Source: Verrucomicrobiia bacterium (GTDB lineage Bacteria > Verrucomicrobiota > Verrucomicrobiia > Limisphaerales > UBA1319). From it: a stretch of DNA of 64,000 nucleotides. The position numbers and the translations under genes were made by a program. Within the stretch, counting starts at the first letter, position 1. The number at the start of each line of letters is the position of its first letter. This document shows, one piece after another, positions 1-64,000 of this stretch. Where the stretch lies: assembly GCA_963664225.1 (NCBI GenBank), contig OY760937.1:32001-96000 (forward strand). The letters are read 5' to 3'. The notes below the pieces were generated by a model, which searched no databases, was not told the DNA's origin, and saw only the letters and a list, made by a program, of their open reading frames with translations.

Positions 1-474
1 GATTTCACTTTTGGCAACCGCAGTCGGCGTCCACCACGCGACCGTATCAATTGTCTGCTGAGTTTTCTCTATGCTTTGGTTCGTCATGATTGTGTGACAG
101 CGCTCACCACAGTCGGTTTGGATCCATTCGTAGGTTTTCTTCATGTTGAACGTCCGAATCGCCCGTCGCTCGCCTTGGATTTGATGGAGGAGTTTCGTCC
201 CTGGCTGGCCGACCGCCTAGCGGTCACACTTATCAACCGTAAACAGGTTGGTCCTGAGCATTTCCGAGTACGTGAAGGCGGAGCAGTGGAATTCACGGAT
301 GCAGGCCGCAAATTAGTGATTCAGTCTTATCAGACTCGCAAACAGGAAACTTTGCAGCATCCATTGCTCGATCAACAGTTGCGCGTGGGCCAATTACCGT
401 TCATACAGGCGCGCATCCTCGCCCGGTTCTTGCGCGGAGATATTGCGGATTACATCCCGCTTGTGCCAAAGTGA
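1..474 (+). CDS. cas1: CRISPR-associated endonuclease Cas1, 3' part (5'-truncated by window edge), type I-C-like
   Basis: Frame open from base 1: RSRRPPRDRINCLLSFLYAL, GLDPFVGFLH..RPNRPSLALDLMEEFR (Cas1 motifs); followed by cas2 and an array. Confidence 0.95.
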   Translation, partial: DFTFGNRSRRPPRDRINCLLSFLYALVRHDCVTALTTVGLDPFVGFLHVERPNRPSLALDLMEEFRPWLADRLAVTLINRKQVGPEHFRVREGGAVEFTDAGRKLVIQSYQTRKQETLQHPLLDQQLRVGQLPFIQARILARFLRGDIADYIPLVPK

Positions 475-501
475 GGATCATCAACCCTAAACCATAAACC
501 G

Positions 502-792
502 ATGCTAATCCTCGTTACCTACGATGTTGCTACAGTGGAGAAAGCTGGACAACGGCGTTTGCGACGCGTAGCTCAGGCATGTGAGGATTACGGAGTGCGC
601 GTCCAGAAGAGCGTATTCGAGTGTCAGGTCGGCCAGACTGAATGGGTGCAACTCAAAGACCGGTTGGTCCGGGAGATCAAGGTGGATGAGGATTCGTTGC
701 GATTTTATTTTCTGAATGAAACGGCCCGGTATAAGATCGAGCATCACGGTGTGGATAAGCCGTTAGACCTCAGCGAGCCGTTAATCCTGTGA
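502..792 (+). CDS. cas2: CRISPR-associated protein Cas2 (I-C-like)
   Basis: 96 aa, MLILVTYDV...RRLRRVAQACEDYGVRVQKSVFEC...DSLRFY. Confidence 0.95.
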   Translation: MLILVTYDVATVEKAGQRRLRRVAQACEDYGVRVQKSVFECQVGQTEWVQLKDRLVREIKVDEDSLRFYFLNETARYKIEHHGVDKPLDLSEPLIL

Positions 793-978
793 GATGTTTC
801 CGCGAATCCCAAGTGTCGGGCCAAACCCGACTGTTTCGCGGAGTGTGGAAATTCCAATGCTTCCAGTGCTTTTCATGTTGCTCTTTGACAAAAACATCGC
901 TCATCGCGATGTCATATTGGCAAGTTCGCGCAAATGGTGTAGAAAGTTTTTGCAGCTCAATCGAAAGAGAGGTCTGCA
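793..978 (+). promoter_or_regulatory. CRISPR leader
   Basis: Non-coding stretch between cas2 stop and first repeat; contains CGCGAA/TTCGCG inverted motifs; the degenerate repeat is at the opposite end of the array. Confidence 0.8.
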
Positions 979-3900
979 GTCACCCCGGTTGAAAAGCCGG
1001 GGTGCGGATTGAAACAACGCGGTGGACCCGCGCATCATGCAGGCGGTGGGTCACCCCGGTTGAAAAGCCGGGGTGCGGATTGAAACTACGATGGTGGTAG
1101 CGATAACAGCTAGTCCACCCAAGTCACCCCGGTTGAAAAGCCGGGGTGCGGATTGAAACCCGTCTTGACCCACCACCCCCTTGAGAGTTTTGGGTCACCC
1201 CGGTTGAAAAGCCGGGGTGCGGATTGAAACACCGCCAAGACGATGGCGACGATAATGGCAGCGGTCGTCACCCCGGTTGAAAAGCCGGGGTGCGGATTGA
1301 AACGCTTCCCTGGCAGTCACCACGGCCTTGGCGCTGGCGGTCACCCCGGTTGAAAAGCCGGGGTGCGGATTGAAACCCCGTTTTCCAATCCGGTGTAGAG
1401 GCAACGGGATGTCACCCCGGTTGAAAAGCCGGGGTGCGGATTGAAACACCTACAAGACCCCGGCTATCATGGCACGGAACCGGTCACCCCGGTTGAAAAG
1501 CCGGGGTGCGGATTGAAACATTGACATAGAAAAAAATAGACCTCATGTCCCCTGTCACCCCGGTTGAAAAGCCGGGGTGCGGATTGAAACACCTCCTCCC
1601 CCCTCTAATTTGAGATTCACCGTCGTCACCCCGGTTGAAAAGCCGGGGTGCGGATTGAAACGTTCCCTTAGATTCCAATGGGGAACACCCTATGCTGTCA
1701 CCCCGGTTGAAAAGCCGGGGTGCGGATTGAAACATCTGTAAATAAATCCACCCCTTCTCATCCGTAATAGGTCACCCCGGTTGAAAAGCCGGGGTGCGGA
1801 TTGAAACACGTCAACCGAAAGCGAAATATCGGTATTGAAACGAGTCACCCCGGTTGAAAAGCCGGGGTGCGGATTGAAACTGATTGTTGGTTCCGGTCAC
1901 ACCGGACGCCACCCAGTCACCCCGGTTGAAAAGCCGGGGTGCGGATTGAAACGACATGCAACTGTGCGTTGGAATGGTTGTCATGTGTCACCCCGGTTGA
2001 AAAGCCGGGGTGCGGATTGAAACAAATATCAATTCCTTGGACAATATGCGCCAGAGATGTCACCCCGGTTGAAAAGCCGGGGTGCGGATTGAAACTGATA
2101 ATCCTCCCATCGATAAAGAATTGGTGCGCGTCACCCCGGTTGAAAAGCCGGGGTGCGGATTGAAACGCATGACAAGCGCGTTCTCTTCGATTGTCATCAC
2201 GTCACCCCGGTTGAAAAGCCGGGGTGCGGATTGAAACTGGAGGTAGTAATAGAGTATCACTTATTTTGTACGAGTCACCCCGGTTGAAAAGCCGGGGTGC
2301 GGATTGAAACGTAACACTCAACTGCAACGCCGCACAACTCACAAGTCACCCCGGTTGAAAAGCCGGGGTGCGGATTGAAACAATGATTCCCTCAAACTCC
2401 GCGTCCGTTCCGAAAAGTCACCCCGGTTGAAAAGCCGGGGTGCGGATTGAAACCAACTCCGCTTCGACCACTTTAAGCTCCGACTCCGCGTCACCCCGGT
2501 TGAAAAGCCGGGGTGCGGATTGAAACAAGCATTTTCGCGGGCATCGACTTTTCCGCATAGCGTCACCCCGGTTGAAAAGCCGGGGTGCGGATTGAAACAC
2601 CATCACAAGGCCGGTGCATGTACACCACAAACGGTCACCCCGGTTGAAAAGCCGGGGTGCGGATTGAAACAGATAATAATCTAGCTTTGTATTGCGTTCC
2701 TCCTCGTCACCCCGGTTGAAAAGCCGGGGTGCGGATTGAAACACCTCCAGTATTGTTTCCAGCATCCAATCCGTGCAAGTCACCCCGGTTGAAAAGCCGG
2801 GGTGCGGATTGAAACACGTCGAACACCGGATTGGTGTTGATCGCATCACGTCACCCCGGTTGAAAAGCCGGGGTGCGGATTGAAACAGCGGGACGGCCAG
2901 TGTGCAGTGCTACGCTTGGGGGTCACCCCGGTTGAAAAGCCGGGGTGCGGATTGAAACTGCCAGTCCGCCGTGCGCATTGAGGATGGGATGGGTCACCCC
3001 GGTTGAAAAGCCGGGGTGCGGATTGAAACTCCATTTACCGGCTGGCAGTCCCTGAGCGGCACGTTGTCACCCCGGTTGAAAAGCCGGGGTGCGGATTGAA
3101 ACCCAAAACCCGCGTTGGTGGTGGTGGCCTCCAGTAGGTCACCCCGGTTGAAAAGCCGGGGTGCGGATTGAAACTCCTTCCACGCCTCCAAATCCGTCAG
3201 CACCTCCACGGGTCACCCCGGTTGAAAAGCCGGGGTGCGGATTGAAACTCCGTAAAATTCAATCCATGTTCCCCCAGCTCCGGTCACCCCGGTTGAAAAG
3301 CCGGGGTGCGGATTGAAACCGCAATGTGGTGGAGGCTTACAAGTCAGAGTTGGGGTCACCCCGGTTGAAAAGCCGGGGTGCGGATTGAAACACGTTCACG
3401 GTTGCAATGGGTGATCCAAACCACACGTCACCCCGGTTGAAAAGCCGGGGTGCGGATTGAAACAACGAGAGTCAGGCGCTTGAAAAAGTGGTCAAGGGTC
3501 ACCCCGGTTGAAAAGCCGGGGTGCGGATTGAAACTTTGAAACTTTCTTTCAAACGGGTTTGGATCAGGGGTCACCCCGGTTGAAAAGCCGGGGTGCGGAT
3601 TGAAACCAGCAAACCAACGAATGGACGCCGCAACTGGAGGAGTCACCCCGGTTGAAAAGCCGGGGTGCGGATTGAAACGTGGTGAATGTGACGTTCCCTG
3701 TAAGACTCAAGGTGTCACCCCGGTTGAAAAGCCGGGGTGCGGATTGAAACGCTTGCTGCAACGTACTGGGGGATTGTCGCGCAAGGTCACCCCGGTTGAA
3801 AAGCCGGGGTGCGGATTGAAACTTGTTAACAGTTTGCACCTTCCGCAGTACGTATTGGTCACCCCGGTTGAAAAGCCGGGGTGCGGATTGAAACGTCACC

Positions 3901-4618
3901 GTCGTCACGTTGGATCCGGCGAGAACAAGTCACCCCGGTTGAAAAGCCGGGGTGCGGATTGAAACACGCGGTGTTCCTCATGGTAGTGGTGTCAATGGCG
4001 TCACCCCGGTTGAAAAGCCGGGGTGCGGATTGAAACAGCCACCATTGGTACCACCAGGCATCCACCTGGCGGTCACCCCGGTTGAAAAGCCGGGGTGCGG
4101 ATTGAAACTTTCCCAAAGTGATGTACGTCTCGGGAATTTCAGGCGTCACCCCGGTTGAAAAGCCGGGGTGCGGATTGAAACGAGAGCAGCGACGCCTCCA
4201 GGATCCCCGCGTCCAACGTCACCCCGGTTGAAAAGCCGGGGTGCGGATTGAAACCATCTTCACCAATGGCGTCATCAATGCCGACGACAAGTCACCCCGG
4301 TTGAAAAGCCGGGGTGCGGATTGAAACATTTTTTGAGCCATCCCGGATCCCACTTGCGTTCCTGTCACCCCGGTTGAAAAGCCGGGGTGCGGATTGAAAC
4401 AAAAGCCCATTAATACCAATCCTAACATGCAAAAGTCACCCCGGTTGAAAAGCCGGGGTGCGGATTGAAACACATCGCCGATTCCATGCTGATTTAACGG
4501 GTTCATGTGTCACCCCGGTTGAAAAGCCGGGGTGCGGATTGAAACTCAATATTCAGACCCCAATACGCCAGTCGTGCACGCGTCACCCCGGTTGAAAAGC
4601 CGGGGTGCGGATTGTTGC
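979..4618 (+). CRISPR. CRISPR array: 51 repeats (last degenerate), 50 spacers of about 34-37 bp
   Basis: 37-bp repeat GTCACCCCGGTTGAAAAGCCGGGGTGCGGATTGAAAC with CACCCCGG/CCGGGGTG hairpin and ATTGAAAC 3' end; period about 72 bp; last copy at 4582 ends GGATTGttgc. Confidence 0.99.
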
Positions 4619-4794
4619 CATGCAATTACGGAGAAGAGGCAAAACCTGATCGTGGCTGAGAGAATTATGGCACACAACTCTTAGGTCATGAAGCGATTTT
4701 TTGATGGCTCTATTCAGAGTCGCTTACGATGAGACATTCAAGGCAGACCGTGATTCGTCCACAAAGTCTTGTCCAACCCTTAAAAACTGTGGTC

Positions 4795-4803
4795 TGATAT
4801 AAT
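4795..4803 (+). promoter_or_regulatory. Extended -10 promoter upstream of the HTH/RuvC-like operon
   Basis: TGATATAAT matches the TGnTATAAT consensus exactly, about 135 bp upstream of ATG 4939. Confidence 0.55.
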
Positions 4804-4938
4804 GAAGGTCAAAAAGCGCCGATTTCCAAGGCGTTCCAATAAATATTGCCCCAAACGGCAAATATTCCCCCCTTTGTTCGTTTTATCATTTAGGTAATGT
4901 GGAGTTCTGAACTCTCACATTGAGTTCTTTCAAAAACA

Positions 4939-5295
4939 ATGGCCTCGCAACAACTTTCAAATTATTTGCGGACATATCGGAAGCGTTCCGCACTTTCTCA
5001 GGATGAAGTGGCGTTTCTTTTGGGTCAAAAAAGCGGAGCCAAAGTCTGCCGATACGAACGGTTTAAGCGAGAACCCGGGCTGCAAACTGTACTTGCCTAT
5101 GTGGCAATCTTCCAAAAACCTGTTTCTGATCTTTTCCCAGGTCTCTATCAAGAAATTGCCGGGAATGTGAGAGCCCGAGCCGCAAAGTTGGCCGTGCAAC
5201 TGAGTAAAAACAAATCGACCAAGGCGGCCATGCTCAAGCGCCAAACGTTAGCCACCATTGTCGACATGGTTTCAAATAATGGAAAACAAACATGA
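4939..5295 (+). CDS. XRE-family helix-turn-helix protein
   Basis: NYLRTYRKRSALSQDEVAFLLG...VCRYER..REP: HTH_XRE pattern; ATGA overlap with next gene. Confidence 0.85.
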   Translation: MASQQLSNYLRTYRKRSALSQDEVAFLLGQKSGAKVCRYERFKREPGLQTVLAYVAIFQKPVSDLFPGLYQEIAGNVRARAAKLAVQLSKNKSTKAAMLKRQTLATIVDMVSNNGKQT

Positions 5296-5855
5296 GTCGC
5301 AACAGGACAGAGCATCTCCGCGTTTTAGGAATCGCTCCATCAACGCGGGGTTTTGGCTTTGTGTTGATGGAAGGGGAGAACACGCTTGTCGATTGGGGTG
5401 TCAAAGCGGTGAAAAGAGACAAAAATGCCAGGTCACTCTCAAATGTGGCGAACCTTATTGACCTTTACAGGCCGGATGTGGTGGCCCTTGAGAATACGCG
5501 CTTAAAGGAGTCACGGCGATCTGTGAGAATAAAGGAGCTAGTCGAGGGGATTATCGTTTTGGCTAAAAGCCAAAATATTCGAGTTAAGTTGTTCTCGCCT
5601 AAGAAGTTAAAAATACAATTTCTGAATGATGAATATGGGACAAAACAGGCCATGGCTGAATCTTTGGCGGCTCGTTTTCCTGAAGAATTAGGTTTTCAAC
5701 TTCCAAAAAGACGGAGGATTTGGATGGGGCCAGATTATCGAATGGATATTTTCATTGCGGTGGCTCTAACTCGGTACTTTCTATGTGCTCGGCAAAAACC
5801 GGGTAATTCCGTTATGGTGCGAACCACAAAAGTATGTGAAGTGTGCAAAGATTGA
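5292..5855 (+). CDS. RuvC/Holliday-junction-resolvase-like (RNase H fold) protein, apparently with a degenerate active site
   Basis: RVLGIAPSTRGFGF (compare RuvC ILGIDPG...GYG), YRPDVVALE (conserved Glu), TKQAMA helix, terminal helix MDIFIAVAL. Confidence 0.65.
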   Translation: MSRNRTEHLRVLGIAPSTRGFGFVLMEGENTLVDWGVKAVKRDKNARSLSNVANLIDLYRPDVVALENTRLKESRRSVRIKELVEGIIVLAKSQNIRVKLFSPKKLKIQFLNDEYGTKQAMAESLAARFPEELGFQLPKRRRIWMGPDYRMDIFIAVALTRYFLCARQKPGNSVMVRTTKVCEVCKD

Positions 5856-6550
5856 ACGAATTACGGTTCATTTTCACATCAATCCGTCTTTGCTTCATTG
5901 ACATAACGCCACGGTGGGTTTGGAAAGCATTCTGATACACAAGAAAAGAAAATATCACATTTCGCTTCAATTCGGTGAAATATCTGTTACATCTCATTTG
6001 GAAACATTAAATAGATCACGAAAAAAGAATGGTTTAATGTCTTACTCAGGCTTAATCTCGCTAGAGAGGGCTCTCTTGGAGTCGTTAAGAATTGTTGTCG
6101 GCCAGCATTCCAATACCTCCCAGATTTGGCGTGGCAATTTCGTCGCCACGAATACCGATCCTACAAAGCCAGCAAAACATTATATAAACGTCTTTCGGTT
6201 TCCAAAGCTAAACAACTATCTCGACGATTCATTCCAACGAAACCGCAATACGGACATCAGGATAAACAGCGTTGTTGTTTATGAGTTAGTTAAAATACAT
6301 ATCAAACAACTTTCGCGTGCTGGGTGGCTGAGACATGAAAATGAAGCTGGGCAGCGTTATTCACAACACTCGCATGTCGATCATACTTTCCAAAACACGA
6401 AGAGGCTGCCCTCCTTGAAGCGAAGTTGTGGAGACTATAAAACATCACACATCGATCAAAACCATATTCGCACTTCGCGATGTGCAAATACGCTCAATCG
6501 GTTTCACTCGCTAGTTTCCAACCTGCTTGGAAGTTATCTAGTCAGCCAAA

Positions 6551-9500
6551 ATGCAAAGTCCACATAATATTATGAACAAACACACAGCCACTCCAAAAGC
6601 TGGAAAATGCAAGGCGGTGTCAGCCACTGAACTCGTCAGTATTACAAACATGTTACACAAGCAGTTGGAGTGTCTGAAGTATATTGGCGGAAAAACGACT
6701 GCGGAAAAACCTACAGGCGAAGGTGTTGACATCAATATTCTCCTACTTCCATGCCTTGCACTCGATTTTCGCCAGTACAACATTGGAAAAGGAAAGCGCG
6801 TTTGCACGGTAGGAGGGCGCGCTGCACGCATGGCCTGCGCTCTCTTACATTTACAGGATCAAGAAGATGGCACTTATCGCATACAACTATTGGCTCGCAC
6901 TGGAGAGCTCGGAAGGATATTGCTTGCCAATGAATTCACCGCAGAAAACGCCGTTCGTCACCAGCGCAACCTAAACCTTGACTTAGTCTTTACACGACCA
7001 GGAGAACCACGGTGTGTTATCTTTAAAAACAAGGGAGCGCATCCAGATTCGCCCGGCCCATTAAAAGAGAACGAACTGCGACTCGAGGATCTTAAAGATC
7101 CAAGAGTTGGGCGTGCCATTAGTCGTGCGAAGGCAATTTGCTTCACCTCCATTAAATTAGATCAACATCTCGATCTTATAGAGGAACTTGCAAACTACCT
7201 CAAACCTCAGGAGACTCCCATTTTTCTTGATCTGTTGAGATCAGGGCCAAATAGCCTTGTGGTTAAGTTGTTCACGAAGATAAAAGCTATTAAGGGTGTG
7301 CCCCCATTGCACCTATTCGTTCCAAGCGATATAACAAACAAGTTGTGTCGCCTTGCCAAAACAAAAACCATCCATGAGATGTGCCATGCTTATAACATTC
7401 GTGTTATCACATATTCCAACAATTCCTCTACATTAACTGTCACTGGTCCGAAAGGCATAGAACACTACGCTTCAGGAATAAAACCCATAAAAGGTGAAGA
7501 CATGGGAATTCGATTCAAAGCGGGTGTTGTCTTAGCTGAAAGCCTATATCAGGCGATCATAACACTGGACATCAAAAATGAATTAGGTAGTAAGATGTTG
7601 GCATTCTGGAAGGATGCTCATTGGGAAAAAGTCATAGGTTATGGCGCGGCTATGGCATCAGCGATCACTTTTGAAGCCGACAAACACGAAGGTTATTGTT
7701 CACTGGAACAGTTGGTTTGTAGGGCAGGGAATAAATCGGAACACTATCCGGACAACACGACAGTCTCCCTTGTCCGAAACGGAATGTTTCCCGAGTTTCC
7801 AGCTCCGAAACATTCGACTGAGTTTGTTCTGCATCCTGAACATATGGGAGATGCTGCCCAACTTGCCGGTTTTCGTCGTGGTTCAGCAGATGCATCGCGA
7901 ACGGCCCCTTCATTATTATATAACCCAAAACTTTCGCTGTGTGCAAAGCCCAATCCAAAATGTGACTTCTGCCCGAAAAGGAACGTTGAACCATCTACTC
8001 CTTCAGCCGCTGTTATGATCGACCTCGACAGCACTCTAATGAATTCCACCGCCGAGCGCAGAAAGGCGGTCTCGGTTGCGCTACGAAGGCTCGTCAGTTC
8101 GCTAGAGAAGATAGGCTATAATGTTGCTATTAATTATAATTCCGAAGGAAAAGAAGAGCCTCTAGGTGAATTTTTTGATAAAAATATATATTCTCTGTGG
8201 TCAGTCTTTAAGTTAATGGGCAGAGGCGATTTCCGGCAGCAATGGAATCATCATGGCTGGTACGCTTCTTTCATAATTCTTGCCCATGAGCCAGGCTTGC
8301 TAGAGGATTTAGTTAATGGCAGCAAACACTTTGTTGCTTTGTGTGAAGAAAATCCTTGGGAACAGGCGCGCGACAATTATGGCCAACAGAATATAGAGTC
8401 TTTGCAAAAAACAATTTGGTGGCAAATGTTCGCCAATAAATATGACGAAGTGCTAAAGCTATATGGTGACTTGATTAAGACTGCACAAGCAAACTTTGAG
8501 GGTGTTGAATTGACTCCGTATAAAGAGGCACGTGACTTTTTGAAATCGCTGAAGGATAGCGGGGCATTTTATTTGTATGTGGTTTCAGAAGGCGATCCAG
8601 CAACTCAATGGTTAAAGTTAAAAAGCACTGGTCTTGCTGATTTTATTGGAAGAGATCATCTTTTGACTACTGGAGAGGCCGCAGAACCGGTGAAGGAGCG
8701 GCAGCAACTTAGCGATGAACAGAATGCCATATCCAAACAATATACAGAAGCTGTCCGTCGGCAGCAATCGGCCGACCAAAGAGTTTTTGACTCAGGCGGT
8801 CTCCATAGAGTGCTCGTGGCTAGACTTCGCAATAATGAGGCTAGCGCAAGAATTGCGAGTGAATTATCGCGTCGCAGCCAAGCTGATGAGATGGAATTAC
8901 CAAGTCTTGAGGCAGCCACAAGGCGTCTTGAACTCTATCAACAAGCAATATTATTCGCCAACGCCGTTATCACTCGCATGGCGAAAAAGCGAGGCAAACC
9001 ATTTTACGCAGCAGTAGTGCGGGCGATCTTACGTAAGCCACATTCCCCTCTCAATGAGTTACGGAATTTCTCACGTCTGATGGATAAACCACGAAATCAA
9101 GAGATGATCAAATTTGCCATGATTGGAGACAGGCAAGATAATGACATTGATCCCCCATCTGAACTCTTGGGAAGAGAACATTTACTCTCCATTCGTATAC
9201 GCTCGGAGCGCGATAGCAAACAAACCAAGAATAAGGAGTTCCCGCCCAATTACATAGTCGAATCACTCGCACAAGCTAAAGCGATAATATTGAGCAAAAA
9301 TACGTGGGATCATATTTGGTGTAAAGACGCTCCACCGATATTTAACTGGCGTAATATGCCGGAGCCTGGAGGAAATAGTCGAAGTTATTTCGACAGTAGC
9401 GATAACACAGTGTGCCTTGCTGTATTGATTGCTGGAATAATATACGCAAGTCGACCAAGCTCGTTAACGAGGAAAATATGTGCTGGTGTTCTACTTGAAC

Positions 9501-9868
9501 AATTCGCATCTCAGTCAGATAAATGGCAAAATGATGGTGACGCCGATAAAGCCTTGAGTACATGCTTACAACCGCCTTTTGATGATCATGACGATTTTGA
9601 GCGCGTAGTCTTAGTAGAGCGTGTGTTGTGTGCTTTGGTATTGAGCGCACAGGTGTGCTCTGACCCATTACTGAGGCGGTTAGCAGATAGAATTGCGGTT
9701 AAAATCTCCGAACTTTATGGAGAATTGAAACGAATGCCATTGTCGACCGAGCCTATAGCGTTTGAACGAACAACTGCCTTCTTAGAAATGGGGGCCGCGT
9801 TACGTACATTTGCGGATAATGGTAGTGATTTTGCGAAGAATATCGCACGAAACGCTTTGGAAGACTAA
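6551..9868 (+). CDS. Large fusion protein: N-terminal PfkB/ribokinase-like fold plus C-terminal HAD-superfamily hydrolase
   Basis: HAD motifs IDLDSTL, VVSEGD...QWLKL, MIGDRQDNDI; PfkB-like GGRAARMACAL and MGIRFKAG...YGAAMASAI; 1105 aa ORF, AT-rich codon usage. Confidence 0.65.
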   Translation: MQSPHNIMNKHTATPKAGKCKAVSATELVSITNMLHKQLECLKYIGGKTTAEKPTGEGVDINILLLPCLALDFRQYNIGKGKRVCTVGGRAARMACALLHLQDQEDGTYRIQLLARTGELGRILLANEFTAENAVRHQRNLNLDLVFTRPGEPRCVIFKNKGAHPDSPGPLKENELRLEDLKDPRVGRAISRAKAICFTSIKLDQHLDLIEELANYLKPQETPIFLDLLRSGPNSLVVKLFTKIKAIKGVPPLHLFVPSDITNKLCRLAKTKTIHEMCHAYNIRVITYSNNSSTLTVTGPKGIEHYASGIKPIKGEDMGIRFKAGVVLAESLYQAIITLDIKNELGSKMLAFWKDAHWEKVIGYGAAMASAITFEADKHEGYCSLEQLVCRAGNKSEHYPDNTTVSLVRNGMFPEFPAPKHSTEFVLHPEHMGDAAQLAGFRRGSADASRTAPSLLYNPKLSLCAKPNPKCDFCPKRNVEPSTPSAAVMIDLDSTLMNSTAERRKAVSVALRRLVSSLEKIGYNVAINYNSEGKEEPLGEFFDKNIYSLWSVFKLMGRGDFRQQWNHHGWYASFIILAHEPGLLEDLVNGSKHFVALCEENPWEQARDNYGQQNIESLQKTIWWQMFANKYDEVLKLYGDLIKTAQANFEGVELTPYKEARDFLKSLKDSGAFYLYVVSEGDPATQWLKLKSTGLADFIGRDHLLTTGEAAEPVKERQQLSDEQNAISKQYTEAVRRQQSADQRVFDSGGLHRVLVARLRNNEASARIASELSRRSQADEMELPSLEAATRRLELYQQAILFANAVITRMAKKRGKPFYAAVVRAILRKPHSPLNELRNFSRLMDKPRNQEMIKFAMIGDRQDNDIDPPSELLGREHLLSIRIRSERDSKQTKNKEFPPNYIVESLAQAKAIILSKNTWDHIWCKDAPPIFNWRNMPEPGGNSRSYFDSSDNTVCLAVLIAGIIYASRPSSLTRKICAGVLLEQFASQSDKWQNDGDADKALSTCLQPPFDDHDDFERVVLVERVLCALVLSAQVCSDPLLRRLADRIAVKISELYGELKRMPLSTEPIAFERTTAFLEMGAALRTFADNGSDFAKNIARNALED

Positions 9869-9929
9869 TGGTCTATTGTAACTTGATTTAGTAGATGGGA
9901 CATTTAAGGGCGACATAATGTAATCAAAA

Positions 9930-11348
9930 ATGAATTCAGACGCTGATTATAAGATAAAAGAAGTGCGGCATTTACTTGATAGTAAGCAATTTAAGGAAGC
10001 CGATGTATTTGTGCAGATGTTGGAGGATGGTTGGCTGTGTTATGTTCTAAAGGCAGACATCTGTATTGCCAAAATGAACGAGGCTAGCATTCCGCGCAAA
10101 AACATCCCGTCTTATAGCGAGAAGGCACGCACATTATGTATGCGTGCGTGGTTATCGTTGTATAATGATTCGGGTCAGGAAAGTGTGGATAAGTATCTTA
10201 GTAAAATAAAATCACAATTAAGAGACATCCTCAAAACGGAGCGCATTTGCTGCGCGCTTGGCGTGGAACGATTGAAAGAGGATGAAGTAATTCAAAAGTT
10301 TTATATAGATAGACCTGACATCCAGCGGTGTAGTCTAGGTGAGCAGTCGCTTAAAGCTCGCGATCGGCTTAAAGGTGGACTTTGGCCATTGCGGACAATT
10401 GATTCCAGTGAATATTTCCTCAAGTTTCTAAAAATATATTCATCCTATACTCCGCTAGTCTCAAGTGACAATGTGGCGCAGCATGGTGGAGGCTATTTTG
10501 CTTGCTTTGGAGGCTATGGCTGCGTTATTGACCCGGGACATCACTTCCTCGATAACTTCTTCCGCTACGGACATTCTATCCACGATATTGATTGCGTAGT
10601 AATTACTCACTTTCACGACGACCATTACGCGGATTTTCTCGCTTTACTGTCATTACTTCATCAGAGATCGAAGCTGGTAAAAACGAAAGACGGCAACAGA
10701 AAACAATCCTCCGATGAAGTTCACAAACCAGGAAGACGGCTTCGAAAGAAAGTTGATTTCTTTTTAGATGCAACGAGCTACGAAATGTTTGCATCATTGC
10801 TTTGTCCCAATAAAGGTGGAGTAAGAAAAGTTCGGTTTTGTCGACGCTTTGAAAAACTCAGTCCGGATGGTCCAATTATATCATTAGCTAAAGGGATAAC
10901 AATGAGACCAATATGTACTCAACATAATGTCTTAGGACGCAATTCTGGTGTGGGTCTTCTCTTTATGATACCGCGTCGTAAAACGAGTGTTCTGATCACC
11001 GGTGACACTGCATGGAAAGGTTGCATGCCTGAGGCTTATCGCGAATTGGCCTCTTCGATAGGCAATAAGAACTGTGTGGTAGTAGCTCATGTGAGCACTG
11101 CGTATGAGAAAGAGGTAATTGGCGGATTTTACAATAATCACTTGGCGATTCGGGGTCTTTGCCGGGTTATCGCGGCGATGAGACCAAAGCAGGTAATCCT
11201 GTCTGAAATTGGTGAGGAGTTGAGGGACAGCATCAGTGGCTTAAAAGACATTATTAAAACAGTTTATGGGTGCAAGTGTTATGTTGGATGGATTGAACAG
11301 GATTACAGTGAAACAAAGCGTGACAAACCGTTTACATACAATTTTTAA
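9930..11348 (+). CDS. Metallo-beta-lactamase-fold hydrolase with helical N-terminal region
   Basis: GGGYF...VIDPG, ITHFHDDHYAD (HxHxDH), TQHN, ITGDT, later His motifs. Confidence 0.85.
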   Translation: MNSDADYKIKEVRHLLDSKQFKEADVFVQMLEDGWLCYVLKADICIAKMNEASIPRKNIPSYSEKARTLCMRAWLSLYNDSGQESVDKYLSKIKSQLRDILKTERICCALGVERLKEDEVIQKFYIDRPDIQRCSLGEQSLKARDRLKGGLWPLRTIDSSEYFLKFLKIYSSYTPLVSSDNVAQHGGGYFACFGGYGCVIDPGHHFLDNFFRYGHSIHDIDCVVITHFHDDHYADFLALLSLLHQRSKLVKTKDGNRKQSSDEVHKPGRRLRKKVDFFLDATSYEMFASLLCPNKGGVRKVRFCRRFEKLSPDGPIISLAKGITMRPICTQHNVLGRNSGVGLLFMIPRRKTSVLITGDTAWKGCMPEAYRELASSIGNKNCVVVAHVSTAYEKEVIGGFYNNHLAIRGLCRVIAAMRPKQVILSEIGEELRDSISGLKDIIKTVYGCKCYVGWIEQDYSETKRDKPFTYNF

Positions 11349-11622
11349 TCGGGCCGCCTTTAATCTGGTTGATTCGGAGATAATTCTGGTTATTCGTAAC
11401 CACATAAAACCACTAGTGCTTTCCCAATGACAATGAAAAAAACCGCAGCCAGCACTTAGGAATTGACTGGCTATGAGTGCAAAATGACGTTTTCATTGGC
11501 ATTTGTTGTGTTCATGAAAAATCGTATTTGCCCATCGAATTGGTGGTGCGATTTTATTCGCAAAGGAAAGACTTGAAGGTGATAATCTGTGCCTTTCTGA
11601 CTCACATTTGCAATGGGAACAT

Positions 11623-11906
11623 TTAAGCTGTAACAATTAGATCGGTGCTTTTGCTTCCAAACAGCTCCATAAGCATTTTGAGTTATTTCTCGTTCGGTTG
11701 GGCAGTGCCTTTAACCCGTGATTTGACCAAACGCGCTGGTATGCCGATTTCATTGGCCAAGAAACAGAGCTGAAGGTCTGTTCGTTGGATTTGGAATTGA
11801 ATTCATTTGCTGAGTGAGCTTCCTTGCCGACGTAAACGTTTAAACCATTGCTTCCTTGAGTTTCTGAAGTGTATTTTCTCGAAATCGTGCGGGTTGCAAT
11901 GCTCAA
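11623..11906 (-). pseudogene. Decayed XRE-HTH gene
   Basis: A minus frame not shown in the ORF track reads SLSK*IQFQIQRTDLQLCFLANEIGIPARLVKSRVKGTAQPNEK*LKMLMELFG: HTH pattern with two internal stops; directly follows the intact XRE gene. Confidence 0.5.
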
Positions 11907-12445
11907 CAGTGATACTCTCCCCGATTATGGAGTCTGTGGTCAACGACTCCTAGTCGCTTGAGTTTAGCCAGGGAATTAGCAGTTGGCACACGCCGATTTG
12001 TCTCCCAGTTTTTGATTGTCTTTGCGACCACCCCGAATTCTTTGGCAAATTCCTTGCGCGTTTTTCTCAATTCGAGTCGCCTTTTTAGTAATGATTCCCC
12101 GAAAGTTATGGGGTCTTTCTTTGTTAAAAAGGCAACATCGATGGTTTCGTTGCCTAAGGGCCTTCCGAGCGCTGGATTGGTGAAAGGATCATAACCCAGA
12201 TAGGCTGTAATCTTAGGCTGTTCTGACCAACATGGATAGACCCGGTCGCATTCCCAAAGGCTCAGCGTTCGTGAGCTAATCCCCAATTTGCGAGCAGCTT
12301 GCGCTTGGCGAATTCCCGTTTGAAAACGTTTCTTTTTGAGATGTTCGCCGAGAGTTGAAGGCTCCTTTGGAATTGGAAGACTATGCGTCCAGACTGGCGC
12401 AACATTTTTGCGAGCAACGTTTACAACGAGGTCACAAGATGGCAA
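11903..12445 (-). CDS. Tandem (two-domain) XRE-HTH regulator at island boundary
   Basis: TLGEHLKKKR...QAQAARKLGIS.RTLSLWE and TFGESLLKRRLEL...KEFAKEFGV..KTIKNWETNRRVP; only a TTG start, adjacent to the comM junction. Confidence 0.85.
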   Translation of the reverse strand: MPSCDLVVNVARKNVAPVWTHSLPIPKEPSTLGEHLKKKRFQTGIRQAQAARKLGISSRTLSLWECDRVYPCWSEQPKITAYLGYDPFTNPALGRPLGNETIDVAFLTKKDPITFGESLLKRRLELRKTRKEFAKEFGVVAKTIKNWETNRRVPTANSLAKLKRLGVVDHRLHNRGEYHC

Positions 12446-12453
12446 CGTCGCGC

Positions 12454-12927
12454 AGTCCGGATGGAAAAATGCCGTCCGAGTCGCGCAGCACGCCGCACGA
12501 AATCCAGCGTTACCTGGGACGCATTTCCGGGCCGCTGCTCGATCGCATTGACATTCATGTGGAAGTTCCCGCCGTGCCGTTTCGAGAGATGGCCAACGCG
12601 CGTCCGGGAGAAAGCTCGGCGCGCATCCGCGAGCGCGTGGTGGCGGCGCGGGAACGTCAGCAGAAACGTTTCGCCCACCGGAAGGGTGTGAGTTGCAATG
12701 CCCGCATGGGCACGCGCGATCTCAAGACGCATTGCGTTCTCGAGTCCCACACCCTCGAATTGCTCAAGTCGGCCATGACCGATCAGAACCTGAGCGCCCG
12801 CGCCTACGACCGTATTCTCAAAGTCTCGCGGACCATTGCCGATCTGGACGGGCGGGACGCCATTGGCGTGGAGCACGTCATGGAAGCGGTGCAGTTCCGT
12901 TCGCTGGACCGCCAGATTTGGACGTAA
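12454..12927 (+). pseudogene. comM: 3' fragment of ComM/YifB Mg-chelatase-like AAA+ ATPase, interrupted by island
   Basis: EIQRYLGRISGPLLDRIDIHVEVP...ESSARIRERVVAARERQ...LSARAYDRILKVSRTIADL...EAVQFRSLDR; Walker A and the N-terminal two-thirds are absent. Confidence 0.92.
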
Positions 12928-12991
12928 GGCGTCCTTAGGTTCCGGATTTATTTCCGCCTTTGCTCGGAATGTGCCGGTGGAAGTGTCTTAA

Positions 12992-13155
12992 ACCCGAAAT
13001 CCGAAATAGGAACGGCCCATCTGACGCAATCATTTGGCCATCCATGGTTTGAAACCGGCTGTGGAGTATTGATTTAATACACCTTCGCCGATTGCAAATC
13101 ATGGCTGTCTCAAAGCATTGCATCGTCTTGACCATTCTTATTTCGGATTTCGGGT
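12992..13155. mobile_element. 164-bp palindromic MITE-like element, copy 1
   Basis: 17-bp perfect TIR ACCCGAAATCCGAAATA/TATTTCGGATTTCGGGT; flanked by TAA (12989-12991) and TAA (15131-15133) once the intron is removed; second copy at 61982. Confidence 0.85.
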
Positions 13156-15130
13156 GTGCGCCAGTGAAATTGGTAGCCTCGTGGGTGAAAGTCCCGCCGG
13201 TCGAATTAGACGGTTCACGACCGAAATGCAGCGTCCGGGACGAGGCCGTGAGGCCGAACCACAAGCGGGACGCTGAAAGAACTGTCGGGTCGTAACGAAA
13301 GTAAACCTCATCAAATGAGCTCCGAAACCGAAATAACCGGTAAGCCGAGCCGCTACCCGAACGGCGAAGGCAGAAACGCGGCGTCATCAAATCGTCAAAT
13401 GGGCGCTGTTGATTCCGGCGGAGTCAGCGAGGGCGACACGACAGGAAGGGAAACCAAGGTAAGCTGGGAGATCTCTGGAGGCGGGGCGATAAAGCCTCAA
13501 CCGCCGGTGCAAGGAGGAACACCCTCCGAGGCCGCACGGGCAGCCAGAGAAGTCGGAGTCTTCCATAGTAGCGAAGAAGCTGGGGCGACCAAAACCCCGG
13601 CGGAGCCAAGGGAAGGCACTTGGATCGAAGCGAATCAAAACAGCGAGGGACAGGGAGATGGCCTTGAGGGAGTGGAAACACTTTTTCAACGGATAACAAC
13701 CCCGATAAAAGTTCAAAAGCTGCAGCGAGCGCTATATTGCAAAGCCAAGGCTGAGCCGAAGTATCGGTTTTACAGCCTCTACGGAGAACTGCTGCGGAAG
13801 GACGTGCTGGAAACGGCAATGGCCTCCGTGGCGCACAACAATGGCGCGGCTGGGATCGACGGGCAGACATGCGACGTCTATCTTGCCAGCGACGAAGCCT
13901 GGGACCAATGGCGGAACCAACTGCTGGAGGAGTTACGCACGAAGAAGTATCGGCCAAGCCCGGTGAAGCGTGTGTATATACCAAAAGGAGACGGGAAGCT
14001 GCGACCCCTGGGCATCCCGACAGTGAAAGACCGGGTGGTGCAGACAGCGGTGGTGATTGTATTGCTGCCGATTCTGGAAGCCGATAGTCATCCGAACAGT
14101 TACGCCTATCATCCCAAACGCAATGCCCACCAAGCAATGGAGGCGATCAAGAAGGCTACGCTGACAGGACGCGTCGAAGTTATAGACGCGGACTTAAGCG
14201 GGTATTTTGACAGCATTCCCCACAGGCGTTTGTTGCGCATAGTGGCCAAGCGGGTCAGCGATGGAACAATTCTCAAGCTGATCGCAGGATGGCTGCGCGC
14301 GCCCGTGAATGAACCGCAAAGCGACACAGGGAAAGGCGGGACAAAGGGGGGGCAAGGTCAGAATCGACGGGGGACTCCGCAAGGCGGGGTTGTATCGCCG
14401 ATTTTAGCCAATGCATACCTCAACCAGTTGGATTGGGAAGTCAACGAACGCTGCGAACTCAAACCCGTGATGGTGAGATACGCGGATGATTTCGTGATAC
14501 TCGGACAGCCGGGGCAGGGACGGGAACTGATGGAACGACTGGAACGATGGCTGAAGCAACGCGAGTTAGTGCTCAACGAGAAGAAGACCCGCTTGGTGGA
14601 CCTCCGCCAGGATGGCATCAAATTCTTGGGATTCGCGCTAACAATGCGACAGGGGAAGGGGAAATGGAAATATCCGCATGTGGAACCCCATCCCAAGAGC
14701 CAGAAGAAGTTTCGAGACGGGATTCGGGAGAAACTCAACCGAAGCACGCTATGGCGTGATATCGGAGAGGTGATTCCCGAGCTCAACAAGAAACTCAAAG
14801 GTTGGAAGGGTTACTTTCACTACGGGAACAGCACCAAGGTGATGGGCCAGATGAACGAATACGTCAGCAGCAAGTTACAACGATGGTTGTGGCGCAAACA
14901 CGGATGTAGTCGGGCGCAATGGTCCACATACCCCAAGGAGGATCTCTATGAGCGTTATGGTTTATACCAAATGCCGGAATATGCGGCATGGAAACGATGA
15001 CGTCGAAGCGATGCAACGTATGATCCCCGGAGAGCCGGATGCGGGAAAACCGCCTGTCCGGTTCGATGAGGGGCGAAATGCGACGGTCATTGGCCACGGC
15101 CATTCAATCCGTCCATTTCGCCTACTCTAC
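13156..15130 (+). mobile_element. Group II intron, copy 1 (complete)
   Basis: 5' GTGCG; domain V GAGCCGGATGCGGGAAAACCGCCTGTCCGGTTC (15032-15064); domain VI ending CCTACTCTAC; RT ORF inside. Confidence 0.95.
13672..15000 (+). CDS. ltrA: Group II intron reverse transcriptase/maturase without endonuclease domain (start uncertain; frame open from 13315)
   Basis: GAAGIDG, RVYIPKGDGKLRPLGIPTVKDRVVQ, DADLSGYFDSIPH, GTPQGGVVSPILAN, RYADDFV, LKGWKGYF; ends with no HNH domain. Confidence 0.95.
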   Translation: METLFQRITTPIKVQKLQRALYCKAKAEPKYRFYSLYGELLRKDVLETAMASVAHNNGAAGIDGQTCDVYLASDEAWDQWRNQLLEELRTKKYRPSPVKRVYIPKGDGKLRPLGIPTVKDRVVQTAVVIVLLPILEADSHPNSYAYHPKRNAHQAMEAIKKATLTGRVEVIDADLSGYFDSIPHRRLLRIVAKRVSDGTILKLIAGWLRAPVNEPQSDTGKGGTKGGQGQNRRGTPQGGVVSPILANAYLNQLDWEVNERCELKPVMVRYADDFVILGQPGQGRELMERLERWLKQRELVLNEKKTRLVDLRQDGIKFLGFALTMRQGKGKWKYPHVEPHPKSQKKFRDGIREKLNRSTLWRDIGEVIPELNKKLKGWKGYFHYGNSTKVMGQMNEYVSSKLQRWLWRKHGCSRAQWSTYPKEDLYERYGLYQMPEYAAWKR

Positions 15131-15213
15131 TAAAAAAAAGAGTGGAAGTAACGGCTTCATAATACCTTCAGCACGACTCGTTCTGTCACCGCAAAGATCC
15201 GTGCATCTGTCAT

Positions 15214-15244
15214 TTGACGAGTCGGCATGCGCCGCGTATATAAT
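15214..15244 (+). promoter_or_regulatory. Putative sigma70 promoter for CHRD gene
   Basis: TTGACG followed 17-19 bp later by TATATAAT. Confidence 0.4.
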
Positions 15245-15290
15245 TAGAGAAAGGTAAAGTAGGTATAACCACAGCTAAACAAGGAAAACT

Positions 15291-15881
15291 ATGAAGACGC
15301 AAGTTTTATTCACGGCGTTGATGGCCTGTGGCGTGGCCGCGCAGGCCATTCCCATCACATACAAGGCCGTTCTGAATGGCGCAACCGAATCCCCTCCAAC
15401 AGCCTCCCTGGGCACAGGTTTTGCAACGGTGATCTTCGATGACGTTGCCAATACCATGAGGGTGGAGGTCAGCTTTTCAGGGTTGACGGGAACCACCACT
15501 GCCTCGCACATCCACGCCGCGACTGCAATTCCGGGGACCGGTAACGCCGGGGTGGCCACAACGGTACCGACCTTCACCGGCTTTCCACTTGGGGTCACGA
15601 GCGGCACTTATGACAACACGTTCGATTTGACCCTGTCGTCCAGCTATAATCCGGCTTACGTCACGGCCAACGGGGGGACGATTGCGAGTGCGGAAGCGGC
15701 GCTTGGGGCGGCGCTTGCGGCAGGGAAATCGTATTTGAACATTCACACGACCACAAACCCATCGGGAGAAATCCGCGGATTCCTCGCGGTGCCAGAAACC
15801 GGATCGACGCTCGGGCTCCTCGCCTTGAGCTTCTCCGGGTTGTGTTTCTTATCACGGTCCCGGGTTGCACACACAACCTGA
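15291..15881 (+). CDS. CHRD-domain protein with PEP-CTERM/VPDSG-CTERM-type sorting tail
   Basis: Signal peptide; LNGATESPP..S.GTG, ASHIH, YLNIHTTTNPSGEIRG; C-terminal VPETGSTLGLLALSFSGL...RSR. Confidence 0.9.
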   Translation: MKTQVLFTALMACGVAAQAIPITYKAVLNGATESPPTASLGTGFATVIFDDVANTMRVEVSFSGLTGTTTASHIHAATAIPGTGNAGVATTVPTFTGFPLGVTSGTYDNTFDLTLSSSYNPAYVTANGGTIASAEAALGAALAAGKSYLNIHTTTNPSGEIRGFLAVPETGSTLGLLALSFSGLCFLSRSRVAHTT

Positions 15882-15917
15882 ACACTCCAGGTGCGCGCGC
15901 GCCAGCGGAGACAGGCT

Positions 15918-16889
15918 CTAAGCCGCTGGCGTGTTTTTGGCCTCCAGTTCCTGGAGCCACTTTACAAACCGGGGAATGCCCGCTTCGATTTTCACCGAGG
16001 GATTGTAACCCAGCAGAATGCGGGCTTTGTCCACATTCGCGAAAGTCACGGGCACGTCTCCCGGCTGAAGAGGCAGGTGATTGAGAACCGCTTTCCGGCC
16101 CAGGGCCTGTTCCAAAAGATTGACCAGGCGGCTCAGGGAAACCGTCTGGGATTCGCCGAGGTTGAACACCTGGTAGCCGAGTTCCTTTTGGGTGCAGGCC
16201 AGGATGCCATCGACGATGTCGTCGATAAAGGTGTAATCGCGCCGGGTGGAGCCATCGCCGTAAAAGGGAATGGGCTGGCCCGCCATGATCAGACGCGCGA
16301 ATTTGTGAATGGCCAGATCCGGGCGCTGGCGGGGTCCATAGACGGTGAAAAAGCGGAGCATCGCCACGTCCATTCCGTAAATGTGATGATAGACATGGCC
16401 GAGGGCTTCGCAGGCCAGTTTACTGGCGGCATAGGGCGAGATGGCCTGAAAAATGGGATCGCTCTCCGTGAACGGGACTTTGGAATTCACACCATAAACC
16501 GACGAGGAAGAGGCGATGGTGATTTTTTTAACGCCCGAGAGGCGGGCCGCTTCGAGGATGTTCACCGTGCCTTCCACGTTGACCCGCTGGTAAAGGGCGG
16601 GTTCCTCCAGGCTGGGCCGCACGCCCGCGCGGGCCGCCAGGTGAATGACCTGGTCGAATTGGACGGATGCGAAACAGGCGTCCACCACGGCGCGATCCGT
16701 CAAATCGCCGCGCATAAACTCGAATGCGCCCCTCGCGGAACGCACCTCGGCGAGGTTGCGTTCCTTGATGAGCGGATCGTAGAAAGCGTTCAGATCGTCC
16801 AGGGCGCAAACGCGATGGCCGCATTGCAGCAATCGTTCGCACACATGGGAGCCGATGAAACCCGCGCCGCCTGTTACAAGGAAGTTCAT
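15918..16889 (-). CDS. NAD-dependent nucleotide-sugar epimerase (UDP-glucuronate 4-epimerase-like)
   Basis: VTGGAGFIGSH, HLAARAGVRPS, SSSSVYG, YAASK, LRFFTVYGPRQRPDLA. Confidence 0.92.
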   Translation of the reverse strand: MNFLVTGGAGFIGSHVCERLLQCGHRVCALDDLNAFYDPLIKERNLAEVRSARGAFEFMRGDLTDRAVVDACFASVQFDQVIHLAARAGVRPSLEEPALYQRVNVEGTVNILEAARLSGVKKITIASSSSVYGVNSKVPFTESDPIFQAISPYAASKLACEALGHVYHHIYGMDVAMLRFFTVYGPRQRPDLAIHKFARLIMAGQPIPFYGDGSTRRDYTFIDDIVDGILACTQKELGYQVFNLGESQTVSLSRLVNLLEQALGRKAVLNHLPLQPGDVPVTFANVDKARILLGYNPSVKIEAGIPRFVKWLQELEAKNTPAA

Positions 16890-16905
16890 GTCCCGGCATT
16901 GTTTT

Positions 16906-18771
16906 TTACCTGCGATCCGATGTCAACGAAAAGGGGACTTCGTGAATTTCCCGCGCGAACACCTCCTGATAAAATCCGCCCTTCCGGAGCAACGCCTCAT
17001 GGGTTCCCTGTTCGGCGATGCGGCCTTCCTTGAGCACAATGATCGAGTCCGCGTGTTGCACCGTGCTGAGGCGATGGGCAATGACAAAAGTGGTCCGCTG
17101 GGCGCACAAGATGCGCAGGGCCTCTTCGATTTGACGCTCTGTCTGGGAGTCCACACTGGCCATTGCGTCGTCCAGAATCAGGATGCGCGGATTCATCAGG
17201 AACGCCCGCGCGATGGCGATGCGTTGTCTCTGGCCGCCGCTCAGGGAAATGCCGCGTTCGCCGATCATGGTGTCGTAGCCCTTACCCAGCCCGGTGATGA
17301 ACTCCTCGGCCTGGGCCAGTTGGGCGCACTTTTCTATTTCGCCACGGCTGGCGCCGGGATTGCCATAGGCGATGTTTTCCGCGACCGATGCGCTGAATAG
17401 AAACGTTTCCTGGAAAATCACACCCACCGCGCGCCGCAGTTCCTCCAGCCGCAATTCCCGGATGTCCACGCCCTCCACGAGAATGCGTCCGGCAGAGACT
17501 TCGTAAAAGCGCGGGATCAAATGGACCAGCGTGGATTTGCCCGAGCCGGTCGGACCCACCACGGCAATGACCTGGCCCGGTTCCGCCCGGAAGCTTACCT
17601 CCGTGAGGGAGGGTTTATCGGGCCGGTATTCGAAAGAGACCTTGTCAAACACCACAGCGCCCCGGCCCGCGGGCAGGGAGCGTTTGCCGGATTGGATGGA
17701 GGCCGGCTCGCGCAGAATCTCAAGAATCCGTTCCGCGCTGGCGCTGGCGTTTTGAAGAATATTGGTGAACTGGCCGACCATGCCCAGGCGGTGTCCGATG
17801 GCCATCAGGTAGAAAATCACCTTGGCCAGGTCGCCGATTGGCATGCGACCGTCGATCACAAGGCGTCCACCCACCCACAGCACCAACGGCGTGCTCAGAC
17901 CGAACACGAATTGGGCCAGAGGAACGCGCGCGGCCCAGTAATTCACCGTTTTGAGCAGGTGATCGAGAAAGATTTTCTTCTTTTCGCGAAATTTGCCGAT
18001 TTCGGAGTTTTCACGCGCGAACGCCTTCACCACGCGGACCCCGGCGATGTTCTCCTGAATGACGGTTGTCATCGCGCCATGCAGGTCATGGACATGCCGC
18101 CACTGGGGCTGGAGTTTGCCCGCAAATATGCCGATCAAAACCAGCGTGGGCAGGATGCACGCCAGAGTCAGGCCGCCCAACAGCGGATGGATGGAAAAAA
18201 TGAGGACGATCGTGAGTAATAGAGTCACGCTGATGTCCACAGTCAGCAGGAGGCAGGCAAAAAGAAAATCCTGAAGCCGGTAAACGTCGGAAGTGGCCCG
18301 TGTGATCAATTCCCCGCTGCGTGTCTGGTCGTGGTAGAGAAAAGAGAGCCGCTGCAGCGCGTCGTAAATGGCCGCGCGAATGTCGCCAAGGGTTCTTTGA
18401 ACGAGCCGATTTCGCATCGGCCCCAGAACGAATCCCACGGCCGCGCGCAAGGTTACCAGGCCCAGAAAAAGCCATAACGCGTGGGAAAGGTTGAAACCGG
18501 GAACGCCCGGGATCGATTTCCTCAAACCAGTGATGGCGTTGCCCAGAATCTGGGGCAGCGTCATTTCGATGGCGATATTGACCAGCAGCAAGCCCAGGCA
18601 GCCGGCCACCTGGAATGGATAGCGCCTCAAAAATACAAGGATGCCGAGCAAATTGCCCGGCTTGACCCGTGATTTTGGCTTGGATTGTTCGGCCATGATG
18701 CGGTTTGCGGGATGGATTGAAGCCCGTGCAACCGTATGTTGCCGGTCTTTCAAGCCCCCATTGTGTAACAC
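16906..18771 (-). CDS. ABC exporter, fused permease plus ATPase (true start probably near 18696)
   Basis: TM N-terminal half; GPTGSGKST, LSGGQRQR, ILILDD, IAHRLST. Confidence 0.92.
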   Translation of the reverse strand: MLHNGGLKDRQHTVARASIHPANRIMAEQSKPKSRVKPGNLLGILVFLRRYPFQVAGCLGLLLVNIAIEMTLPQILGNAITGLRKSIPGVPGFNLSHALWLFLGLVTLRAAVGFVLGPMRNRLVQRTLGDIRAAIYDALQRLSFLYHDQTRSGELITRATSDVYRLQDFLFACLLLTVDISVTLLLTIVLIFSIHPLLGGLTLACILPTLVLIGIFAGKLQPQWRHVHDLHGAMTTVIQENIAGVRVVKAFARENSEIGKFREKKKIFLDHLLKTVNYWAARVPLAQFVFGLSTPLVLWVGGRLVIDGRMPIGDLAKVIFYLMAIGHRLGMVGQFTNILQNASASAERILEILREPASIQSGKRSLPAGRGAVVFDKVSFEYRPDKPSLTEVSFRAEPGQVIAVVGPTGSGKSTLVHLIPRFYEVSAGRILVEGVDIRELRLEELRRAVGVIFQETFLFSASVAENIAYGNPGASRGEIEKCAQLAQAEEFITGLGKGYDTMIGERGISLSGGQRQRIAIARAFLMNPRILILDDAMASVDSQTERQIEEALRILCAQRTTFVIAHRLSTVQHADSIIVLKEGRIAEQGTHEALLRKGGFYQEVFAREIHEVPFSLTSDRR

Positions 18772-18839
18772 TCAGGCAAGCTTACGCAAATCCCGGCCAC
18801 CATGCAAAGTGGAAGAGGCCTATGAAAAACACCGCTGGT

Positions 18840-19526
18840 TTACGCGCTTTTCGCTGCGGCGATGAAGGCGCGGACTTTGGTGGGATCTTTTTTGCCAGGA
18901 GCGGCTTCCACGCCGCTGGAGACATCGACGGCATGTGGACGGACGCGCTGGACGGCTTGGGCGACATTTTCGGGCGTCAGACCGCCGGCCAGGACAATCG
19001 GGCGCTGGAATTCCCTGGCTGCAATCGCCAGGTCCCAATTGAATGCCGCGCCGGTGCCGCCGCGATTTCCCGCCACATAGGCATCCAACAGCCATGCGTC
19101 GGTGCCGTAGGGCGCCAGATTCGCCACACTGTCTTTGTCCCGAATGCGCATGGCCTTAATGCCATGCACGCGGAGTCGTCCGGCAGCGTCGTGGGGAGGC
19201 ACCAATGGAGTGTGTTCGGCAGACGTAATTGAATGCAGGGACAGGGCTTGAATCCACTCCGGCGACTCTTCGCCGTGGAACTGGATCGTGTTAAAACCAG
19301 CCATGCGAATGGCTTCCATGACAAATTCCGGCGTGGGATTCACCAGAACCGCCACTTTCGCCAGAAGAGGCGGAAGCAAGGCGATGATTTCCCGCGCCTT
19401 CGCAAGGGTGACGTGGCGCGGACTGGCCGGGCAAAAGACAAAACCGAGCGCGTCAGCCCCTGCGGCGACCGCGTCCAAGGCGTCTTCAATGTTTGTGATT
19501 CCGCAGATTTTGACGTTGCAGGGCAT
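18840..19526 (-). CDS. trpF: Phosphoribosylanthranilate isomerase
   Basis: VKICGIT, GADALGFVF..SPR, IQFHGEE, GGTG..FNW, LAGGLTPENV, VDVSSGVE. Confidence 0.95.
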   Translation of the reverse strand: MPCNVKICGITNIEDALDAVAAGADALGFVFCPASPRHVTLAKAREIIALLPPLLAKVAVLVNPTPEFVMEAIRMAGFNTIQFHGEESPEWIQALSLHSITSAEHTPLVPPHDAAGRLRVHGIKAMRIRDKDSVANLAPYGTDAWLLDAYVAGNRGGTGAAFNWDLAIAAREFQRPIVLAGGLTPENVAQAVQRVRPHAVDVSSGVEAAPGKKDPTKVRAFIAAAKSA

Positions 19527-19545
19527 GATGGGAAAAATTGAAGAT

Positions 19546-19623
19546 TGGTCGGGGCGGTGAGATTTGAACTCACGACCTCGTGGACCCGAACCACGCGCGC
19601 TAGCCAGGCTACGCTACGCCCCG
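19546..19623 (-). tRNA. tRNA-Pro (anticodon CGG)
   Basis: CGGGGCGTAGCGTAGCCTGGCTAGCGCGCGTGGTTCGGGTCCACGAGGTCGTGAGTTCAAATCTCACCGCCCCGACCA: cloverleaf, GTTCAAATC T-loop, encoded CCA. Confidence 0.96.
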
Positions 19624-19697
19624 AACCAAATTCGGTCCACAATCTGCCCGTCCGCGTCGCTGATTGCAATCATGAATTTTTGAGGCGGCGAAATTCA

Positions 19698-21719
19698 TCA
19701 TTTCAACGCGGCGATGGCGGCGTCGAGTTGAGTGCGACTGCCGAGGAGCAGAATCTTGTCGCCGGATTGCAATTCCTCATCGGGACCGGGATTGACGATG
19801 CTTTGGCCCTTTCTCTCGATGGCGACAATGCTCGCGCCCGTCTGGGTGCGGAGCTGGAGTTCGTGAATGAGTCTGCCTGCGGCGCGGGATTGGCCGCCAA
19901 TTTCCACGGTCTCCAGATCGGCGTTTCGCAACAGCGGCGGAAGCGCGGGAGCCAGGAGGTTGGGATTGACCGGCGGGGGCTGGGTGAGCGTTTCCTGCAG
20001 AGCGGCCTGGGCCTTGGAATAAACCCGGATGAACGAGCGTCGCAGGAGCCAGGCAATGAGCCCGACGAGCACCATCAGAGTGAGCAAGACTCTAAAGGTG
20101 GGCAACAGGGTGGAAGTTAGCGCGAGCACATAAAAACCCAGGACCGCTGTTCCGACGATGCCGATCACCTGCGCGACAATGGACCGGATGGCGGCGGTGC
20201 GTTCACCGGCTGCGGCCTCGGTGACACGTATTTCCGCAATCAACATTCCCAGGGCCTGGAGCTTGCGCGAGGTGGCAATGAACAGCGGGAGCGAGAAAAT
20301 GACCGCTATAAACCAGAGCACGCTTTTCAGACCCACGGTGCTGAACCCCAACTTGGTGAGCCACAAAGGAGGGTTTTGGCCAACATACACTGCGGCGATG
20401 AAAATGCCGGTCATGAGCGCGATATTGAGCGCCATTTGAAGAGCCCAGAGGCGCATCAGTTTGGTGGCCAGATTCGAGCTTTTTCCTGTGCCAAGCTGCC
20501 CAATCCATTGCGTGTAAAGGGACATGGAGTGGGTGAGCCAGCGCGGCGCCATACGGTCGAACTGAAGCACCGCGCCATCCGCGCTTCGGATCAGGTAAGG
20601 GGTAAGCAGGGTGGTGATGGCGGATACCGCGACCGCGATGGGATAAAGAAAGGTGCTGGTGACATTGAGCGTGACTCCGAGCGAGGCGATGATGAACGAA
20701 AACTCGCCGATTTGCGCCACGCTCATGCCCACGCGCAGAGAAGATTCCCGATCGTAGCCGCCCAGGAAGGTTCCGGTGGCGCAGGTGATCACCTTGAAGA
20801 AAATGACCGCCAGGGTGATGACCACCACGGGCAGCCAATGGACCACGAGCATTTTCGGGTCGATCAACAAACCGATGGCCACAAAGAAAATGGCGCTGAA
20901 CATGTCGCGCACGGGTTCAATCAGCGTTTCGATGCGATGTATCTCACGCGCCTCGGCAATGACCGCGCCAATGATAAACGCGCCCAAGGCAACGCTGTAA
21001 CCGAGTTTCGCCGCCAGCAACGAAACGCCAAAGCAAAGCCCTAGGACGCTAATCAGCAGCATTTCGTTGCTCTTGAATCTGGAGACGTAACCGAGCAATC
21101 GCGGCACTGCAATGAGCCCGGCCACCAGCACCACGATCAGGAAAATGGCCAGCTTGCCAAGGGTCACACCCACGGTTCCCAGGCTCAAGGTTCCAGTCAT
21201 GGCGATGCCCGAGAGCAGGGCGATCATGGCGATGCCCAGAACGTCCTCGATGATCAAGATGCCAAAAATCAGTTGGGCAAATTTGTCCTTGGTGCGGCCC
21301 ATTTCCGTGAGGACCTTGATGATGACCGTGGTGGAGGACATGGAAAGCATGGCGCCGAGAAAGAGGCTGTCCGTGGTGCTCCAGCCAAAAAAGCGGCCCA
21401 ATTCGTAGCCGACCCAGCCCATGCCCAGTATTTCCATTGACGCGGCAATCACGGCCGTGCCGCCCACTTTTTTGAGCTTGCGCAGGCTGAATTCCAACCC
21501 GAGCGAAAACATCAGGAGAATGACGCCGATTTCAGCGAGGGTATTGATGCTTTCCTCGCTGGTGATCATCGAAAAGGGCGGCGTGTGCGGGCCCACGATG
21601 AAGCCCGCCAGAATATAACCGAGTACCACCGGCTGCTTGAACCGATGGAAGAGGATCGTCACCAGACCGGCGACAATCATCACCACTGCCAAATCCTGTA
21701 AAAAGGCGATTGGATGCAT
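19698..21719 (-). CDS. CPA2-family cation:proton antiporter with C-terminal TrkA-C domain
   Basis: QPVVLGYILAG, SMSSTT, GILIIED, FFVAIG, QIGEFSFII; C-terminal LRTQTGASIVAIER...NPGPD. Confidence 0.92.
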   Translation of the reverse strand: MHPIAFLQDLAVVMIVAGLVTILFHRFKQPVVLGYILAGFIVGPHTPPFSMITSEESINTLAEIGVILLMFSLGLEFSLRKLKKVGGTAVIAASMEILGMGWVGYELGRFFGWSTTDSLFLGAMLSMSSTTVIIKVLTEMGRTKDKFAQLIFGILIIEDVLGIAMIALLSGIAMTGTLSLGTVGVTLGKLAIFLIVVLVAGLIAVPRLLGYVSRFKSNEMLLISVLGLCFGVSLLAAKLGYSVALGAFIIGAVIAEAREIHRIETLIEPVRDMFSAIFFVAIGLLIDPKMLVVHWLPVVVITLAVIFFKVITCATGTFLGGYDRESSLRVGMSVAQIGEFSFIIASLGVTLNVTSTFLYPIAVAVSAITTLLTPYLIRSADGAVLQFDRMAPRWLTHSMSLYTQWIGQLGTGKSSNLATKLMRLWALQMALNIALMTGIFIAAVYVGQNPPLWLTKLGFSTVGLKSVLWFIAVIFSLPLFIATSRKLQALGMLIAEIRVTEAAAGERTAAIRSIVAQVIGIVGTAVLGFYVLALTSTLLPTFRVLLTLMVLVGLIAWLLRRSFIRVYSKAQAALQETLTQPPPVNPNLLAPALPPLLRNADLETVEIGGQSRAAGRLIHELQLRTQTGASIVAIERKGQSIVNPGPDEELQSGDKILLLGSRTQLDAAIAALK

Positions 21720-21949
21720 TTATGTTATGGATCGACTTCCAGCGGCACGACCCGCGCGAACGTTTTGTCCCGAGCTATTTTAGCCGAAAGCGCGCAGAAT
21801 CCAAAACTTGTTTCCGCGATACGGAGGATTTTCAATGAAATCGTGGAGACCGAAAAGGGAGTTTGAACATGGATGGGAAGGGTGGACGGGATTCTTAACG
21901 ATGGATTCACTGATAATGGGGGCGCTGGAGTGGGAGAATCGCCTGGTGG

Positions 21950-22732
21950 GTGGCTTGGAGATTGGTTGCTTTGATTTTGGTCCTGTGTTTGAGTCGATTC
22001 GTGACCGGAACGATTATTAACGTGGCGCTTATTTTTTTGGGAGGCGGGATTGGCCTGACCACGCGTCCGATTTCCCCGTCCAGTCAGAAGGCGTTGCGGA
22101 ACCTTCTGGGCGTGTTCACGATTTATGTGGGGTTGAGCATGGCTTGGGGCGGGGTCAATGGCCACTTCCTGGCGGTGCTCAAGCAGATGTCCATCGCCAT
22201 GCTCGCTTTGATGTTCGGGAATTTGACGGGGCATCTGATCGGGCTGCAAAAGGGGTTGAACCGGCTGGGGCAGTATGCGCGGCGCCAAATGGAGCAATTG
22301 GAGCGATTGGACCCATCGCAAAAGGGCAGCAGCAAGGTGGCCGAGGGATTCATCACCTGCACCATCCTTTTTTGCGTGGGGCCGATGGCGATCCTGGGCG
22401 CGTTGCAGGATGGTTTGCTGCATAATCCGAAAACCCTGGTTCTAAAGGGTTGCCTGGACGGCCTGGCCACCATGGCGTTCGTAAAAACTTTTGGACCTGG
22501 TGTTATGCTGGCGGCCATACCCGTGCTGGCCTATCAAGGGTCGATCACTTTACTTTCCCAGTTTTTGGAACCGATTTTCCGCGACCAGGCGCTGCTGGAT
22601 TCGGTGGGTGCGGTTGGCGGCTTGATGGTCTGTTTTGTGGCGCTGGTGATCTTCGAGTTTCGCAAGATCCGGCTCGCCGATTATCTGCCCAGCCTGATTT
22701 ACGCCCCCTTGCTGACCTGGTGGTGGCGTTAG
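21950..22732 (+). CDS. DUF554-family membrane protein (start possibly GTG 22001)
   Basis: GTIINVA, EGFITCTILFCVGPMAILGALQDGL, KGCLDG, YQGSITL, IRLADYLPSL. Confidence 0.85.
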   Translation: MAWRLVALILVLCLSRFVTGTIINVALIFLGGGIGLTTRPISPSSQKALRNLLGVFTIYVGLSMAWGGVNGHFLAVLKQMSIAMLALMFGNLTGHLIGLQKGLNRLGQYARRQMEQLERLDPSQKGSSKVAEGFITCTILFCVGPMAILGALQDGLLHNPKTLVLKGCLDGLATMAFVKTFGPGVMLAAIPVLAYQGSITLLSQFLEPIFRDQALLDSVGAVGGLMVCFVALVIFEFRKIRLADYLPSLIYAPLLTWWWR

Positions 22733-22815
22733 GATGGAGTTTTTTACTAAGTCTGGACTCGGATTTGACGGGAGCCTATACAACAGGATCAAGGTTTAAC
22801 AAACGGGATTATGCG

Positions 22816-23925
22816 ATGAGCGAACGAATTGGTATTTTAACCGGCGGCGGGGATTGTCCAGGACTTAACGCGGTCATCCGCTCGGTGGGCAAGTGCGCGA
22901 GCCAGTTGGGATGGGAAACGCTCGGTTTTCTGGGTGGCTTCGAAGGCTTGCTCGATCCGGTTCATTTCCATGTGCTCGATTATCACAACATGGACGGCTT
23001 GCTCCTGCGGGGCGGAACGATCCTTGGCACTTCGAATAAAGGTCATTTCGCGGCCAAGACCGGCCAGGGCCAGGTGAACCAGATTCCTAAGGAAATCATC
23101 GATGCCACGCTTTCGAATTTCAAGCTGTTGGGACTCAAGGCTTTGGTTGTTGTTGGCGGCGATGGTTCGCTGACCATTGCGCAACAGTTGTTCGAGGCGG
23201 GCATGCCGGTTGTGGGTGTGCCCAAAACCATCGATAACGATCTGGAAGCCACGGTGTTCACATTTGGGTTCGATTCCGCCGTGGCTTGCGCCACAGACGC
23301 ATTGGATCGGCTCCACACCACGGCCGAGAGTCATAACCGGGTGATCGTGCTGGAGGTCATGGGTCGTTACGCGGGCTGGATCGCCCTGCACTCGGGCATT
23401 GCGGGCGGCGGTGATGTCATTCTGATCCCGGAAATACCGTTCAACTACGGGGGCATCTGCACCAAGATCGCCGAGCGGGAGGCGCAAGGAAAACATTTCA
23501 CCCTGGTGGTTGTGGCGGAGGGCGCCCGCGAGGAGGGCGGCCAATACATCACGTCCGGGGCGCAGGAATCCAACCGCGAGGCGCGTCTGGGCGGCATCGG
23601 CGCGCGGGTGGCGGCGGAAATCGAGCGGCGCACGTCCAAGGAAACCCGGGTTTGCGTGCTGGGACATCTGCAGCGGGGCGGGGGGCCAACCACGTTCGAC
23701 CGCATCATTTGCACCTGTTTCGGAGCCAAAGCGGTTCAGTTGATTGCCGAAGAAAAGTTCGGTTACATGGTGGCCTTGCGTCCGCCCGATACCGTCGCCG
23801 TCAAGATCACCGAAGCGGTGGGTCGGTTGCGCACGGTGCCTGTGGATGGGGATATGGTGCGCGCGGCACGGTCACTGGGGATTTGCTTTGGCGACGAGCG
23901 ACTTCCAAATCGGGCGCGGCCCTGA
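22816..23925 (+). CDS. pfkA: 6-phosphofructokinase
   Basis: IGILTGGGDCPGLNAVIR, GGTILGTS, GGDGS, PKTIDND, EVMGRYAGWIAL, LGHLQRGG. Confidence 0.95.
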   Translation: MSERIGILTGGGDCPGLNAVIRSVGKCASQLGWETLGFLGGFEGLLDPVHFHVLDYHNMDGLLLRGGTILGTSNKGHFAAKTGQGQVNQIPKEIIDATLSNFKLLGLKALVVVGGDGSLTIAQQLFEAGMPVVGVPKTIDNDLEATVFTFGFDSAVACATDALDRLHTTAESHNRVIVLEVMGRYAGWIALHSGIAGGGDVILIPEIPFNYGGICTKIAEREAQGKHFTLVVVAEGAREEGGQYITSGAQESNREARLGGIGARVAAEIERRTSKETRVCVLGHLQRGGGPTTFDRIICTCFGAKAVQLIAEEKFGYMVALRPPDTVAVKITEAVGRLRTVPVDGDMVRAARSLGICFGDERLPNRARP

Positions 23926-24359
23926 CGGCCAACGGCTTCAATCGTCACGTTCACGCACAATGCTGCAAAATCACGCGATGCACCATTACAGCAGCATGCA
24001 GACGCTTTTCCAGGGCATCGTGTCAGGGAGCTTTCTGTGTTTATTTCCCTCATGAAACGCCCGTTTTTTTTACCCTTGAATAGGGATTTTCCGGTGGATT
24101 CCGCGCGTCACTGCAAGAGATGAACGACGACGCTGGTGGTAACGGGTTGGGGCTGTTTCTTAAAAAGAGACCGATTGGTCTGATTATTGCTTAACACAAT
24201 GAACCAATGCCCCTCCATCAAATAAGCGCATTTAGCCTTTGCGTGGAGCGTGGATTGTTGCTACTGCTAGAGATCTGATTTCGTGGTGGCAGCAAAGGGC
24301 AGGGGATGCGATGGCGAATTGCCACAAATTCTGTCGAAGATTGTCAGTGCGATAGTGAT

Positions 24360-25364
24360 ATGGGTCGTAAAGAAAAGAAACCAGCGATTGACCGCCAGTC
24401 AACCTCCGTTGTCACGGGGGGCGCCGGTTTTCTAGGGTCGCATCTGGTGGATTATCTGCTGGCCAAGGGGCACAAAGTCATTGCGATTGACAACTTTGTG
24501 ACCGGCAGCGTCGATAATATTGCCCATCATGGGGGAAATCCGAATTTCAAATTCATCCAGCAGGACGTGACCGAGTTTGTGTTCCTGGATGTGCCGGTCG
24601 ATTACGTCTGGCACTTTGCCTCCCCAGCCAGTCCGGTGGATTACCTGGAATTACCGATTCAAACGCTCAAAGTCGGTTCGCTGGGCACGCACAAAGCCTT
24701 GGGATTGGCCAAAAACAAGGGGGCGCGGTTTTTGCTGGCCTCGACTTCGGAGATTTACGGGGATCCATTGGTGCATCCCCAGACCGAGAGTTACTGGGGC
24801 AATGTCAATACCATCGGGCCGCGGGGTTGTTACGATGAGGCCAAGCGGTTTGCCGAGGCCTTGACCATGGCTTACCACCGCGAGCATGGGATCGCCACAC
24901 GGATCGTGCGAATTTTTAATACTTACGGGCCCCGGATGCGCGTCAATGACGGACGGGTGGTGCCCGCTTTTGTGAGCCAGGCTTTGCGCAATTCCCCGAT
25001 CACGGTTTTTGGTCCCGGGACGCAAACGCGGTGCTTCTGTTTTTACTCGGATTTGATCGAGGGGATCTACCGATTGATGATGAGCGAGGTGTCCGAACCG
25101 GTGAATTTGGGAAATCCGGAAGAATACACGATGTTAAATTTTGCGCGCGAGATCATCCGGGCCACGGGATCGCGAAGCCGGATCGTGCACAAGGCGTTGC
25201 CTCAGGATGATCCAAGACAGCGGCGTCCAGATATCTCCCGTGCGCGCAAGGAGTTGCGATGGGCACCAGAAGTTCCGTTGGCGGAAGGACTGGAGCGGAC
25301 CATCCCTTATTTTAAGGGGAAGGTTCTGGGTAAATTGACGAAGCGGGGAGGAATTAATTCATGA
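24360..25364 (+). CDS. UDP-glucuronate decarboxylase (UDP-xylose synthase family)
   Basis: [60 protein letters not shown]. Confidence 0.92.
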
Positions 25365-25495
25365 AAAGGGAACTTTTCTGTTTGACCCTGTCACCGATTT
25401 TCGATAACCACATTCGCCGCTTCACAAGAGAAAATGCCGATAGATCGGTTGGTGCTTGGTCGTGGCGAAAATTTTGTGCCGGATGGGACAAGTAA

Positions 25496-27355
25496 ATGTT
25501 AAAGTCGAAATCATTTTTAGGCCTAGATTTTGGGGCGGGCAGCCTCAAAGCCGGTGAGTTTGAACTGACCGAGGCCGGCGGCTTGTGCCTGAAGAATTTC
25601 GGGGTGATCCCGCTGGGCCTTGAAGGGTCGCAGGATAACCTGCGTGAAGGGGTGTTGATCAAGGCCTTGCAGGAGCTGGCTGCGAAGAAGGGTTTCAGCT
25701 CCAAAAACATCAATGCCTGCGCGCCCGGGTTTCAGGTGTTTTCGAAGTACGTAAAGCTGCCGCCGGTGGATACGTCCAAGGTCACCCAGATCATCCAGTA
25801 CGAGGCTCAGCAGAACGTTCCATTCCCCTTGGAAGAGGTTGTTTGGGATTATCAGATTGCGGGAACGCTGCCCAGCGGCGAGCTGGAAGTCTTCCTGGTG
25901 GCGATCAAGTCCGATCTTGTAGAGGGGTTGTTTAAAGTGGCTGAGAGCGGCGGTTTCAGGCTCCAGTTGGTGGACGCCTCGCCGGCGGCGTTGGTGAACG
26001 CATTTCGTTATAATTACGCGGATTTGGACGGTTGCAGCATGTTGCTGGACATCGGCGCCAAGACCAGCAACGCCTTGTTCTTCGAGAAAAACAAATCGAG
26101 TTCGCGCGGAATCAATATTGGAGCCAACTCCATCACGCAGGATTTTGCGGCGGAGGCCAAGATGCCCTTTACCAAGGCCGAGGCGTTTAAGATTGCCGAG
26201 GGATTTGTAAGTCTTGGCGGCGCTTATGAAGAGCCTGAGAATCCGCAGCAGGCCCAGATCTCGAAGATCGCGCGGCAGGTGATGACCCGCCTGCACATTC
26301 AGGTCAATCAGACCATTCAATTTTATCGGGGTCAGCAGGGTGGTTCGGCCCCGCAGCGGCTTTTTTTGGCGGGCGGTGCATCGCTGATGCCTTATACGGC
26401 CCAGTTTTTCTCGGAAAAGCTCAATATTCCGGTGGAATATTTCAATCCATTGCGCAACGTCCAGATCGATCCGGCGGTGAATCTGGAGGAGTTGGCGCGT
26501 GTGGCTCATTGCATGGGTGAAGTGGTGGGATTGGGACTGCGCAATCTGGCGCAATGCCCGATTGAGTTGAACCTGCTGCCCAAGACCATTCGCAAACGCC
26601 AGCAGTTCAACCAGAAGAAACCGTATTTCGTGGCCACGGTTTTGAGCACCGCGCTTGGGCTGGCGGCCATGGGCTGGTTTTACGATTCGCGGGTCGTCAC
26701 GCCCAAGAACGAGGCGGCGGCCCAGATTCAGGCGCAAATCGCGCCGTTGCAGCAGTTGTGGGATAACTCCATCAGCCCTGCAATGACGAAGATCGACACG
26801 CTCAAGAAAGAGGCCGATCAGGTTTCCGATTGGACAAACGATCGCGTTTATTGGATCAAAATCATCACCGAGTTGCGCAACTCCCTCATTGAGGCCGAGA
26901 CCAAAACAGAGATGGTTTTCAAGGATTCAGGCCTTAAGTCCGGTGTCTGGGTTGAAAGAATGCTTCCAGATGTACCCGGGGCGGATGAGGAGGGAATGCC
27001 GCAAGCCACAACGGCGACACGGGGTCGATTTGGCGGGATGGACGCGGCGATGCTGAAACGCTATGGCCTGGCGGCACCGGCGGCCGCCGGACCTGAAGAT
27101 GCGCCCAAGGCGGCCAAATCGACCAATGAGATCGACACGGTCAATTTGACTTGCGCGGCGGTTAACTTGAAGAAGTTTTCCCCCACGGCCAATCGTGTCC
27201 TGATCGACGCCCTGCAGGACAGCCTGCAGTCACGCACCAATCTATTCGTTCCTGCGGAAACAAAGACCGGCGCGACCTTTACCGAGCCGGATGCCGAAGC
27301 TTCAACCTTTTATTTTGAATTTAAGCTCAAGTTAAGGCGGCCCATAAAAATCTGA
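25496..27355 (+). CDS. pilM: Type IV pilus assembly protein PilM with fused TM/PilN-like C-terminus
   Basis: LGLDFGAGSLK, IQYEAQQNVPFPLEEVVWDY, LDIGAKT, LAGG, GLGLR..IELNLLP (PilN-like INLLP) then a TM helix. Confidence 0.85.
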   Translation: MLKSKSFLGLDFGAGSLKAGEFELTEAGGLCLKNFGVIPLGLEGSQDNLREGVLIKALQELAAKKGFSSKNINACAPGFQVFSKYVKLPPVDTSKVTQIIQYEAQQNVPFPLEEVVWDYQIAGTLPSGELEVFLVAIKSDLVEGLFKVAESGGFRLQLVDASPAALVNAFRYNYADLDGCSMLLDIGAKTSNALFFEKNKSSSRGINIGANSITQDFAAEAKMPFTKAEAFKIAEGFVSLGGAYEEPENPQQAQISKIARQVMTRLHIQVNQTIQFYRGQQGGSAPQRLFLAGGASLMPYTAQFFSEKLNIPVEYFNPLRNVQIDPAVNLEELARVAHCMGEVVGLGLRNLAQCPIELNLLPKTIRKRQQFNQKKPYFVATVLSTALGLAAMGWFYDSRVVTPKNEAAAQIQAQIAPLQQLWDNSISPAMTKIDTLKKEADQVSDWTNDRVYWIKIITELRNSLIEAETKTEMVFKDSGLKSGVWVERMLPDVPGADEEGMPQATTATRGRFGGMDAAMLKRYGLAAPAAAGPEDAPKAAKSTNEIDTVNLTCAAVNLKKFSPTANRVLIDALQDSLQSRTNLFVPAETKTGATFTEPDAEASTFYFEFKLKLRRPIKI

Positions 27356-27356
27356 T

Positions 27357-28328
27357 ATGCAATGGATTAAAAGCAATCTGATCCTGGTGATCAGCATCGT
27401 GGTTTCCCTGGCTTTGATCGGGGGATCTGGATTCTATTTTTATTCCAAGATCAGTTCCGAGCAGGAGGCCGCAGCTCAACTGGCACAGGTGCAGACAACC
27501 TTGCAGGATTACCAAAACAAGATTCCTTCCGCCACGAAAGCCAATGTCGAGGCTGCTCTCGGGGTGCAGAAGCAATTGCTTGAGTTCAAGTCCAAGGCGG
27601 AAAAGTTTTTTCCGGTGTTAAGCACCAACAAATCCGAGCACGTCGATGATTTTGGGCCTTATCTTCTGACATCCTTGTACAACTTGCGCCGCGAAGCGCA
27701 AAGTTCGAGCACCATGCTGCCAACAAATTTTTCCTTCGGTTTTAGCGTGCAACGGGAATTGCTGCAGTTCGACACTCCGAAAATTCCATTGCTGATTCTG
27801 CAGCTCGATGATGTAAAAGCTCTTTGCTCGGTGCTTTATAAAGCCAAAGTGTATGAAATCATGCAGGTTCGCCGGGCCATGACGGCGACCCAGGATACCA
27901 CATCCCAACCCACCCAGCCCCAGGATTATCTGACAAAGCGCACCGTGGTGACCAACGATGTCGTCAATGCGATGATTTCCCCCTACGAGATCATCTTTAA
28001 ATGCGCCAGCACCGAATTGGCTGCGGTGATGGAGGGACTGGCCCATTCTTCGAACGGTTTCATCGTAAAATCGGTGCGGGTTGAGCCGGCCGAAGTCCCT
28101 GGACAGGAGTCGGATGTGTCGAGTCCTACAGGCGAATCAGCGAGCGCGCGCGCAGCGCTGGCTGCACGCTATGGATTGGGACGGGGACGCCGCATGGCCC
28201 AGCCCGGCGGTGTGCCTGCGACTGGAGTTCCCGCGCCCGTCAAAAAGGGTCCCGGGATTGTGCTGATGGAAAAACCGCTTGAAGTCGATATGATGGTGGA
28301 TGCGGTCAAGCTCAGCCCCACAAAGTAA
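27357..28328 (+). CDS. PilO-like / Amuc_1100-like pilus assembly protein
   Basis: N-terminal TM plus coiled coil, FSFGFS, YEIIFKC...L..VM..L...FIVKSV; position after pilM as in the Akkermansia Amuc_1101-1098 order. Confidence 0.6.
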   Translation: MQWIKSNLILVISIVVSLALIGGSGFYFYSKISSEQEAAAQLAQVQTTLQDYQNKIPSATKANVEAALGVQKQLLEFKSKAEKFFPVLSTNKSEHVDDFGPYLLTSLYNLRREAQSSSTMLPTNFSFGFSVQRELLQFDTPKIPLLILQLDDVKALCSVLYKAKVYEIMQVRRAMTATQDTTSQPTQPQDYLTKRTVVTNDVVNAMISPYEIIFKCASTELAAVMEGLAHSSNGFIVKSVRVEPAEVPGQESDVSSPTGESASARAALAARYGLGRGRRMAQPGGVPATGVPAPVKKGPGIVLMEKPLEVDMMVDAVKLSPTK

Positions 28329-28347
28329 TTTTATTTTGCCCAAGCTA

Positions 28348-29112
28348 ATGGAGTTCATAAAAAATCACTACGAGAAGGTGCTGTTGAGCCTGGTTTTGCT
28401 GGGATTGGCGGTCACTGTGGCGTTGCTGCCAACCAAGGTTCAGAGTGTGGATACATCCGCCCAGGGCGGACCTCAAAAACCACTGACTCCAATGGATTTG
28501 CGCACGAATGAAGCGGCCCTGACCAATCTCAGCTCCCTGCCTCAAGTCGTTTTTTCGGGTTCCAACAACGTCTTTAATCCAGTTCAATGGCGGCGCAAAG
28601 CGGACGGCAGTTTGTGGAAGATCATTTCTCCAAACGAGGTTGGTCCGGGCGCGGTGCGCATCACCAAGACCAACAGCCCGCTTTATTTCAGTTTGTCGTT
28701 CGATGGGGTCAATTTGCCCAATTATCAGATTGGGGTGACGCAGGAGACGAACAAAAACGCGAATTTGCGAGGCAAAGTGGCTCGTTACGGCGCGTTAAAC
28801 GAAAAGACGGAATACTTTAAGATTACGAAGATTGTTGGCGCGGTCGAGGCCCCCGACGCGCTGGTGCTTGAGGTGGGAGACCTCAAGGAGCAAGCCACAG
28901 TGAGCAAGGAAAAGCCATATAAGGTGATCGCCGGTTACACGTCCGATCTGGCTTATCCGCCGCAAAACCTGGCGTGGCGTGAAAAAAGGGTGGGGGACAG
29001 TCTGGTTTTTGACGGAGACACAAACAATATCGTTGAAATCACGGCCAACGAGGTTGTATTGTCCGCCAGTTCAGGTAAACGTACCACTATCAAGTATAAC
29101 GCCGCGCCGTAA
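28348..29112 (+). CDS. Amuc_1099-like / PilP-position pilus-system protein
   Basis: MEFIKNHYEKVLL plus TM; lies between the Amuc_1100-like gene and the secretin. Confidence 0.5.
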   Translation: MEFIKNHYEKVLLSLVLLGLAVTVALLPTKVQSVDTSAQGGPQKPLTPMDLRTNEAALTNLSSLPQVVFSGSNNVFNPVQWRRKADGSLWKIISPNEVGPGAVRITKTNSPLYFSLSFDGVNLPNYQIGVTQETNKNANLRGKVARYGALNEKTEYFKITKIVGAVEAPDALVLEVGDLKEQATVSKEKPYKVIAGYTSDLAYPPQNLAWREKRVGDSLVFDGDTNNIVEITANEVVLSASSGKRTTIKYNAAP

Positions 29113-29121
29113 TACTATTTT

Positions 29122-32100
29122 ATGTCTGTAGTAAACCTATTGTCACGTTGCTTTGTGAATGGCACCACGGCCACCGTGGGCGTGTGTTTATATCTTGCGA
29201 TCGCCACAACGGCTTCCGCGCAAACCGCTTCGCCAGCCCAGGCGGCGGAGGAGGAGTCTGTGCGGCGCCAGGAGAACACGATTCTCTTGCGCCAACGGCT
29301 GGCGCAAGCGGAGGCCGCCCAAAAGGCGGGCGACAATGCCAGCTCGGCGCGCCTGTTTCAGGAGGCTTATTCATTATCCCAACGCATCGGTGACGTCGGC
29401 GTGGAGAAGGAGACCCAAAGGACGGTTGCCGGATTGTCCGATGTGCAATTGAAGCTCGCGCAGCAGGCACAGAACCAGGGGGATCTGGCCAGCGCGGAGA
29501 CCTGGGTGAACCGGGTGCTCGCCGTGGATCCCAAAAACCAGGCGGCCCAGAATTACAAGAAGACCGTCCTCAAGCTGCGCGAGGCGCAGAAGGGGCGCAT
29601 TCCGAGCGATGAGATGAAGGCGCGCGTGCCCGAGATGGTCACCGAAAAAGTGGCAACCGCCACGCTGGTTCAAGACGGCCGGATGCTGATGGAATGGGGC
29701 AAGCTCGATGAGGCCGAGAAGAAATTGCAGCAGGCCTTTGAGCAGGATGCGGGCAACGCCGCCGCAGTTCACTATTTACGGCTGGTCAAGGAGAAGAAAT
29801 ACGAGCAGGAGGCCCGGCGCCGGAGCATCAGTTCCTCGGACAAGCTGGTTAAAGTCGAGGAGGCTTGGAATCCCCCCACACAAGGGGCTCTGCTTCCTGC
29901 GGCCAATCCTTTTGCGACGACCAATTCGGCCTTCACGGGTCCCGGTCGCCAGATCATTCAGCGCAAGCTTGAGCGGATCAAAATCAACGAGGTCCGCAAA
30001 TTGGAGAACCTGCCGCTGGGTTCGGTGGTGGCTTATTTGAGCGAGGAATCGCGGCTGCGCGATCCTGACAAGGAAGGCGTCAATTTCATTATCAGCACGC
30101 GCATCGACAAGCCGTCTCCCCAGAACCAGCTTCAACAGCAGACGGATCCGGCGACGGGCCTTCCGGTCCAATCGGCCGCGCCGTCTCTCCAGCCCGTGAC
30201 CGATCTGGCCAACGATGTGAATGTGGCTTTTTCGTCTCCGTTGCGCAACATGAGCTTGAGCGACATGCTGCACGCCATCACCCAGGTGGCGCAAGCCTCG
30301 CCGAATATGGAGTTCTACGGTTTGAAGTATTCCATTGAGGAATACGGGGTGGTGATCTCGCAGAAAACCCGCGAACTGGAGCAGTTGTTCAGCAAGCAAT
30401 TCCGGGTGGATCCGAACACCTTCCTGCAGGGTCTGGAAAGCGTCCAATCCATCAATCCCGCCAGTGCCGCCACGGGTGGTAATAATCAGCAAAACGGTGG
30501 CGGCGGCGGCGGTGGTGGATTTGGTGGCGGCCAGGGCGGCCAGGGTGGTTACGGTGGAAGCACCGGCGGTGAGATTCCGCGTGTCACAGTGGCCGCTTAC
30601 GGTGGCAGCCAGAATCAACAAGGCGGCGGCGGATTTGGCGGTGGCGGTGGTGGCGGCTTCGGTGGTGGTGGCGGCGGCTTTGGTGGCGGTGGCGGCATCG
30701 GCGGCGGTGGCGGCCAGGGCGGTTACGGCCAGGGCGGTCTGACGGCGGTGACGCGTCAAACCCAGATGAGCGATGTGCAGACGTTGGTTCGCAATTTCTT
30801 CGCTCAAGCCACGGGAATCTATTTTGCGGGCGCTGGCGCCAATGGCCAGGGTGGTGGCGGCCAGGGCGGTCTGCTTGGTGGCGCCGGTGGTTTCGGCGGC
30901 GGTTTCGGCGGCGGCCAATTTGGTGGCCAGCAGGGACTCCCAGGCCAGGCGGGCACCGGTCAGCAGCAGGGAATCCGAACGATGTTTTTCAATGATCGCA
31001 CGGGTGTCTTGTTTGTCCGGGCGACGATGGAAGAGTTGGATTTGATCGAGCAAGCGGTGCAGGTTTTGAATCTGCCGCCGCCGATGGTCAATCTCGAGGC
31101 GAAATTTGTTGAAATCAGCCAGGAGGATAACAAATCCCTGGGCTTCGATTGGATTCTTGGAAACTTCCTGATGGGTGGGGGTAATGTTGGCGCCCAGGGC
31201 GGCTCGGCCCCATCGTTCAGCGGTTCCCCTTCGGCGGCCAATCCGAGCGGCATTTTCCCGGGTGCGGGTGGTGCGGCGACCACGGCCTCATCGGCTTCAG
31301 ACGGTCTGTTGACAGGCGGTTTGCGCAACAACTCCACAACGGTGGGGACGATTACGGGTATCATGACCGATCCCCAATTCCGATTGGTCATCAAGGCCTT
31401 GGAACAGCGGACGGGTGTGGATGTGATGTCCGCGCCTAATGTGACGACACTCAGCGGTCGCCAGGCGCAGATTCAATCCACGGTGCAGCGTCAGATTTTT
31501 GCCAGTGTTTCCGCTGGAACCGGCGGCAACAATTTCAACAACCAGTCAGGTGGTGGCGTGGGTGGAACGGTGTTGAACCAGGCGGTCTCGCTGTTGCAGC
31601 CGTCCACGGTGCCGTTGCCGACGGGTCCCACACTGGACGTCATTCCTTATGTTTCCGCGGATGGATACACAATTCAGATGACCTTGATTCCGTCGATTCT
31701 GGACTTCCTGGGCTACGGCAATCCTGACATTGCGGATGCCGCCGCGTATGAGGCGACGATTCAGGCGCAAGCGGGTCAATCCCGTTCGCCGGTGCCGCTG
31801 CCGCGCATCCTGGTTCGTCAGATCACGACCTCCGCCACCGTATGGGATGGTCAGACGGTTGTTTTGGGCGGATTGATTTCTGACGATGTGCGCCGGACTC
31901 GGGACAAAGTCCCCGTTCTGGGCGACATCCCATTGCTGGGACGTTTGTTCCGCAGCGAAAGCAGCGGGACGGCCAAGAAGAACCTGGTGGTTTTTGTAAC
32001 CGCGAAGATCATCGATCCGGCTGGAAATCGGGTTCACTCGGAGGACAATCTTCCTTATGATCCGAGCACTCTGCCTGTGCAGAGGCCGATGCCGCTGGCG

Positions 32101-32142
32101 TCGGATGCCGCCAAAGCGGCCAGCCCGGAAGTGAAGAAGTAG
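29122..32142 (+). CDS. Outer-membrane secretin (PilQ/GspD family) with TPR-like N-terminus and Gly-rich inserts
   Basis: VNLEAKFVEI, SAPNVTTLSGRQA, DGQTVVLGGLI, DKVPVLGDIPLLGRLFRS...KNLVVFVTAKIIDP. Confidence 0.92.
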   Translation: MSVVNLLSRCFVNGTTATVGVCLYLAIATTASAQTASPAQAAEEESVRRQENTILLRQRLAQAEAAQKAGDNASSARLFQEAYSLSQRIGDVGVEKETQRTVAGLSDVQLKLAQQAQNQGDLASAETWVNRVLAVDPKNQAAQNYKKTVLKLREAQKGRIPSDEMKARVPEMVTEKVATATLVQDGRMLMEWGKLDEAEKKLQQAFEQDAGNAAAVHYLRLVKEKKYEQEARRRSISSSDKLVKVEEAWNPPTQGALLPAANPFATTNSAFTGPGRQIIQRKLERIKINEVRKLENLPLGSVVAYLSEESRLRDPDKEGVNFIISTRIDKPSPQNQLQQQTDPATGLPVQSAAPSLQPVTDLANDVNVAFSSPLRNMSLSDMLHAITQVAQASPNMEFYGLKYSIEEYGVVISQKTRELEQLFSKQFRVDPNTFLQGLESVQSINPASAATGGNNQQNGGGGGGGGFGGGQGGQGGYGGSTGGEIPRVTVAAYGGSQNQQGGGGFGGGGGGGFGGGGGGFGGGGGIGGGGGQGGYGQGGLTAVTRQTQMSDVQTLVRNFFAQATGIYFAGAGANGQGGGGQGGLLGGAGGFGGGFGGGQFGGQQGLPGQAGTGQQQGIRTMFFNDRTGVLFVRATMEELDLIEQAVQVLNLPPPMVNLEAKFVEISQEDNKSLGFDWILGNFLMGGGNVGAQGGSAPSFSGSPSAANPSGIFPGAGGAATTASSASDGLLTGGLRNNSTTVGTITGIMTDPQFRLVIKALEQRTGVDVMSAPNVTTLSGRQAQIQSTVQRQIFASVSAGTGGNNFNNQSGGGVGGTVLNQAVSLLQPSTVPLPTGPTLDVIPYVSADGYTIQMTLIPSILDFLGYGNPDIADAAAYEATIQAQAGQSRSPVPLPRILVRQITTSATVWDGQTVVLGGLISDDVRRTRDKVPVLGDIPLLGRLFRSESSGTAKKNLVVFVTAKIIDPAGNRVHSEDNLPYDPSTLPVQRPMPLASDAAKAASPEVKK

Positions 32143-32284
32143 CAACGGGCCGGGAGACCGGCTTTGGACCACGCGGCCTCTGAATAAGTGGTTGCGTGGT
32201 TTTGTGAGTGGTTGGGCTGCATATTGCAAGAAAGTCATGGTGGAATGGATGAGTGCGGACCAATCCATGACGGGCCGGACCCGG

Positions 32285-33178
32285 ATGGCTGGACGGCTGG
32301 TTTTGGTGGACGGACACGCCTATGCCTACCGGGCATTCCACGCAATACGCAGTCTGAGTTCGCCGCAAGGCGAGCCAACAAACGCGATCTTTGGCTTTAT
32401 CAAGATGGTCGAGCGGCTTCAAGAACTCTGGAAGCCGACCCATCTGGCCGTGGTCTGGGACGGCGGTCTGGCGGCGGAGCGGGTGGCGGAACTGCCCGGT
32501 TACAAGGCTCAAAGGCCTCCGATGCCAGAGAGTCTGGGGCGGCAAATCGAGGCGATCATGGAATGGTTGAAGGCCTCGGGACTGCGGTCGCTCTGCAGCA
32601 CGGGTGTGGAAGCCGACGACTGGATTGCAACCCTGGCGCGACAGTTGGCGCCGGAAATCGGCCAGGTGCTGGTCGCCAGCTCGGATAAGGATTTCATGCA
32701 GTTGGTCGGCGAACGGATCGGGTTGGTGAATCCGTCGGAATCGGCGGCCAGGATTTGGACTGCGGACGAAGTGACAGCCAAGACCGGCGTGAAGCCGGGG
32801 CAGGTGGTTGATTGGCTGAGTCTGGTTGGGGATGCAGTGGATAATATCGCGGGTGTTCCGGGCATCGGACCCAAACGGGCGGCGGAGTTGCTGGGGAAGT
32901 TTGGCAGTGTCGATGGGATTTTTGAGGGTTTGGAACGCGTGGAAACCGCGCGAGTGCGTGAAATTCTTCGGAGTTCGCAGGCTGTGGTTCGGCGAAATCA
33001 GCGCCTGATCGGGTTGAGGGACGCCGGAGAACAGGTCGCAGGACCGGATCTGCAAGTGGGCGCCAGGGATTGCGGAGCCCTTGGCCGGTTATATGAGCGC
33101 TGGGGTTTTCGCAGTTTGTTGGAAGGCTTAAAGAGGCCCGAGTGGCTCCAGGGTGATTTATTTGGGAAGACCGCATGA
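32285..33178 (+). CDS. Stand-alone 5'-3' exonuclease / flap endonuclease (PolA N-terminal-like)
   Basis: LVDGHAYAYRAFHA, PTNAIFGF, YKAQR..MP, EADDWIATL, SSDKDFMQL, LVGDAVDNIAGVPGIGPK; no polymerase domain. Confidence 0.92.
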   Translation: MAGRLVLVDGHAYAYRAFHAIRSLSSPQGEPTNAIFGFIKMVERLQELWKPTHLAVVWDGGLAAERVAELPGYKAQRPPMPESLGRQIEAIMEWLKASGLRSLCSTGVEADDWIATLARQLAPEIGQVLVASSDKDFMQLVGERIGLVNPSESAARIWTADEVTAKTGVKPGQVVDWLSLVGDAVDNIAGVPGIGPKRAAELLGKFGSVDGIFEGLERVETARVREILRSSQAVVRRNQRLIGLRDAGEQVAGPDLQVGARDCGALGRLYERWGFRSLLEGLKRPEWLQGDLFGKTA

Positions 33179-33301
33179 ATAATCGGCGGAAAAGACGGGA
33201 GCGTTGAGCGGTGGAAATCCGTCCAACCAAAGTGGCTCGCTGTCAGTGGTGTTTGAGAATTGGACAAGAAAATGCTGCTATCATGGCAGCCCAATAACTA
33301 T

Positions 33302-35275
33302 ATGTCGTTGATTTTGCGTTTTTGGAATAAGTTCGCGATCGGTTTTGCGATGCTGGCCGCGCCATGGGCCATGCAGGCCCAGACGGCGGTCACTCCGGAG
33401 AGCTTTGAGTTTCCAGTCACCGCGCCGATGCGTGGGGATCAAGTACATCCGCAGGTTGCCTTGCGTTCGGGTGGCGGCTTGATGGTCTGGCAGGATAACG
33501 CCACGGATGGCGACGGCATGGGTATCAGCGCCCAGGTATTGGATGCGAATTTCTATCCTTCGATGAGCGCATTCCGGATTAATGTGGAAGGTGCTGGAGA
33601 TCAGGAGAATCCGCAGATTGCATTACTCAAGAATGGCGGGGCCGTGGTGGTCTGGCAAGGGGGCGAGGTTGGGTCGCAGCATATTTTTGCCCGTTTTCTA
33701 ACCGCCGCGAATACGTTCGCCACCGGCGATATAGCCGTAAGTTCCTATGCGGATGGCCCCCAGGTGGATCCGCAGGTGGTGGTCCTGGCCGACGGGAGCG
33801 TTCTGGTCAGCTACAGCAGCTATGGACAGGACGGGAACATGAGCGGCGTTTTTGCCCAACGGCTCTCCGCTGCGGGTGTGAAACTGGGTTCTGAGTTCCA
33901 GGTCAATCAGTTTACCAATTTCAACCAACGGACCCCGGCCGCCACGGTTCTTGCCAACGGAAGCTACGTTTTTGCATGGATCTCAGAACAACAACGTTCG
34001 ACTTATGGCGTCGGAAACGACGGATCGAATTTGAAGTGGTTGATGGAGGGGCAGCAGGTGGGCGGCAGTGTCGATCTTTACGCGCGGTTGTTCGATTCCA
34101 ACAATGTGGCTTTGGGGAACGAAATTATGGTGAACACGACCAACAAGGTTTGCGCGAATCCCGCTCTGACGGCAACCGGAAACGGTGGGTTCGTGGTGGC
34201 CTGGAGTCAGGACAACGGACGGTCGATGCTCAATGGAGTCGTTCAGACGAACGGCTGGGATGTGGTGGCCCGCGTTTATGACGGGCAGGGCAAGGCCGTT
34301 ACGCAGGATCTGAGTGTTAACACGGTTAAATATGGCGAACAATACGCGCCCAGGATTCAGGCGCGTGGCAATGATTGCCTGGTGGTCTGGACGAGTTTGG
34401 GCCAGGACGGTTCCTGGGAGGGGGTTTACGGACGCGGTTTGAGCGCGAGCGGGACGTTTACGACCGGCGAGTTTCTGGTGAATACCACCACCATAAGCCA
34501 GCAGATTCATCCAGCGGTGGCGACGGACGGCGGAAGCCGGTTCCTGGTGGTGTGGAGCAGCTTTATTGGTGGGTCATCGAGCTTCGATCTGTTCGGCCAG
34601 CGTTATTACGCCGGGGATGGGGTGCAACCCTTGGCCAAGCCCAGCGCGCCGATGGTTTCGGCGTTAAGCCAGGGTCGGCTGAGTGTGGCCTGGCCCGCAG
34701 TGGGAGGGGCCGTGGTGAGCCGCTATGTGGTGTTCATGGACGACAGTTCCACGGGAGCCACGGTTACGAATAATTTCTACCAGGCCACAGGTCTGGCCGC
34801 GAGCACGTCGCATAGTTTTCGTGTGCAGTATGTCCTGGCGGATGAGCAGGTCTCGCCGTTGTCTGACGCGGGGACGGGGGTGACCTGGGGCGAGGATTTG
34901 AACGGCTTCGGCGGCATTCCGGATGGCTTGCCGGACGACTGGGAGGCGAAATTGTGGGGGCCGAAGTCAAGCAGTTGGCCGGGCGCCAATGTGGATAGCG
35001 ATCAGGACGGCATGACCAATTATGAGGAATTTCTGGCGGGAACCGATCCAAAGGATGCGTCGAGCGTGCTCAAGTCGAAACTGACGTCTGATCCTCTGGG
35101 CTGGCGGTTGAGTTGGAACACCCAACAGGGCTTTATTTACCAAATCCAGAGTTCAGTGGATCTGCTGGAGTGGAGCAATGCGGGATCGCCCCGGTATGCG
35201 GCGGGGACCAACGATTCCACGCTTGTGAATATGAACAATGGGACGGCTTATTTCCGAATCGTCCGAGTGCGTTAA
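33302..35275 (+). CDS. Exported repeat protein with FN3-like domain, DxDxDG Ca-binding repeats and C-terminal domain
   Basis: Signal peptide; repeated EF.VN...Q..P.VA..G...VVW units; DGLPDDWE, DSDQDGMTNYEEFLAGTDP; terminal YQIQSSVDLLEW...YFRI. Confidence 0.7.
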   Translation: MSLILRFWNKFAIGFAMLAAPWAMQAQTAVTPESFEFPVTAPMRGDQVHPQVALRSGGGLMVWQDNATDGDGMGISAQVLDANFYPSMSAFRINVEGAGDQENPQIALLKNGGAVVVWQGGEVGSQHIFARFLTAANTFATGDIAVSSYADGPQVDPQVVVLADGSVLVSYSSYGQDGNMSGVFAQRLSAAGVKLGSEFQVNQFTNFNQRTPAATVLANGSYVFAWISEQQRSTYGVGNDGSNLKWLMEGQQVGGSVDLYARLFDSNNVALGNEIMVNTTNKVCANPALTATGNGGFVVAWSQDNGRSMLNGVVQTNGWDVVARVYDGQGKAVTQDLSVNTVKYGEQYAPRIQARGNDCLVVWTSLGQDGSWEGVYGRGLSASGTFTTGEFLVNTTTISQQIHPAVATDGGSRFLVVWSSFIGGSSSFDLFGQRYYAGDGVQPLAKPSAPMVSALSQGRLSVAWPAVGGAVVSRYVVFMDDSSTGATVTNNFYQATGLAASTSHSFRVQYVLADEQVSPLSDAGTGVTWGEDLNGFGGIPDGLPDDWEAKLWGPKSSSWPGANVDSDQDGMTNYEEFLAGTDPKDASSVLKSKLTSDPLGWRLSWNTQQGFIYQIQSSVDLLEWSNAGSPRYAAGTNDSTLVNMNNGTAYFRIVRVR

Positions 35276-37291
35276 TTGTATATGTTGCGAATACTGCGAT
35301 TGAGTTTGTTGCTGGCGCTGGTCTCACTGGCCGCGCCCAGGGCGTTCGCGTTTGCGTTTATTGGGCCTTTTGCCACCAATCAGAATGAACGGATTGGTTA
35401 TAACGTGCATGGATTTGACATCGGCGGTGTCATGCTGCGGGATGAAGGTTACCGGTGGAATGTGCCCATCATCACCTATGCTTTTGACGCATCGTTTATT
35501 CAATATTTTGGATCCAACGGAGTGCGCGCGGTGACGCTGGCGATGGAATCCTTCAACAAATACACGACAAATCTTGATAAGATGACCGATGCGGATTTGA
35601 AGAAGGTGTCCTTGGATACGACCCGCATCAATTATCAGGCGCAGGCATTGGGAGTTGACGATCTCAAGACGCACGTCATGGGTTATCTGACGGAGGAATT
35701 GGGGCTGGCCTCGCCGGATCGATATGTGTGGTGCTTGAGAAACCGTCAGACATTTTCAAATCCCGACTATACGAACTATGTTGTGATTCAGCGGAATTTT
35801 GATCCCATCACATTGAATCCATCGAGCTACGTCAATGGGACACTCTATACTTACACCATTTATGACCGGCTGTTGATTAATCCAGATGTGGCAGACGCCT
35901 TGGAAGTTCCAGTGGATCCGTTGCGGCGGGAAACCGCTGTTGCCTCCGCCATTGACAATATTGTAACGGTTGGCTCCCAACAGCCAGGACGTTTCTTCAC
36001 CGGATTGACCCGTGACGACGTGGGTGGCCTGCGTTTCCTAATTGGGCCAAGCACCTTGCGTCAAGAGACGTTGCCCAATTCGGGCACGATAACCGCCGAC
36101 CTGGCGGTGACCAATTTGCAGGCCTTGCAGTTGATTACGACGTCCAACATTGTGGATCTGGTGAGCAACACCTGGCATACGACCAATACGCCGGCGCAGG
36201 TGCTTGCGATTTATCCCAACTTGAATTTGACCAGCACCAATACCTATCTGACCAACATGCCAGTGACGAATGTGGTCTTTTACTACACTAACTTCCCTTG
36301 GACGCCGATTGATCAGCCCCCGGTGCTGACTTCGAATGTGTGGTTGACGTACATCCCGACGATTGCGTTCGATTATGGTTTCGATAATGTGGTCACCAAT
36401 CACTATTCCCCATTCTCATTGGTCGCCCTTCGATCAACAGTAGTGGGTTTTGCCCCCTGGACGCCTGTCGGGACCATTTCCACCAATGTAAGTTCGCGAT
36501 ACTATATGACCAACGTGGGATCGGGCGATTTCTATATCATTCCACCAACCAATCAGGGTTTCGTTTTGGTCACCAACATGCTGACGATGGTGAGCACCAA
36601 TACCAACACATTGAGCCTGATCACGAATTTCGTGACCAATGCGTTCAACACCAACGTGGTATCGACAAACACGGCGGGAGCGAGCAACACATTTTTGGTC
36701 AGCACCCAGTTGGATTTGGTCACCTTCTTCACAAACTCGACTTTTGCAATGTATCCCATTGAATGGCGCAACGACACGAACACGGCGGGGTTGCGGCCTG
36801 GTGTGGGTCACATTGAGTTCAAGCGGGTCGATTTCGATTCGGTCATCGGCCAGGTCTTTACGCCGATCACGAACTTCTTTACGGACACGGTCATTACCAA
36901 CGGAATTAAAATCAAGCGGACTGTGCGGCTGCGGGCCACCGCGCCGGATATTTTGTTTGTGGCGGAGGATCTGGGTTTGACGACGGGCGGATATCCCGTG
37001 ATTTCCGCGCGCACCGACACCGGAGCCTGGCAGAATAACACCGCATTGAACCGCGCCGGGTCCGGAGCCGGGCCCGGGAACATATTTGGTCCGGTCACAC
37101 TACGGTTTTCCAATATTGGAGCATGGCAACTTAATGAGACGCCGTCGTTCCTGACTGAGGCGTCGAGTTTTCGAGGATTTGCCTGGGGATCATTTGACGG
37201 ATCGACGAACGCTCCAGTGGTCTATCCGGACGACGGCAAGCAGACATTGGATTATCTGGAACGGATCATTCTCCAGTCGGGTGGGAAATAG
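35276..37291 (+). CDS. Exported Thr/Asn-rich protein with degenerate matrixin-like N-terminus
   Basis: Signal peptide; RWNVPIITYAF, LTEELGLA, GLTRDDVGGLRFL; no HExxH. Confidence 0.55.
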   Translation: MYMLRILRLSLLLALVSLAAPRAFAFAFIGPFATNQNERIGYNVHGFDIGGVMLRDEGYRWNVPIITYAFDASFIQYFGSNGVRAVTLAMESFNKYTTNLDKMTDADLKKVSLDTTRINYQAQALGVDDLKTHVMGYLTEELGLASPDRYVWCLRNRQTFSNPDYTNYVVIQRNFDPITLNPSSYVNGTLYTYTIYDRLLINPDVADALEVPVDPLRRETAVASAIDNIVTVGSQQPGRFFTGLTRDDVGGLRFLIGPSTLRQETLPNSGTITADLAVTNLQALQLITTSNIVDLVSNTWHTTNTPAQVLAIYPNLNLTSTNTYLTNMPVTNVVFYYTNFPWTPIDQPPVLTSNVWLTYIPTIAFDYGFDNVVTNHYSPFSLVALRSTVVGFAPWTPVGTISTNVSSRYYMTNVGSGDFYIIPPTNQGFVLVTNMLTMVSTNTNTLSLITNFVTNAFNTNVVSTNTAGASNTFLVSTQLDLVTFFTNSTFAMYPIEWRNDTNTAGLRPGVGHIEFKRVDFDSVIGQVFTPITNFFTDTVITNGIKIKRTVRLRATAPDILFVAEDLGLTTGGYPVISARTDTGAWQNNTALNRAGSGAGPGNIFGPVTLRFSNIGAWQLNETPSFLTEASSFRGFAWGSFDGSTNAPVVYPDDGKQTLDYLERIILQSGGK

Positions 37292-37330
37292 GGCCAGTAA
37301 AGCAGCGTGGCGAAAAAGATTTATTTGGAT

Positions 37331-40300
37331 ATGAAGCGATTTTTATTGGCGGTGATGTTGGGCGCGCTGTGTGGTGCGACAGCGGTGCGGGCGACGGACC
37401 CAATTTACGCGAACTACGGGTTGGTGACCACGCCGCCGCAAATCGATGCGACGATCTTTTTGAACGCCGGTCAGCTCGATTTCAGCACGGCCAGCAGTGG
37501 CATTGGGTTGGGCGCGAGTGTGCCCTTTGACACGCAGTACACCCTGTATTACACCAACCGAGGTTTGATGAATTCGCCCTTCGGATGGCGCTTCGATTAT
37601 GTCACGGAGGAAGAAAGAATGCCTGCGGAGACGTTTGTCAATGAACAGACGATCATCGCGCAGGATGCGACCACTATAAGCATTGGCAGCCGGTCGTCGG
37701 GCACGTATGGATTGTCGGGATCGTCCTACATGTCCATTTCCGCCACGAACATCTTCAGCTCGGGTCTGATGGCTGCCGGATCAGGAGGACTGGTAAAGAT
37801 CGAAGGCCAGAATGTCGATATGAGCAACTCGGGCACGAGCGCGAGTGACGCTTCATTAAGCGGCATGGGCTATCTCTACTCCACCGTGTTCAGCCGCGGA
37901 TTGGAAGGGGATACCAATTACTTGAATCCTTCCCAGGTGATGGATTTGTTTTGGGGCATCGGGGTGAATCAGGTGGTTGGGGGAGATGGCCAGGTTCTGC
38001 AGGTCGCAGGGGGAGTATTCGGGCCCACATCGGCTTCGTCACCGGTTTTTCAAGCGTTTGATACCAGCGGCTACACCAACTCATTGTCATTGCCGGCGAC
38101 CTCATTCTTTTTATCCACAAACAACACCGGGACGAACGCCTTGGGGACCAACTACCAAAGCACTAATTATTTGGGGATGAACCTCTACTATCTCCAATCC
38201 CCTCAGATGGCTTTCTTCTACACCAATCAAACGGCGGGTGGCGGCGGCTGGGTTGAGGGTGTTTACGTGACTAGCAACGTTTTTGACACCAACATCAATA
38301 TTCAGGTCAGGTTCCTTCCGCTATCCACCGGCACCAATGGTGGGAGCCAGGCTCTGATCGAGTTCACATCCCTTGAGGACGATGTGATTTCCGGGACCCG
38401 ATATACGAACTATTTGTATCTGCTGGATCGATCGATGCTGCAAACAAACAGCACGTTAAAGGAGAATTATGTGAGCACGGCGTTCAGGCCGTCCGCTTTC
38501 CAGATCACGCGTGCAACTCCTTTCAATTGGTATGTGGCGGTGCCCTCCAATACGGCCTATTCGCCGCTGTTATTCGACAATCCAAGCTACGTAACTTCGG
38601 TGGTGACCAACTCCTACTCGGCGTACTCCATTCAACTCGGTGAGAACGCAGTGGTTCAGAATAATGCGAATCAGGGGTCGTTGAATTTTAGTTACTATGG
38701 CTACTATAGCAATCCATCGCTGACGGATCCCACGAATTACTCCGGGCGTGTGGAATTGTTGGGACTGGATGCCGAGGCCGATCCATTGAGCGATCAATTG
38801 AATCTGCGCAACGCCCGCATTCGCAGCGATGGTTTGCTGACCATCAAGACCAAGAATCTGGTATCCACAGAGGGAACTTTGATCGACGCACCGTTGATCA
38901 CCGTCGATTTGGGCAGCCCCAATCAAACGCTCGTTGTGAGTAATTTGTTCGCGACGAGTGTGAATCGCATGAAGGGGACCCTGTCGGTGTATAGCGCTCA
39001 GTGGACAAATCAGATTTCCTCCATTTCCGTGAGCAATGCGCCGGGAGGAACGGGAACGACCGTGACCACAAATATGGTCGATGTGAAGTTTCACGTCATG
39101 ATCGTCGATCACACCTTGACGTCCAAGCAGGCGGTCGTGGCCAATGACGTGTCATTGCGCGCCAACAACATGATTGTGGCGGATGACCTTAATATACAGC
39201 GGAACCTGTATGTGGACGGCAACAGCCTGACACTGGATGGAACATTTGCGGTTCAGAACGGGATCGGCGCCACAAACATGCCGACTTTGATGAATTTCAC
39301 CAACAACGGGACCATGATGGTGCCGCTGCATTTTGTTGTCGGCGCGGATCGCGGCACTCCTTTCAATAGCGTTGTCAATCACGGAACCCTGACTGCGGGC
39401 GGTTATCAGGCGCGTGCCGGAACATGGATCGCGGAATCCACAAACACGATCTCCTACGGAGGATTGTACACCTCAACCAATGTCACGGCGACCAACCTGA
39501 GCTATGTCTCCGCCTACAGCGGGGCGGTGAAAGTGGAGGCCGGTTCCGCAATCATTAATAATGCGGCGGTGGTCGCGCAAACAGATGTGTCCATAGGCGC
39601 GAACGATTTCTATGCCGCGAATTCCGTGATCTCGGCGGGCAGCAAGGTCACAGCGGGGGCGGGCGCGGAAGTGGTGTTGGCGGGTGTGCTATCGATCAAC
39701 GCGACCAACAGTGTTTATGACGGCGGTCTGGCCGCCTCGAACTACTGGCGTGTGATCGGGAGCGCGCAGATGCTGACCAGGCCCGCGTATGGGGATTTGC
39801 TGGGCACGACCATTGAGACCATCGCGCCGAAACTTTCCGTGGTCAAACATGTGTGGGCGGGCGAGAACCGGGGAGCTTCAACGGCGGGCTTCACGAATAA
39901 CGGCGCCTTGGGCACGATGATACTGGATGCCAGCATTGGAAGTCATATCCGGTTCCTGGGAAATGGAACGAACAAGGCGCTCTATGTGGACTATCTCGAG
40001 TTCCGCAATTACGCGACGAATTTCGCCAGCGTGCTGGATGTCGATCCGAGCATCACGGTCTATTTTGCCAATGCGAACCTGCCGGTGAAAAAGCTCGACG
40101 GCAAATTCAACGGGCATCTCCGATGGGTCAATCAGTTTGCGGGCCCGTTTAGCGGCACGGATTGGGTTTCGCCCATCACCGGGACCACCTACCGCGTGAA
40201 CACCGCGTTGCTCAACAGCACGGAGATCGATAGCGACGCGGACGGCGTGGTGAACGCCCTGGACTCGACGCCGTTTTATCTGGGTGAAAACATGGCTCTG

Positions 40301-40537
40301 AGCCTGGCCGCCGGAAGCAGCGGTTCCAAGGGTTTGACGATCACCTGGAATGCCCTTGCCAATGCGACCAATTACATCGATTTTGCCACCAATTACACGG
40401 CTGCGAACCTCAATGCTCTGGATTGGCAGGTTTTCACGAATTTCGTTCAGGGACCGTTGACGGAAACCGTCACGGTGAAACTGCCCGTGGAATCCGGGGA
40501 TCTGCGGCTCTATCGGGTGCGGGTCGTGGCTCCTTGA
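37331..40537 (+). CDS. Large exported beta-rich protein of unknown function
   Basis: Signal peptide MKRFLLAVML...AVRA; Ser/Thr/Asn-rich; DSDADGVVNALD; terminal W...RLYRVRV. Confidence 0.7.
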   Translation: MKRFLLAVMLGALCGATAVRATDPIYANYGLVTTPPQIDATIFLNAGQLDFSTASSGIGLGASVPFDTQYTLYYTNRGLMNSPFGWRFDYVTEEERMPAETFVNEQTIIAQDATTISIGSRSSGTYGLSGSSYMSISATNIFSSGLMAAGSGGLVKIEGQNVDMSNSGTSASDASLSGMGYLYSTVFSRGLEGDTNYLNPSQVMDLFWGIGVNQVVGGDGQVLQVAGGVFGPTSASSPVFQAFDTSGYTNSLSLPATSFFLSTNNTGTNALGTNYQSTNYLGMNLYYLQSPQMAFFYTNQTAGGGGWVEGVYVTSNVFDTNINIQVRFLPLSTGTNGGSQALIEFTSLEDDVISGTRYTNYLYLLDRSMLQTNSTLKENYVSTAFRPSAFQITRATPFNWYVAVPSNTAYSPLLFDNPSYVTSVVTNSYSAYSIQLGENAVVQNNANQGSLNFSYYGYYSNPSLTDPTNYSGRVELLGLDAEADPLSDQLNLRNARIRSDGLLTIKTKNLVSTEGTLIDAPLITVDLGSPNQTLVVSNLFATSVNRMKGTLSVYSAQWTNQISSISVSNAPGGTGTTVTTNMVDVKFHVMIVDHTLTSKQAVVANDVSLRANNMIVADDLNIQRNLYVDGNSLTLDGTFAVQNGIGATNMPTLMNFTNNGTMMVPLHFVVGADRGTPFNSVVNHGTLTAGGYQARAGTWIAESTNTISYGGLYTSTNVTATNLSYVSAYSGAVKVEAGSAIINNAAVVAQTDVSIGANDFYAANSVISAGSKVTAGAGAEVVLAGVLSINATNSVYDGGLAASNYWRVIGSAQMLTRPAYGDLLGTTIETIAPKLSVVKHVWAGENRGASTAGFTNNGALGTMILDASIGSHIRFLGNGTNKALYVDYLEFRNYATNFASVLDVDPSITVYFANANLPVKKLDGKFNGHLRWVNQFAGPFSGTDWVSPITGTTYRVNTALLNSTEIDSDADGVVNALDSTPFYLGENMALSLAAGSSGSKGLTITWNALANATNYIDFATNYTAANLNALDWQVFTNFVQGPLTETVTVKLPVESGDLRLYRVRVVAP

Positions 40538-40592
40538 TGGCTTGGTTGGAAGTAATGGGGTGGTTTGTTTGAATACAGACGTTGGAGATTTT

Positions 40593-43500
40593 ATGCGCAA
40601 AGTTTTGTCAAATCTGGTGCGGAAATGGTGGAATAAGAACGCGATGGCAGGCATCGCTCTGGGCATGGCATTGGTGTGCGGTCAAAACGCCCTTGCACAA
40701 ACCAATACCAACACCACCAACAACGCCAGCATGGCGGGCACTTTGCAATTTGCCGCAGCGGAATATTTTACAAGCGAGAGCTCAACGGCCACGGCCGGGG
40801 GACTCAATTATCCGGGCGCCTGGATTACGGTGGCCCGGACCGGTGCTTTTACAGGCCGCATTTTGGTGGACTGGATGACGACCACCAACGGGGCTACTGC
40901 AAAGGCCGGCACGGATTACACGGCTTCCACTGGAACCCTCGTGTTCGACAACGGACAAAGCTCCGCATTTTTTGTTGTTCCGATCACAGATAATACGGGC
41001 ACCTCCAACAAGGTGTCGTTATCCTCACTTGTGCCGGATCTGAGTTTCAGTGTCATGCTGACCAATGCGCGGCCTGCAGCGGTGGAAGATAGTTCACTTG
41101 TGCCTGCGATCGGGAGCCAGTCCACCGCCAAGGTGAGCATCCAGGATGACGATTACAGTTTCAATATTCAGCGCAGCGATTATCACGTGAGCGAGTCGGA
41201 CGGAACGGTGACTGTCACAGTGACGTTGCCGCCGGGAATGGAGGCGGGCACTGTCGATTACCAAACGGCGAGCTCGGGATTCAATCCGCAGCCCGGATCG
41301 GCGGTTGCGATTGCGGGTGTGGATTATGAAAGCACCAGCGGGACATTGGATTTTGCGGCCGGGGATACCCAGAAGACGATCACGTTAACCATATTGCAGA
41401 ATGACCAGGCACAATTTAATCGTGATTTTGTAATCAGGCTTACCAATCCGTCGATTCAAATCTCGTCTCCCGTTACGAATATCACCGTGGTGACCAATGA
41501 AGATGGCACTAAATCGACGAATTCTGAAGTTGCAGATGTGCAAACAAACCTCCCGATGGGTCGGATTTCCCAGGCCATCGTCACGATTTACAATGATGAT
41601 CCCCCCGCTGGCGCGGTGGATCCCAGCTTTCTGGCCAGCTCCTCAAAAAACACGGAACCCCCCTACAATCCCTTGCCGGGCGCGAACAGCACCGTCAATG
41701 CAATGGCGATTCAGAATGGCAAGGTCATCGTGGGTGGTGATTTCACCACATTCAACGCCCTATCCAAGGGCAGAATTGCCCGACTGGATGGCGTGACTGG
41801 TGAACTGGATCCCACATTCGATGCGGGCACCGGGATGGATGGATCTGTGGGCGCGCTGGCCGTAAGACCGGATGGAAGAATCGCGGTGGGCGGGGCGTTC
41901 ACATCCATCAGCGGTATTTCCCGTTATTCACTGGCCCGATTGCTTCCTGATGGGGGAATCGATGCGGCCTTTAATCCGGGCACATCGATTAACGGCGCGG
42001 TCAGGGATCTGGCTTTCACGCCCAATGGCACCAGACTTTTGATCGCCGGGGATTTTACGCTGGTTCAAGGACGCAATCGCAATGGCGTGGCCAGGCTTCT
42101 TGACGATGGTTCCGTCGATAACACATTCGATCCGGGATTGGGGGCCAATGGCCCGGTATATGCGGTGTTGCAGCAGCCTGACGGGAAAATCCTCATCGGC
42201 GGCGATTTCACATCGGTGGGAGGGCAGAACTTCGATTCCATTGCCCGTTTGAATGCCGATGGCTCGCTGGATACAAGTTTTGTAGGGACCACTGTGGACG
42301 GCGCCGTTTACTCGCTGGATCAGCGCAGGCAGGCGACCGCGGCCTTCTCGGGAACCTTCAACGAGAACATTACAGGAGATGTCACCAACACCGTTTCCCT
42401 TGGAGTGGGGCAGGGGACCATCAGCCTGAACTACGCGTTTGGCGCGATGACCAATGACACGGTGCTGAGCAATACGTTGTCCATCTATTACCAGGGCAAT
42501 TTGGTGACGCAACGCATTCTGAACGCAACGACGACGAACGATGTCATCGGGTCCCTGAATGTTTCCTTCGGCCCGGGCGCTTCCGGCAGTTTCGATGTCG
42601 TTGTCAGCGCGCAGAGCGTTCCGTGGTTTTACACAGGAACTGCGGTGAGCACCAGCGGGGACGTTGGGCGCATCGTGATCGGCGGGTCTTTCACATCCGT
42701 CAACCTGGCCAGTCGCAGCGGTCTCGCCCAATTAAATTCCGATGGAACATTGGACACGACTTTCGATCCAGGAACGGCGGCGGAGGATGGACCGGTCTAT
42801 TCGGTTCAGATTGGCTCGGATGGCAAGGTGTATGCGGCTGGCGCGTTCACGACATTCAACGGCACACAACGCTCCGGCATAGCCCGCACGCTTTCAAACG
42901 GTTTCCTGGATACGTCGTTCATGGATACCGCCTTCAACCAGTATGCGGGATTGGCCAGCGTCACATCCGTGGATCCGCGTCCGTTCATTAATGCGATCCA
43001 ATTAAACAATAATGGGGATGTGTTGATCGGCGGCTTCTTCTCCTGGGTGGGCGGCAATTATTCGCAGGATTACTACAACGACACCTCCCTGTATGGAGTG
43101 ACGGCGCCCGGTTATGATTTTCATCCTGATCGCAGCACGAAGGTGGCTCGCAATAATTTCGCAAGGCTCAAAGGCGGTTCCACTCCGGGGCCTGGAAATC
43201 TGCAGTTCGATCGCGAAAATTATTTTGTGGATGAAAACGGCGGTTCCGTGAGCATCACCGCGCAGCGGTTAAACGGGACGATGGGGAGTGTCTCGCTGTT
43301 TTTAACCACCAGGGATGGAACCGCTCTTGCGGGTGAGGATTACAAAGCGGTTACCAACCAGACCATGAATTGGGCCGATCAGAGCGTGAGGAATGGGTTG
43401 CTGCAAATTTCCATTTTCAACGATCACAAGGCGGAAGGGGATCAATCCTTCAAATTGGTCGCCAGCGTGCCGCGCTTGAGCTACATGAACTTGGGAGGGG

Positions 43501-46500
43501 TGCCTGTGCCCATCGGAGTGGCCCTGGGTCGCAAGGTGGCCACGGTTAACATAGCCGATGCGGATGTTCCCGATGTGTTTTTCAACTTCAGCACCGCGAG
43601 TTATTTTGCCGATGAAAATGGCGGTGTTGCGCAAATTGCTGTGAATCGCTCGGGATCCTCGGCCGGGCGCGTCTGGGTGAAATACGCCACATCGACGAAT
43701 GCAGCCGGCGGGATTCTCGCTCAGACCGGGCTTAACTACACACCGGTCAGCGGAACGCTGACCTTCGAGTCGGGCCAGACAAACAAGAGCTTTTTGGTGC
43801 CCATTTTGGACAATACCCTGGTTGAGCCGGACAAGGTTTTTGGCCTGGCCATTTCCAACCCGGGCGGGCCGGGAGCGAAATTGGGGACGGTGACCAATTC
43901 GGTGGTGACGATCGTGGATAACGATTACGCCCCGGGTCGTTTGAGTTTCACCGCAACGAATTATTCGAGTCTGGAGAATAGCGGTGCCGCCACGATATCA
44001 GTGCGTCGGCGCGGCGGAAATTTGGGCGTGGTGTCCGCGGACTACTACCTCGCGGATAATACCGCTTTTGCCAATGTGAACTATATGCCGGTGAGCGGCC
44101 ACCTTGAATGGCAAAGCGGCGAATCCGGCGAGAAAAGCTTCGACGTGCCATTGGTCAACAATTCCATTGTCGAAAGTAACAAGACAGTTCGTCTGGTGCT
44201 TACGAATTTCGTGACCGCGCTTCCGGGCACATTTACAAATTCATTGCTCACCATTGTCGATGACGATGCGTTCGGCAAACTGCAGTTGTCGCAGACCACC
44301 GCGCAGGTGTTGGAAAATGAAGGCTCCCTGGTCCTGTACGTGAATCGCATCGGCGGCATTGCCGGCGAGGTGAGCGTGCAGGTGACCACCTCCCCAATCA
44401 CCGCCAGGCCGAATGTGGATTTCGTTCCTTCAACCAATATCGTGACATTGTCATCCGGACAGTTGAGCACGAATGTCACCATCCAGATTTTGGACGATGG
44501 CGCGGCTGGAAACAACCGCACCTTTGCAGTGAAATTGTCGAATCCGGTGAATGCGAGTTTGGGCTCTGTGACCAATACGACCGTCATGATCATCGATCGG
44601 GAATCCTACAATCTGCCTCCCGGCCAGACAGATCCGACCTATGTCAGCGCATCGGGAGCCAATGCCACCATTTACACATTGGGGATGCTGACGAATGGCA
44701 ACTTGCTTGTCGCAGGAGATTTTACGAAATTTAACGGCGCCACGCGCAGCCGCATGGCCCGGTTGCTGCCCAGCGGCGCTCTGGATTCCAATTTCGATGT
44801 TGGAGCCGGCCCCTCGCAATCGGTTCGCACCCTCCTGGTTCAGGATTCGGGGAAGATTTTGATCGGCGGACTTTTCACCAACGTGAGCGGATTCAACCGG
44901 AATTACATTGCCCGATTGAATGCGGATGGTTCGCTGGATATGCAGTTTAATCCGGGCGGCGGCGCGGATAATCCGGTCTATGCGATCCTGACGCAAAACG
45001 ACGGCAAAATTATTTTGGGCGGCGACTTTGCAACTTACAACGGAGTCAATCGCAACCACATTGTCCGTGTGGGCACGGATGGTGTGATTGACACCTCGTT
45101 CGATCCAGGAGCGGGCATTAACGGCACGGTTAACGCGCTGGCCCTGCAGAATGACGGGAAGATCGTGGTCGCAGGCCGGTTTACCAGCGTCGATAATCTC
45201 CAGCAGGTCTCCGTGGCCCGGTTGAATCCGGATGGTTCCGTGGATGGGAGTTTTTCGGTCGGGCTCGGGCCGGATGCGACAGTGCGCGCGCTGGCCATTC
45301 AGAACGACGGACGCATTCTTGTCGGCGGGTTGTTCACTTCGTTCGATGGATTGGCCTCAGGGCGGTTGCAGCGGCTCAATTCGGATGGCTCCGTGGATCA
45401 AACCTTTGTTGCCGGCCTTGGAGCGGACAACGCCATTTACACGATTCTGATCCAGCCTGACGGCAAGATTGTGGTCGGAGGGGACTTTACGATGTTTAAC
45501 GGAGTGGCCCGGAACCGGATCGCCCGGTTGCGCACGGATGGATCGGTGGATCCGACCATCAATTTCGGCAGCGGAGCCAACGGATTTGTCTCCGCGCTGG
45601 CCCTGCAGAGCGATCGGAAGATTCTCCTGGCGGGCGGGTTCACACAGTATAATGACGAGCCTCACGCCTATCTGGCGAGGATCAACGGTGGCGGTTCGGT
45701 GGATGCCGGACAAATGCAATTCAATCTGTCGCACTATTCCGTCCTTGAAACGGGAACGAACGCGGTGATTCGCGTGCTCCGGTCCGGCGGTTCGACAGGA
45801 GAAGTCACGGTCGATTTCGCGACCATCGACGATACGGCCCAAAGCGGCGTGAATTATCTGGGCTTTACCAACACCCTGACCTTTGCCGAAGGGGAGACTT
45901 ACAAAACGGTCACGGTGCCGGTGCTGCATGACAATGTCGCCACGGACGAAAAAAGCCTGAAACTGGCCCTCACCAATCTGACCGGCGGCGCGGTGCTCGG
46001 GCCTCAACCCTCGGCAACATTGTCGATCATCAATGTCGATATGGGGGTAGGCTTTACATCCCAGTCTTACAGTGTGAATGAAGGCGTTGGAAGCGGCCAG
46101 GCGACCATTACGGTGGCGCGGGCGGGGGGAACCAACGGGACGACCTCCGTGGATTTCTACACCCAGGACGGCTCGGCCATCAGCGGGATTCATTACAGGG
46201 CCACTTCTGGAACGATTTATTTCCTGCCCGGGGAATCAGTGAAAACCTTCCCTGTTGGAATTATCGATGAGAAGATCGTGGAGGGCAGCCACACGGTTCT
46301 GCTCTATTTAAGCAATGCCTCGGGCACGACGGCATTAACCACATCCAGCGCGGTGCTGACGATTGTGGATAACGATTTTTCACCGGGAACGCTGCGGTTT
46401 TCAGCCAGCAGCTATACGGTCGGCGAGAAGGGCACCAATGCGGTGATCAGTGTGAGCCGGGTTAACGGCTTCACCGGGATTGTCGCGGTGGATTTCGCGA

Positions 46501-48224
46501 CCAGCAACGGCACGGCAACGGCGGGTGTCAAATATGTGAGGACCGCCACGCGGCTGGCCTTTGCGGATGGCGAAACGTCCAAGACGGTTTTGATTCCAAT
46601 CATCGATGAGAGCGCCGTGGAGGGTGACCAATCGGTCATTCTGACCCTCTCGAATGTCTCCGGCGGAGCGACACTGGGCTCGCCCAGCGTTGTGACGCTT
46701 TCCATTGTCGATGACGATTTCGGACCGGGAAGTCTCGATAATAGTTTTGCAATCGGCGCGGGCGCCAATGCGGCGGTCACGTCTGTGGCGCTGCAACCCG
46801 ATGGGCGCATCGTTCTCGGCGGTTTGTTTACGGCATTTAACAACGCAAGCCGGACGTATCTGGCGCGTTTGAATCTGAACGGTTCGCTCGATGCGGGGCT
46901 GAATCCAACCATCGACGGCGCGGTGAGTTCAGTGGCATCGCTGGATGATGGACGCATTGTGTTTGGCGGAGAGTTTCGCAATGTCAACGGCGCAAGCCGC
47001 AGTTGGGTGGGCCGTCTGGCCACCAACGGGCTGTCGGATCCGGGCTTCTTTGCCTCGGCGGGCATGGATGCCTCGGTCAATATGGTGCTGCCAATGGCTG
47101 GAATGCGCACGGTGGTTGGTGGTAACTTCACCACGCCGGCGGGTCGCGCAATTCGCATCAACGACAATGGCACATTGGATGTGACCTTCAATCCGGATGG
47201 CGGAAGCGATGGTTCCGTGTATGCCGCGGCGCTCCTGCCCGATGGCAGCGTGGTGCTGGGTGGAAGCTTTTCCAGCATGGGCGGTTTGGCGCGCAACGGA
47301 TTTGCCCGTGTGAATGCGTCTGGGTTGATCGAGCCGGGCTATGGCAAAGGCAGCGGCGCGGATGGCCCCGTGTATGCCGTGGCGGCCCAGGCGGATGGCC
47401 GGGTGATTTTAGGCGGAAGTTTCTCATCGATCAACGGTGTGCCTTGTCAGGGCATTGCCCGGTTGCAGAAGAACGGGTCTGTGGATCTGGATTTTGCGGC
47501 GAGGGCATCGGTGAATGGGGCGGTCTATGCCCTGGCGGTCCAGACGGATGGCAAAATCTTTGTGGGCGGTGAATTCACCACAGCCAGTGGCGGGAATCGG
47601 ACACGCTTTGCCCGGCTCAACCGGGATGGTTCCCTGGACACCGCGTTTTTGCCGGGAACCGGCGCGAACGGCCCGGTCTATTCGATCGCCATCCAATTGG
47701 ATGGCAAGGTGGTCATTGCGGGTGATTTTACATCGGTAAGCGGGGCGTCCCGAAATCGCATTGCGCGGTTGCTGGGAGATACGGAGTTTAAGGGTCTGAT
47801 GGGGCAGGCGAGCCTGGTCAATGGACAAAGCTTGCAGCTTTATCTGGCCACGCAACCCGGCGGAGTCTATGCGCTTCAAGCGTCCCAGGATCTGACGAAC
47901 TGGACGAGCCTGAGCACGAATGTCGCCACGGGATCGCCGACGGTCTTTACGGATGCCAGTGTTGCCGGCATAAGCCCGCGGTTCTACCGGGCGCAATGGC
48001 TGGTGCCGTATTTGCTGTCTGTGGATCTGCAAACGAACGGGAGTCTGGTCACCTTCAGCGTTCAGGCAGGTGTGGCCTATGTGATTCAGGCCTCCAATAA
48101 TCAGATCGATTGGGGCACGTTGACCACGAACACTTCCCCAACGACGAAATTGCAGTATTTCGATCGTGGAGCGATTGGCCAGTCGCAACGATATTATCGC
48201 GCGCAGCGGGCCCAGAAGCCGTGA
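40593..48224 (+). CDS. Giant Calx-beta plus Delta-60 repeat surface protein (about 2540 aa)
   Basis: Repeated DY...SGTL.F..G...KT..V.I.DD (Calx-beta) and QPDGKILIGGDFT...IARLN.DGSLD..F (Delta-60); two tandem C-terminal YxxQAS...W...YR domains. Confidence 0.88.
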   Translation: MRKVLSNLVRKWWNKNAMAGIALGMALVCGQNALAQTNTNTTNNASMAGTLQFAAAEYFTSESSTATAGGLNYPGAWITVARTGAFTGRILVDWMTTTNGATAKAGTDYTASTGTLVFDNGQSSAFFVVPITDNTGTSNKVSLSSLVPDLSFSVMLTNARPAAVEDSSLVPAIGSQSTAKVSIQDDDYSFNIQRSDYHVSESDGTVTVTVTLPPGMEAGTVDYQTASSGFNPQPGSAVAIAGVDYESTSGTLDFAAGDTQKTITLTILQNDQAQFNRDFVIRLTNPSIQISSPVTNITVVTNEDGTKSTNSEVADVQTNLPMGRISQAIVTIYNDDPPAGAVDPSFLASSSKNTEPPYNPLPGANSTVNAMAIQNGKVIVGGDFTTFNALSKGRIARLDGVTGELDPTFDAGTGMDGSVGALAVRPDGRIAVGGAFTSISGISRYSLARLLPDGGIDAAFNPGTSINGAVRDLAFTPNGTRLLIAGDFTLVQGRNRNGVARLLDDGSVDNTFDPGLGANGPVYAVLQQPDGKILIGGDFTSVGGQNFDSIARLNADGSLDTSFVGTTVDGAVYSLDQRRQATAAFSGTFNENITGDVTNTVSLGVGQGTISLNYAFGAMTNDTVLSNTLSIYYQGNLVTQRILNATTTNDVIGSLNVSFGPGASGSFDVVVSAQSVPWFYTGTAVSTSGDVGRIVIGGSFTSVNLASRSGLAQLNSDGTLDTTFDPGTAAEDGPVYSVQIGSDGKVYAAGAFTTFNGTQRSGIARTLSNGFLDTSFMDTAFNQYAGLASVTSVDPRPFINAIQLNNNGDVLIGGFFSWVGGNYSQDYYNDTSLYGVTAPGYDFHPDRSTKVARNNFARLKGGSTPGPGNLQFDRENYFVDENGGSVSITAQRLNGTMGSVSLFLTTRDGTALAGEDYKAVTNQTMNWADQSVRNGLLQISIFNDHKAEGDQSFKLVASVPRLSYMNLGGVPVPIGVALGRKVATVNIADADVPDVFFNFSTASYFADENGGVAQIAVNRSGSSAGRVWVKYATSTNAAGGILAQTGLNYTPVSGTLTFESGQTNKSFLVPILDNTLVEPDKVFGLAISNPGGPGAKLGTVTNSVVTIVDNDYAPGRLSFTATNYSSLENSGAATISVRRRGGNLGVVSADYYLADNTAFANVNYMPVSGHLEWQSGESGEKSFDVPLVNNSIVESNKTVRLVLTNFVTALPGTFTNSLLTIVDDDAFGKLQLSQTTAQVLENEGSLVLYVNRIGGIAGEVSVQVTTSPITARPNVDFVPSTNIVTLSSGQLSTNVTIQILDDGAAGNNRTFAVKLSNPVNASLGSVTNTTVMIIDRESYNLPPGQTDPTYVSASGANATIYTLGMLTNGNLLVAGDFTKFNGATRSRMARLLPSGALDSNFDVGAGPSQSVRTLLVQDSGKILIGGLFTNVSGFNRNYIARLNADGSLDMQFNPGGGADNPVYAILTQNDGKIILGGDFATYNGVNRNHIVRVGTDGVIDTSFDPGAGINGTVNALALQNDGKIVVAGRFTSVDNLQQVSVARLNPDGSVDGSFSVGLGPDATVRALAIQNDGRILVGGLFTSFDGLASGRLQRLNSDGSVDQTFVAGLGADNAIYTILIQPDGKIVVGGDFTMFNGVARNRIARLRTDGSVDPTINFGSGANGFVSALALQSDRKILLAGGFTQYNDEPHAYLARINGGGSVDAGQMQFNLSHYSVLETGTNAVIRVLRSGGSTGEVTVDFATIDDTAQSGVNYLGFTNTLTFAEGETYKTVTVPVLHDNVATDEKSLKLALTNLTGGAVLGPQPSATLSIINVDMGVGFTSQSYSVNEGVGSGQATITVARAGGTNGTTSVDFYTQDGSAISGIHYRATSGTIYFLPGESVKTFPVGIIDEKIVEGSHTVLLYLSNASGTTALTTSSAVLTIVDNDFSPGTLRFSASSYTVGEKGTNAVISVSRVNGFTGIVAVDFATSNGTATAGVKYVRTATRLAFADGETSKTVLIPIIDESAVEGDQSVILTLSNVSGGATLGSPSVVTLSIVDDDFGPGSLDNSFAIGAGANAAVTSVALQPDGRIVLGGLFTAFNNASRTYLARLNLNGSLDAGLNPTIDGAVSSVASLDDGRIVFGGEFRNVNGASRSWVGRLATNGLSDPGFFASAGMDASVNMVLPMAGMRTVVGGNFTTPAGRAIRINDNGTLDVTFNPDGGSDGSVYAAALLPDGSVVLGGSFSSMGGLARNGFARVNASGLIEPGYGKGSGADGPVYAVAAQADGRVILGGSFSSINGVPCQGIARLQKNGSVDLDFAARASVNGAVYALAVQTDGKIFVGGEFTTASGGNRTRFARLNRDGSLDTAFLPGTGANGPVYSIAIQLDGKVVIAGDFTSVSGASRNRIARLLGDTEFKGLMGQASLVNGQSLQLYLATQPGGVYALQASQDLTNWTSLSTNVATGSPTVFTDASVAGISPRFYRAQWLVPYLLSVDLQTNGSLVTFSVQAGVAYVIQASNNQIDWGTLTTNTSPTTKLQYFDRGAIGQSQRYYRAQRAQKP

Positions 48225-48268
48225 GCCGGGCAATGATTTGGATGGACACCCTAAAGAGATTGATTTGT

Positions 48269-51200
48269 ATGCGAACTTCGGAAATGAAAGCATTGGTTAA
48301 ATACGGTCGTCCGCAGCTATGGAGCGCGGCCTGTGCGGCGGTTCTTTTGTTGCTCACCGTCGCCGGTTTGCACGCGCAGACCACGAACGTGCCACCCGCC
48401 GTCGTGCAGTTTGCTTCTGCGACATACACTGTGGAGGAGAACACTCCGGGCTATGCCGTGGTCACGGTAAGGCGCACCGGCGATCTCTTCGGCGACATTA
48501 ACTCGGTCGATTATACCGCCACGGACGGGACTGCGGTCGGCGGGATCGACTTTCTGCCTGTCAGCGGGACGCTCGAATTTTTCCCCGGGCAAAATTATCA
48601 GAGCTTCTTTATCTGGATCTTTGACGATTTCATCCAGAACGGCAATCGCACGATCAATTTAACCCTCAGCAACCCGGTTGGCACCAACCTGGTCATGGGC
48701 GCCCAATCCGCGGCCGTGCTGACGATCATCGACGACGAATCCGCAAACAATTATTCCAGCTCGGGCGTGGTCGAAGTGGCCCCTGGCAACTCACTGAATA
48801 TTGGGAGTAACAGAGGAGATTATGAAATCACCCAGGAGGAATGGCGTTGGAGGGATAGTGATGACGGCCCGAGAGGCGCCCAGGTTACGATTGTCCGTCG
48901 CGGTGGAACCAAGGGCAAGGTGCTGGTGGACTTTTATACGACGACCAATATTGTGCCGAGCTATGTTTCCTCGATTTATTCATACTATTACGACTTTTTC
49001 TACGGGTATGCCGGCGGTTATGCGCTTCCGGGTGTCCATTTCATCCCAACCAATGGCACCGTCGCGCTGGAGGACTTCCAGACCAGCACGAACATTTTGA
49101 TCAAAATTCCGCCAATCAGCTATGGACATAATTTTACAACCAACACATTTGGTGTAACCAACGTTGATTTTACCTTCACGATTCCCCCCTCCAGTTTTGG
49201 TGTGGGGTTGACGAATCTGAGGGCAGCGCCGGAAGAGGATCCCAGCCTTATCCAACCCGTCCTTGGTGTCAGTGTGCGTAACGTGAATGTCATTGACAAT
49301 ACGGATGGATTCTCGTTCATCCGAATGCACCACGTTGTTGATGAAGGCGTGGGCATTGCCAATGTCTATGTTTACCGGTCTGCTGATCTCCGTGAAAGCG
49401 TGACGGTGCGCGCCTGGGTCAACGATAGGTCAAGTGGCAGTTCTGAAGGGGACCACCAATGGAATTCCTTCCCGTTGGAGGCGGAGTCGGATTATGCCTC
49501 TGCTTTTCTGGATTACCTTCCGCCGGGCAGCGGCGCTTGGTGGCGTGCCATTACACCCGCCGATCAGTCTCCTGGTTCAGGAGATTGTGTGTTCACCTGG
49601 CCTGCGCTTGATATCGGAGATAACCAAGGATGCAAAGTAATACGCATCCCCATCATTCAAGACAACTTGGTCGAGTTTGCTGAAGACATGAAGATTGAGC
49701 TCTATCAGAGGGAAGGGGATGTGGGCTTTATCAATCAATGGTGCGCGTACTCCACATTAACAATCAAGTTCGACGATCAGGTTGCCGGGGCCGCGGACCG
49801 GGATTTCAACCGTGAAAACGATGCGTTGACCAGCCCGCCGTATAATTTGGTTCCGGGCGCGAATAAACCGGTGCAGGCCATTGTGGTCCAGCCGGACGGT
49901 AAGATTGTCATTGGCGGTGATTTTACCGCGTTCAATACGACGCCTCGCAATTCGATTGCCCGTGTGAACCAGGATGGTCAGCTCGACACCTCGTTCAACC
50001 CCGGTCTTGGAGCGGACAACTATGTCAGCGCCGTGGCCTTGCAGCCGGATGGGCGGATACTGATTGGCGGCGGATTTACTTCCGTGAACGCCTCCTTGCG
50101 GTATGGCATTGCCCGTTTGCTGCCCAATGGTGCGGTGGATCCCACCTTCAATCCCGGGATTGGAGCGGATGGTCCCGTGCGCGCCGTTTCCTTGCAGTCC
50201 GACGGCAAGATTCTGATCGGTGGCGAGTTTATTTACTATAACGGAACCAATCGCAATTATCTCGCGCGCCTGAACTCGGATGGTTCGCTCGATACGACCT
50301 TCGATCCGGGTGACGGTCCCAATGGTCCCGTGTATTCGATGGCATTGACGGCAGGAGCCATGAATATCAACCGACAGGCGTCCGGTGGACAGGCCGAAGA
50401 CCGGTTTCCTGTCGATAGCGGCAGCATGCAGGGATCGATCACCGTAACTTATGATTTTCTGACCATACCGGATACCCTCCGTATTTATAATGGAAACGAT
50501 CTGCTTCTGGACACGGGTTTGATTAACGGGGTCGGCACGGTCACGGTTCCCTACTCCGGTTCGAGCAGCTACCTGACGGTTGTGATCAACGAAGGAAATA
50601 ATTCCTCCGAGGGTACGCAATGGCGTTACTCCCTGGCCATTAATCCCGTGGTGGATGAGCGTCCTGTCATCGGAGGTAATTTTACATCCTTCAATGGAAT
50701 CGAGATGAACTATGTGACCCGGCTGAATCCCGATGGGTCCGTGGATCAGAGCTTCACTCCTGGAACTGGACCGGACGACGTGGTGTATGCCGTGGCCAAG
50801 CAGGGTAACAAGGTGGTCATCGGCGGCGCCTTTACATCCGTTGACATTCGCAATCGGCGCGGTGTGGCGCGTTTGAATGAGGATGGCACGCTGGATACCA
50901 CCTACGACACGGGTTCCGGCACCGATAACACGGTTTATTCGATCACGGTGCAGGCCAACGGCCAGGCCGTGCTGGGCGGTGTCTTCAATGCGTTCAACGG
51001 CACTCGGCGCATCGGTTTGCTGCGGTTGAATCTGGACGGCACCCTGGACACCTCCTTCATGGACACGGCGTATAATCAGTTCGCCGGTGTGATTGCTCCG
51101 TTAAGCAGGGAGAATCCTTTAACGCAGCCGAACTTCATTTCGGCCGTGGCCCCGTACCGCCAGACCAGCGCGTCGGTCTTTGTGGTGACCAACATCACGA

Positions 51201-54200
51201 CGGCAGGCGAGACCAACTTCAGCTATGTCACAAACTACACTTACGCGGACTATGTTTATGTGGGTGGTCTCTTCAAGCGCATGGGCGGTGGTTACGATCG
51301 TAACAACGAACTCTCGCGGTATAACTTCGCCCGTGTGATCGGCGGCGCAACACCCGGACCGGGCAATATCCAATTCGCCGCGCCCAATTATACCATCGAT
51401 GAAAACGGCGGACGGATTTATATCACCATGGTTCGCACCAACGGAAGTTTGGGGGCTATTGCCGCCAATGTCGCCACTCTCGATCCGCCTGCGGGACCCG
51501 GTGTGGCCGTGGGTGGCCGGGATTACTACAGCACGAACAGGAATGTGGCCTGGACCTCGACCTACGGACAAGGTTGCGGAGACGACCGCCAGGTCAGTTC
51601 AGCGCGCATGGGACCCAGCAACCGTACTGTGGATACGAACCAGGCCTTGTGCGATTTCGATCCCCATGCCGATGGTTTTGCGCCAGCCCGGTTTTCCAAT
51701 CCTGACAGCGATGATTTCTTTGTGACGATGATTGACAATTCAACCATCGATGGAGACCGGGTGCTCAATCTCAAGATCACCCAGCCAACATCCACGCTGA
51801 CCCTGGGCGGCATCCCGATTCCCTTGGGATTTGCCCTCGGAAAAGTGGACGCCACTTTGAACATTGTGGATAACGATATGATCCCGGGAACGCTCGGGTT
51901 CAGCACCAAATTTTATTCCATCATAGAAAATGGGAAAAGGGCGGCGATCGGTGTTACACGCGTGGGAGGATCGGGTGGAGACGTTTCCATTGCTTATACC
52001 ACGAGCGATGGAACGGCGAAGGCGCGCAAGGATTACACCGCGACGCAAGGACGGCTCTATTTCGCCTCCGGCCAAACCACAAACACGATCTATGTGCCGA
52101 TCATCGACAATGCGATCGCTGAACTGGACAAAACGATCAACCTGACACTGTCCGATCCATCGGGCTTCCCGGCGAACTGGCCCGTCAGCGCGCGCCTCGA
52201 TCCGAACAGGGCCACTTCCGTCCTCAGCATCATCGATGATGATTTCGCGCCCGGACGCATGAGTTTTCTGCAACCCGACTTCACGGTCGGAGTGAACGAC
52301 GGGACGGCCACAATCACCGTCAAGCGCAGTGGAGGCGCTCTGGGAGATCTGCGGGTGTCTTTTGCCACAAGCGATGGCACGGCCGTCAACGGCGTGAACT
52401 ACCTCGGAACCAATGGAACACTGTTCTGGGTGGACGGGGATATTAGTCCGAAGACCTTCACAGTGCCCATCCTGAACAATTTCGAGGTTGGCACGAATCG
52501 GACGATCAACATCGCCCTTTCAAATTCGTATGTGAACAATCAGTTCAACACGAACGCGCTGGGGTTGACGAGCGCCACGCTGACCATTCAGAACAATAAC
52601 TCGTATGGCGTGCTGGGCTTCAGCCGGCCCGCCTACGTGGTGGATGAAAAGAGCGCGCAAGCGATTGTCACGGTTCTACGCTCCGCCGGTTTGTCCGGCA
52701 TCATCAGTGTCGATTATACGACGGCGAATGTGAATGCGACGGCGGGTGTGAATTACCGGACGGCACGCGGGACATTGACCTTTGGCGTCGGCGAAGCCAG
52801 CAAGACGTTTGTTGTGCCGATATTGGACGATGGCGTGCTGACGGGCGACAAGGTGCTGCGTTTGAGTTTGTCGAACGCCGTGGTCGTTGCCCTTGGAACC
52901 AATTCTCCCTCGCTGATGGGATATCAATCCACGGCGCAGGTGACCATTGTGGATCGGGAGCTGTCCAACACGCCTGCGGGATCGCTGGACCGGTCGTTTG
53001 TTTCGGCTGAAGGCGCCGACGGCTTCATCTATGGTCTGGCACTTCAGGCGGACGGTAATTTACTCCTGGGTGGCGATTTCACCAAGATCAACAGCGTTAA
53101 CAAGAATCGGGTGGCGCGGCTGACCACGGCTGGAGCCCTGGATTTCAGTTTCGACGTTGGCTCCGGGCCCAATGGCTCCGTGCGCAGTATTCAGGTTCAA
53201 AACGACAACCGGATTCTGGTGGGCGGATTGTTCACCACCTTCAATAACATCAACCGAAATTACATTACGCGGTTGAACGTGGACGGTGCCAACGATCCGA
53301 CATTCAATCCCGGAGCGGGCGCTGATAATCCGATCTATGCAACCGCTTTGCAGGACGATTCCCGCATTCTTGTGGGTGGCGATTTCGCCACATTCAACGG
53401 TGTAAGCCGCCGTCATATCGCGCGCTTGAACACGAACGGTGTGGTCGATGTGACCTTCGATCCGGGCATCGGCACAGATGGCAGCATCTATGCCCTGGCT
53501 GTTCAGCCGGACGGGAAAATACTCATTGCAGGTGACTTTAACACCTATAACAACCAGGCCATCAAACGGATTGCGCGGTTGAACTCCAACGGCGCGCTGG
53601 ATGCGAGCTTTAATCCCGGCGTTGGAGCCAACGCGGCCATTCGCGCCCTCTGCCTTCAGAGCGATGGAAAGATGCTCATCGGCGGGTTGTTCACCAACGT
53701 GAGCGGGATCGCCCTGTCCGCTGTGGCGCGCTTGAATAGCGACGGCACGGTGGATTCAGCCTTCCACCCCGGAGCGGGCGCCGACAATGCCGTCTATACC
53801 ATCGCGCTTCAGGACGATGGCAAGATTGTGTTGGGCGGAGATTTCCTGCACTTCGGCGGCATCAATCGCAGTCGCCTGACGCGTTTGAATCCCGATGGCA
53901 CACCCGATCCGACCATCAATATTGGAACCGGCGCAAATGCGTTTGTGTCCTCCCTTCTGGTGCAGCCAGACCGGAAGATTGTGTTTGTCGGCGGGTTCAC
54001 CAGTTTCGACGGCAATCCCAAGAAATACATCGCGCGCATCGAAGGCGGGGCGATGGCCGATAGCGGGAGTCTTGAGTTCAGCAGTTCGATTTACCGGGTC
54101 ATGGAAAACGAGACCAACGCCGTGGTCACCGTGCGCCGCACCGGTGGAACACTGGGCCAGGTTTGGGTCAATTATGAGACGTTATTGGCTGGCTCGGCCA

Positions 54201-57193
54201 AAGCCAACGCGGACTATGTGCCTGCCAAAGGCACGCTCACCTTCCAGGAAGGCGAGACATTCCAGACGTTCCTTGTGCCTTTGATCGACAACAATCAGGT
54301 GACCGGGGATCTGACCGTTAACCTGGTGCTTTCGAACTTCGTGGGCGCTCAAGTGGGTAATCAGCCCACGGCGACCATCGTCATTCAGAACAACGACAGC
54401 GAAATTGGATTCAGCCTGCCCGGTTACAGCGTGAATAAGAACGTGTCGGGACGCAACGCGGTGATCACCGTGCTGCGGAATGGAGCGACCAATACCCTCG
54501 CGCAGGTCAGTTTCCTGACTGCGGGCATCACGGCGGTGACCAATGTCAACTACCTGCCTGTGGCCGGAGTGCTGACGTTCAACCCCGGAGAGACCTTGAA
54601 GACCTTTGCCGTGCCGATCCTCACGAACAACCTGGTCGAGGGCGACAAATTGGTGCGCCTCATCCTGTCCAATCCAACGGGCAACGCCGTGCTGGGGCAG
54701 GCCTCATCGGTGCTGACCATTGTCGATGACAATTATGCGCCCGGTGTCTTGAACTTCTCCGCCGGTAATTACTATGTGGACGAAAACGGTGTGGCTGCTT
54801 TGATCACGGTCACGCGCACCAACGGCAGTTCGGGCATCGTCCAGGTCAGCTTCGCCACACGGGATGGCTCCGCCGTCAGCGGAATCGATTACGTGGGAAC
54901 GAACGGCATCGTGGCTTTTGCCGATGGCGAGTCAACGAAGTCATTCCTGGTTCCGGTCCTCAACGATTTGATCATGGAGGACGACAAGACCCTGGATGTC
55001 ATATTGTCTAATCCGATTGGGGGCGCCAAACTGGGCAACCTCACCAACTCGATTCTCACTGTGGTGAATAACAACTACATCTACGGGAACATTGTTCTCA
55101 GCTCGGCGAGTTTCATCGTGGTTGAGGCAAAAACGAATGTGGTCGTCACGGTTTCGCGGAAAAACGGAACGGCGGGCATCGTGAAGGTCGATTATTTGAC
55201 GACCGACGGGACGGCGATTAACGGCATCAACTATACGACCACCAGGGGTTCTCTGATTTTTGCCGATGGCGAAACGACCAAGACCGTGGTGATCCCGATT
55301 CTCAAGGATAATCAGGTGAGTCTGGCGAACAAGACCTTCACGTTTGCCGTGCAGAATCCGGTTGGCGGCGCGACCCTGGGGTATCCCCGGTCGAGCCAGA
55401 TCAGCATCGTGGATTCAGACCTCATGATTGGGTTCGAGACGGACAAGTTGACGGTGCGCGAGGATGCGGGCAAGGCCACGCTGAATGTGAGCCGATCCTT
55501 TGGCGGACCCGCGACCCTGACTGTGGATTACGCGACGGCGGACGGCACGGGACATGACGGCACGAACTACGCCGCAGTGTCCGGTCGCTTAATCTTCAGC
55601 ATTGGCGAATACTCCAAGACGGTGACCGTGCCGATCATCAACAACGACCTGATTGAGGGCAACAAGACGGTAAAAGTGGTGCTGTCCAATCCATCGGACC
55701 GCGCGGTCCTGGGCACCAACACAGCCACCATCACCGTCCTGGACGATGACGGCAGCCTGATTGTTCCTTCTGGATTTGCGCTGGTGGGCGAAGAGGCGCC
55801 TGCGAACGGAGTGATCGATCCCAACGAGAGGGTGACCATCGAGTTCGGATTGCGCAATGTGGGCCGCCGCGATACGACCAACTTGTGGGTGACATTGCTG
55901 GCCACCAACGGTGTGACCCTGCCGAGCACCAATCAGAATTACGGCGTGCTTGTCGCCGGCGGACCTTTGCTGGCGGTGCCGTTCACCTTCACGGCCGTAG
56001 GACAAACGGGCGCGACCATTGTCGCCACGTTCGATCTGCGAGATGGCGACATGCCTCTGGGACAAACCACGTTCGCATTTTCACTGGGCAGTTCCGCGGC
56101 TTCGTTTGCGAATACCGGATCGGTGGTCATTCTCGATCATGCCGCAGCGGTTCCGTATCCGGCCAAAATCACCGTATCTGGAATGCCTGGACGCGTGAGC
56201 AAGGTGGTGGCCACACTCGATGGCTTTGGACACGGCTATCCCGGGGATGTGAACGTGCTCCTGGTGAGTCCGACGGGCGAATCCGCCATACTCATGGCCG
56301 GGGCGGGGGATGGAATCACGGTCACGAATCTGGTTCTGACCTTCGACGATGCCGCCGCCACCCTGATGCCCAGCACCAATCGGCTGACGAGCGGGACCTA
56401 CAGACCCTCGAATTTCAAACAGGGCGTTCGTTTCTCCAGCCCGGCGCCGACAGCGCCCTACGGCAGCGAATTGTCCGCCTTCAAGGGAATCAATCCCAAC
56501 GGCACATGGTCCTTGTATGTGCTCGACGACACCCCGTTGGATTCGGGCGCCATTACACGTGGCTGGCGGTTGAACCTGACCACTGTCAAAGACTTGAACA
56601 ATACGGCTGATCTGGCGATTGGTATGGAAGGTGTTCCCTCCCAGACCCAGGTCGGCGCCAATATTCACTATACACTGTTTGCGACGAACTTGGGGCCGTT
56701 AACGGCAACAGGTGCCACCATCACCAACGATCTGCCCGCTGGATTAAGCTTCGTCTCGGCGAATCCAAGCAAGGGAAGCGTCGCCTTGGTTAACCGGCAA
56801 TTGGTGCTCAGCTTCCTGGTGCTGACGAATGGTGAGTTTGCGAAGGCGGATATAACGGTCGCTGTCACCAACGCGGGAACCATGAACTTCAAGGCGCGGA
56901 TTGGTGGATCTGAGACGGATCTGCGTCCCAGCAACGATCAGACGAGTGTGACGATCGTTGCCATAAATCCCGAACCTCCCAAAGTGGGATCGGCATCGAT
57001 GTTGCCCGATGGACAATTCCAGCTCACGCTTACCGGCGTGGCGGGTCAGGGCTTCCTCATCGAAAAATCGATCGACCTGAAGTCGTGGAATCCAGTGTTA
57101 ACCAACACATTCCAAGGCAGCCTGTATCAATTCATTGATCCCAGCGCGACGAATACGCCCTATCAGTTCTACCGGGCACGTTCCAATCCGTAG
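48269..57193 (+). CDS. Giant Calx-beta plus Delta-60 repeat protein with proprotein-convertase P-like and DUF11-like domains (about 2970 aa)
   Basis: Same repeats; H.YPGDVNVLLVSPTG...NGTWSLYVLDD..D.G.I..W.L (P domain); ADLAI...TNLGP..ATG..ITNDLP.GLSFVS (DUF11); terminal QFYRA. Confidence 0.88.
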   Translation: MRTSEMKALVKYGRPQLWSAACAAVLLLLTVAGLHAQTTNVPPAVVQFASATYTVEENTPGYAVVTVRRTGDLFGDINSVDYTATDGTAVGGIDFLPVSGTLEFFPGQNYQSFFIWIFDDFIQNGNRTINLTLSNPVGTNLVMGAQSAAVLTIIDDESANNYSSSGVVEVAPGNSLNIGSNRGDYEITQEEWRWRDSDDGPRGAQVTIVRRGGTKGKVLVDFYTTTNIVPSYVSSIYSYYYDFFYGYAGGYALPGVHFIPTNGTVALEDFQTSTNILIKIPPISYGHNFTTNTFGVTNVDFTFTIPPSSFGVGLTNLRAAPEEDPSLIQPVLGVSVRNVNVIDNTDGFSFIRMHHVVDEGVGIANVYVYRSADLRESVTVRAWVNDRSSGSSEGDHQWNSFPLEAESDYASAFLDYLPPGSGAWWRAITPADQSPGSGDCVFTWPALDIGDNQGCKVIRIPIIQDNLVEFAEDMKIELYQREGDVGFINQWCAYSTLTIKFDDQVAGAADRDFNRENDALTSPPYNLVPGANKPVQAIVVQPDGKIVIGGDFTAFNTTPRNSIARVNQDGQLDTSFNPGLGADNYVSAVALQPDGRILIGGGFTSVNASLRYGIARLLPNGAVDPTFNPGIGADGPVRAVSLQSDGKILIGGEFIYYNGTNRNYLARLNSDGSLDTTFDPGDGPNGPVYSMALTAGAMNINRQASGGQAEDRFPVDSGSMQGSITVTYDFLTIPDTLRIYNGNDLLLDTGLINGVGTVTVPYSGSSSYLTVVINEGNNSSEGTQWRYSLAINPVVDERPVIGGNFTSFNGIEMNYVTRLNPDGSVDQSFTPGTGPDDVVYAVAKQGNKVVIGGAFTSVDIRNRRGVARLNEDGTLDTTYDTGSGTDNTVYSITVQANGQAVLGGVFNAFNGTRRIGLLRLNLDGTLDTSFMDTAYNQFAGVIAPLSRENPLTQPNFISAVAPYRQTSASVFVVTNITTAGETNFSYVTNYTYADYVYVGGLFKRMGGGYDRNNELSRYNFARVIGGATPGPGNIQFAAPNYTIDENGGRIYITMVRTNGSLGAIAANVATLDPPAGPGVAVGGRDYYSTNRNVAWTSTYGQGCGDDRQVSSARMGPSNRTVDTNQALCDFDPHADGFAPARFSNPDSDDFFVTMIDNSTIDGDRVLNLKITQPTSTLTLGGIPIPLGFALGKVDATLNIVDNDMIPGTLGFSTKFYSIIENGKRAAIGVTRVGGSGGDVSIAYTTSDGTAKARKDYTATQGRLYFASGQTTNTIYVPIIDNAIAELDKTINLTLSDPSGFPANWPVSARLDPNRATSVLSIIDDDFAPGRMSFLQPDFTVGVNDGTATITVKRSGGALGDLRVSFATSDGTAVNGVNYLGTNGTLFWVDGDISPKTFTVPILNNFEVGTNRTINIALSNSYVNNQFNTNALGLTSATLTIQNNNSYGVLGFSRPAYVVDEKSAQAIVTVLRSAGLSGIISVDYTTANVNATAGVNYRTARGTLTFGVGEASKTFVVPILDDGVLTGDKVLRLSLSNAVVVALGTNSPSLMGYQSTAQVTIVDRELSNTPAGSLDRSFVSAEGADGFIYGLALQADGNLLLGGDFTKINSVNKNRVARLTTAGALDFSFDVGSGPNGSVRSIQVQNDNRILVGGLFTTFNNINRNYITRLNVDGANDPTFNPGAGADNPIYATALQDDSRILVGGDFATFNGVSRRHIARLNTNGVVDVTFDPGIGTDGSIYALAVQPDGKILIAGDFNTYNNQAIKRIARLNSNGALDASFNPGVGANAAIRALCLQSDGKMLIGGLFTNVSGIALSAVARLNSDGTVDSAFHPGAGADNAVYTIALQDDGKIVLGGDFLHFGGINRSRLTRLNPDGTPDPTINIGTGANAFVSSLLVQPDRKIVFVGGFTSFDGNPKKYIARIEGGAMADSGSLEFSSSIYRVMENETNAVVTVRRTGGTLGQVWVNYETLLAGSAKANADYVPAKGTLTFQEGETFQTFLVPLIDNNQVTGDLTVNLVLSNFVGAQVGNQPTATIVIQNNDSEIGFSLPGYSVNKNVSGRNAVITVLRNGATNTLAQVSFLTAGITAVTNVNYLPVAGVLTFNPGETLKTFAVPILTNNLVEGDKLVRLILSNPTGNAVLGQASSVLTIVDDNYAPGVLNFSAGNYYVDENGVAALITVTRTNGSSGIVQVSFATRDGSAVSGIDYVGTNGIVAFADGESTKSFLVPVLNDLIMEDDKTLDVILSNPIGGAKLGNLTNSILTVVNNNYIYGNIVLSSASFIVVEAKTNVVVTVSRKNGTAGIVKVDYLTTDGTAINGINYTTTRGSLIFADGETTKTVVIPILKDNQVSLANKTFTFAVQNPVGGATLGYPRSSQISIVDSDLMIGFETDKLTVREDAGKATLNVSRSFGGPATLTVDYATADGTGHDGTNYAAVSGRLIFSIGEYSKTVTVPIINNDLIEGNKTVKVVLSNPSDRAVLGTNTATITVLDDDGSLIVPSGFALVGEEAPANGVIDPNERVTIEFGLRNVGRRDTTNLWVTLLATNGVTLPSTNQNYGVLVAGGPLLAVPFTFTAVGQTGATIVATFDLRDGDMPLGQTTFAFSLGSSAASFANTGSVVILDHAAAVPYPAKITVSGMPGRVSKVVATLDGFGHGYPGDVNVLLVSPTGESAILMAGAGDGITVTNLVLTFDDAAATLMPSTNRLTSGTYRPSNFKQGVRFSSPAPTAPYGSELSAFKGINPNGTWSLYVLDDTPLDSGAITRGWRLNLTTVKDLNNTADLAIGMEGVPSQTQVGANIHYTLFATNLGPLTATGATITNDLPAGLSFVSANPSKGSVALVNRQLVLSFLVLTNGEFAKADITVAVTNAGTMNFKARIGGSETDLRPSNDQTSVTIVAINPEPPKVGSASMLPDGQFQLTLTGVAGQGFLIEKSIDLKSWNPVLTNTFQGSLYQFIDPSATNTPYQFYRARSNP

Positions 57194-57210
57194 GCATCAA
57201 GTGGGATGTC

Positions 57211-57246
57211 AAAAAGGCGCTCTCGACGTGGGAGCGCCTTTTTTTT
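57211..57246 (+). terminator. Rho-independent terminator (potentially bidirectional)
   Basis: AAAAAGGCGCTCTC-GACGT-GGGAGCGCCTTTTTTT just after stop at 57193. Confidence 0.85.
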
Positions 57247-57284
57247 GGCGTCCAGGGATGAGGCTCCATTGAAAAAACGGTGGA

Positions 57285-60059
57285 ATGGAACTTGCTTCCA
57301 GTTCAAGGCATTGGGTAATGAATCGTAATATTATCATGAAGACAGGTTTGGTCCATTGTTGCTCAGTAGGGTGGCATTCATTTCCTTGCGTTTCTTCCAA
57401 TTACGCCAGCCGCCTCGGCCGGAACATGCTGGCTTTGATGTTGGCGCTTTCATTTCTGGCCATTGATTCTGCGAGGGCGGCGGAAACGGTGTATGAATTT
57501 CGGATGCCAGGGATGAATCGTTTTGCGGCGGCGCCCGGTTCTTCGTTGACGCCCCTTTCTTCCGAGCCGCAACGCTGGGTCAGGGCTTTCGGGCGGAACG
57601 GGCGCGATGAAACCGTGGAATTTGGGGATCGCGTGGTCCTGCAACTGGCTCCGAACGTCAATTTCGCCCGTGTACTGAATGGGAGTCCACTGCGGTTGAC
57701 ACGGTCGTTCACGCCCGGTCTGAATGTTTTGCAGGCAGCCGATGCGCCTGCCGCCATGCGGGAAGCTCACCGGTTGAGCGCCCTGGCGGGTGTCGAAGTG
57801 TGTTATCCGATTGTAAGGAAGACTTTGGCCAAGAGTTATAAATATGTTAAAAAGCCAAACGATCCCTATTTCCAGCATCAATGGAATTTCGAGAACCGCG
57901 ATGGCACGGGGGCTTCGGCGGGAGCGGACACAAACATGCGCGGCGCCTGGGCGGTGGGGCGCGGCGCGGGCGTGTTGCTGGCCGTGGTCGATGACGGCAT
58001 TGAACTGACGCATCCTGATCTGGCGGACCGTGTGGCGGGAGCGCCCCATTATAATTTTTACGAAACCTCCACCAATGGATTGCCCGAGTCCGACCTTAAC
58101 GGGCACGGGACCGCCGTGGCGGGACTGGCCGGCGCCACAGGGAACAACGGACGGGGGATCAGCGGCGCGGCCCCGGAGGTTCAATTGGCCAGTTGGGTTA
58201 TATTCGGGCCTAATGACGAATCTCCCGCCGACGACGTAATGGCGGCGATGTTCGAATACAAGATGGATATGGTCTCGGTGCAAAACCATAGCTGGGCGCA
58301 TGCGGGCACGGCCTTGACCGACTCGACACCTTTGGAAAAGGCCGCTATTTCCAATGCGGTCCATAACGGCCGGGGAGGGCGCGGGGTGTTTCTTGCACGC
58401 GCCGCCGGCAATGGCCGGACGGATTCGAGCGGACAGGATATTTTGCAGGATGCCAACGACGATGGATACAACACCACGCCGCTGGTCTCCGTGGTTGCCG
58501 CAGTAAGATCGGATGGCCAGATTGCCAGCTATAGCAACCAGGGCGCGAACATCCTGGTGGCGGCTCCGAGTGACGACGGCGACCCTTCGTTTCCAACGAT
58601 TTTTTCGACCGACCGGCTCGGGGACAAGGGTTATAACAGGATTAGCTTTACCAACGACCTGGCGGACTATTGTTTCGACAGCAACGGTTTCGGCGGAACC
58701 TCTGCGGCCACGCCGCAAATTGCGGGGCTCGCGGCCCTTCTTTTCTCCATTAATCCGGAACTAACCTACCGGGACGTGCAGCAGATCCTGGCGTTGTCCG
58801 CGCGGCATTTCGACGCCGGCGATCCGGAAGTGCAAACCAATGGGGCGGGCTTTGCCATCAGTCACAACGACGGTTTTGGAGTTCCTGATGGCGGCGCGGC
58901 GGCGCGGTTGGCGCGAATTTGGAAATTGCGGCCGGCGCAAACCAACGTGACACTGACCTCAAGCAATGCTTACGCCATTGCAACCGGTGGCCTGCGGTTG
59001 CTCATCACCGGGGAGGACATTCCTGACAATATTACCAACGTGGCGTCGGAGGGGGCGAATGCGAGCTACCCGGACGCTCCCACGGGCGTGTTTCCGCTGG
59101 TGGACGTGGGGCGGGCCACAATCCAGCTTACAAACGATTTGCGCGGCAAGGCGGCATTGATACAGCGGGGCGATGTGAACTTTTCCGTAAAAATCGACTT
59201 TGCCGCACAAGCCGGCGCGGCTTTGGCCGTCGTTTACGACAACCGGGACGGCACCAATTTGCATCACATGGGCGGAACGGACCGGGCTGCGATTCCCTCG
59301 GTATTCATTGACCAGAATGATGGTGAGGCGATTTTAGCCCAGGTCAACCAGGGCAAAACGGTCAATGCCCAGTTCCAACTGGTCAAAACAGAGTATCAAT
59401 TCGAAGTGACCAACGCGTTGACTTTGGAGCATGTGGCGGTGCGGTGCGGTTTCGATTATCCCTTCCGTCCGGACCTGCGGGTCACCCTTGTTTCGCCCCA
59501 CGGCACAAAGAGCATTTTGCAGCATTACGACTCGGATGCCTCCGCCGCACCCACGGACTGGACCTACATTTCGACACAACATTTTTTTGAAGGCAGCATT
59601 GGAACATGGACCTTGAGTGTGAGCGGGGCCTCCGACCAGACCACTGGCAGTGTTAACTTTGCAAGCCTGACCCTTTACGGCGTCGGCATTGAAGATTCGG
59701 ATGCAGACGGCCTGGATGACGTTTGGGAGATGGCCCACTTCCGCACCCTGGCGTATGGACCTGCGGATGACCCGGATAAGGACGGATATTCGAATGCGCG
59801 GGAATATTTGATGGGAACCAGTCCCAGGGTCAAGGATGAGCCGTTGGCCATCGAAATGTCATTTTGGAACGATTCCACTTTGCGTTTAAGCTGGCCCGGT
59901 GTGGCCAGTCAACCTTACGAGATATGGTCCGGAGACTCGTCAATGGAGATGTCGTTCCAAACCAATGTGACTGGCCGTTTTCCAGAAACGGAATGGTTTA
60001 ATGCATTCACCAACACTGGAAGCCGGTTCTTTGAGATTCGCACCTTAAAGACGCCTTGA
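57285..60059 (+). CDS. Exported S8 (kexin/furin-like) serine peptidase with PA and P domains (true start probably 57336-57426)
   Basis: Triad VVDDG, HGTAVAG, GGTSAATP; oxyanion AAGNG; LTYRDVQ; PA GKAALIQRG...F..K...AQAGA; P domain LEHVAV...DLRVTLVSPHGT. Confidence 0.92.
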   Translation: MELASSSRHWVMNRNIIMKTGLVHCCSVGWHSFPCVSSNYASRLGRNMLALMLALSFLAIDSARAAETVYEFRMPGMNRFAAAPGSSLTPLSSEPQRWVRAFGRNGRDETVEFGDRVVLQLAPNVNFARVLNGSPLRLTRSFTPGLNVLQAADAPAAMREAHRLSALAGVEVCYPIVRKTLAKSYKYVKKPNDPYFQHQWNFENRDGTGASAGADTNMRGAWAVGRGAGVLLAVVDDGIELTHPDLADRVAGAPHYNFYETSTNGLPESDLNGHGTAVAGLAGATGNNGRGISGAAPEVQLASWVIFGPNDESPADDVMAAMFEYKMDMVSVQNHSWAHAGTALTDSTPLEKAAISNAVHNGRGGRGVFLARAAGNGRTDSSGQDILQDANDDGYNTTPLVSVVAAVRSDGQIASYSNQGANILVAAPSDDGDPSFPTIFSTDRLGDKGYNRISFTNDLADYCFDSNGFGGTSAATPQIAGLAALLFSINPELTYRDVQQILALSARHFDAGDPEVQTNGAGFAISHNDGFGVPDGGAAARLARIWKLRPAQTNVTLTSSNAYAIATGGLRLLITGEDIPDNITNVASEGANASYPDAPTGVFPLVDVGRATIQLTNDLRGKAALIQRGDVNFSVKIDFAAQAGAALAVVYDNRDGTNLHHMGGTDRAAIPSVFIDQNDGEAILAQVNQGKTVNAQFQLVKTEYQFEVTNALTLEHVAVRCGFDYPFRPDLRVTLVSPHGTKSILQHYDSDASAAPTDWTYISTQHFFEGSIGTWTLSVSGASDQTTGSVNFASLTLYGVGIEDSDADGLDDVWEMAHFRTLAYGPADDPDKDGYSNAREYLMGTSPRVKDEPLAIEMSFWNDSTLRLSWPGVASQPYEIWSGDSSMEMSFQTNVTGRFPETEWFNAFTNTGSRFFEIRTLKTP

Positions 60060-60150
60060 TGGAAGTGTTGGAGACCCGCAGCCGGCATTCGGTTCTGCGG
60101 AAGCCGAAATGCTTGAGGGGAATTTACGCGGCCACTGACCGTCTGAAAGC

Positions 60151-60178
60151 AAAAAGCCACCATTTTAATGGTGGCTTT
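60151..60178 (-). terminator. Rho-independent terminator between convergent genes
   Basis: AAAAAGCCACCATT-TT-AATGGTGGCTTT; U-tract on the minus strand. Confidence 0.7.
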
Positions 60179-60220
60179 GCCAATTATGTAATTAATACCT
60201 GGTGCGCCAACTGAACGACA

Positions 60221-61024
60221 TCACCTGATCAAAATCGCATCCTGCAAACGCTTCAAATCACGGTCATTCGCGCGTTTTGGCGGATAAAAGTCCAGTTGCT
60301 TGATCGTTGGCGTGGTGGGTTCCAACCATTTCCAAATTTCCGCGTGGCCATCCGCAAAGGACAGACTGCCACTTTTGTTATGTCTCGCGGAGGGCGCATT
60401 CTGAAAATCGCTGGGATTGGTTCCCACCGGAATGGCGAAATAACCGTCATCGATGGTGTAATCGTTCTCATCAATGAAGACCATGCACCGGACCGGATCC
60501 GGTTTCTTGATGTCGGTCAACTTGCGAAAATCGGGATAAGTCGGGCCTTGGACCCAATCCACATCGCTGTTCATTCGTCCATTCATGGAGAAGCTGCGAA
60601 CTTTGGAAATAGTTGTGGGAGCGTTGTTGATGACGGCTGCTTTATCTGCGGGACAACGATAGGTATCGAGCGCGGCATTGTATTTATAAAGCAGGCCAGA
60701 TCGGATATCGCTCTGGTTGGTAACGCCAGGGAATGCGGCCACATTGTTTCTGATCCACGCGTAGGTGTCGCTGATATGGTTGGGCACCAGCACCTCGTTG
60801 TAGTCTCCCGAATAAAGAACCCATCCCATGGTCAGTTGCTTCAAGTTGCTGATGCATCGGATGCCGAGGGTTTTGGACTTTGCCTTGCTAAGGGCGGGCA
60901 ACAACATGCCCGCCAGAATGGCAATAATGGCGATAACCACGAGCAGTTCGATGAGCGTAAACCCGGAGCGCCGGGAGGGCTGTAAATTCTGAAATGATTT
61001 TGACAGGGTCATAATTACACACAT
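60221..61024 (-). CDS. Prepilin-type N-terminal cleavage/methylation protein with H-X9-DG motif (PVC DUF1559-like)
   Basis: [30 protein letters not shown]...[24 protein letters not shown]. Confidence 0.9.
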
Positions 61025-61511
61025 TTGGTTTACAGGATTCGCCCTATATCTAACTTAAATCCCGTTGGCCGTCCTTCACAATGACGCCTCATATTAGGAT
61101 TTTATGGCCAGTGCTCACCGCAAGTTTCTTTGACCGCTCTCAAGCTAAACCACGATGTATTTTCACGCAATGGGGCTTTTCAATGTCGATTCATTCGGGG
61201 AGGAACGATAATCTTCCAAAGGAGTGAAAAGCTGCAACAGGTTGGGGTGGAGATTCTACAATGGAAGCGTGGCGGCGGATTGCCGTTGTGCGTGCCTTGT
61301 GTTGCGATCTCATAAGCCACCGCTTCGAGACGGGGGACATGTCGGGCTGAATCGTTAAACCGCGTGCAATGGCTCTTTGCCTCCTGTCGCAGGGTCGGGG
61401 AAATTTGTGTGCGTGACAAATTTCCGGGATTCAAAAACACCGCGCTCCACTGGTGGCAAAATGGGAAACACAGCGTTTGATCCGGGCATTGGCTCTGATA
61501 CATTGAGAACA

Positions 61512-61982
61512 ATGCATCCGACCCTCTGGCTTCGCGCGAAGACCGAGCGGCTTTTTCGAATCAAGGACACGCCGCACGCCCTGGCGCTCGGTGTGGCCGT
61601 GGGGATCTTCTTTGGATTCGTTCCGCTGGTGGGACTTAAGACTTTGCTCGCGCTCGGTGTCACGCGGTTGTTGCGCGGCAACTTGCTGGCGGCGGCGATA
61701 GCGGTAACGCTGCATGACGTGATGCTTCCGCTCGCACCGCTTTTGCTGCGCTGGGAATACGATCTCGGCTTTTGGATCTTGAGCCATCCGCACGCGTTCC
61801 CGCCACGCCTTCATTTGATCCATCAAAGTCCGTCCGCCTGGCTCCACTGGTCCACCTTTTTAACCGTGGGCCGACCGTTGCTGGTCGGCTCCATGGTGTT
61901 CGCCGTGCCTTTTGCGCTCGCAACGTATTATCTGACGCTCTGGTGGGTCAACCGCAGGCGTCGGAGGGATGTTGCGGTTTAA
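61512..61982 (+). CDS. DUF2062-family membrane protein
   Basis: IKDTPHALALGVAVGIFFGFVPLVG...RGNLLAA...EYDLGFWIL...PLLVGS. Confidence 0.8.
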   Translation: MHPTLWLRAKTERLFRIKDTPHALALGVAVGIFFGFVPLVGLKTLLALGVTRLLRGNLLAAAIAVTLHDVMLPLAPLLLRWEYDLGFWILSHPHAFPPRLHLIHQSPSAWLHWSTFLTVGRPLLVGSMVFAVPFALATYYLTLWWVNRRRRRDVAV

Positions 61983-62145
61983 CCCGAAATCCGAAATACG
62001 AATGGTCAAGATGATGCAATGCTTTGAGGCAGCCATGATTTGCAATCGGCGAGGGTGTATTAAATCAATACTCCACAGCCGGTTTCAAACCATGGATGGC
62101 CAAATGATTGCGTCAGATGGGCCGTTCCTATTTCGGATTTCGGGT
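61982..62145. mobile_element. 164-bp palindromic MITE-like element, copy 2 (inverted relative to copy 1)
   Basis: Reverse complement of 12992-13155 with 4 substitutions counted by eye; same 17-bp TIRs; preceded by TTA. Confidence 0.85.
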
Positions 62146-64000
62146 GTGCGCCAGTGAAATTGGTAGCCTCGTGGGTGAAAGTCCCGCCGGTCGAATTAGA
62201 CGGTTCACGACCGAAATGCAGCGTCCGGGACGAGGCCGTGAGGCCGAACCACAAGCGGGACGCTGAAAGAACTGTCGGGTCGTAACGAAAGTAAACCTCA
62301 TCAAATGAGCTCCGAAACCGAAATAACCGGTAAGCCGAGCCGCTACCCGAACGGCGAAGGCAGAAACGCGGCGTCATCAAATCGTCAAATGGGCGCTGTT
62401 GATTCCGGCGGAGTCAGCGAGGGCGACACGACAGGAAGGGAAACCAAGGTAAGCTGGGAGATCTCTGGAGGCGGGGCGATAAAGCCTCAACCGCCGGTGC
62501 AAGGAGGAACACCCTCCGAGGCCGCACGGGCAGCCAGAGAAGTCGGAGTCTTCCATAGTAGCGAAGAAGCTGGGGCGACCAAAACCCCGGCGGAGCCAAG
62601 GGAAGGCACTTGGATCGAAGCGAATCAAAACAGCGAGGGACAGGGAGATGGCCTTGAGGGAGTGGAAACACTTTTTCAACGGATAACAACCCCGATAAAA
62701 GTTCAAAAGCTGCAGCGAGCGCTATATTGCAAAGCCAAGGCTGAGCCGAAGTATCGGTTTTACAGCCTCTACGGAGAACTGCTGCGGAAGGACGTGCTGG
62801 AAACGGCAATGGCCTCCGTGGCGCACAACAATGGCGCGGCTGGGATCGACGGGCAGACATGCGACGTCTATCTTGCCAGCGACGAAGCCTGGGACCAATG
62901 GCGGAACCAACTGCTGGAGGAGTTACGCACGAAGAAGTATCGGCCAAGCCCGGTGAAGCGTGTGTATATACCAAAAGGAGACGGGAAGCTGCGACCCCTG
63001 GGCATCCCGACAGTGAAAGACCGGGTGGTGCAGACAGCGGTGGTGATTGTATTGCTGCCGATTCTGGAAGCCGATAGTCATCCGAACAGTTACGCCTATC
63101 ATCCCAAACGCAATGCCCACCAAGCAATGGAGGCGATCAAGAAGGCTACGCTGACAGGACGCGTCGAAGTTATAGACGCGGACTTAAGCGGGTATTTTGA
63201 CAGCATTCCCCACAGGCGTTTGTTGCGCATAGTGGCCAAGCGGGTCAGCGATGGAACAATTCTCAAGCTGATCGCAGGATGGCTGCGCGCGCCCGTGAAT
63301 GAACCGCAAAGCGACACAGGGAAAGGCGGGACAAAGGGGGGGCAAGGTCAGAATCGACGGGGGACTCCGCAAGGCGGGGTTGTATCGCCGATTTTAGCCA
63401 ATGCATACCTCAACCAGTTGGATTGGGAAGTCAACGAACGCTGCGAACTCAAACCCGTGATGGTGAGATACGCGGATGATTTCGTGATACTCGGACAGCC
63501 GGGGCAGGGACGGGAACTGATGGAACGACTGGAACGATGGCTGAAGCAACGCGAGTTAGTGCTCAACGAGAAGAAGACCCGCTTGGTGGACCTCCGCCAG
63601 GATGGCATCAAATTCTTGGGATTCGCGCTAACAATGCGACAGGGGAAGGGGAAATGGAAATATCCGCATGTGGAACCCCATCCCAAGAGCCAGAAGAAGT
63701 TTCGAGACGGGATTCGGGAGAAACTCAACCGAAGCACGCTATGGCGTGATATCGGAGAGGTGATTCCCGAGCTCAACAAGAAACTCAAAGGTTGGAAGGG
63801 TTACTTTCACTACGGGAACAGCACCAAGGTGATGGGCCAGATGAACGAATACGTCAGCAGCAAGTTACAACGATGGTTGTGGCGCAAACACGGATGTAGT
63901 CGGGCGCAATGGTCCACATACCCCAAGGAGGATCTCTATGAGCGTTATGGTTTATACCAAATGCCGGAATATGCGGCATGGAAACGATGACGTCGAAGCG
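62146..64000 (+). mobile_element. Group II intron, copy 2 (3' end beyond window)
   Basis: Starts GTGCGCCAGTG; direct repeat of 13156 onwards at offset 48990; all ORF translations match copy 1. Confidence 0.95.
62662..63990 (+). CDS. ltrA: Group II intron reverse transcriptase/maturase, copy 2
   Basis: Translation identical to copy 1, including YADD. Confidence 0.95.
   Translation: METLFQRITTPIKVQKLQRALYCKAKAEPKYRFYSLYGELLRKDVLETAMASVAHNNGAAGIDGQTCDVYLASDEAWDQWRNQLLEELRTKKYRPSPVKRVYIPKGDGKLRPLGIPTVKDRVVQTAVVIVLLPILEADSHPNSYAYHPKRNAHQAMEAIKKATLTGRVEVIDADLSGYFDSIPHRRLLRIVAKRVSDGTILKLIAGWLRAPVNEPQSDTGKGGTKGGQGQNRRGTPQGGVVSPILANAYLNQLDWEVNERCELKPVMVRYADDFVILGQPGQGRELMERLERWLKQRELVLNEKKTRLVDLRQDGIKFLGFALTMRQGKGKWKYPHVEPHPKSQKKFRDGIREKLNRSTLWRDIGEVIPELNKKLKGWKGYFHYGNSTKVMGQMNEYVSSKLQRWLWRKHGCSRAQWSTYPKEDLYERYGLYQMPEYAAWKR

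Follow-up and report, generated by a model that had tools for sequence, protein, structure and literature searches.

An endonuclease-less group II intron that probably retrohomes to the ends of an IS1380-family element and its MITE

Two loci in the window (the whole stretch of 64,000 nt that was analysed) each carry a group II intron whose 5´ start, GTGCG at 13156 and at 62146, directly follows the terminal inverted repeat of a 164-bp MITE, as a preliminary description had stated. What places the same intron at the tip of the same small element twice, and at opposite tips? The second part has a simple geometric answer: opposite MITE ends are used because the MITEs are inverted relative to each other while the sequence that follows them runs in the same direction. 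As to the first, the evidence below indicates that an active endonuclease-less group II intron very probably retrohomes to one 14-nt transposon-end site. The features of the two loci are as follows.

12989 to 12991, + strand: left target-site duplication (TAA) of MITE copy 1, equal to the TAA at 15131-15133 after intron removal
12992 to 13155, + strand: 164-bp MITE copy 1, which lacks an ORF and is bounded by 45-nt terminal inverted repeats that match imperfectly
12992 to 13008, - strand: empty intron target at the other MITE tip (genome 44992, - strand), intron absent
13156 to 15130, + strand: group II intron copy 1, 1975 nt, GTGCG...CTAC, with Rfam matches
13660 to 15000, + strand: intron-encoded reverse transcriptase/maturase, endonuclease domain absent (Pfam, TIGR04416, ORF list)
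15030 to 15130, + strand: domains V and VI (Rfam), with domain V at 15032-15064
15131 to 15133, + strand: right target-site duplication (TAA), identified by its match to the left one; its first base is IBS3 (+1 = T)
61979 to 61981, + strand: left target-site duplication (TTA) of MITE copy 2, equal to the TTA after the intron, beyond the window (genome 96121)
61982 to 62145, - strand: 164-bp MITE copy 2, in the reverse orientation to copy 1 and 98% complementary to 12992-13155
62146 to 64000, + strand: second copy of the group II intron, which runs past the window edge and ends at genome 96120

The intron has the elements of a mobile group II intron ribozyme, namely a 5´ GUGYG start, a domain I-IV core, domain V, and a domain VI with a bulged A. 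The Rfam model group-II-D1D4-6 matches the window at 13188-13433 and 62178-62423, and the window intron scores 54.9 bits with RF02005 (gathering score 49) and 49.3 bits with RF00029 (gathering score 40). The open frame spans 13315-15000. An in-frame GTG at 13672 is our guess for the start of the protein, whose true start is uncertain. In Pfam the protein matches RVT_1 (1e-34) and GIIM (7e-14) and nothing else; it scores 357 bits with TIGR04416 (cut-off 300), and its translation contains the YADD motif. The chain terminates approximately 25 residues past GIIM and is thus endonuclease-less (En-minus). Among plasmids, tblastn returned only matches of about 40%, annotated ltrA. No close copy of the protein was found in 40 kin genomes, whose drafts often leave repeats unassembled; the best matches there have 40-59% identity, some of them part-length, in 4 of the 40. 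A search of public runs for the locus returned six RNA runs, each with only 5-7% of its words, and the four matching runs that were examined consist of contigs with DNA-like depth. A scan for sigma-70-like promoters at both window loci gave no site in or beside the MITE.

The host element is non-coding and multi-copy, with terminal inverted repeats and a TWA target duplication, and its length of 164 bp is that of a MITE. The arms of copy 1 (12992-13036 and 13111-13155; 45 nt) pair at 78-80%, and the genome holds about 22 copies at 92.7-100% identity. The 17-mer TATTTCGGATTTCGGGT at the MITE ends occurs four times in the window (expected 0.02), at 12992-13008 (-), 13139-13155 (+), 61982-61998 (-) and 62129-62145 (+). 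The MITE is a miniature derivative of a 1534-bp IS1380-family parent element, itself an intron carrier, and the two share the tip ACCCGAAnTCCGA. The IS transposase scores 227.2 bits with NF033539 (IS1380 family; cut-off 180) and 95.7 bits with PF13701. Five IS1380-type transposase genes are present in the genome, all of them belonging to the 1534-bp IS, and their product probably mobilises the MITE. Elements of the IS1380 family have ends CC...GG and a duplication of 4-5 bp. The junctions observed here allow two readings, ACCCG...CGGGT flanked by a 3-bp duplication (TWA) and CCCG...CGGG flanked by a 5-bp one (TTWAA), and a nested insertion into a MITE is compatible with both.

Across the genome, 19 copies of the intron were found, each 1975/1975 identical. 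Thirteen lie at MITE ends (eight of one end type and five of the other), four at ends of the 1534-bp IS (three right and one left), and two at lone matching 13-nt sites where no recognisable element is present. All 19 share the 5´ flank TCGGA[T/G]TTCGGGT and continue with T(T)AA on the 3´ side (+1 = T); tabulated genome-wide, no copy had an unrelated flank. The target 13-mer occurs 51 times, always in a transposon-end-like context, and 19 of these sites are filled, whereas none of 63 near-cognate sites (1-2 mismatches) is. When the intron was removed in silico, 18 of 19 complete elements showed matching 3-bp TWA duplications, TTA or TAA; the element at genome 5610955 does not match, being flanked by TTA on one side and by TAA on the other. 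Since the duplications match once the intron is taken out, the transposon landed first and the intron came later. It inserted at the boundary of end repeat and target duplication, which left the MITE and the host genes uninterrupted, as had been proposed. Because the 19 copies are identical, the intron is predicted to splice and probably retrohomes at the present day.

The pairing elements of the intron and its 5´ exon at the first locus are these.

13138 to 13146, + strand: IBS2 TTATTTCGG, exon -18 to -10, forming nine contiguous pairs with 13328-13336; its core TCGG (-13 to -10) covaries
13149 to 13155, + strand: IBS1 TTCGGGT, exon -7 to -1, the MITE end-repeat tip, identical in 19/19 copies and paired with EBS1
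13328 to 13336, + strand: EBS2 CCGAAAUAA, in the 5´ internal loop of a domain I stem, hypervariable among relatives
13355 to 13361, + strand: EBS1 ACCCGAA, in the terminal loop of the hairpin 13349-13365, placed by Rfam alignment and covariation

Conservation of positions -9 to -13 within this genome does not by itself prove that they are needed, because all targets are homologous transposon ends. The pairing was assessed by covariation in an alignment of 11 sequences, the window intron and 10 relatives (71-84% protein identity) that have different exons. Between IBS1 and EBS1, 97.4% of cells pair and five of the seven pairs show compensatory changes. The EBS2 core pairs in 7-11 of the 11 sequences with compensatory changes in four of six pairs, and the EBS2 pairing in relatives is partial (66.7% of cells). 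The observed covariation was matched by none of 500 shuffles and was lost when the partner was slid by 1-3 columns. Covariation with the 10 relatives thus proves EBS1 at 13355-13361 and shows that the intron pairs with the transposon tip. The preliminary description had correctly read ACCCGAA, in the loop of the GCCG/CGGC stem (13349-13352 / 13362-13365), as EBS1, and its proposal that the intron homes to a multi-copy transposon end through EBS/IBS pairing agrees with the common exon and the covariation. Its candidate for EBS2, TCCGAAA at 13321-13327, has to be abandoned: it overlaps a conserved helix, only 39% of its cells pair, and it shows no compensatory change. The true EBS2 sits 7 nt downstream. 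A hairpin at about 13395-13405 was also dropped as EBS2, its match by eye being present in only one relative. EBS3 was sought in the intron and was not located, and the +1 base differs in only one relative.

Filled and empty sites differ in their strand relative to replication. Sites were classed by how 15 strand-biased 8-mers are skewed in the 75 kb to either side. Among co-oriented sites 19/25 are filled, against 0/22 of the anti-oriented ones (p = 2.6e-8), with four sites too ambiguous to class. Arcs drawn from GC skew give 19/26 versus 0/25, and arcs drawn from gene orientation give 18/28 versus 1/23, the copy at 2.986 Mb being the anti-oriented one; dnaA lies at 2.99 Mb, and the strand signals are near zero from 2.5 to 3.6 Mb. 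In a '+' region, an inverted IS carries the intron at its opposite end. The intron thus occupies only those ends that match the replication-linked strand asymmetry. On a replication direction inferred from skew, by which the replichores would be very unequal, the introns show the bias for the lagging-strand template known for En-minus introns, and the occupancy pattern is the signature of that class. The earlier expectation of two targets per element therefore stands for the sequence and fails for use, since the filled ends all lie on one replication strand. The upstream ORF is co-directional in 9/19 intron copies (crude ORF set); neighbour-gene orientation was accordingly rejected as the cause of the strand bias, and read-through from an upstream gene is likewise without support.

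Several other accounts of these loci were considered. The identity of the two window introns could reflect a segmental duplication or the assembly collapse of a repeat, an explanation whose chance we put at practically nil. The two MITEs are oppositely oriented and 98% rather than 100% identical, and their flanks differ (duplications TAA versus TTA), in line with the independent insertions proposed earlier; the flanks are unique at all 19 loci. The depth of the intron contig over unique flanks was 427 versus 20.7 (~20x) in one contig run and 157 versus 12 (~13x) in another, which corresponds to about 13-20 copies and argues against an assembly artefact; the run with the best coverage of the locus may be the source sample itself. 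Transposon and intron might instead move as a single unit by one-ended transposition, without any homing. TWA duplications do flank the element and the intron together, as a composite unit would give, and the host IS belongs to the IS1380 family, in which ISEcp1 mobilises adjacent DNA by one-ended transposition through a surrogate end. A single unit is nevertheless very unlikely here. The intron is found at either MITE end (8 and 5 copies) and at both IS ends, the end used tracks the replication strand and not the polarity of the element, and two copies occupy lone 13-nt sites. Moreover, the 3´ end of the intron (...CGCCTACTCTAC) is unlike the end repeat, the MITE copies diverge by as much as 7% but the introns not at all, and both EBS1 and EBS2 fit the exon and covary in relatives.

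The arms of the MITE are able to pair (45 nt, 78-80%), and two relatives (L032, at a 75-nt element, and L111, at one of ~150 nt) also lie at the end of small inverted-repeat elements, so the intron might recognise a DNA hairpin of the MITE repeats, in the manner of class C (IIC) introns, and not the tip sequence. This has a slimmer chance still. Four copies lie at ends of the 1534-bp IS, in which 1.5 kb separates the two arms, and two more occupy lone sites; the 7-bp EBS1 and the EBS2 both covary with the exon; and in five of the seven relatives with at least 150 nt of flank no inverted repeat ends where the intron inserted. Alternatively, base pairing may target the intron while the strand asymmetry arises because copies in the opposite orientation are selected against, with collisions or antisense effects as examples of a cause. 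What is seen is a standing distribution and not a set of insertion events, and the genes of the genome favour this strand too. The strand bias could in part have been produced by selection on introns already in place and not by the way they insert. As the source of the whole asymmetry, however, selection is improbable. Identical copies imply recent insertion and leave little time for selection, 0/22 is an extreme figure for insertions that lie between genes and just outside a MITE, and the orientation of neighbouring genes is unbiased (9/19). In addition, the protein is En-less, and the same bias was produced experimentally on plasmids for RmInt1 and RmInt2 (PMC4615759).

Retrohoming to the transposon end would proceed as follows. 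The target is 5´-TCGG A N TTCGGGT/T-3´, with the intron entering at the slash, and arises only where the IS1380-family IS or the 164-bp MITE meets its TWA duplication. As the covariation shows, EBS1 pairs with exon -1 to -7, the tip of the end repeat, and EBS2 with -10 to -13, reaching -18 in the MITE, which leaves -8 and -9 as a 2-nt linker between IBS1 and IBS2; the +1 T comes from the target preference of the transposon itself. The En-less protein would depend on lagging-strand priming at insertion, and this pathway would explain why one end per element is filled, according to the direction of replication. Because the intron lies outside the end repeat, the transposon probably stays structurally whole, and every new transposition would create a further pair of sites, of which one would lie on the strand that can be used.

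In two of the seven relatives with enough flank, L032 and L111, the intron adjoins the outer end of a small inverted-repeat element. Both come from other phyla and have quite different element sequences, to which EBS1 has co-evolved to match. The idea that all relatives lie at inverted-repeat tips was dropped on the same count, and the shared tip placement of L032 and L111 hints at a habit of the lineage and not a single accident. A tentative and rather doubtful extension is that the lineage is specialised for the junction between transposon tip and target duplication, a site created by the landing of the transposon, with IS and MITE staying mobile and the whole forming a self-renewing two-parasite system. 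If so, each transposition would seed two intron sites, one of them on a usable strand. The case raises no new question. It is a clean set of natural data on a mechanism hitherto shown mainly with rhizobial class D introns: a single genome holds 51 identical target sites in both orientations, and the intron fills most of the sites that lie on one replication strand but not one of those on the opposite strand. It also explains a class of repeat that breaks assemblies, and it provides an annotation rule, a 1975-nt insert directly outside the tip TTCGGGT.

Among known systems, class C (IIC) introns insert after terminator hairpins or attC sites, and they have a short IBS1 and lack EBS2. The present intron resembles them in its intergenic insertion beside a palindromic structure and in the absence of an endonuclease. 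It differs in that its site is defined by a 7-bp EBS1 and an EBS2, without need of a hairpin. Class C membership was rejected given the covarying EBS2 and the insertions at ends of the 1.5-kb IS and at lone sites. In the open-access literature, no paper was found that links the homing site of a group II intron with a MITE or describes a group II intron in an IS1380 end.

RmInt1 of S. meliloti is located inside the transposase gene of its IS, ISRm2011-2. It is a IIB-type intron that resembles the present one in being En-less, in its pairing from -13 to +1, in its preference for the lagging-strand template and in having an IS as its natural homing site (PMC8914252). It lies within the IS at one site per element, whereas the present intron lies at the tip. 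The closest counterpart is RmInt2 of Sinorhizobium meliloti GR4 (class D / IIB3), reported in 2014 to home into the inverted repeats of ISRm17; homing to IS end repeats is therefore not new (PMC4615759). RmInt2 shares with the present intron the absence of an endonuclease domain, genome copies that are all identical, the confinement of every copy to the end repeats of one IS with two opposite-strand sites per element, the preference for the lagging-strand template, a 2-nt linker (-8, -9) and a tolerance of 4-bp EBS2 pairing (PMC4615759). Its authors pointed out that inverted repeats double the number of sites and guarantee one on the lagging strand (PMC4615759). For RmInt2 and RmInt1, experiments have demonstrated the lagging-strand bias, the 2-nt linker at -8/-9 and the targeting of IS inverted repeats (PMC4615759; PMC8914252).

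The two systems nevertheless differ in several respects. The proteins share 28% identity over 410 residues, the Rfam D1-D4 family is RF01999 for RmInt2 and RF02005 for the present intron, and the host IS is of the ISNCY type in the former and of the IS1380 type in the latter. RmInt2 interrupts its repeat and leaves 20 nt of it beyond the intron, whereas here the whole repeat remains on one side. The present intron, with 19 copies as against seven of RmInt2, sits mainly on a MITE, and RmInt2 sits on ISRm17. Homing to end repeats has therefore arisen in an unrelated intron lineage as well, where it involves another IS family and also MITEs.

The group II intron is delimited by a GTGCG start and by the Rfam domain placements, which together set copy 1 at 13156-15130. 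At both loci it begins directly after a MITE tip, and the two MITEs lie in opposite orientation, as the preliminary description had noticed.

12992-13155: MITE copy 1, 164 bp, reverse complement of copy 2 at 98%.
13156-15130: group II intron copy 1, 1975 nt, starting GTGCG directly after the '+'-strand MITE tip.
13188-13433 and 62178-62423: intron domains I-IV, match to RF02005 (Rfam, 54.9 bits).
15030-15130: intron domains V/VI, match to RF00029 (Rfam, 49.3 bits).
61982-62145: MITE copy 2, 164 bp, reverse complement of copy 1 at 98%.
From the '+'-strand tip of MITE 61982-62145 past the window end: group II intron copy 2, starting GTGCG.

The intron ORF product contains RVT_1 and GIIM as its only domains and scores 357 bits against TIGR04416 (group II reverse transcriptase/maturase); the domain search found no endonuclease domain in this protein. 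The genome also contains two other families of group II introns. The larger comprises four copies (genome 1677061-1678290, 2329700-2330929, 5161940-5163169 and 5604340-5605569), with a protein 43-44% identical to that of the window intron, and the other is a single copy at 2135766-2135996.

Genome-wide counts were taken on a single 5.78-Mb contig, of which the window covers 32001-96000. BLAST over this whole contig recovered 19 intron copies, each identical at 1975/1975 positions, and no intron fragments. The depth of intron contigs relative to unique flanks corresponds to ~20 copies in one run and ~13 in another (the best-matching run may be the source sample itself), which indicates that the multiplicity is not an assembly product. 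All 19 copies share the upstream exon ...TCGGA[T/G]TTCGGGT and the downstream T(T)AA, with T as the +1 base in each. The 13-mer TCGGANTTCGGGT occurs at 51 sites over both strands, 19 of which carry the intron; none of the 63 near-cognate sites genome-wide with 1-2 mismatches does. A multi-copy transposon end is the target, as had been proposed: MITE ends account for 13 filled sites (8 and 5 for the two end types) and IS ends for 4 (3 right, 1 left). The remaining two are lone sites that match over 13-16 nt without a recognisable surrounding element. The 1534-bp IS is present in five identical genome copies, and its 472-residue transposase matches NF033539 (IS1380 family; 227 bits, cut-off 180) and PF13701; these five are the only IS1380-type transposase genes in the genome.

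The terminal inverted repeats of the MITE are 45 nt long and imperfect, with the outermost 17 nt identical, and the window holds 4 occurrences of this 17-mer where 0.02 would be expected. The tip ACCCGAAnTCCGA is common to the MITE and the IS, suggesting that the MITE was probably mobilised by the IS1380-family transposase. Contigs of all four runs contain a variant in which 101 nt of the MITE are skipped and 8 other letters stand instead (window 13033-13135); a shorter derivative therefore exists, probably as the short copies at genome 3284306 or 4325638. At genome 264553-266581, the middle of a MITE copy is occupied by an unrelated ~1860-bp element, which has ends GCACTTTACCCC... and five further near-identical genome copies. 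The IS1380-type element, too, has entered the MITE at its central TTAA, in two cases (genome 828086 and 2984736).

When the intron is removed in silico, matching TTA or TAA flanks are observed at 18 of 19 complete elements, the sole exception being at genome 5610955. The transposon was therefore inserted first, duplicating its target, and the intron arrived later, entering where the final base of the end repeat meets the target duplication, in line with the placement first suggested. The junctions are equally compatible with a 3-bp TWA duplication and ends A...T or with a 5-bp TTWAA duplication and ends CC...GG. The second form is typical of IS1380 elements, and under that reading the intron would lie one base inside the duplication. 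Under both readings, the intron leaves the end repeat undivided on a single side.

Relatives of the intron protein were drawn from contigs of genomes and metagenomes; 13 show 71-84% protein identity, and five show 77-79% DNA identity over the full length. A 5´ exon is present in ten, each exon unlike the others and unlike that of the window; one contig begins at the intron. In two metagenome contigs (L107 at 2082/2083 and 114/115; L109 at 1473/1474), the intron 3´ end abuts its own 5´ end. These joints could represent head-to-tail tandem copies, which reportedly occur in RmInt2, intron circles or circular repeat assembly.

A covariation alignment (A2) comprises the window intron and the ten relatives with an exon (11 sequences). 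ACCCGAA (13355-13361), the proposed EBS1, forms the terminal loop of a hairpin inside the domain I stem in the Rfam alignment. Exon positions -1 to -7 pair with this loop in 97.4% of A2 cells, and five of the seven IBS1-EBS1 pairs change on both sides (EBS1/IBS1 in relatives: ACCUGAA/TTCAGGT, CCACGGA/TCCGTGG, GCAUCCA/TGGATGC and GCGUCAA/TTGACGC), which establishes EBS1. The EBS2/IBS2 pairing also stands, with a different intron segment from the one originally assigned. That segment, TCCGAAA (13321-13327), overlaps a helix (13319-13324/13419-13424) that is paired in 100% of cells, with a U-A to C-G swap, and its exon pairing is found in 39% of cells with 0 compensatory changes. The alignment, with a mean column identity of 87%, varies most in the adjoining 5´ internal loop. 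The EBS2 loop in the window is CCGAAAUAA (13328-13336), which pairs with nine consecutive MITE bases at exon -10 to -18; its core is paired with -10 to -13 in 7 to 11 of the 11 sequences, with compensatory changes in 4/6 pairs. IBS1 and IBS2 are separated by a linker at -8 and -9; an EBS3 was looked for and not found. At IS ends, as at both lone sites, only 4-7 EBS2 pairs are kept, as counted by hand from the flanks.

Each element was expected to offer two targets. This holds in sequence and fails in use: no element carries the intron at both ends, and in an inverted IS the opposite end is filled instead. Intron copies between 1.66 and 2.19 Mb lie on the '-' strand, and those from 2.99 Mb round to 0.95 Mb, across the contig ends, on the '+' strand, a distribution matched by independent markers of replication direction, including 8-mers picked for strand bias outside 1.2-3.8 Mb.

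Genome 2990590-2991069 (2.99 Mb): dnaA, replication marker.
1.48-2.52 Mb: best '-' arc by GC skew.
1.27-3.29 Mb: best '-' arc by gene orientation.
Between 1.5 and 2.5 Mb: sign flip of strand-biased 8-mers, with values near zero at 2.5-3.6 Mb.

Table. Intron occupancy of co-oriented and anti-oriented sites among the 51.
Local 8-mer skew, +/-75 kb (4 ambiguous sites dropped): 19/25 and 0/22, p = 2.6e-8.
GC-skew arc: 19/26 and 0/25, p = 1.7e-8.
Gene-orientation arc: 18/28 and 1/23, p = 7.2e-6.
Ambiguous zones dropped (8 sites): 18/23 and 0/20, p = 1e-7.

Filled sites lie on the G-rich strand, which, with origin and terminus as inferred here, is the parental template of lagging-strand synthesis. 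The inferred replichores are very unequal (~1-1.7 Mb and ~4 Mb). Intron orientation does not track that of the neighbouring gene (co-directional at 9/19). Endonuclease-less introns are described as using this lagging-strand-template pathway in PMC8914252 and PMC4615759. The strand rule is read from a standing distribution, in which mechanism and selection are only partly separable. At genome 2984654-2988329, a nested stack consists of a MITE split by the IS with the intron at the IS end; it lies ~2-6 kb from dnaA, which may place it within or next to the origin of replication.

Elsewhere in the window, a CRISPR array (~978-4700) contains ~51 copies of the 37-nt repeat GTCACCCCGGTTGAAAAGCCGGGGTGCGGATTGAAAC, one every 71-74 nt. 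Diverged direct repeats of 43-95 nt from several families (D4, D7-D9) extend over ~11 kb (43900-55300) and probably encode repetitive domains of very large surface proteins, and a GGC/GGT-rich tract (30498-30938; family D5) is probably a glycine-rich coding region.

Among the relatives, the L032 and L111 introns each abut a small inverted-repeat element at its outer end, which hints at a lineage-wide habit; in 5/7 relatives with enough flank, no inverted repeat ends at the insertion site. The 5´ exons of L111 (1958-1997), L116 (232-271), L115, L029 and L031 have a common target architecture, in which two direct 8-9-nt repeats ending GTGGTT are followed by ~10 nt and then TTTTCAGGT. This target looks like the end of another small repeat-element family in other phyla.

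The original observation is real and its interpretation is right in substance, with EBS2 corrected and the strand rule added. A search of the open-access literature retrieved no paper describing a group II intron that homes to a MITE or an IS1380 end. The idea of homing to an end repeat is already in print and tested for RmInt2 of S. meliloti GR4 (PMC4615759). According to that report, all seven identical RmInt2 copies lie inside ISRm17 inverted repeats, each IS offers two sites on opposite replication strands, plasmid assays show a lagging-strand bias, and homing proceeds with a 2-nt linker at -8/-9 and just four EBS2 pairs; its authors state that inverted-repeat targets double the number of sites and ensure one on the lagging strand. 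The RmInt2 protein (locus L187) is 28% identical to that of the window intron, its ribozyme is assigned to RF01999 rather than RF02005, and its host transposase is ISNCY-type rather than IS1380-type. Beyond RmInt2, 20 nt of the ISRm17 repeat remain, so RmInt2 splits the repeat whereas the window intron keeps it whole. The window intron represents an unrelated endonuclease-less lineage that applies the strategy of RmInt2 to an IS1380-type element and its MITE, inserting at the end repeat's outer junction.
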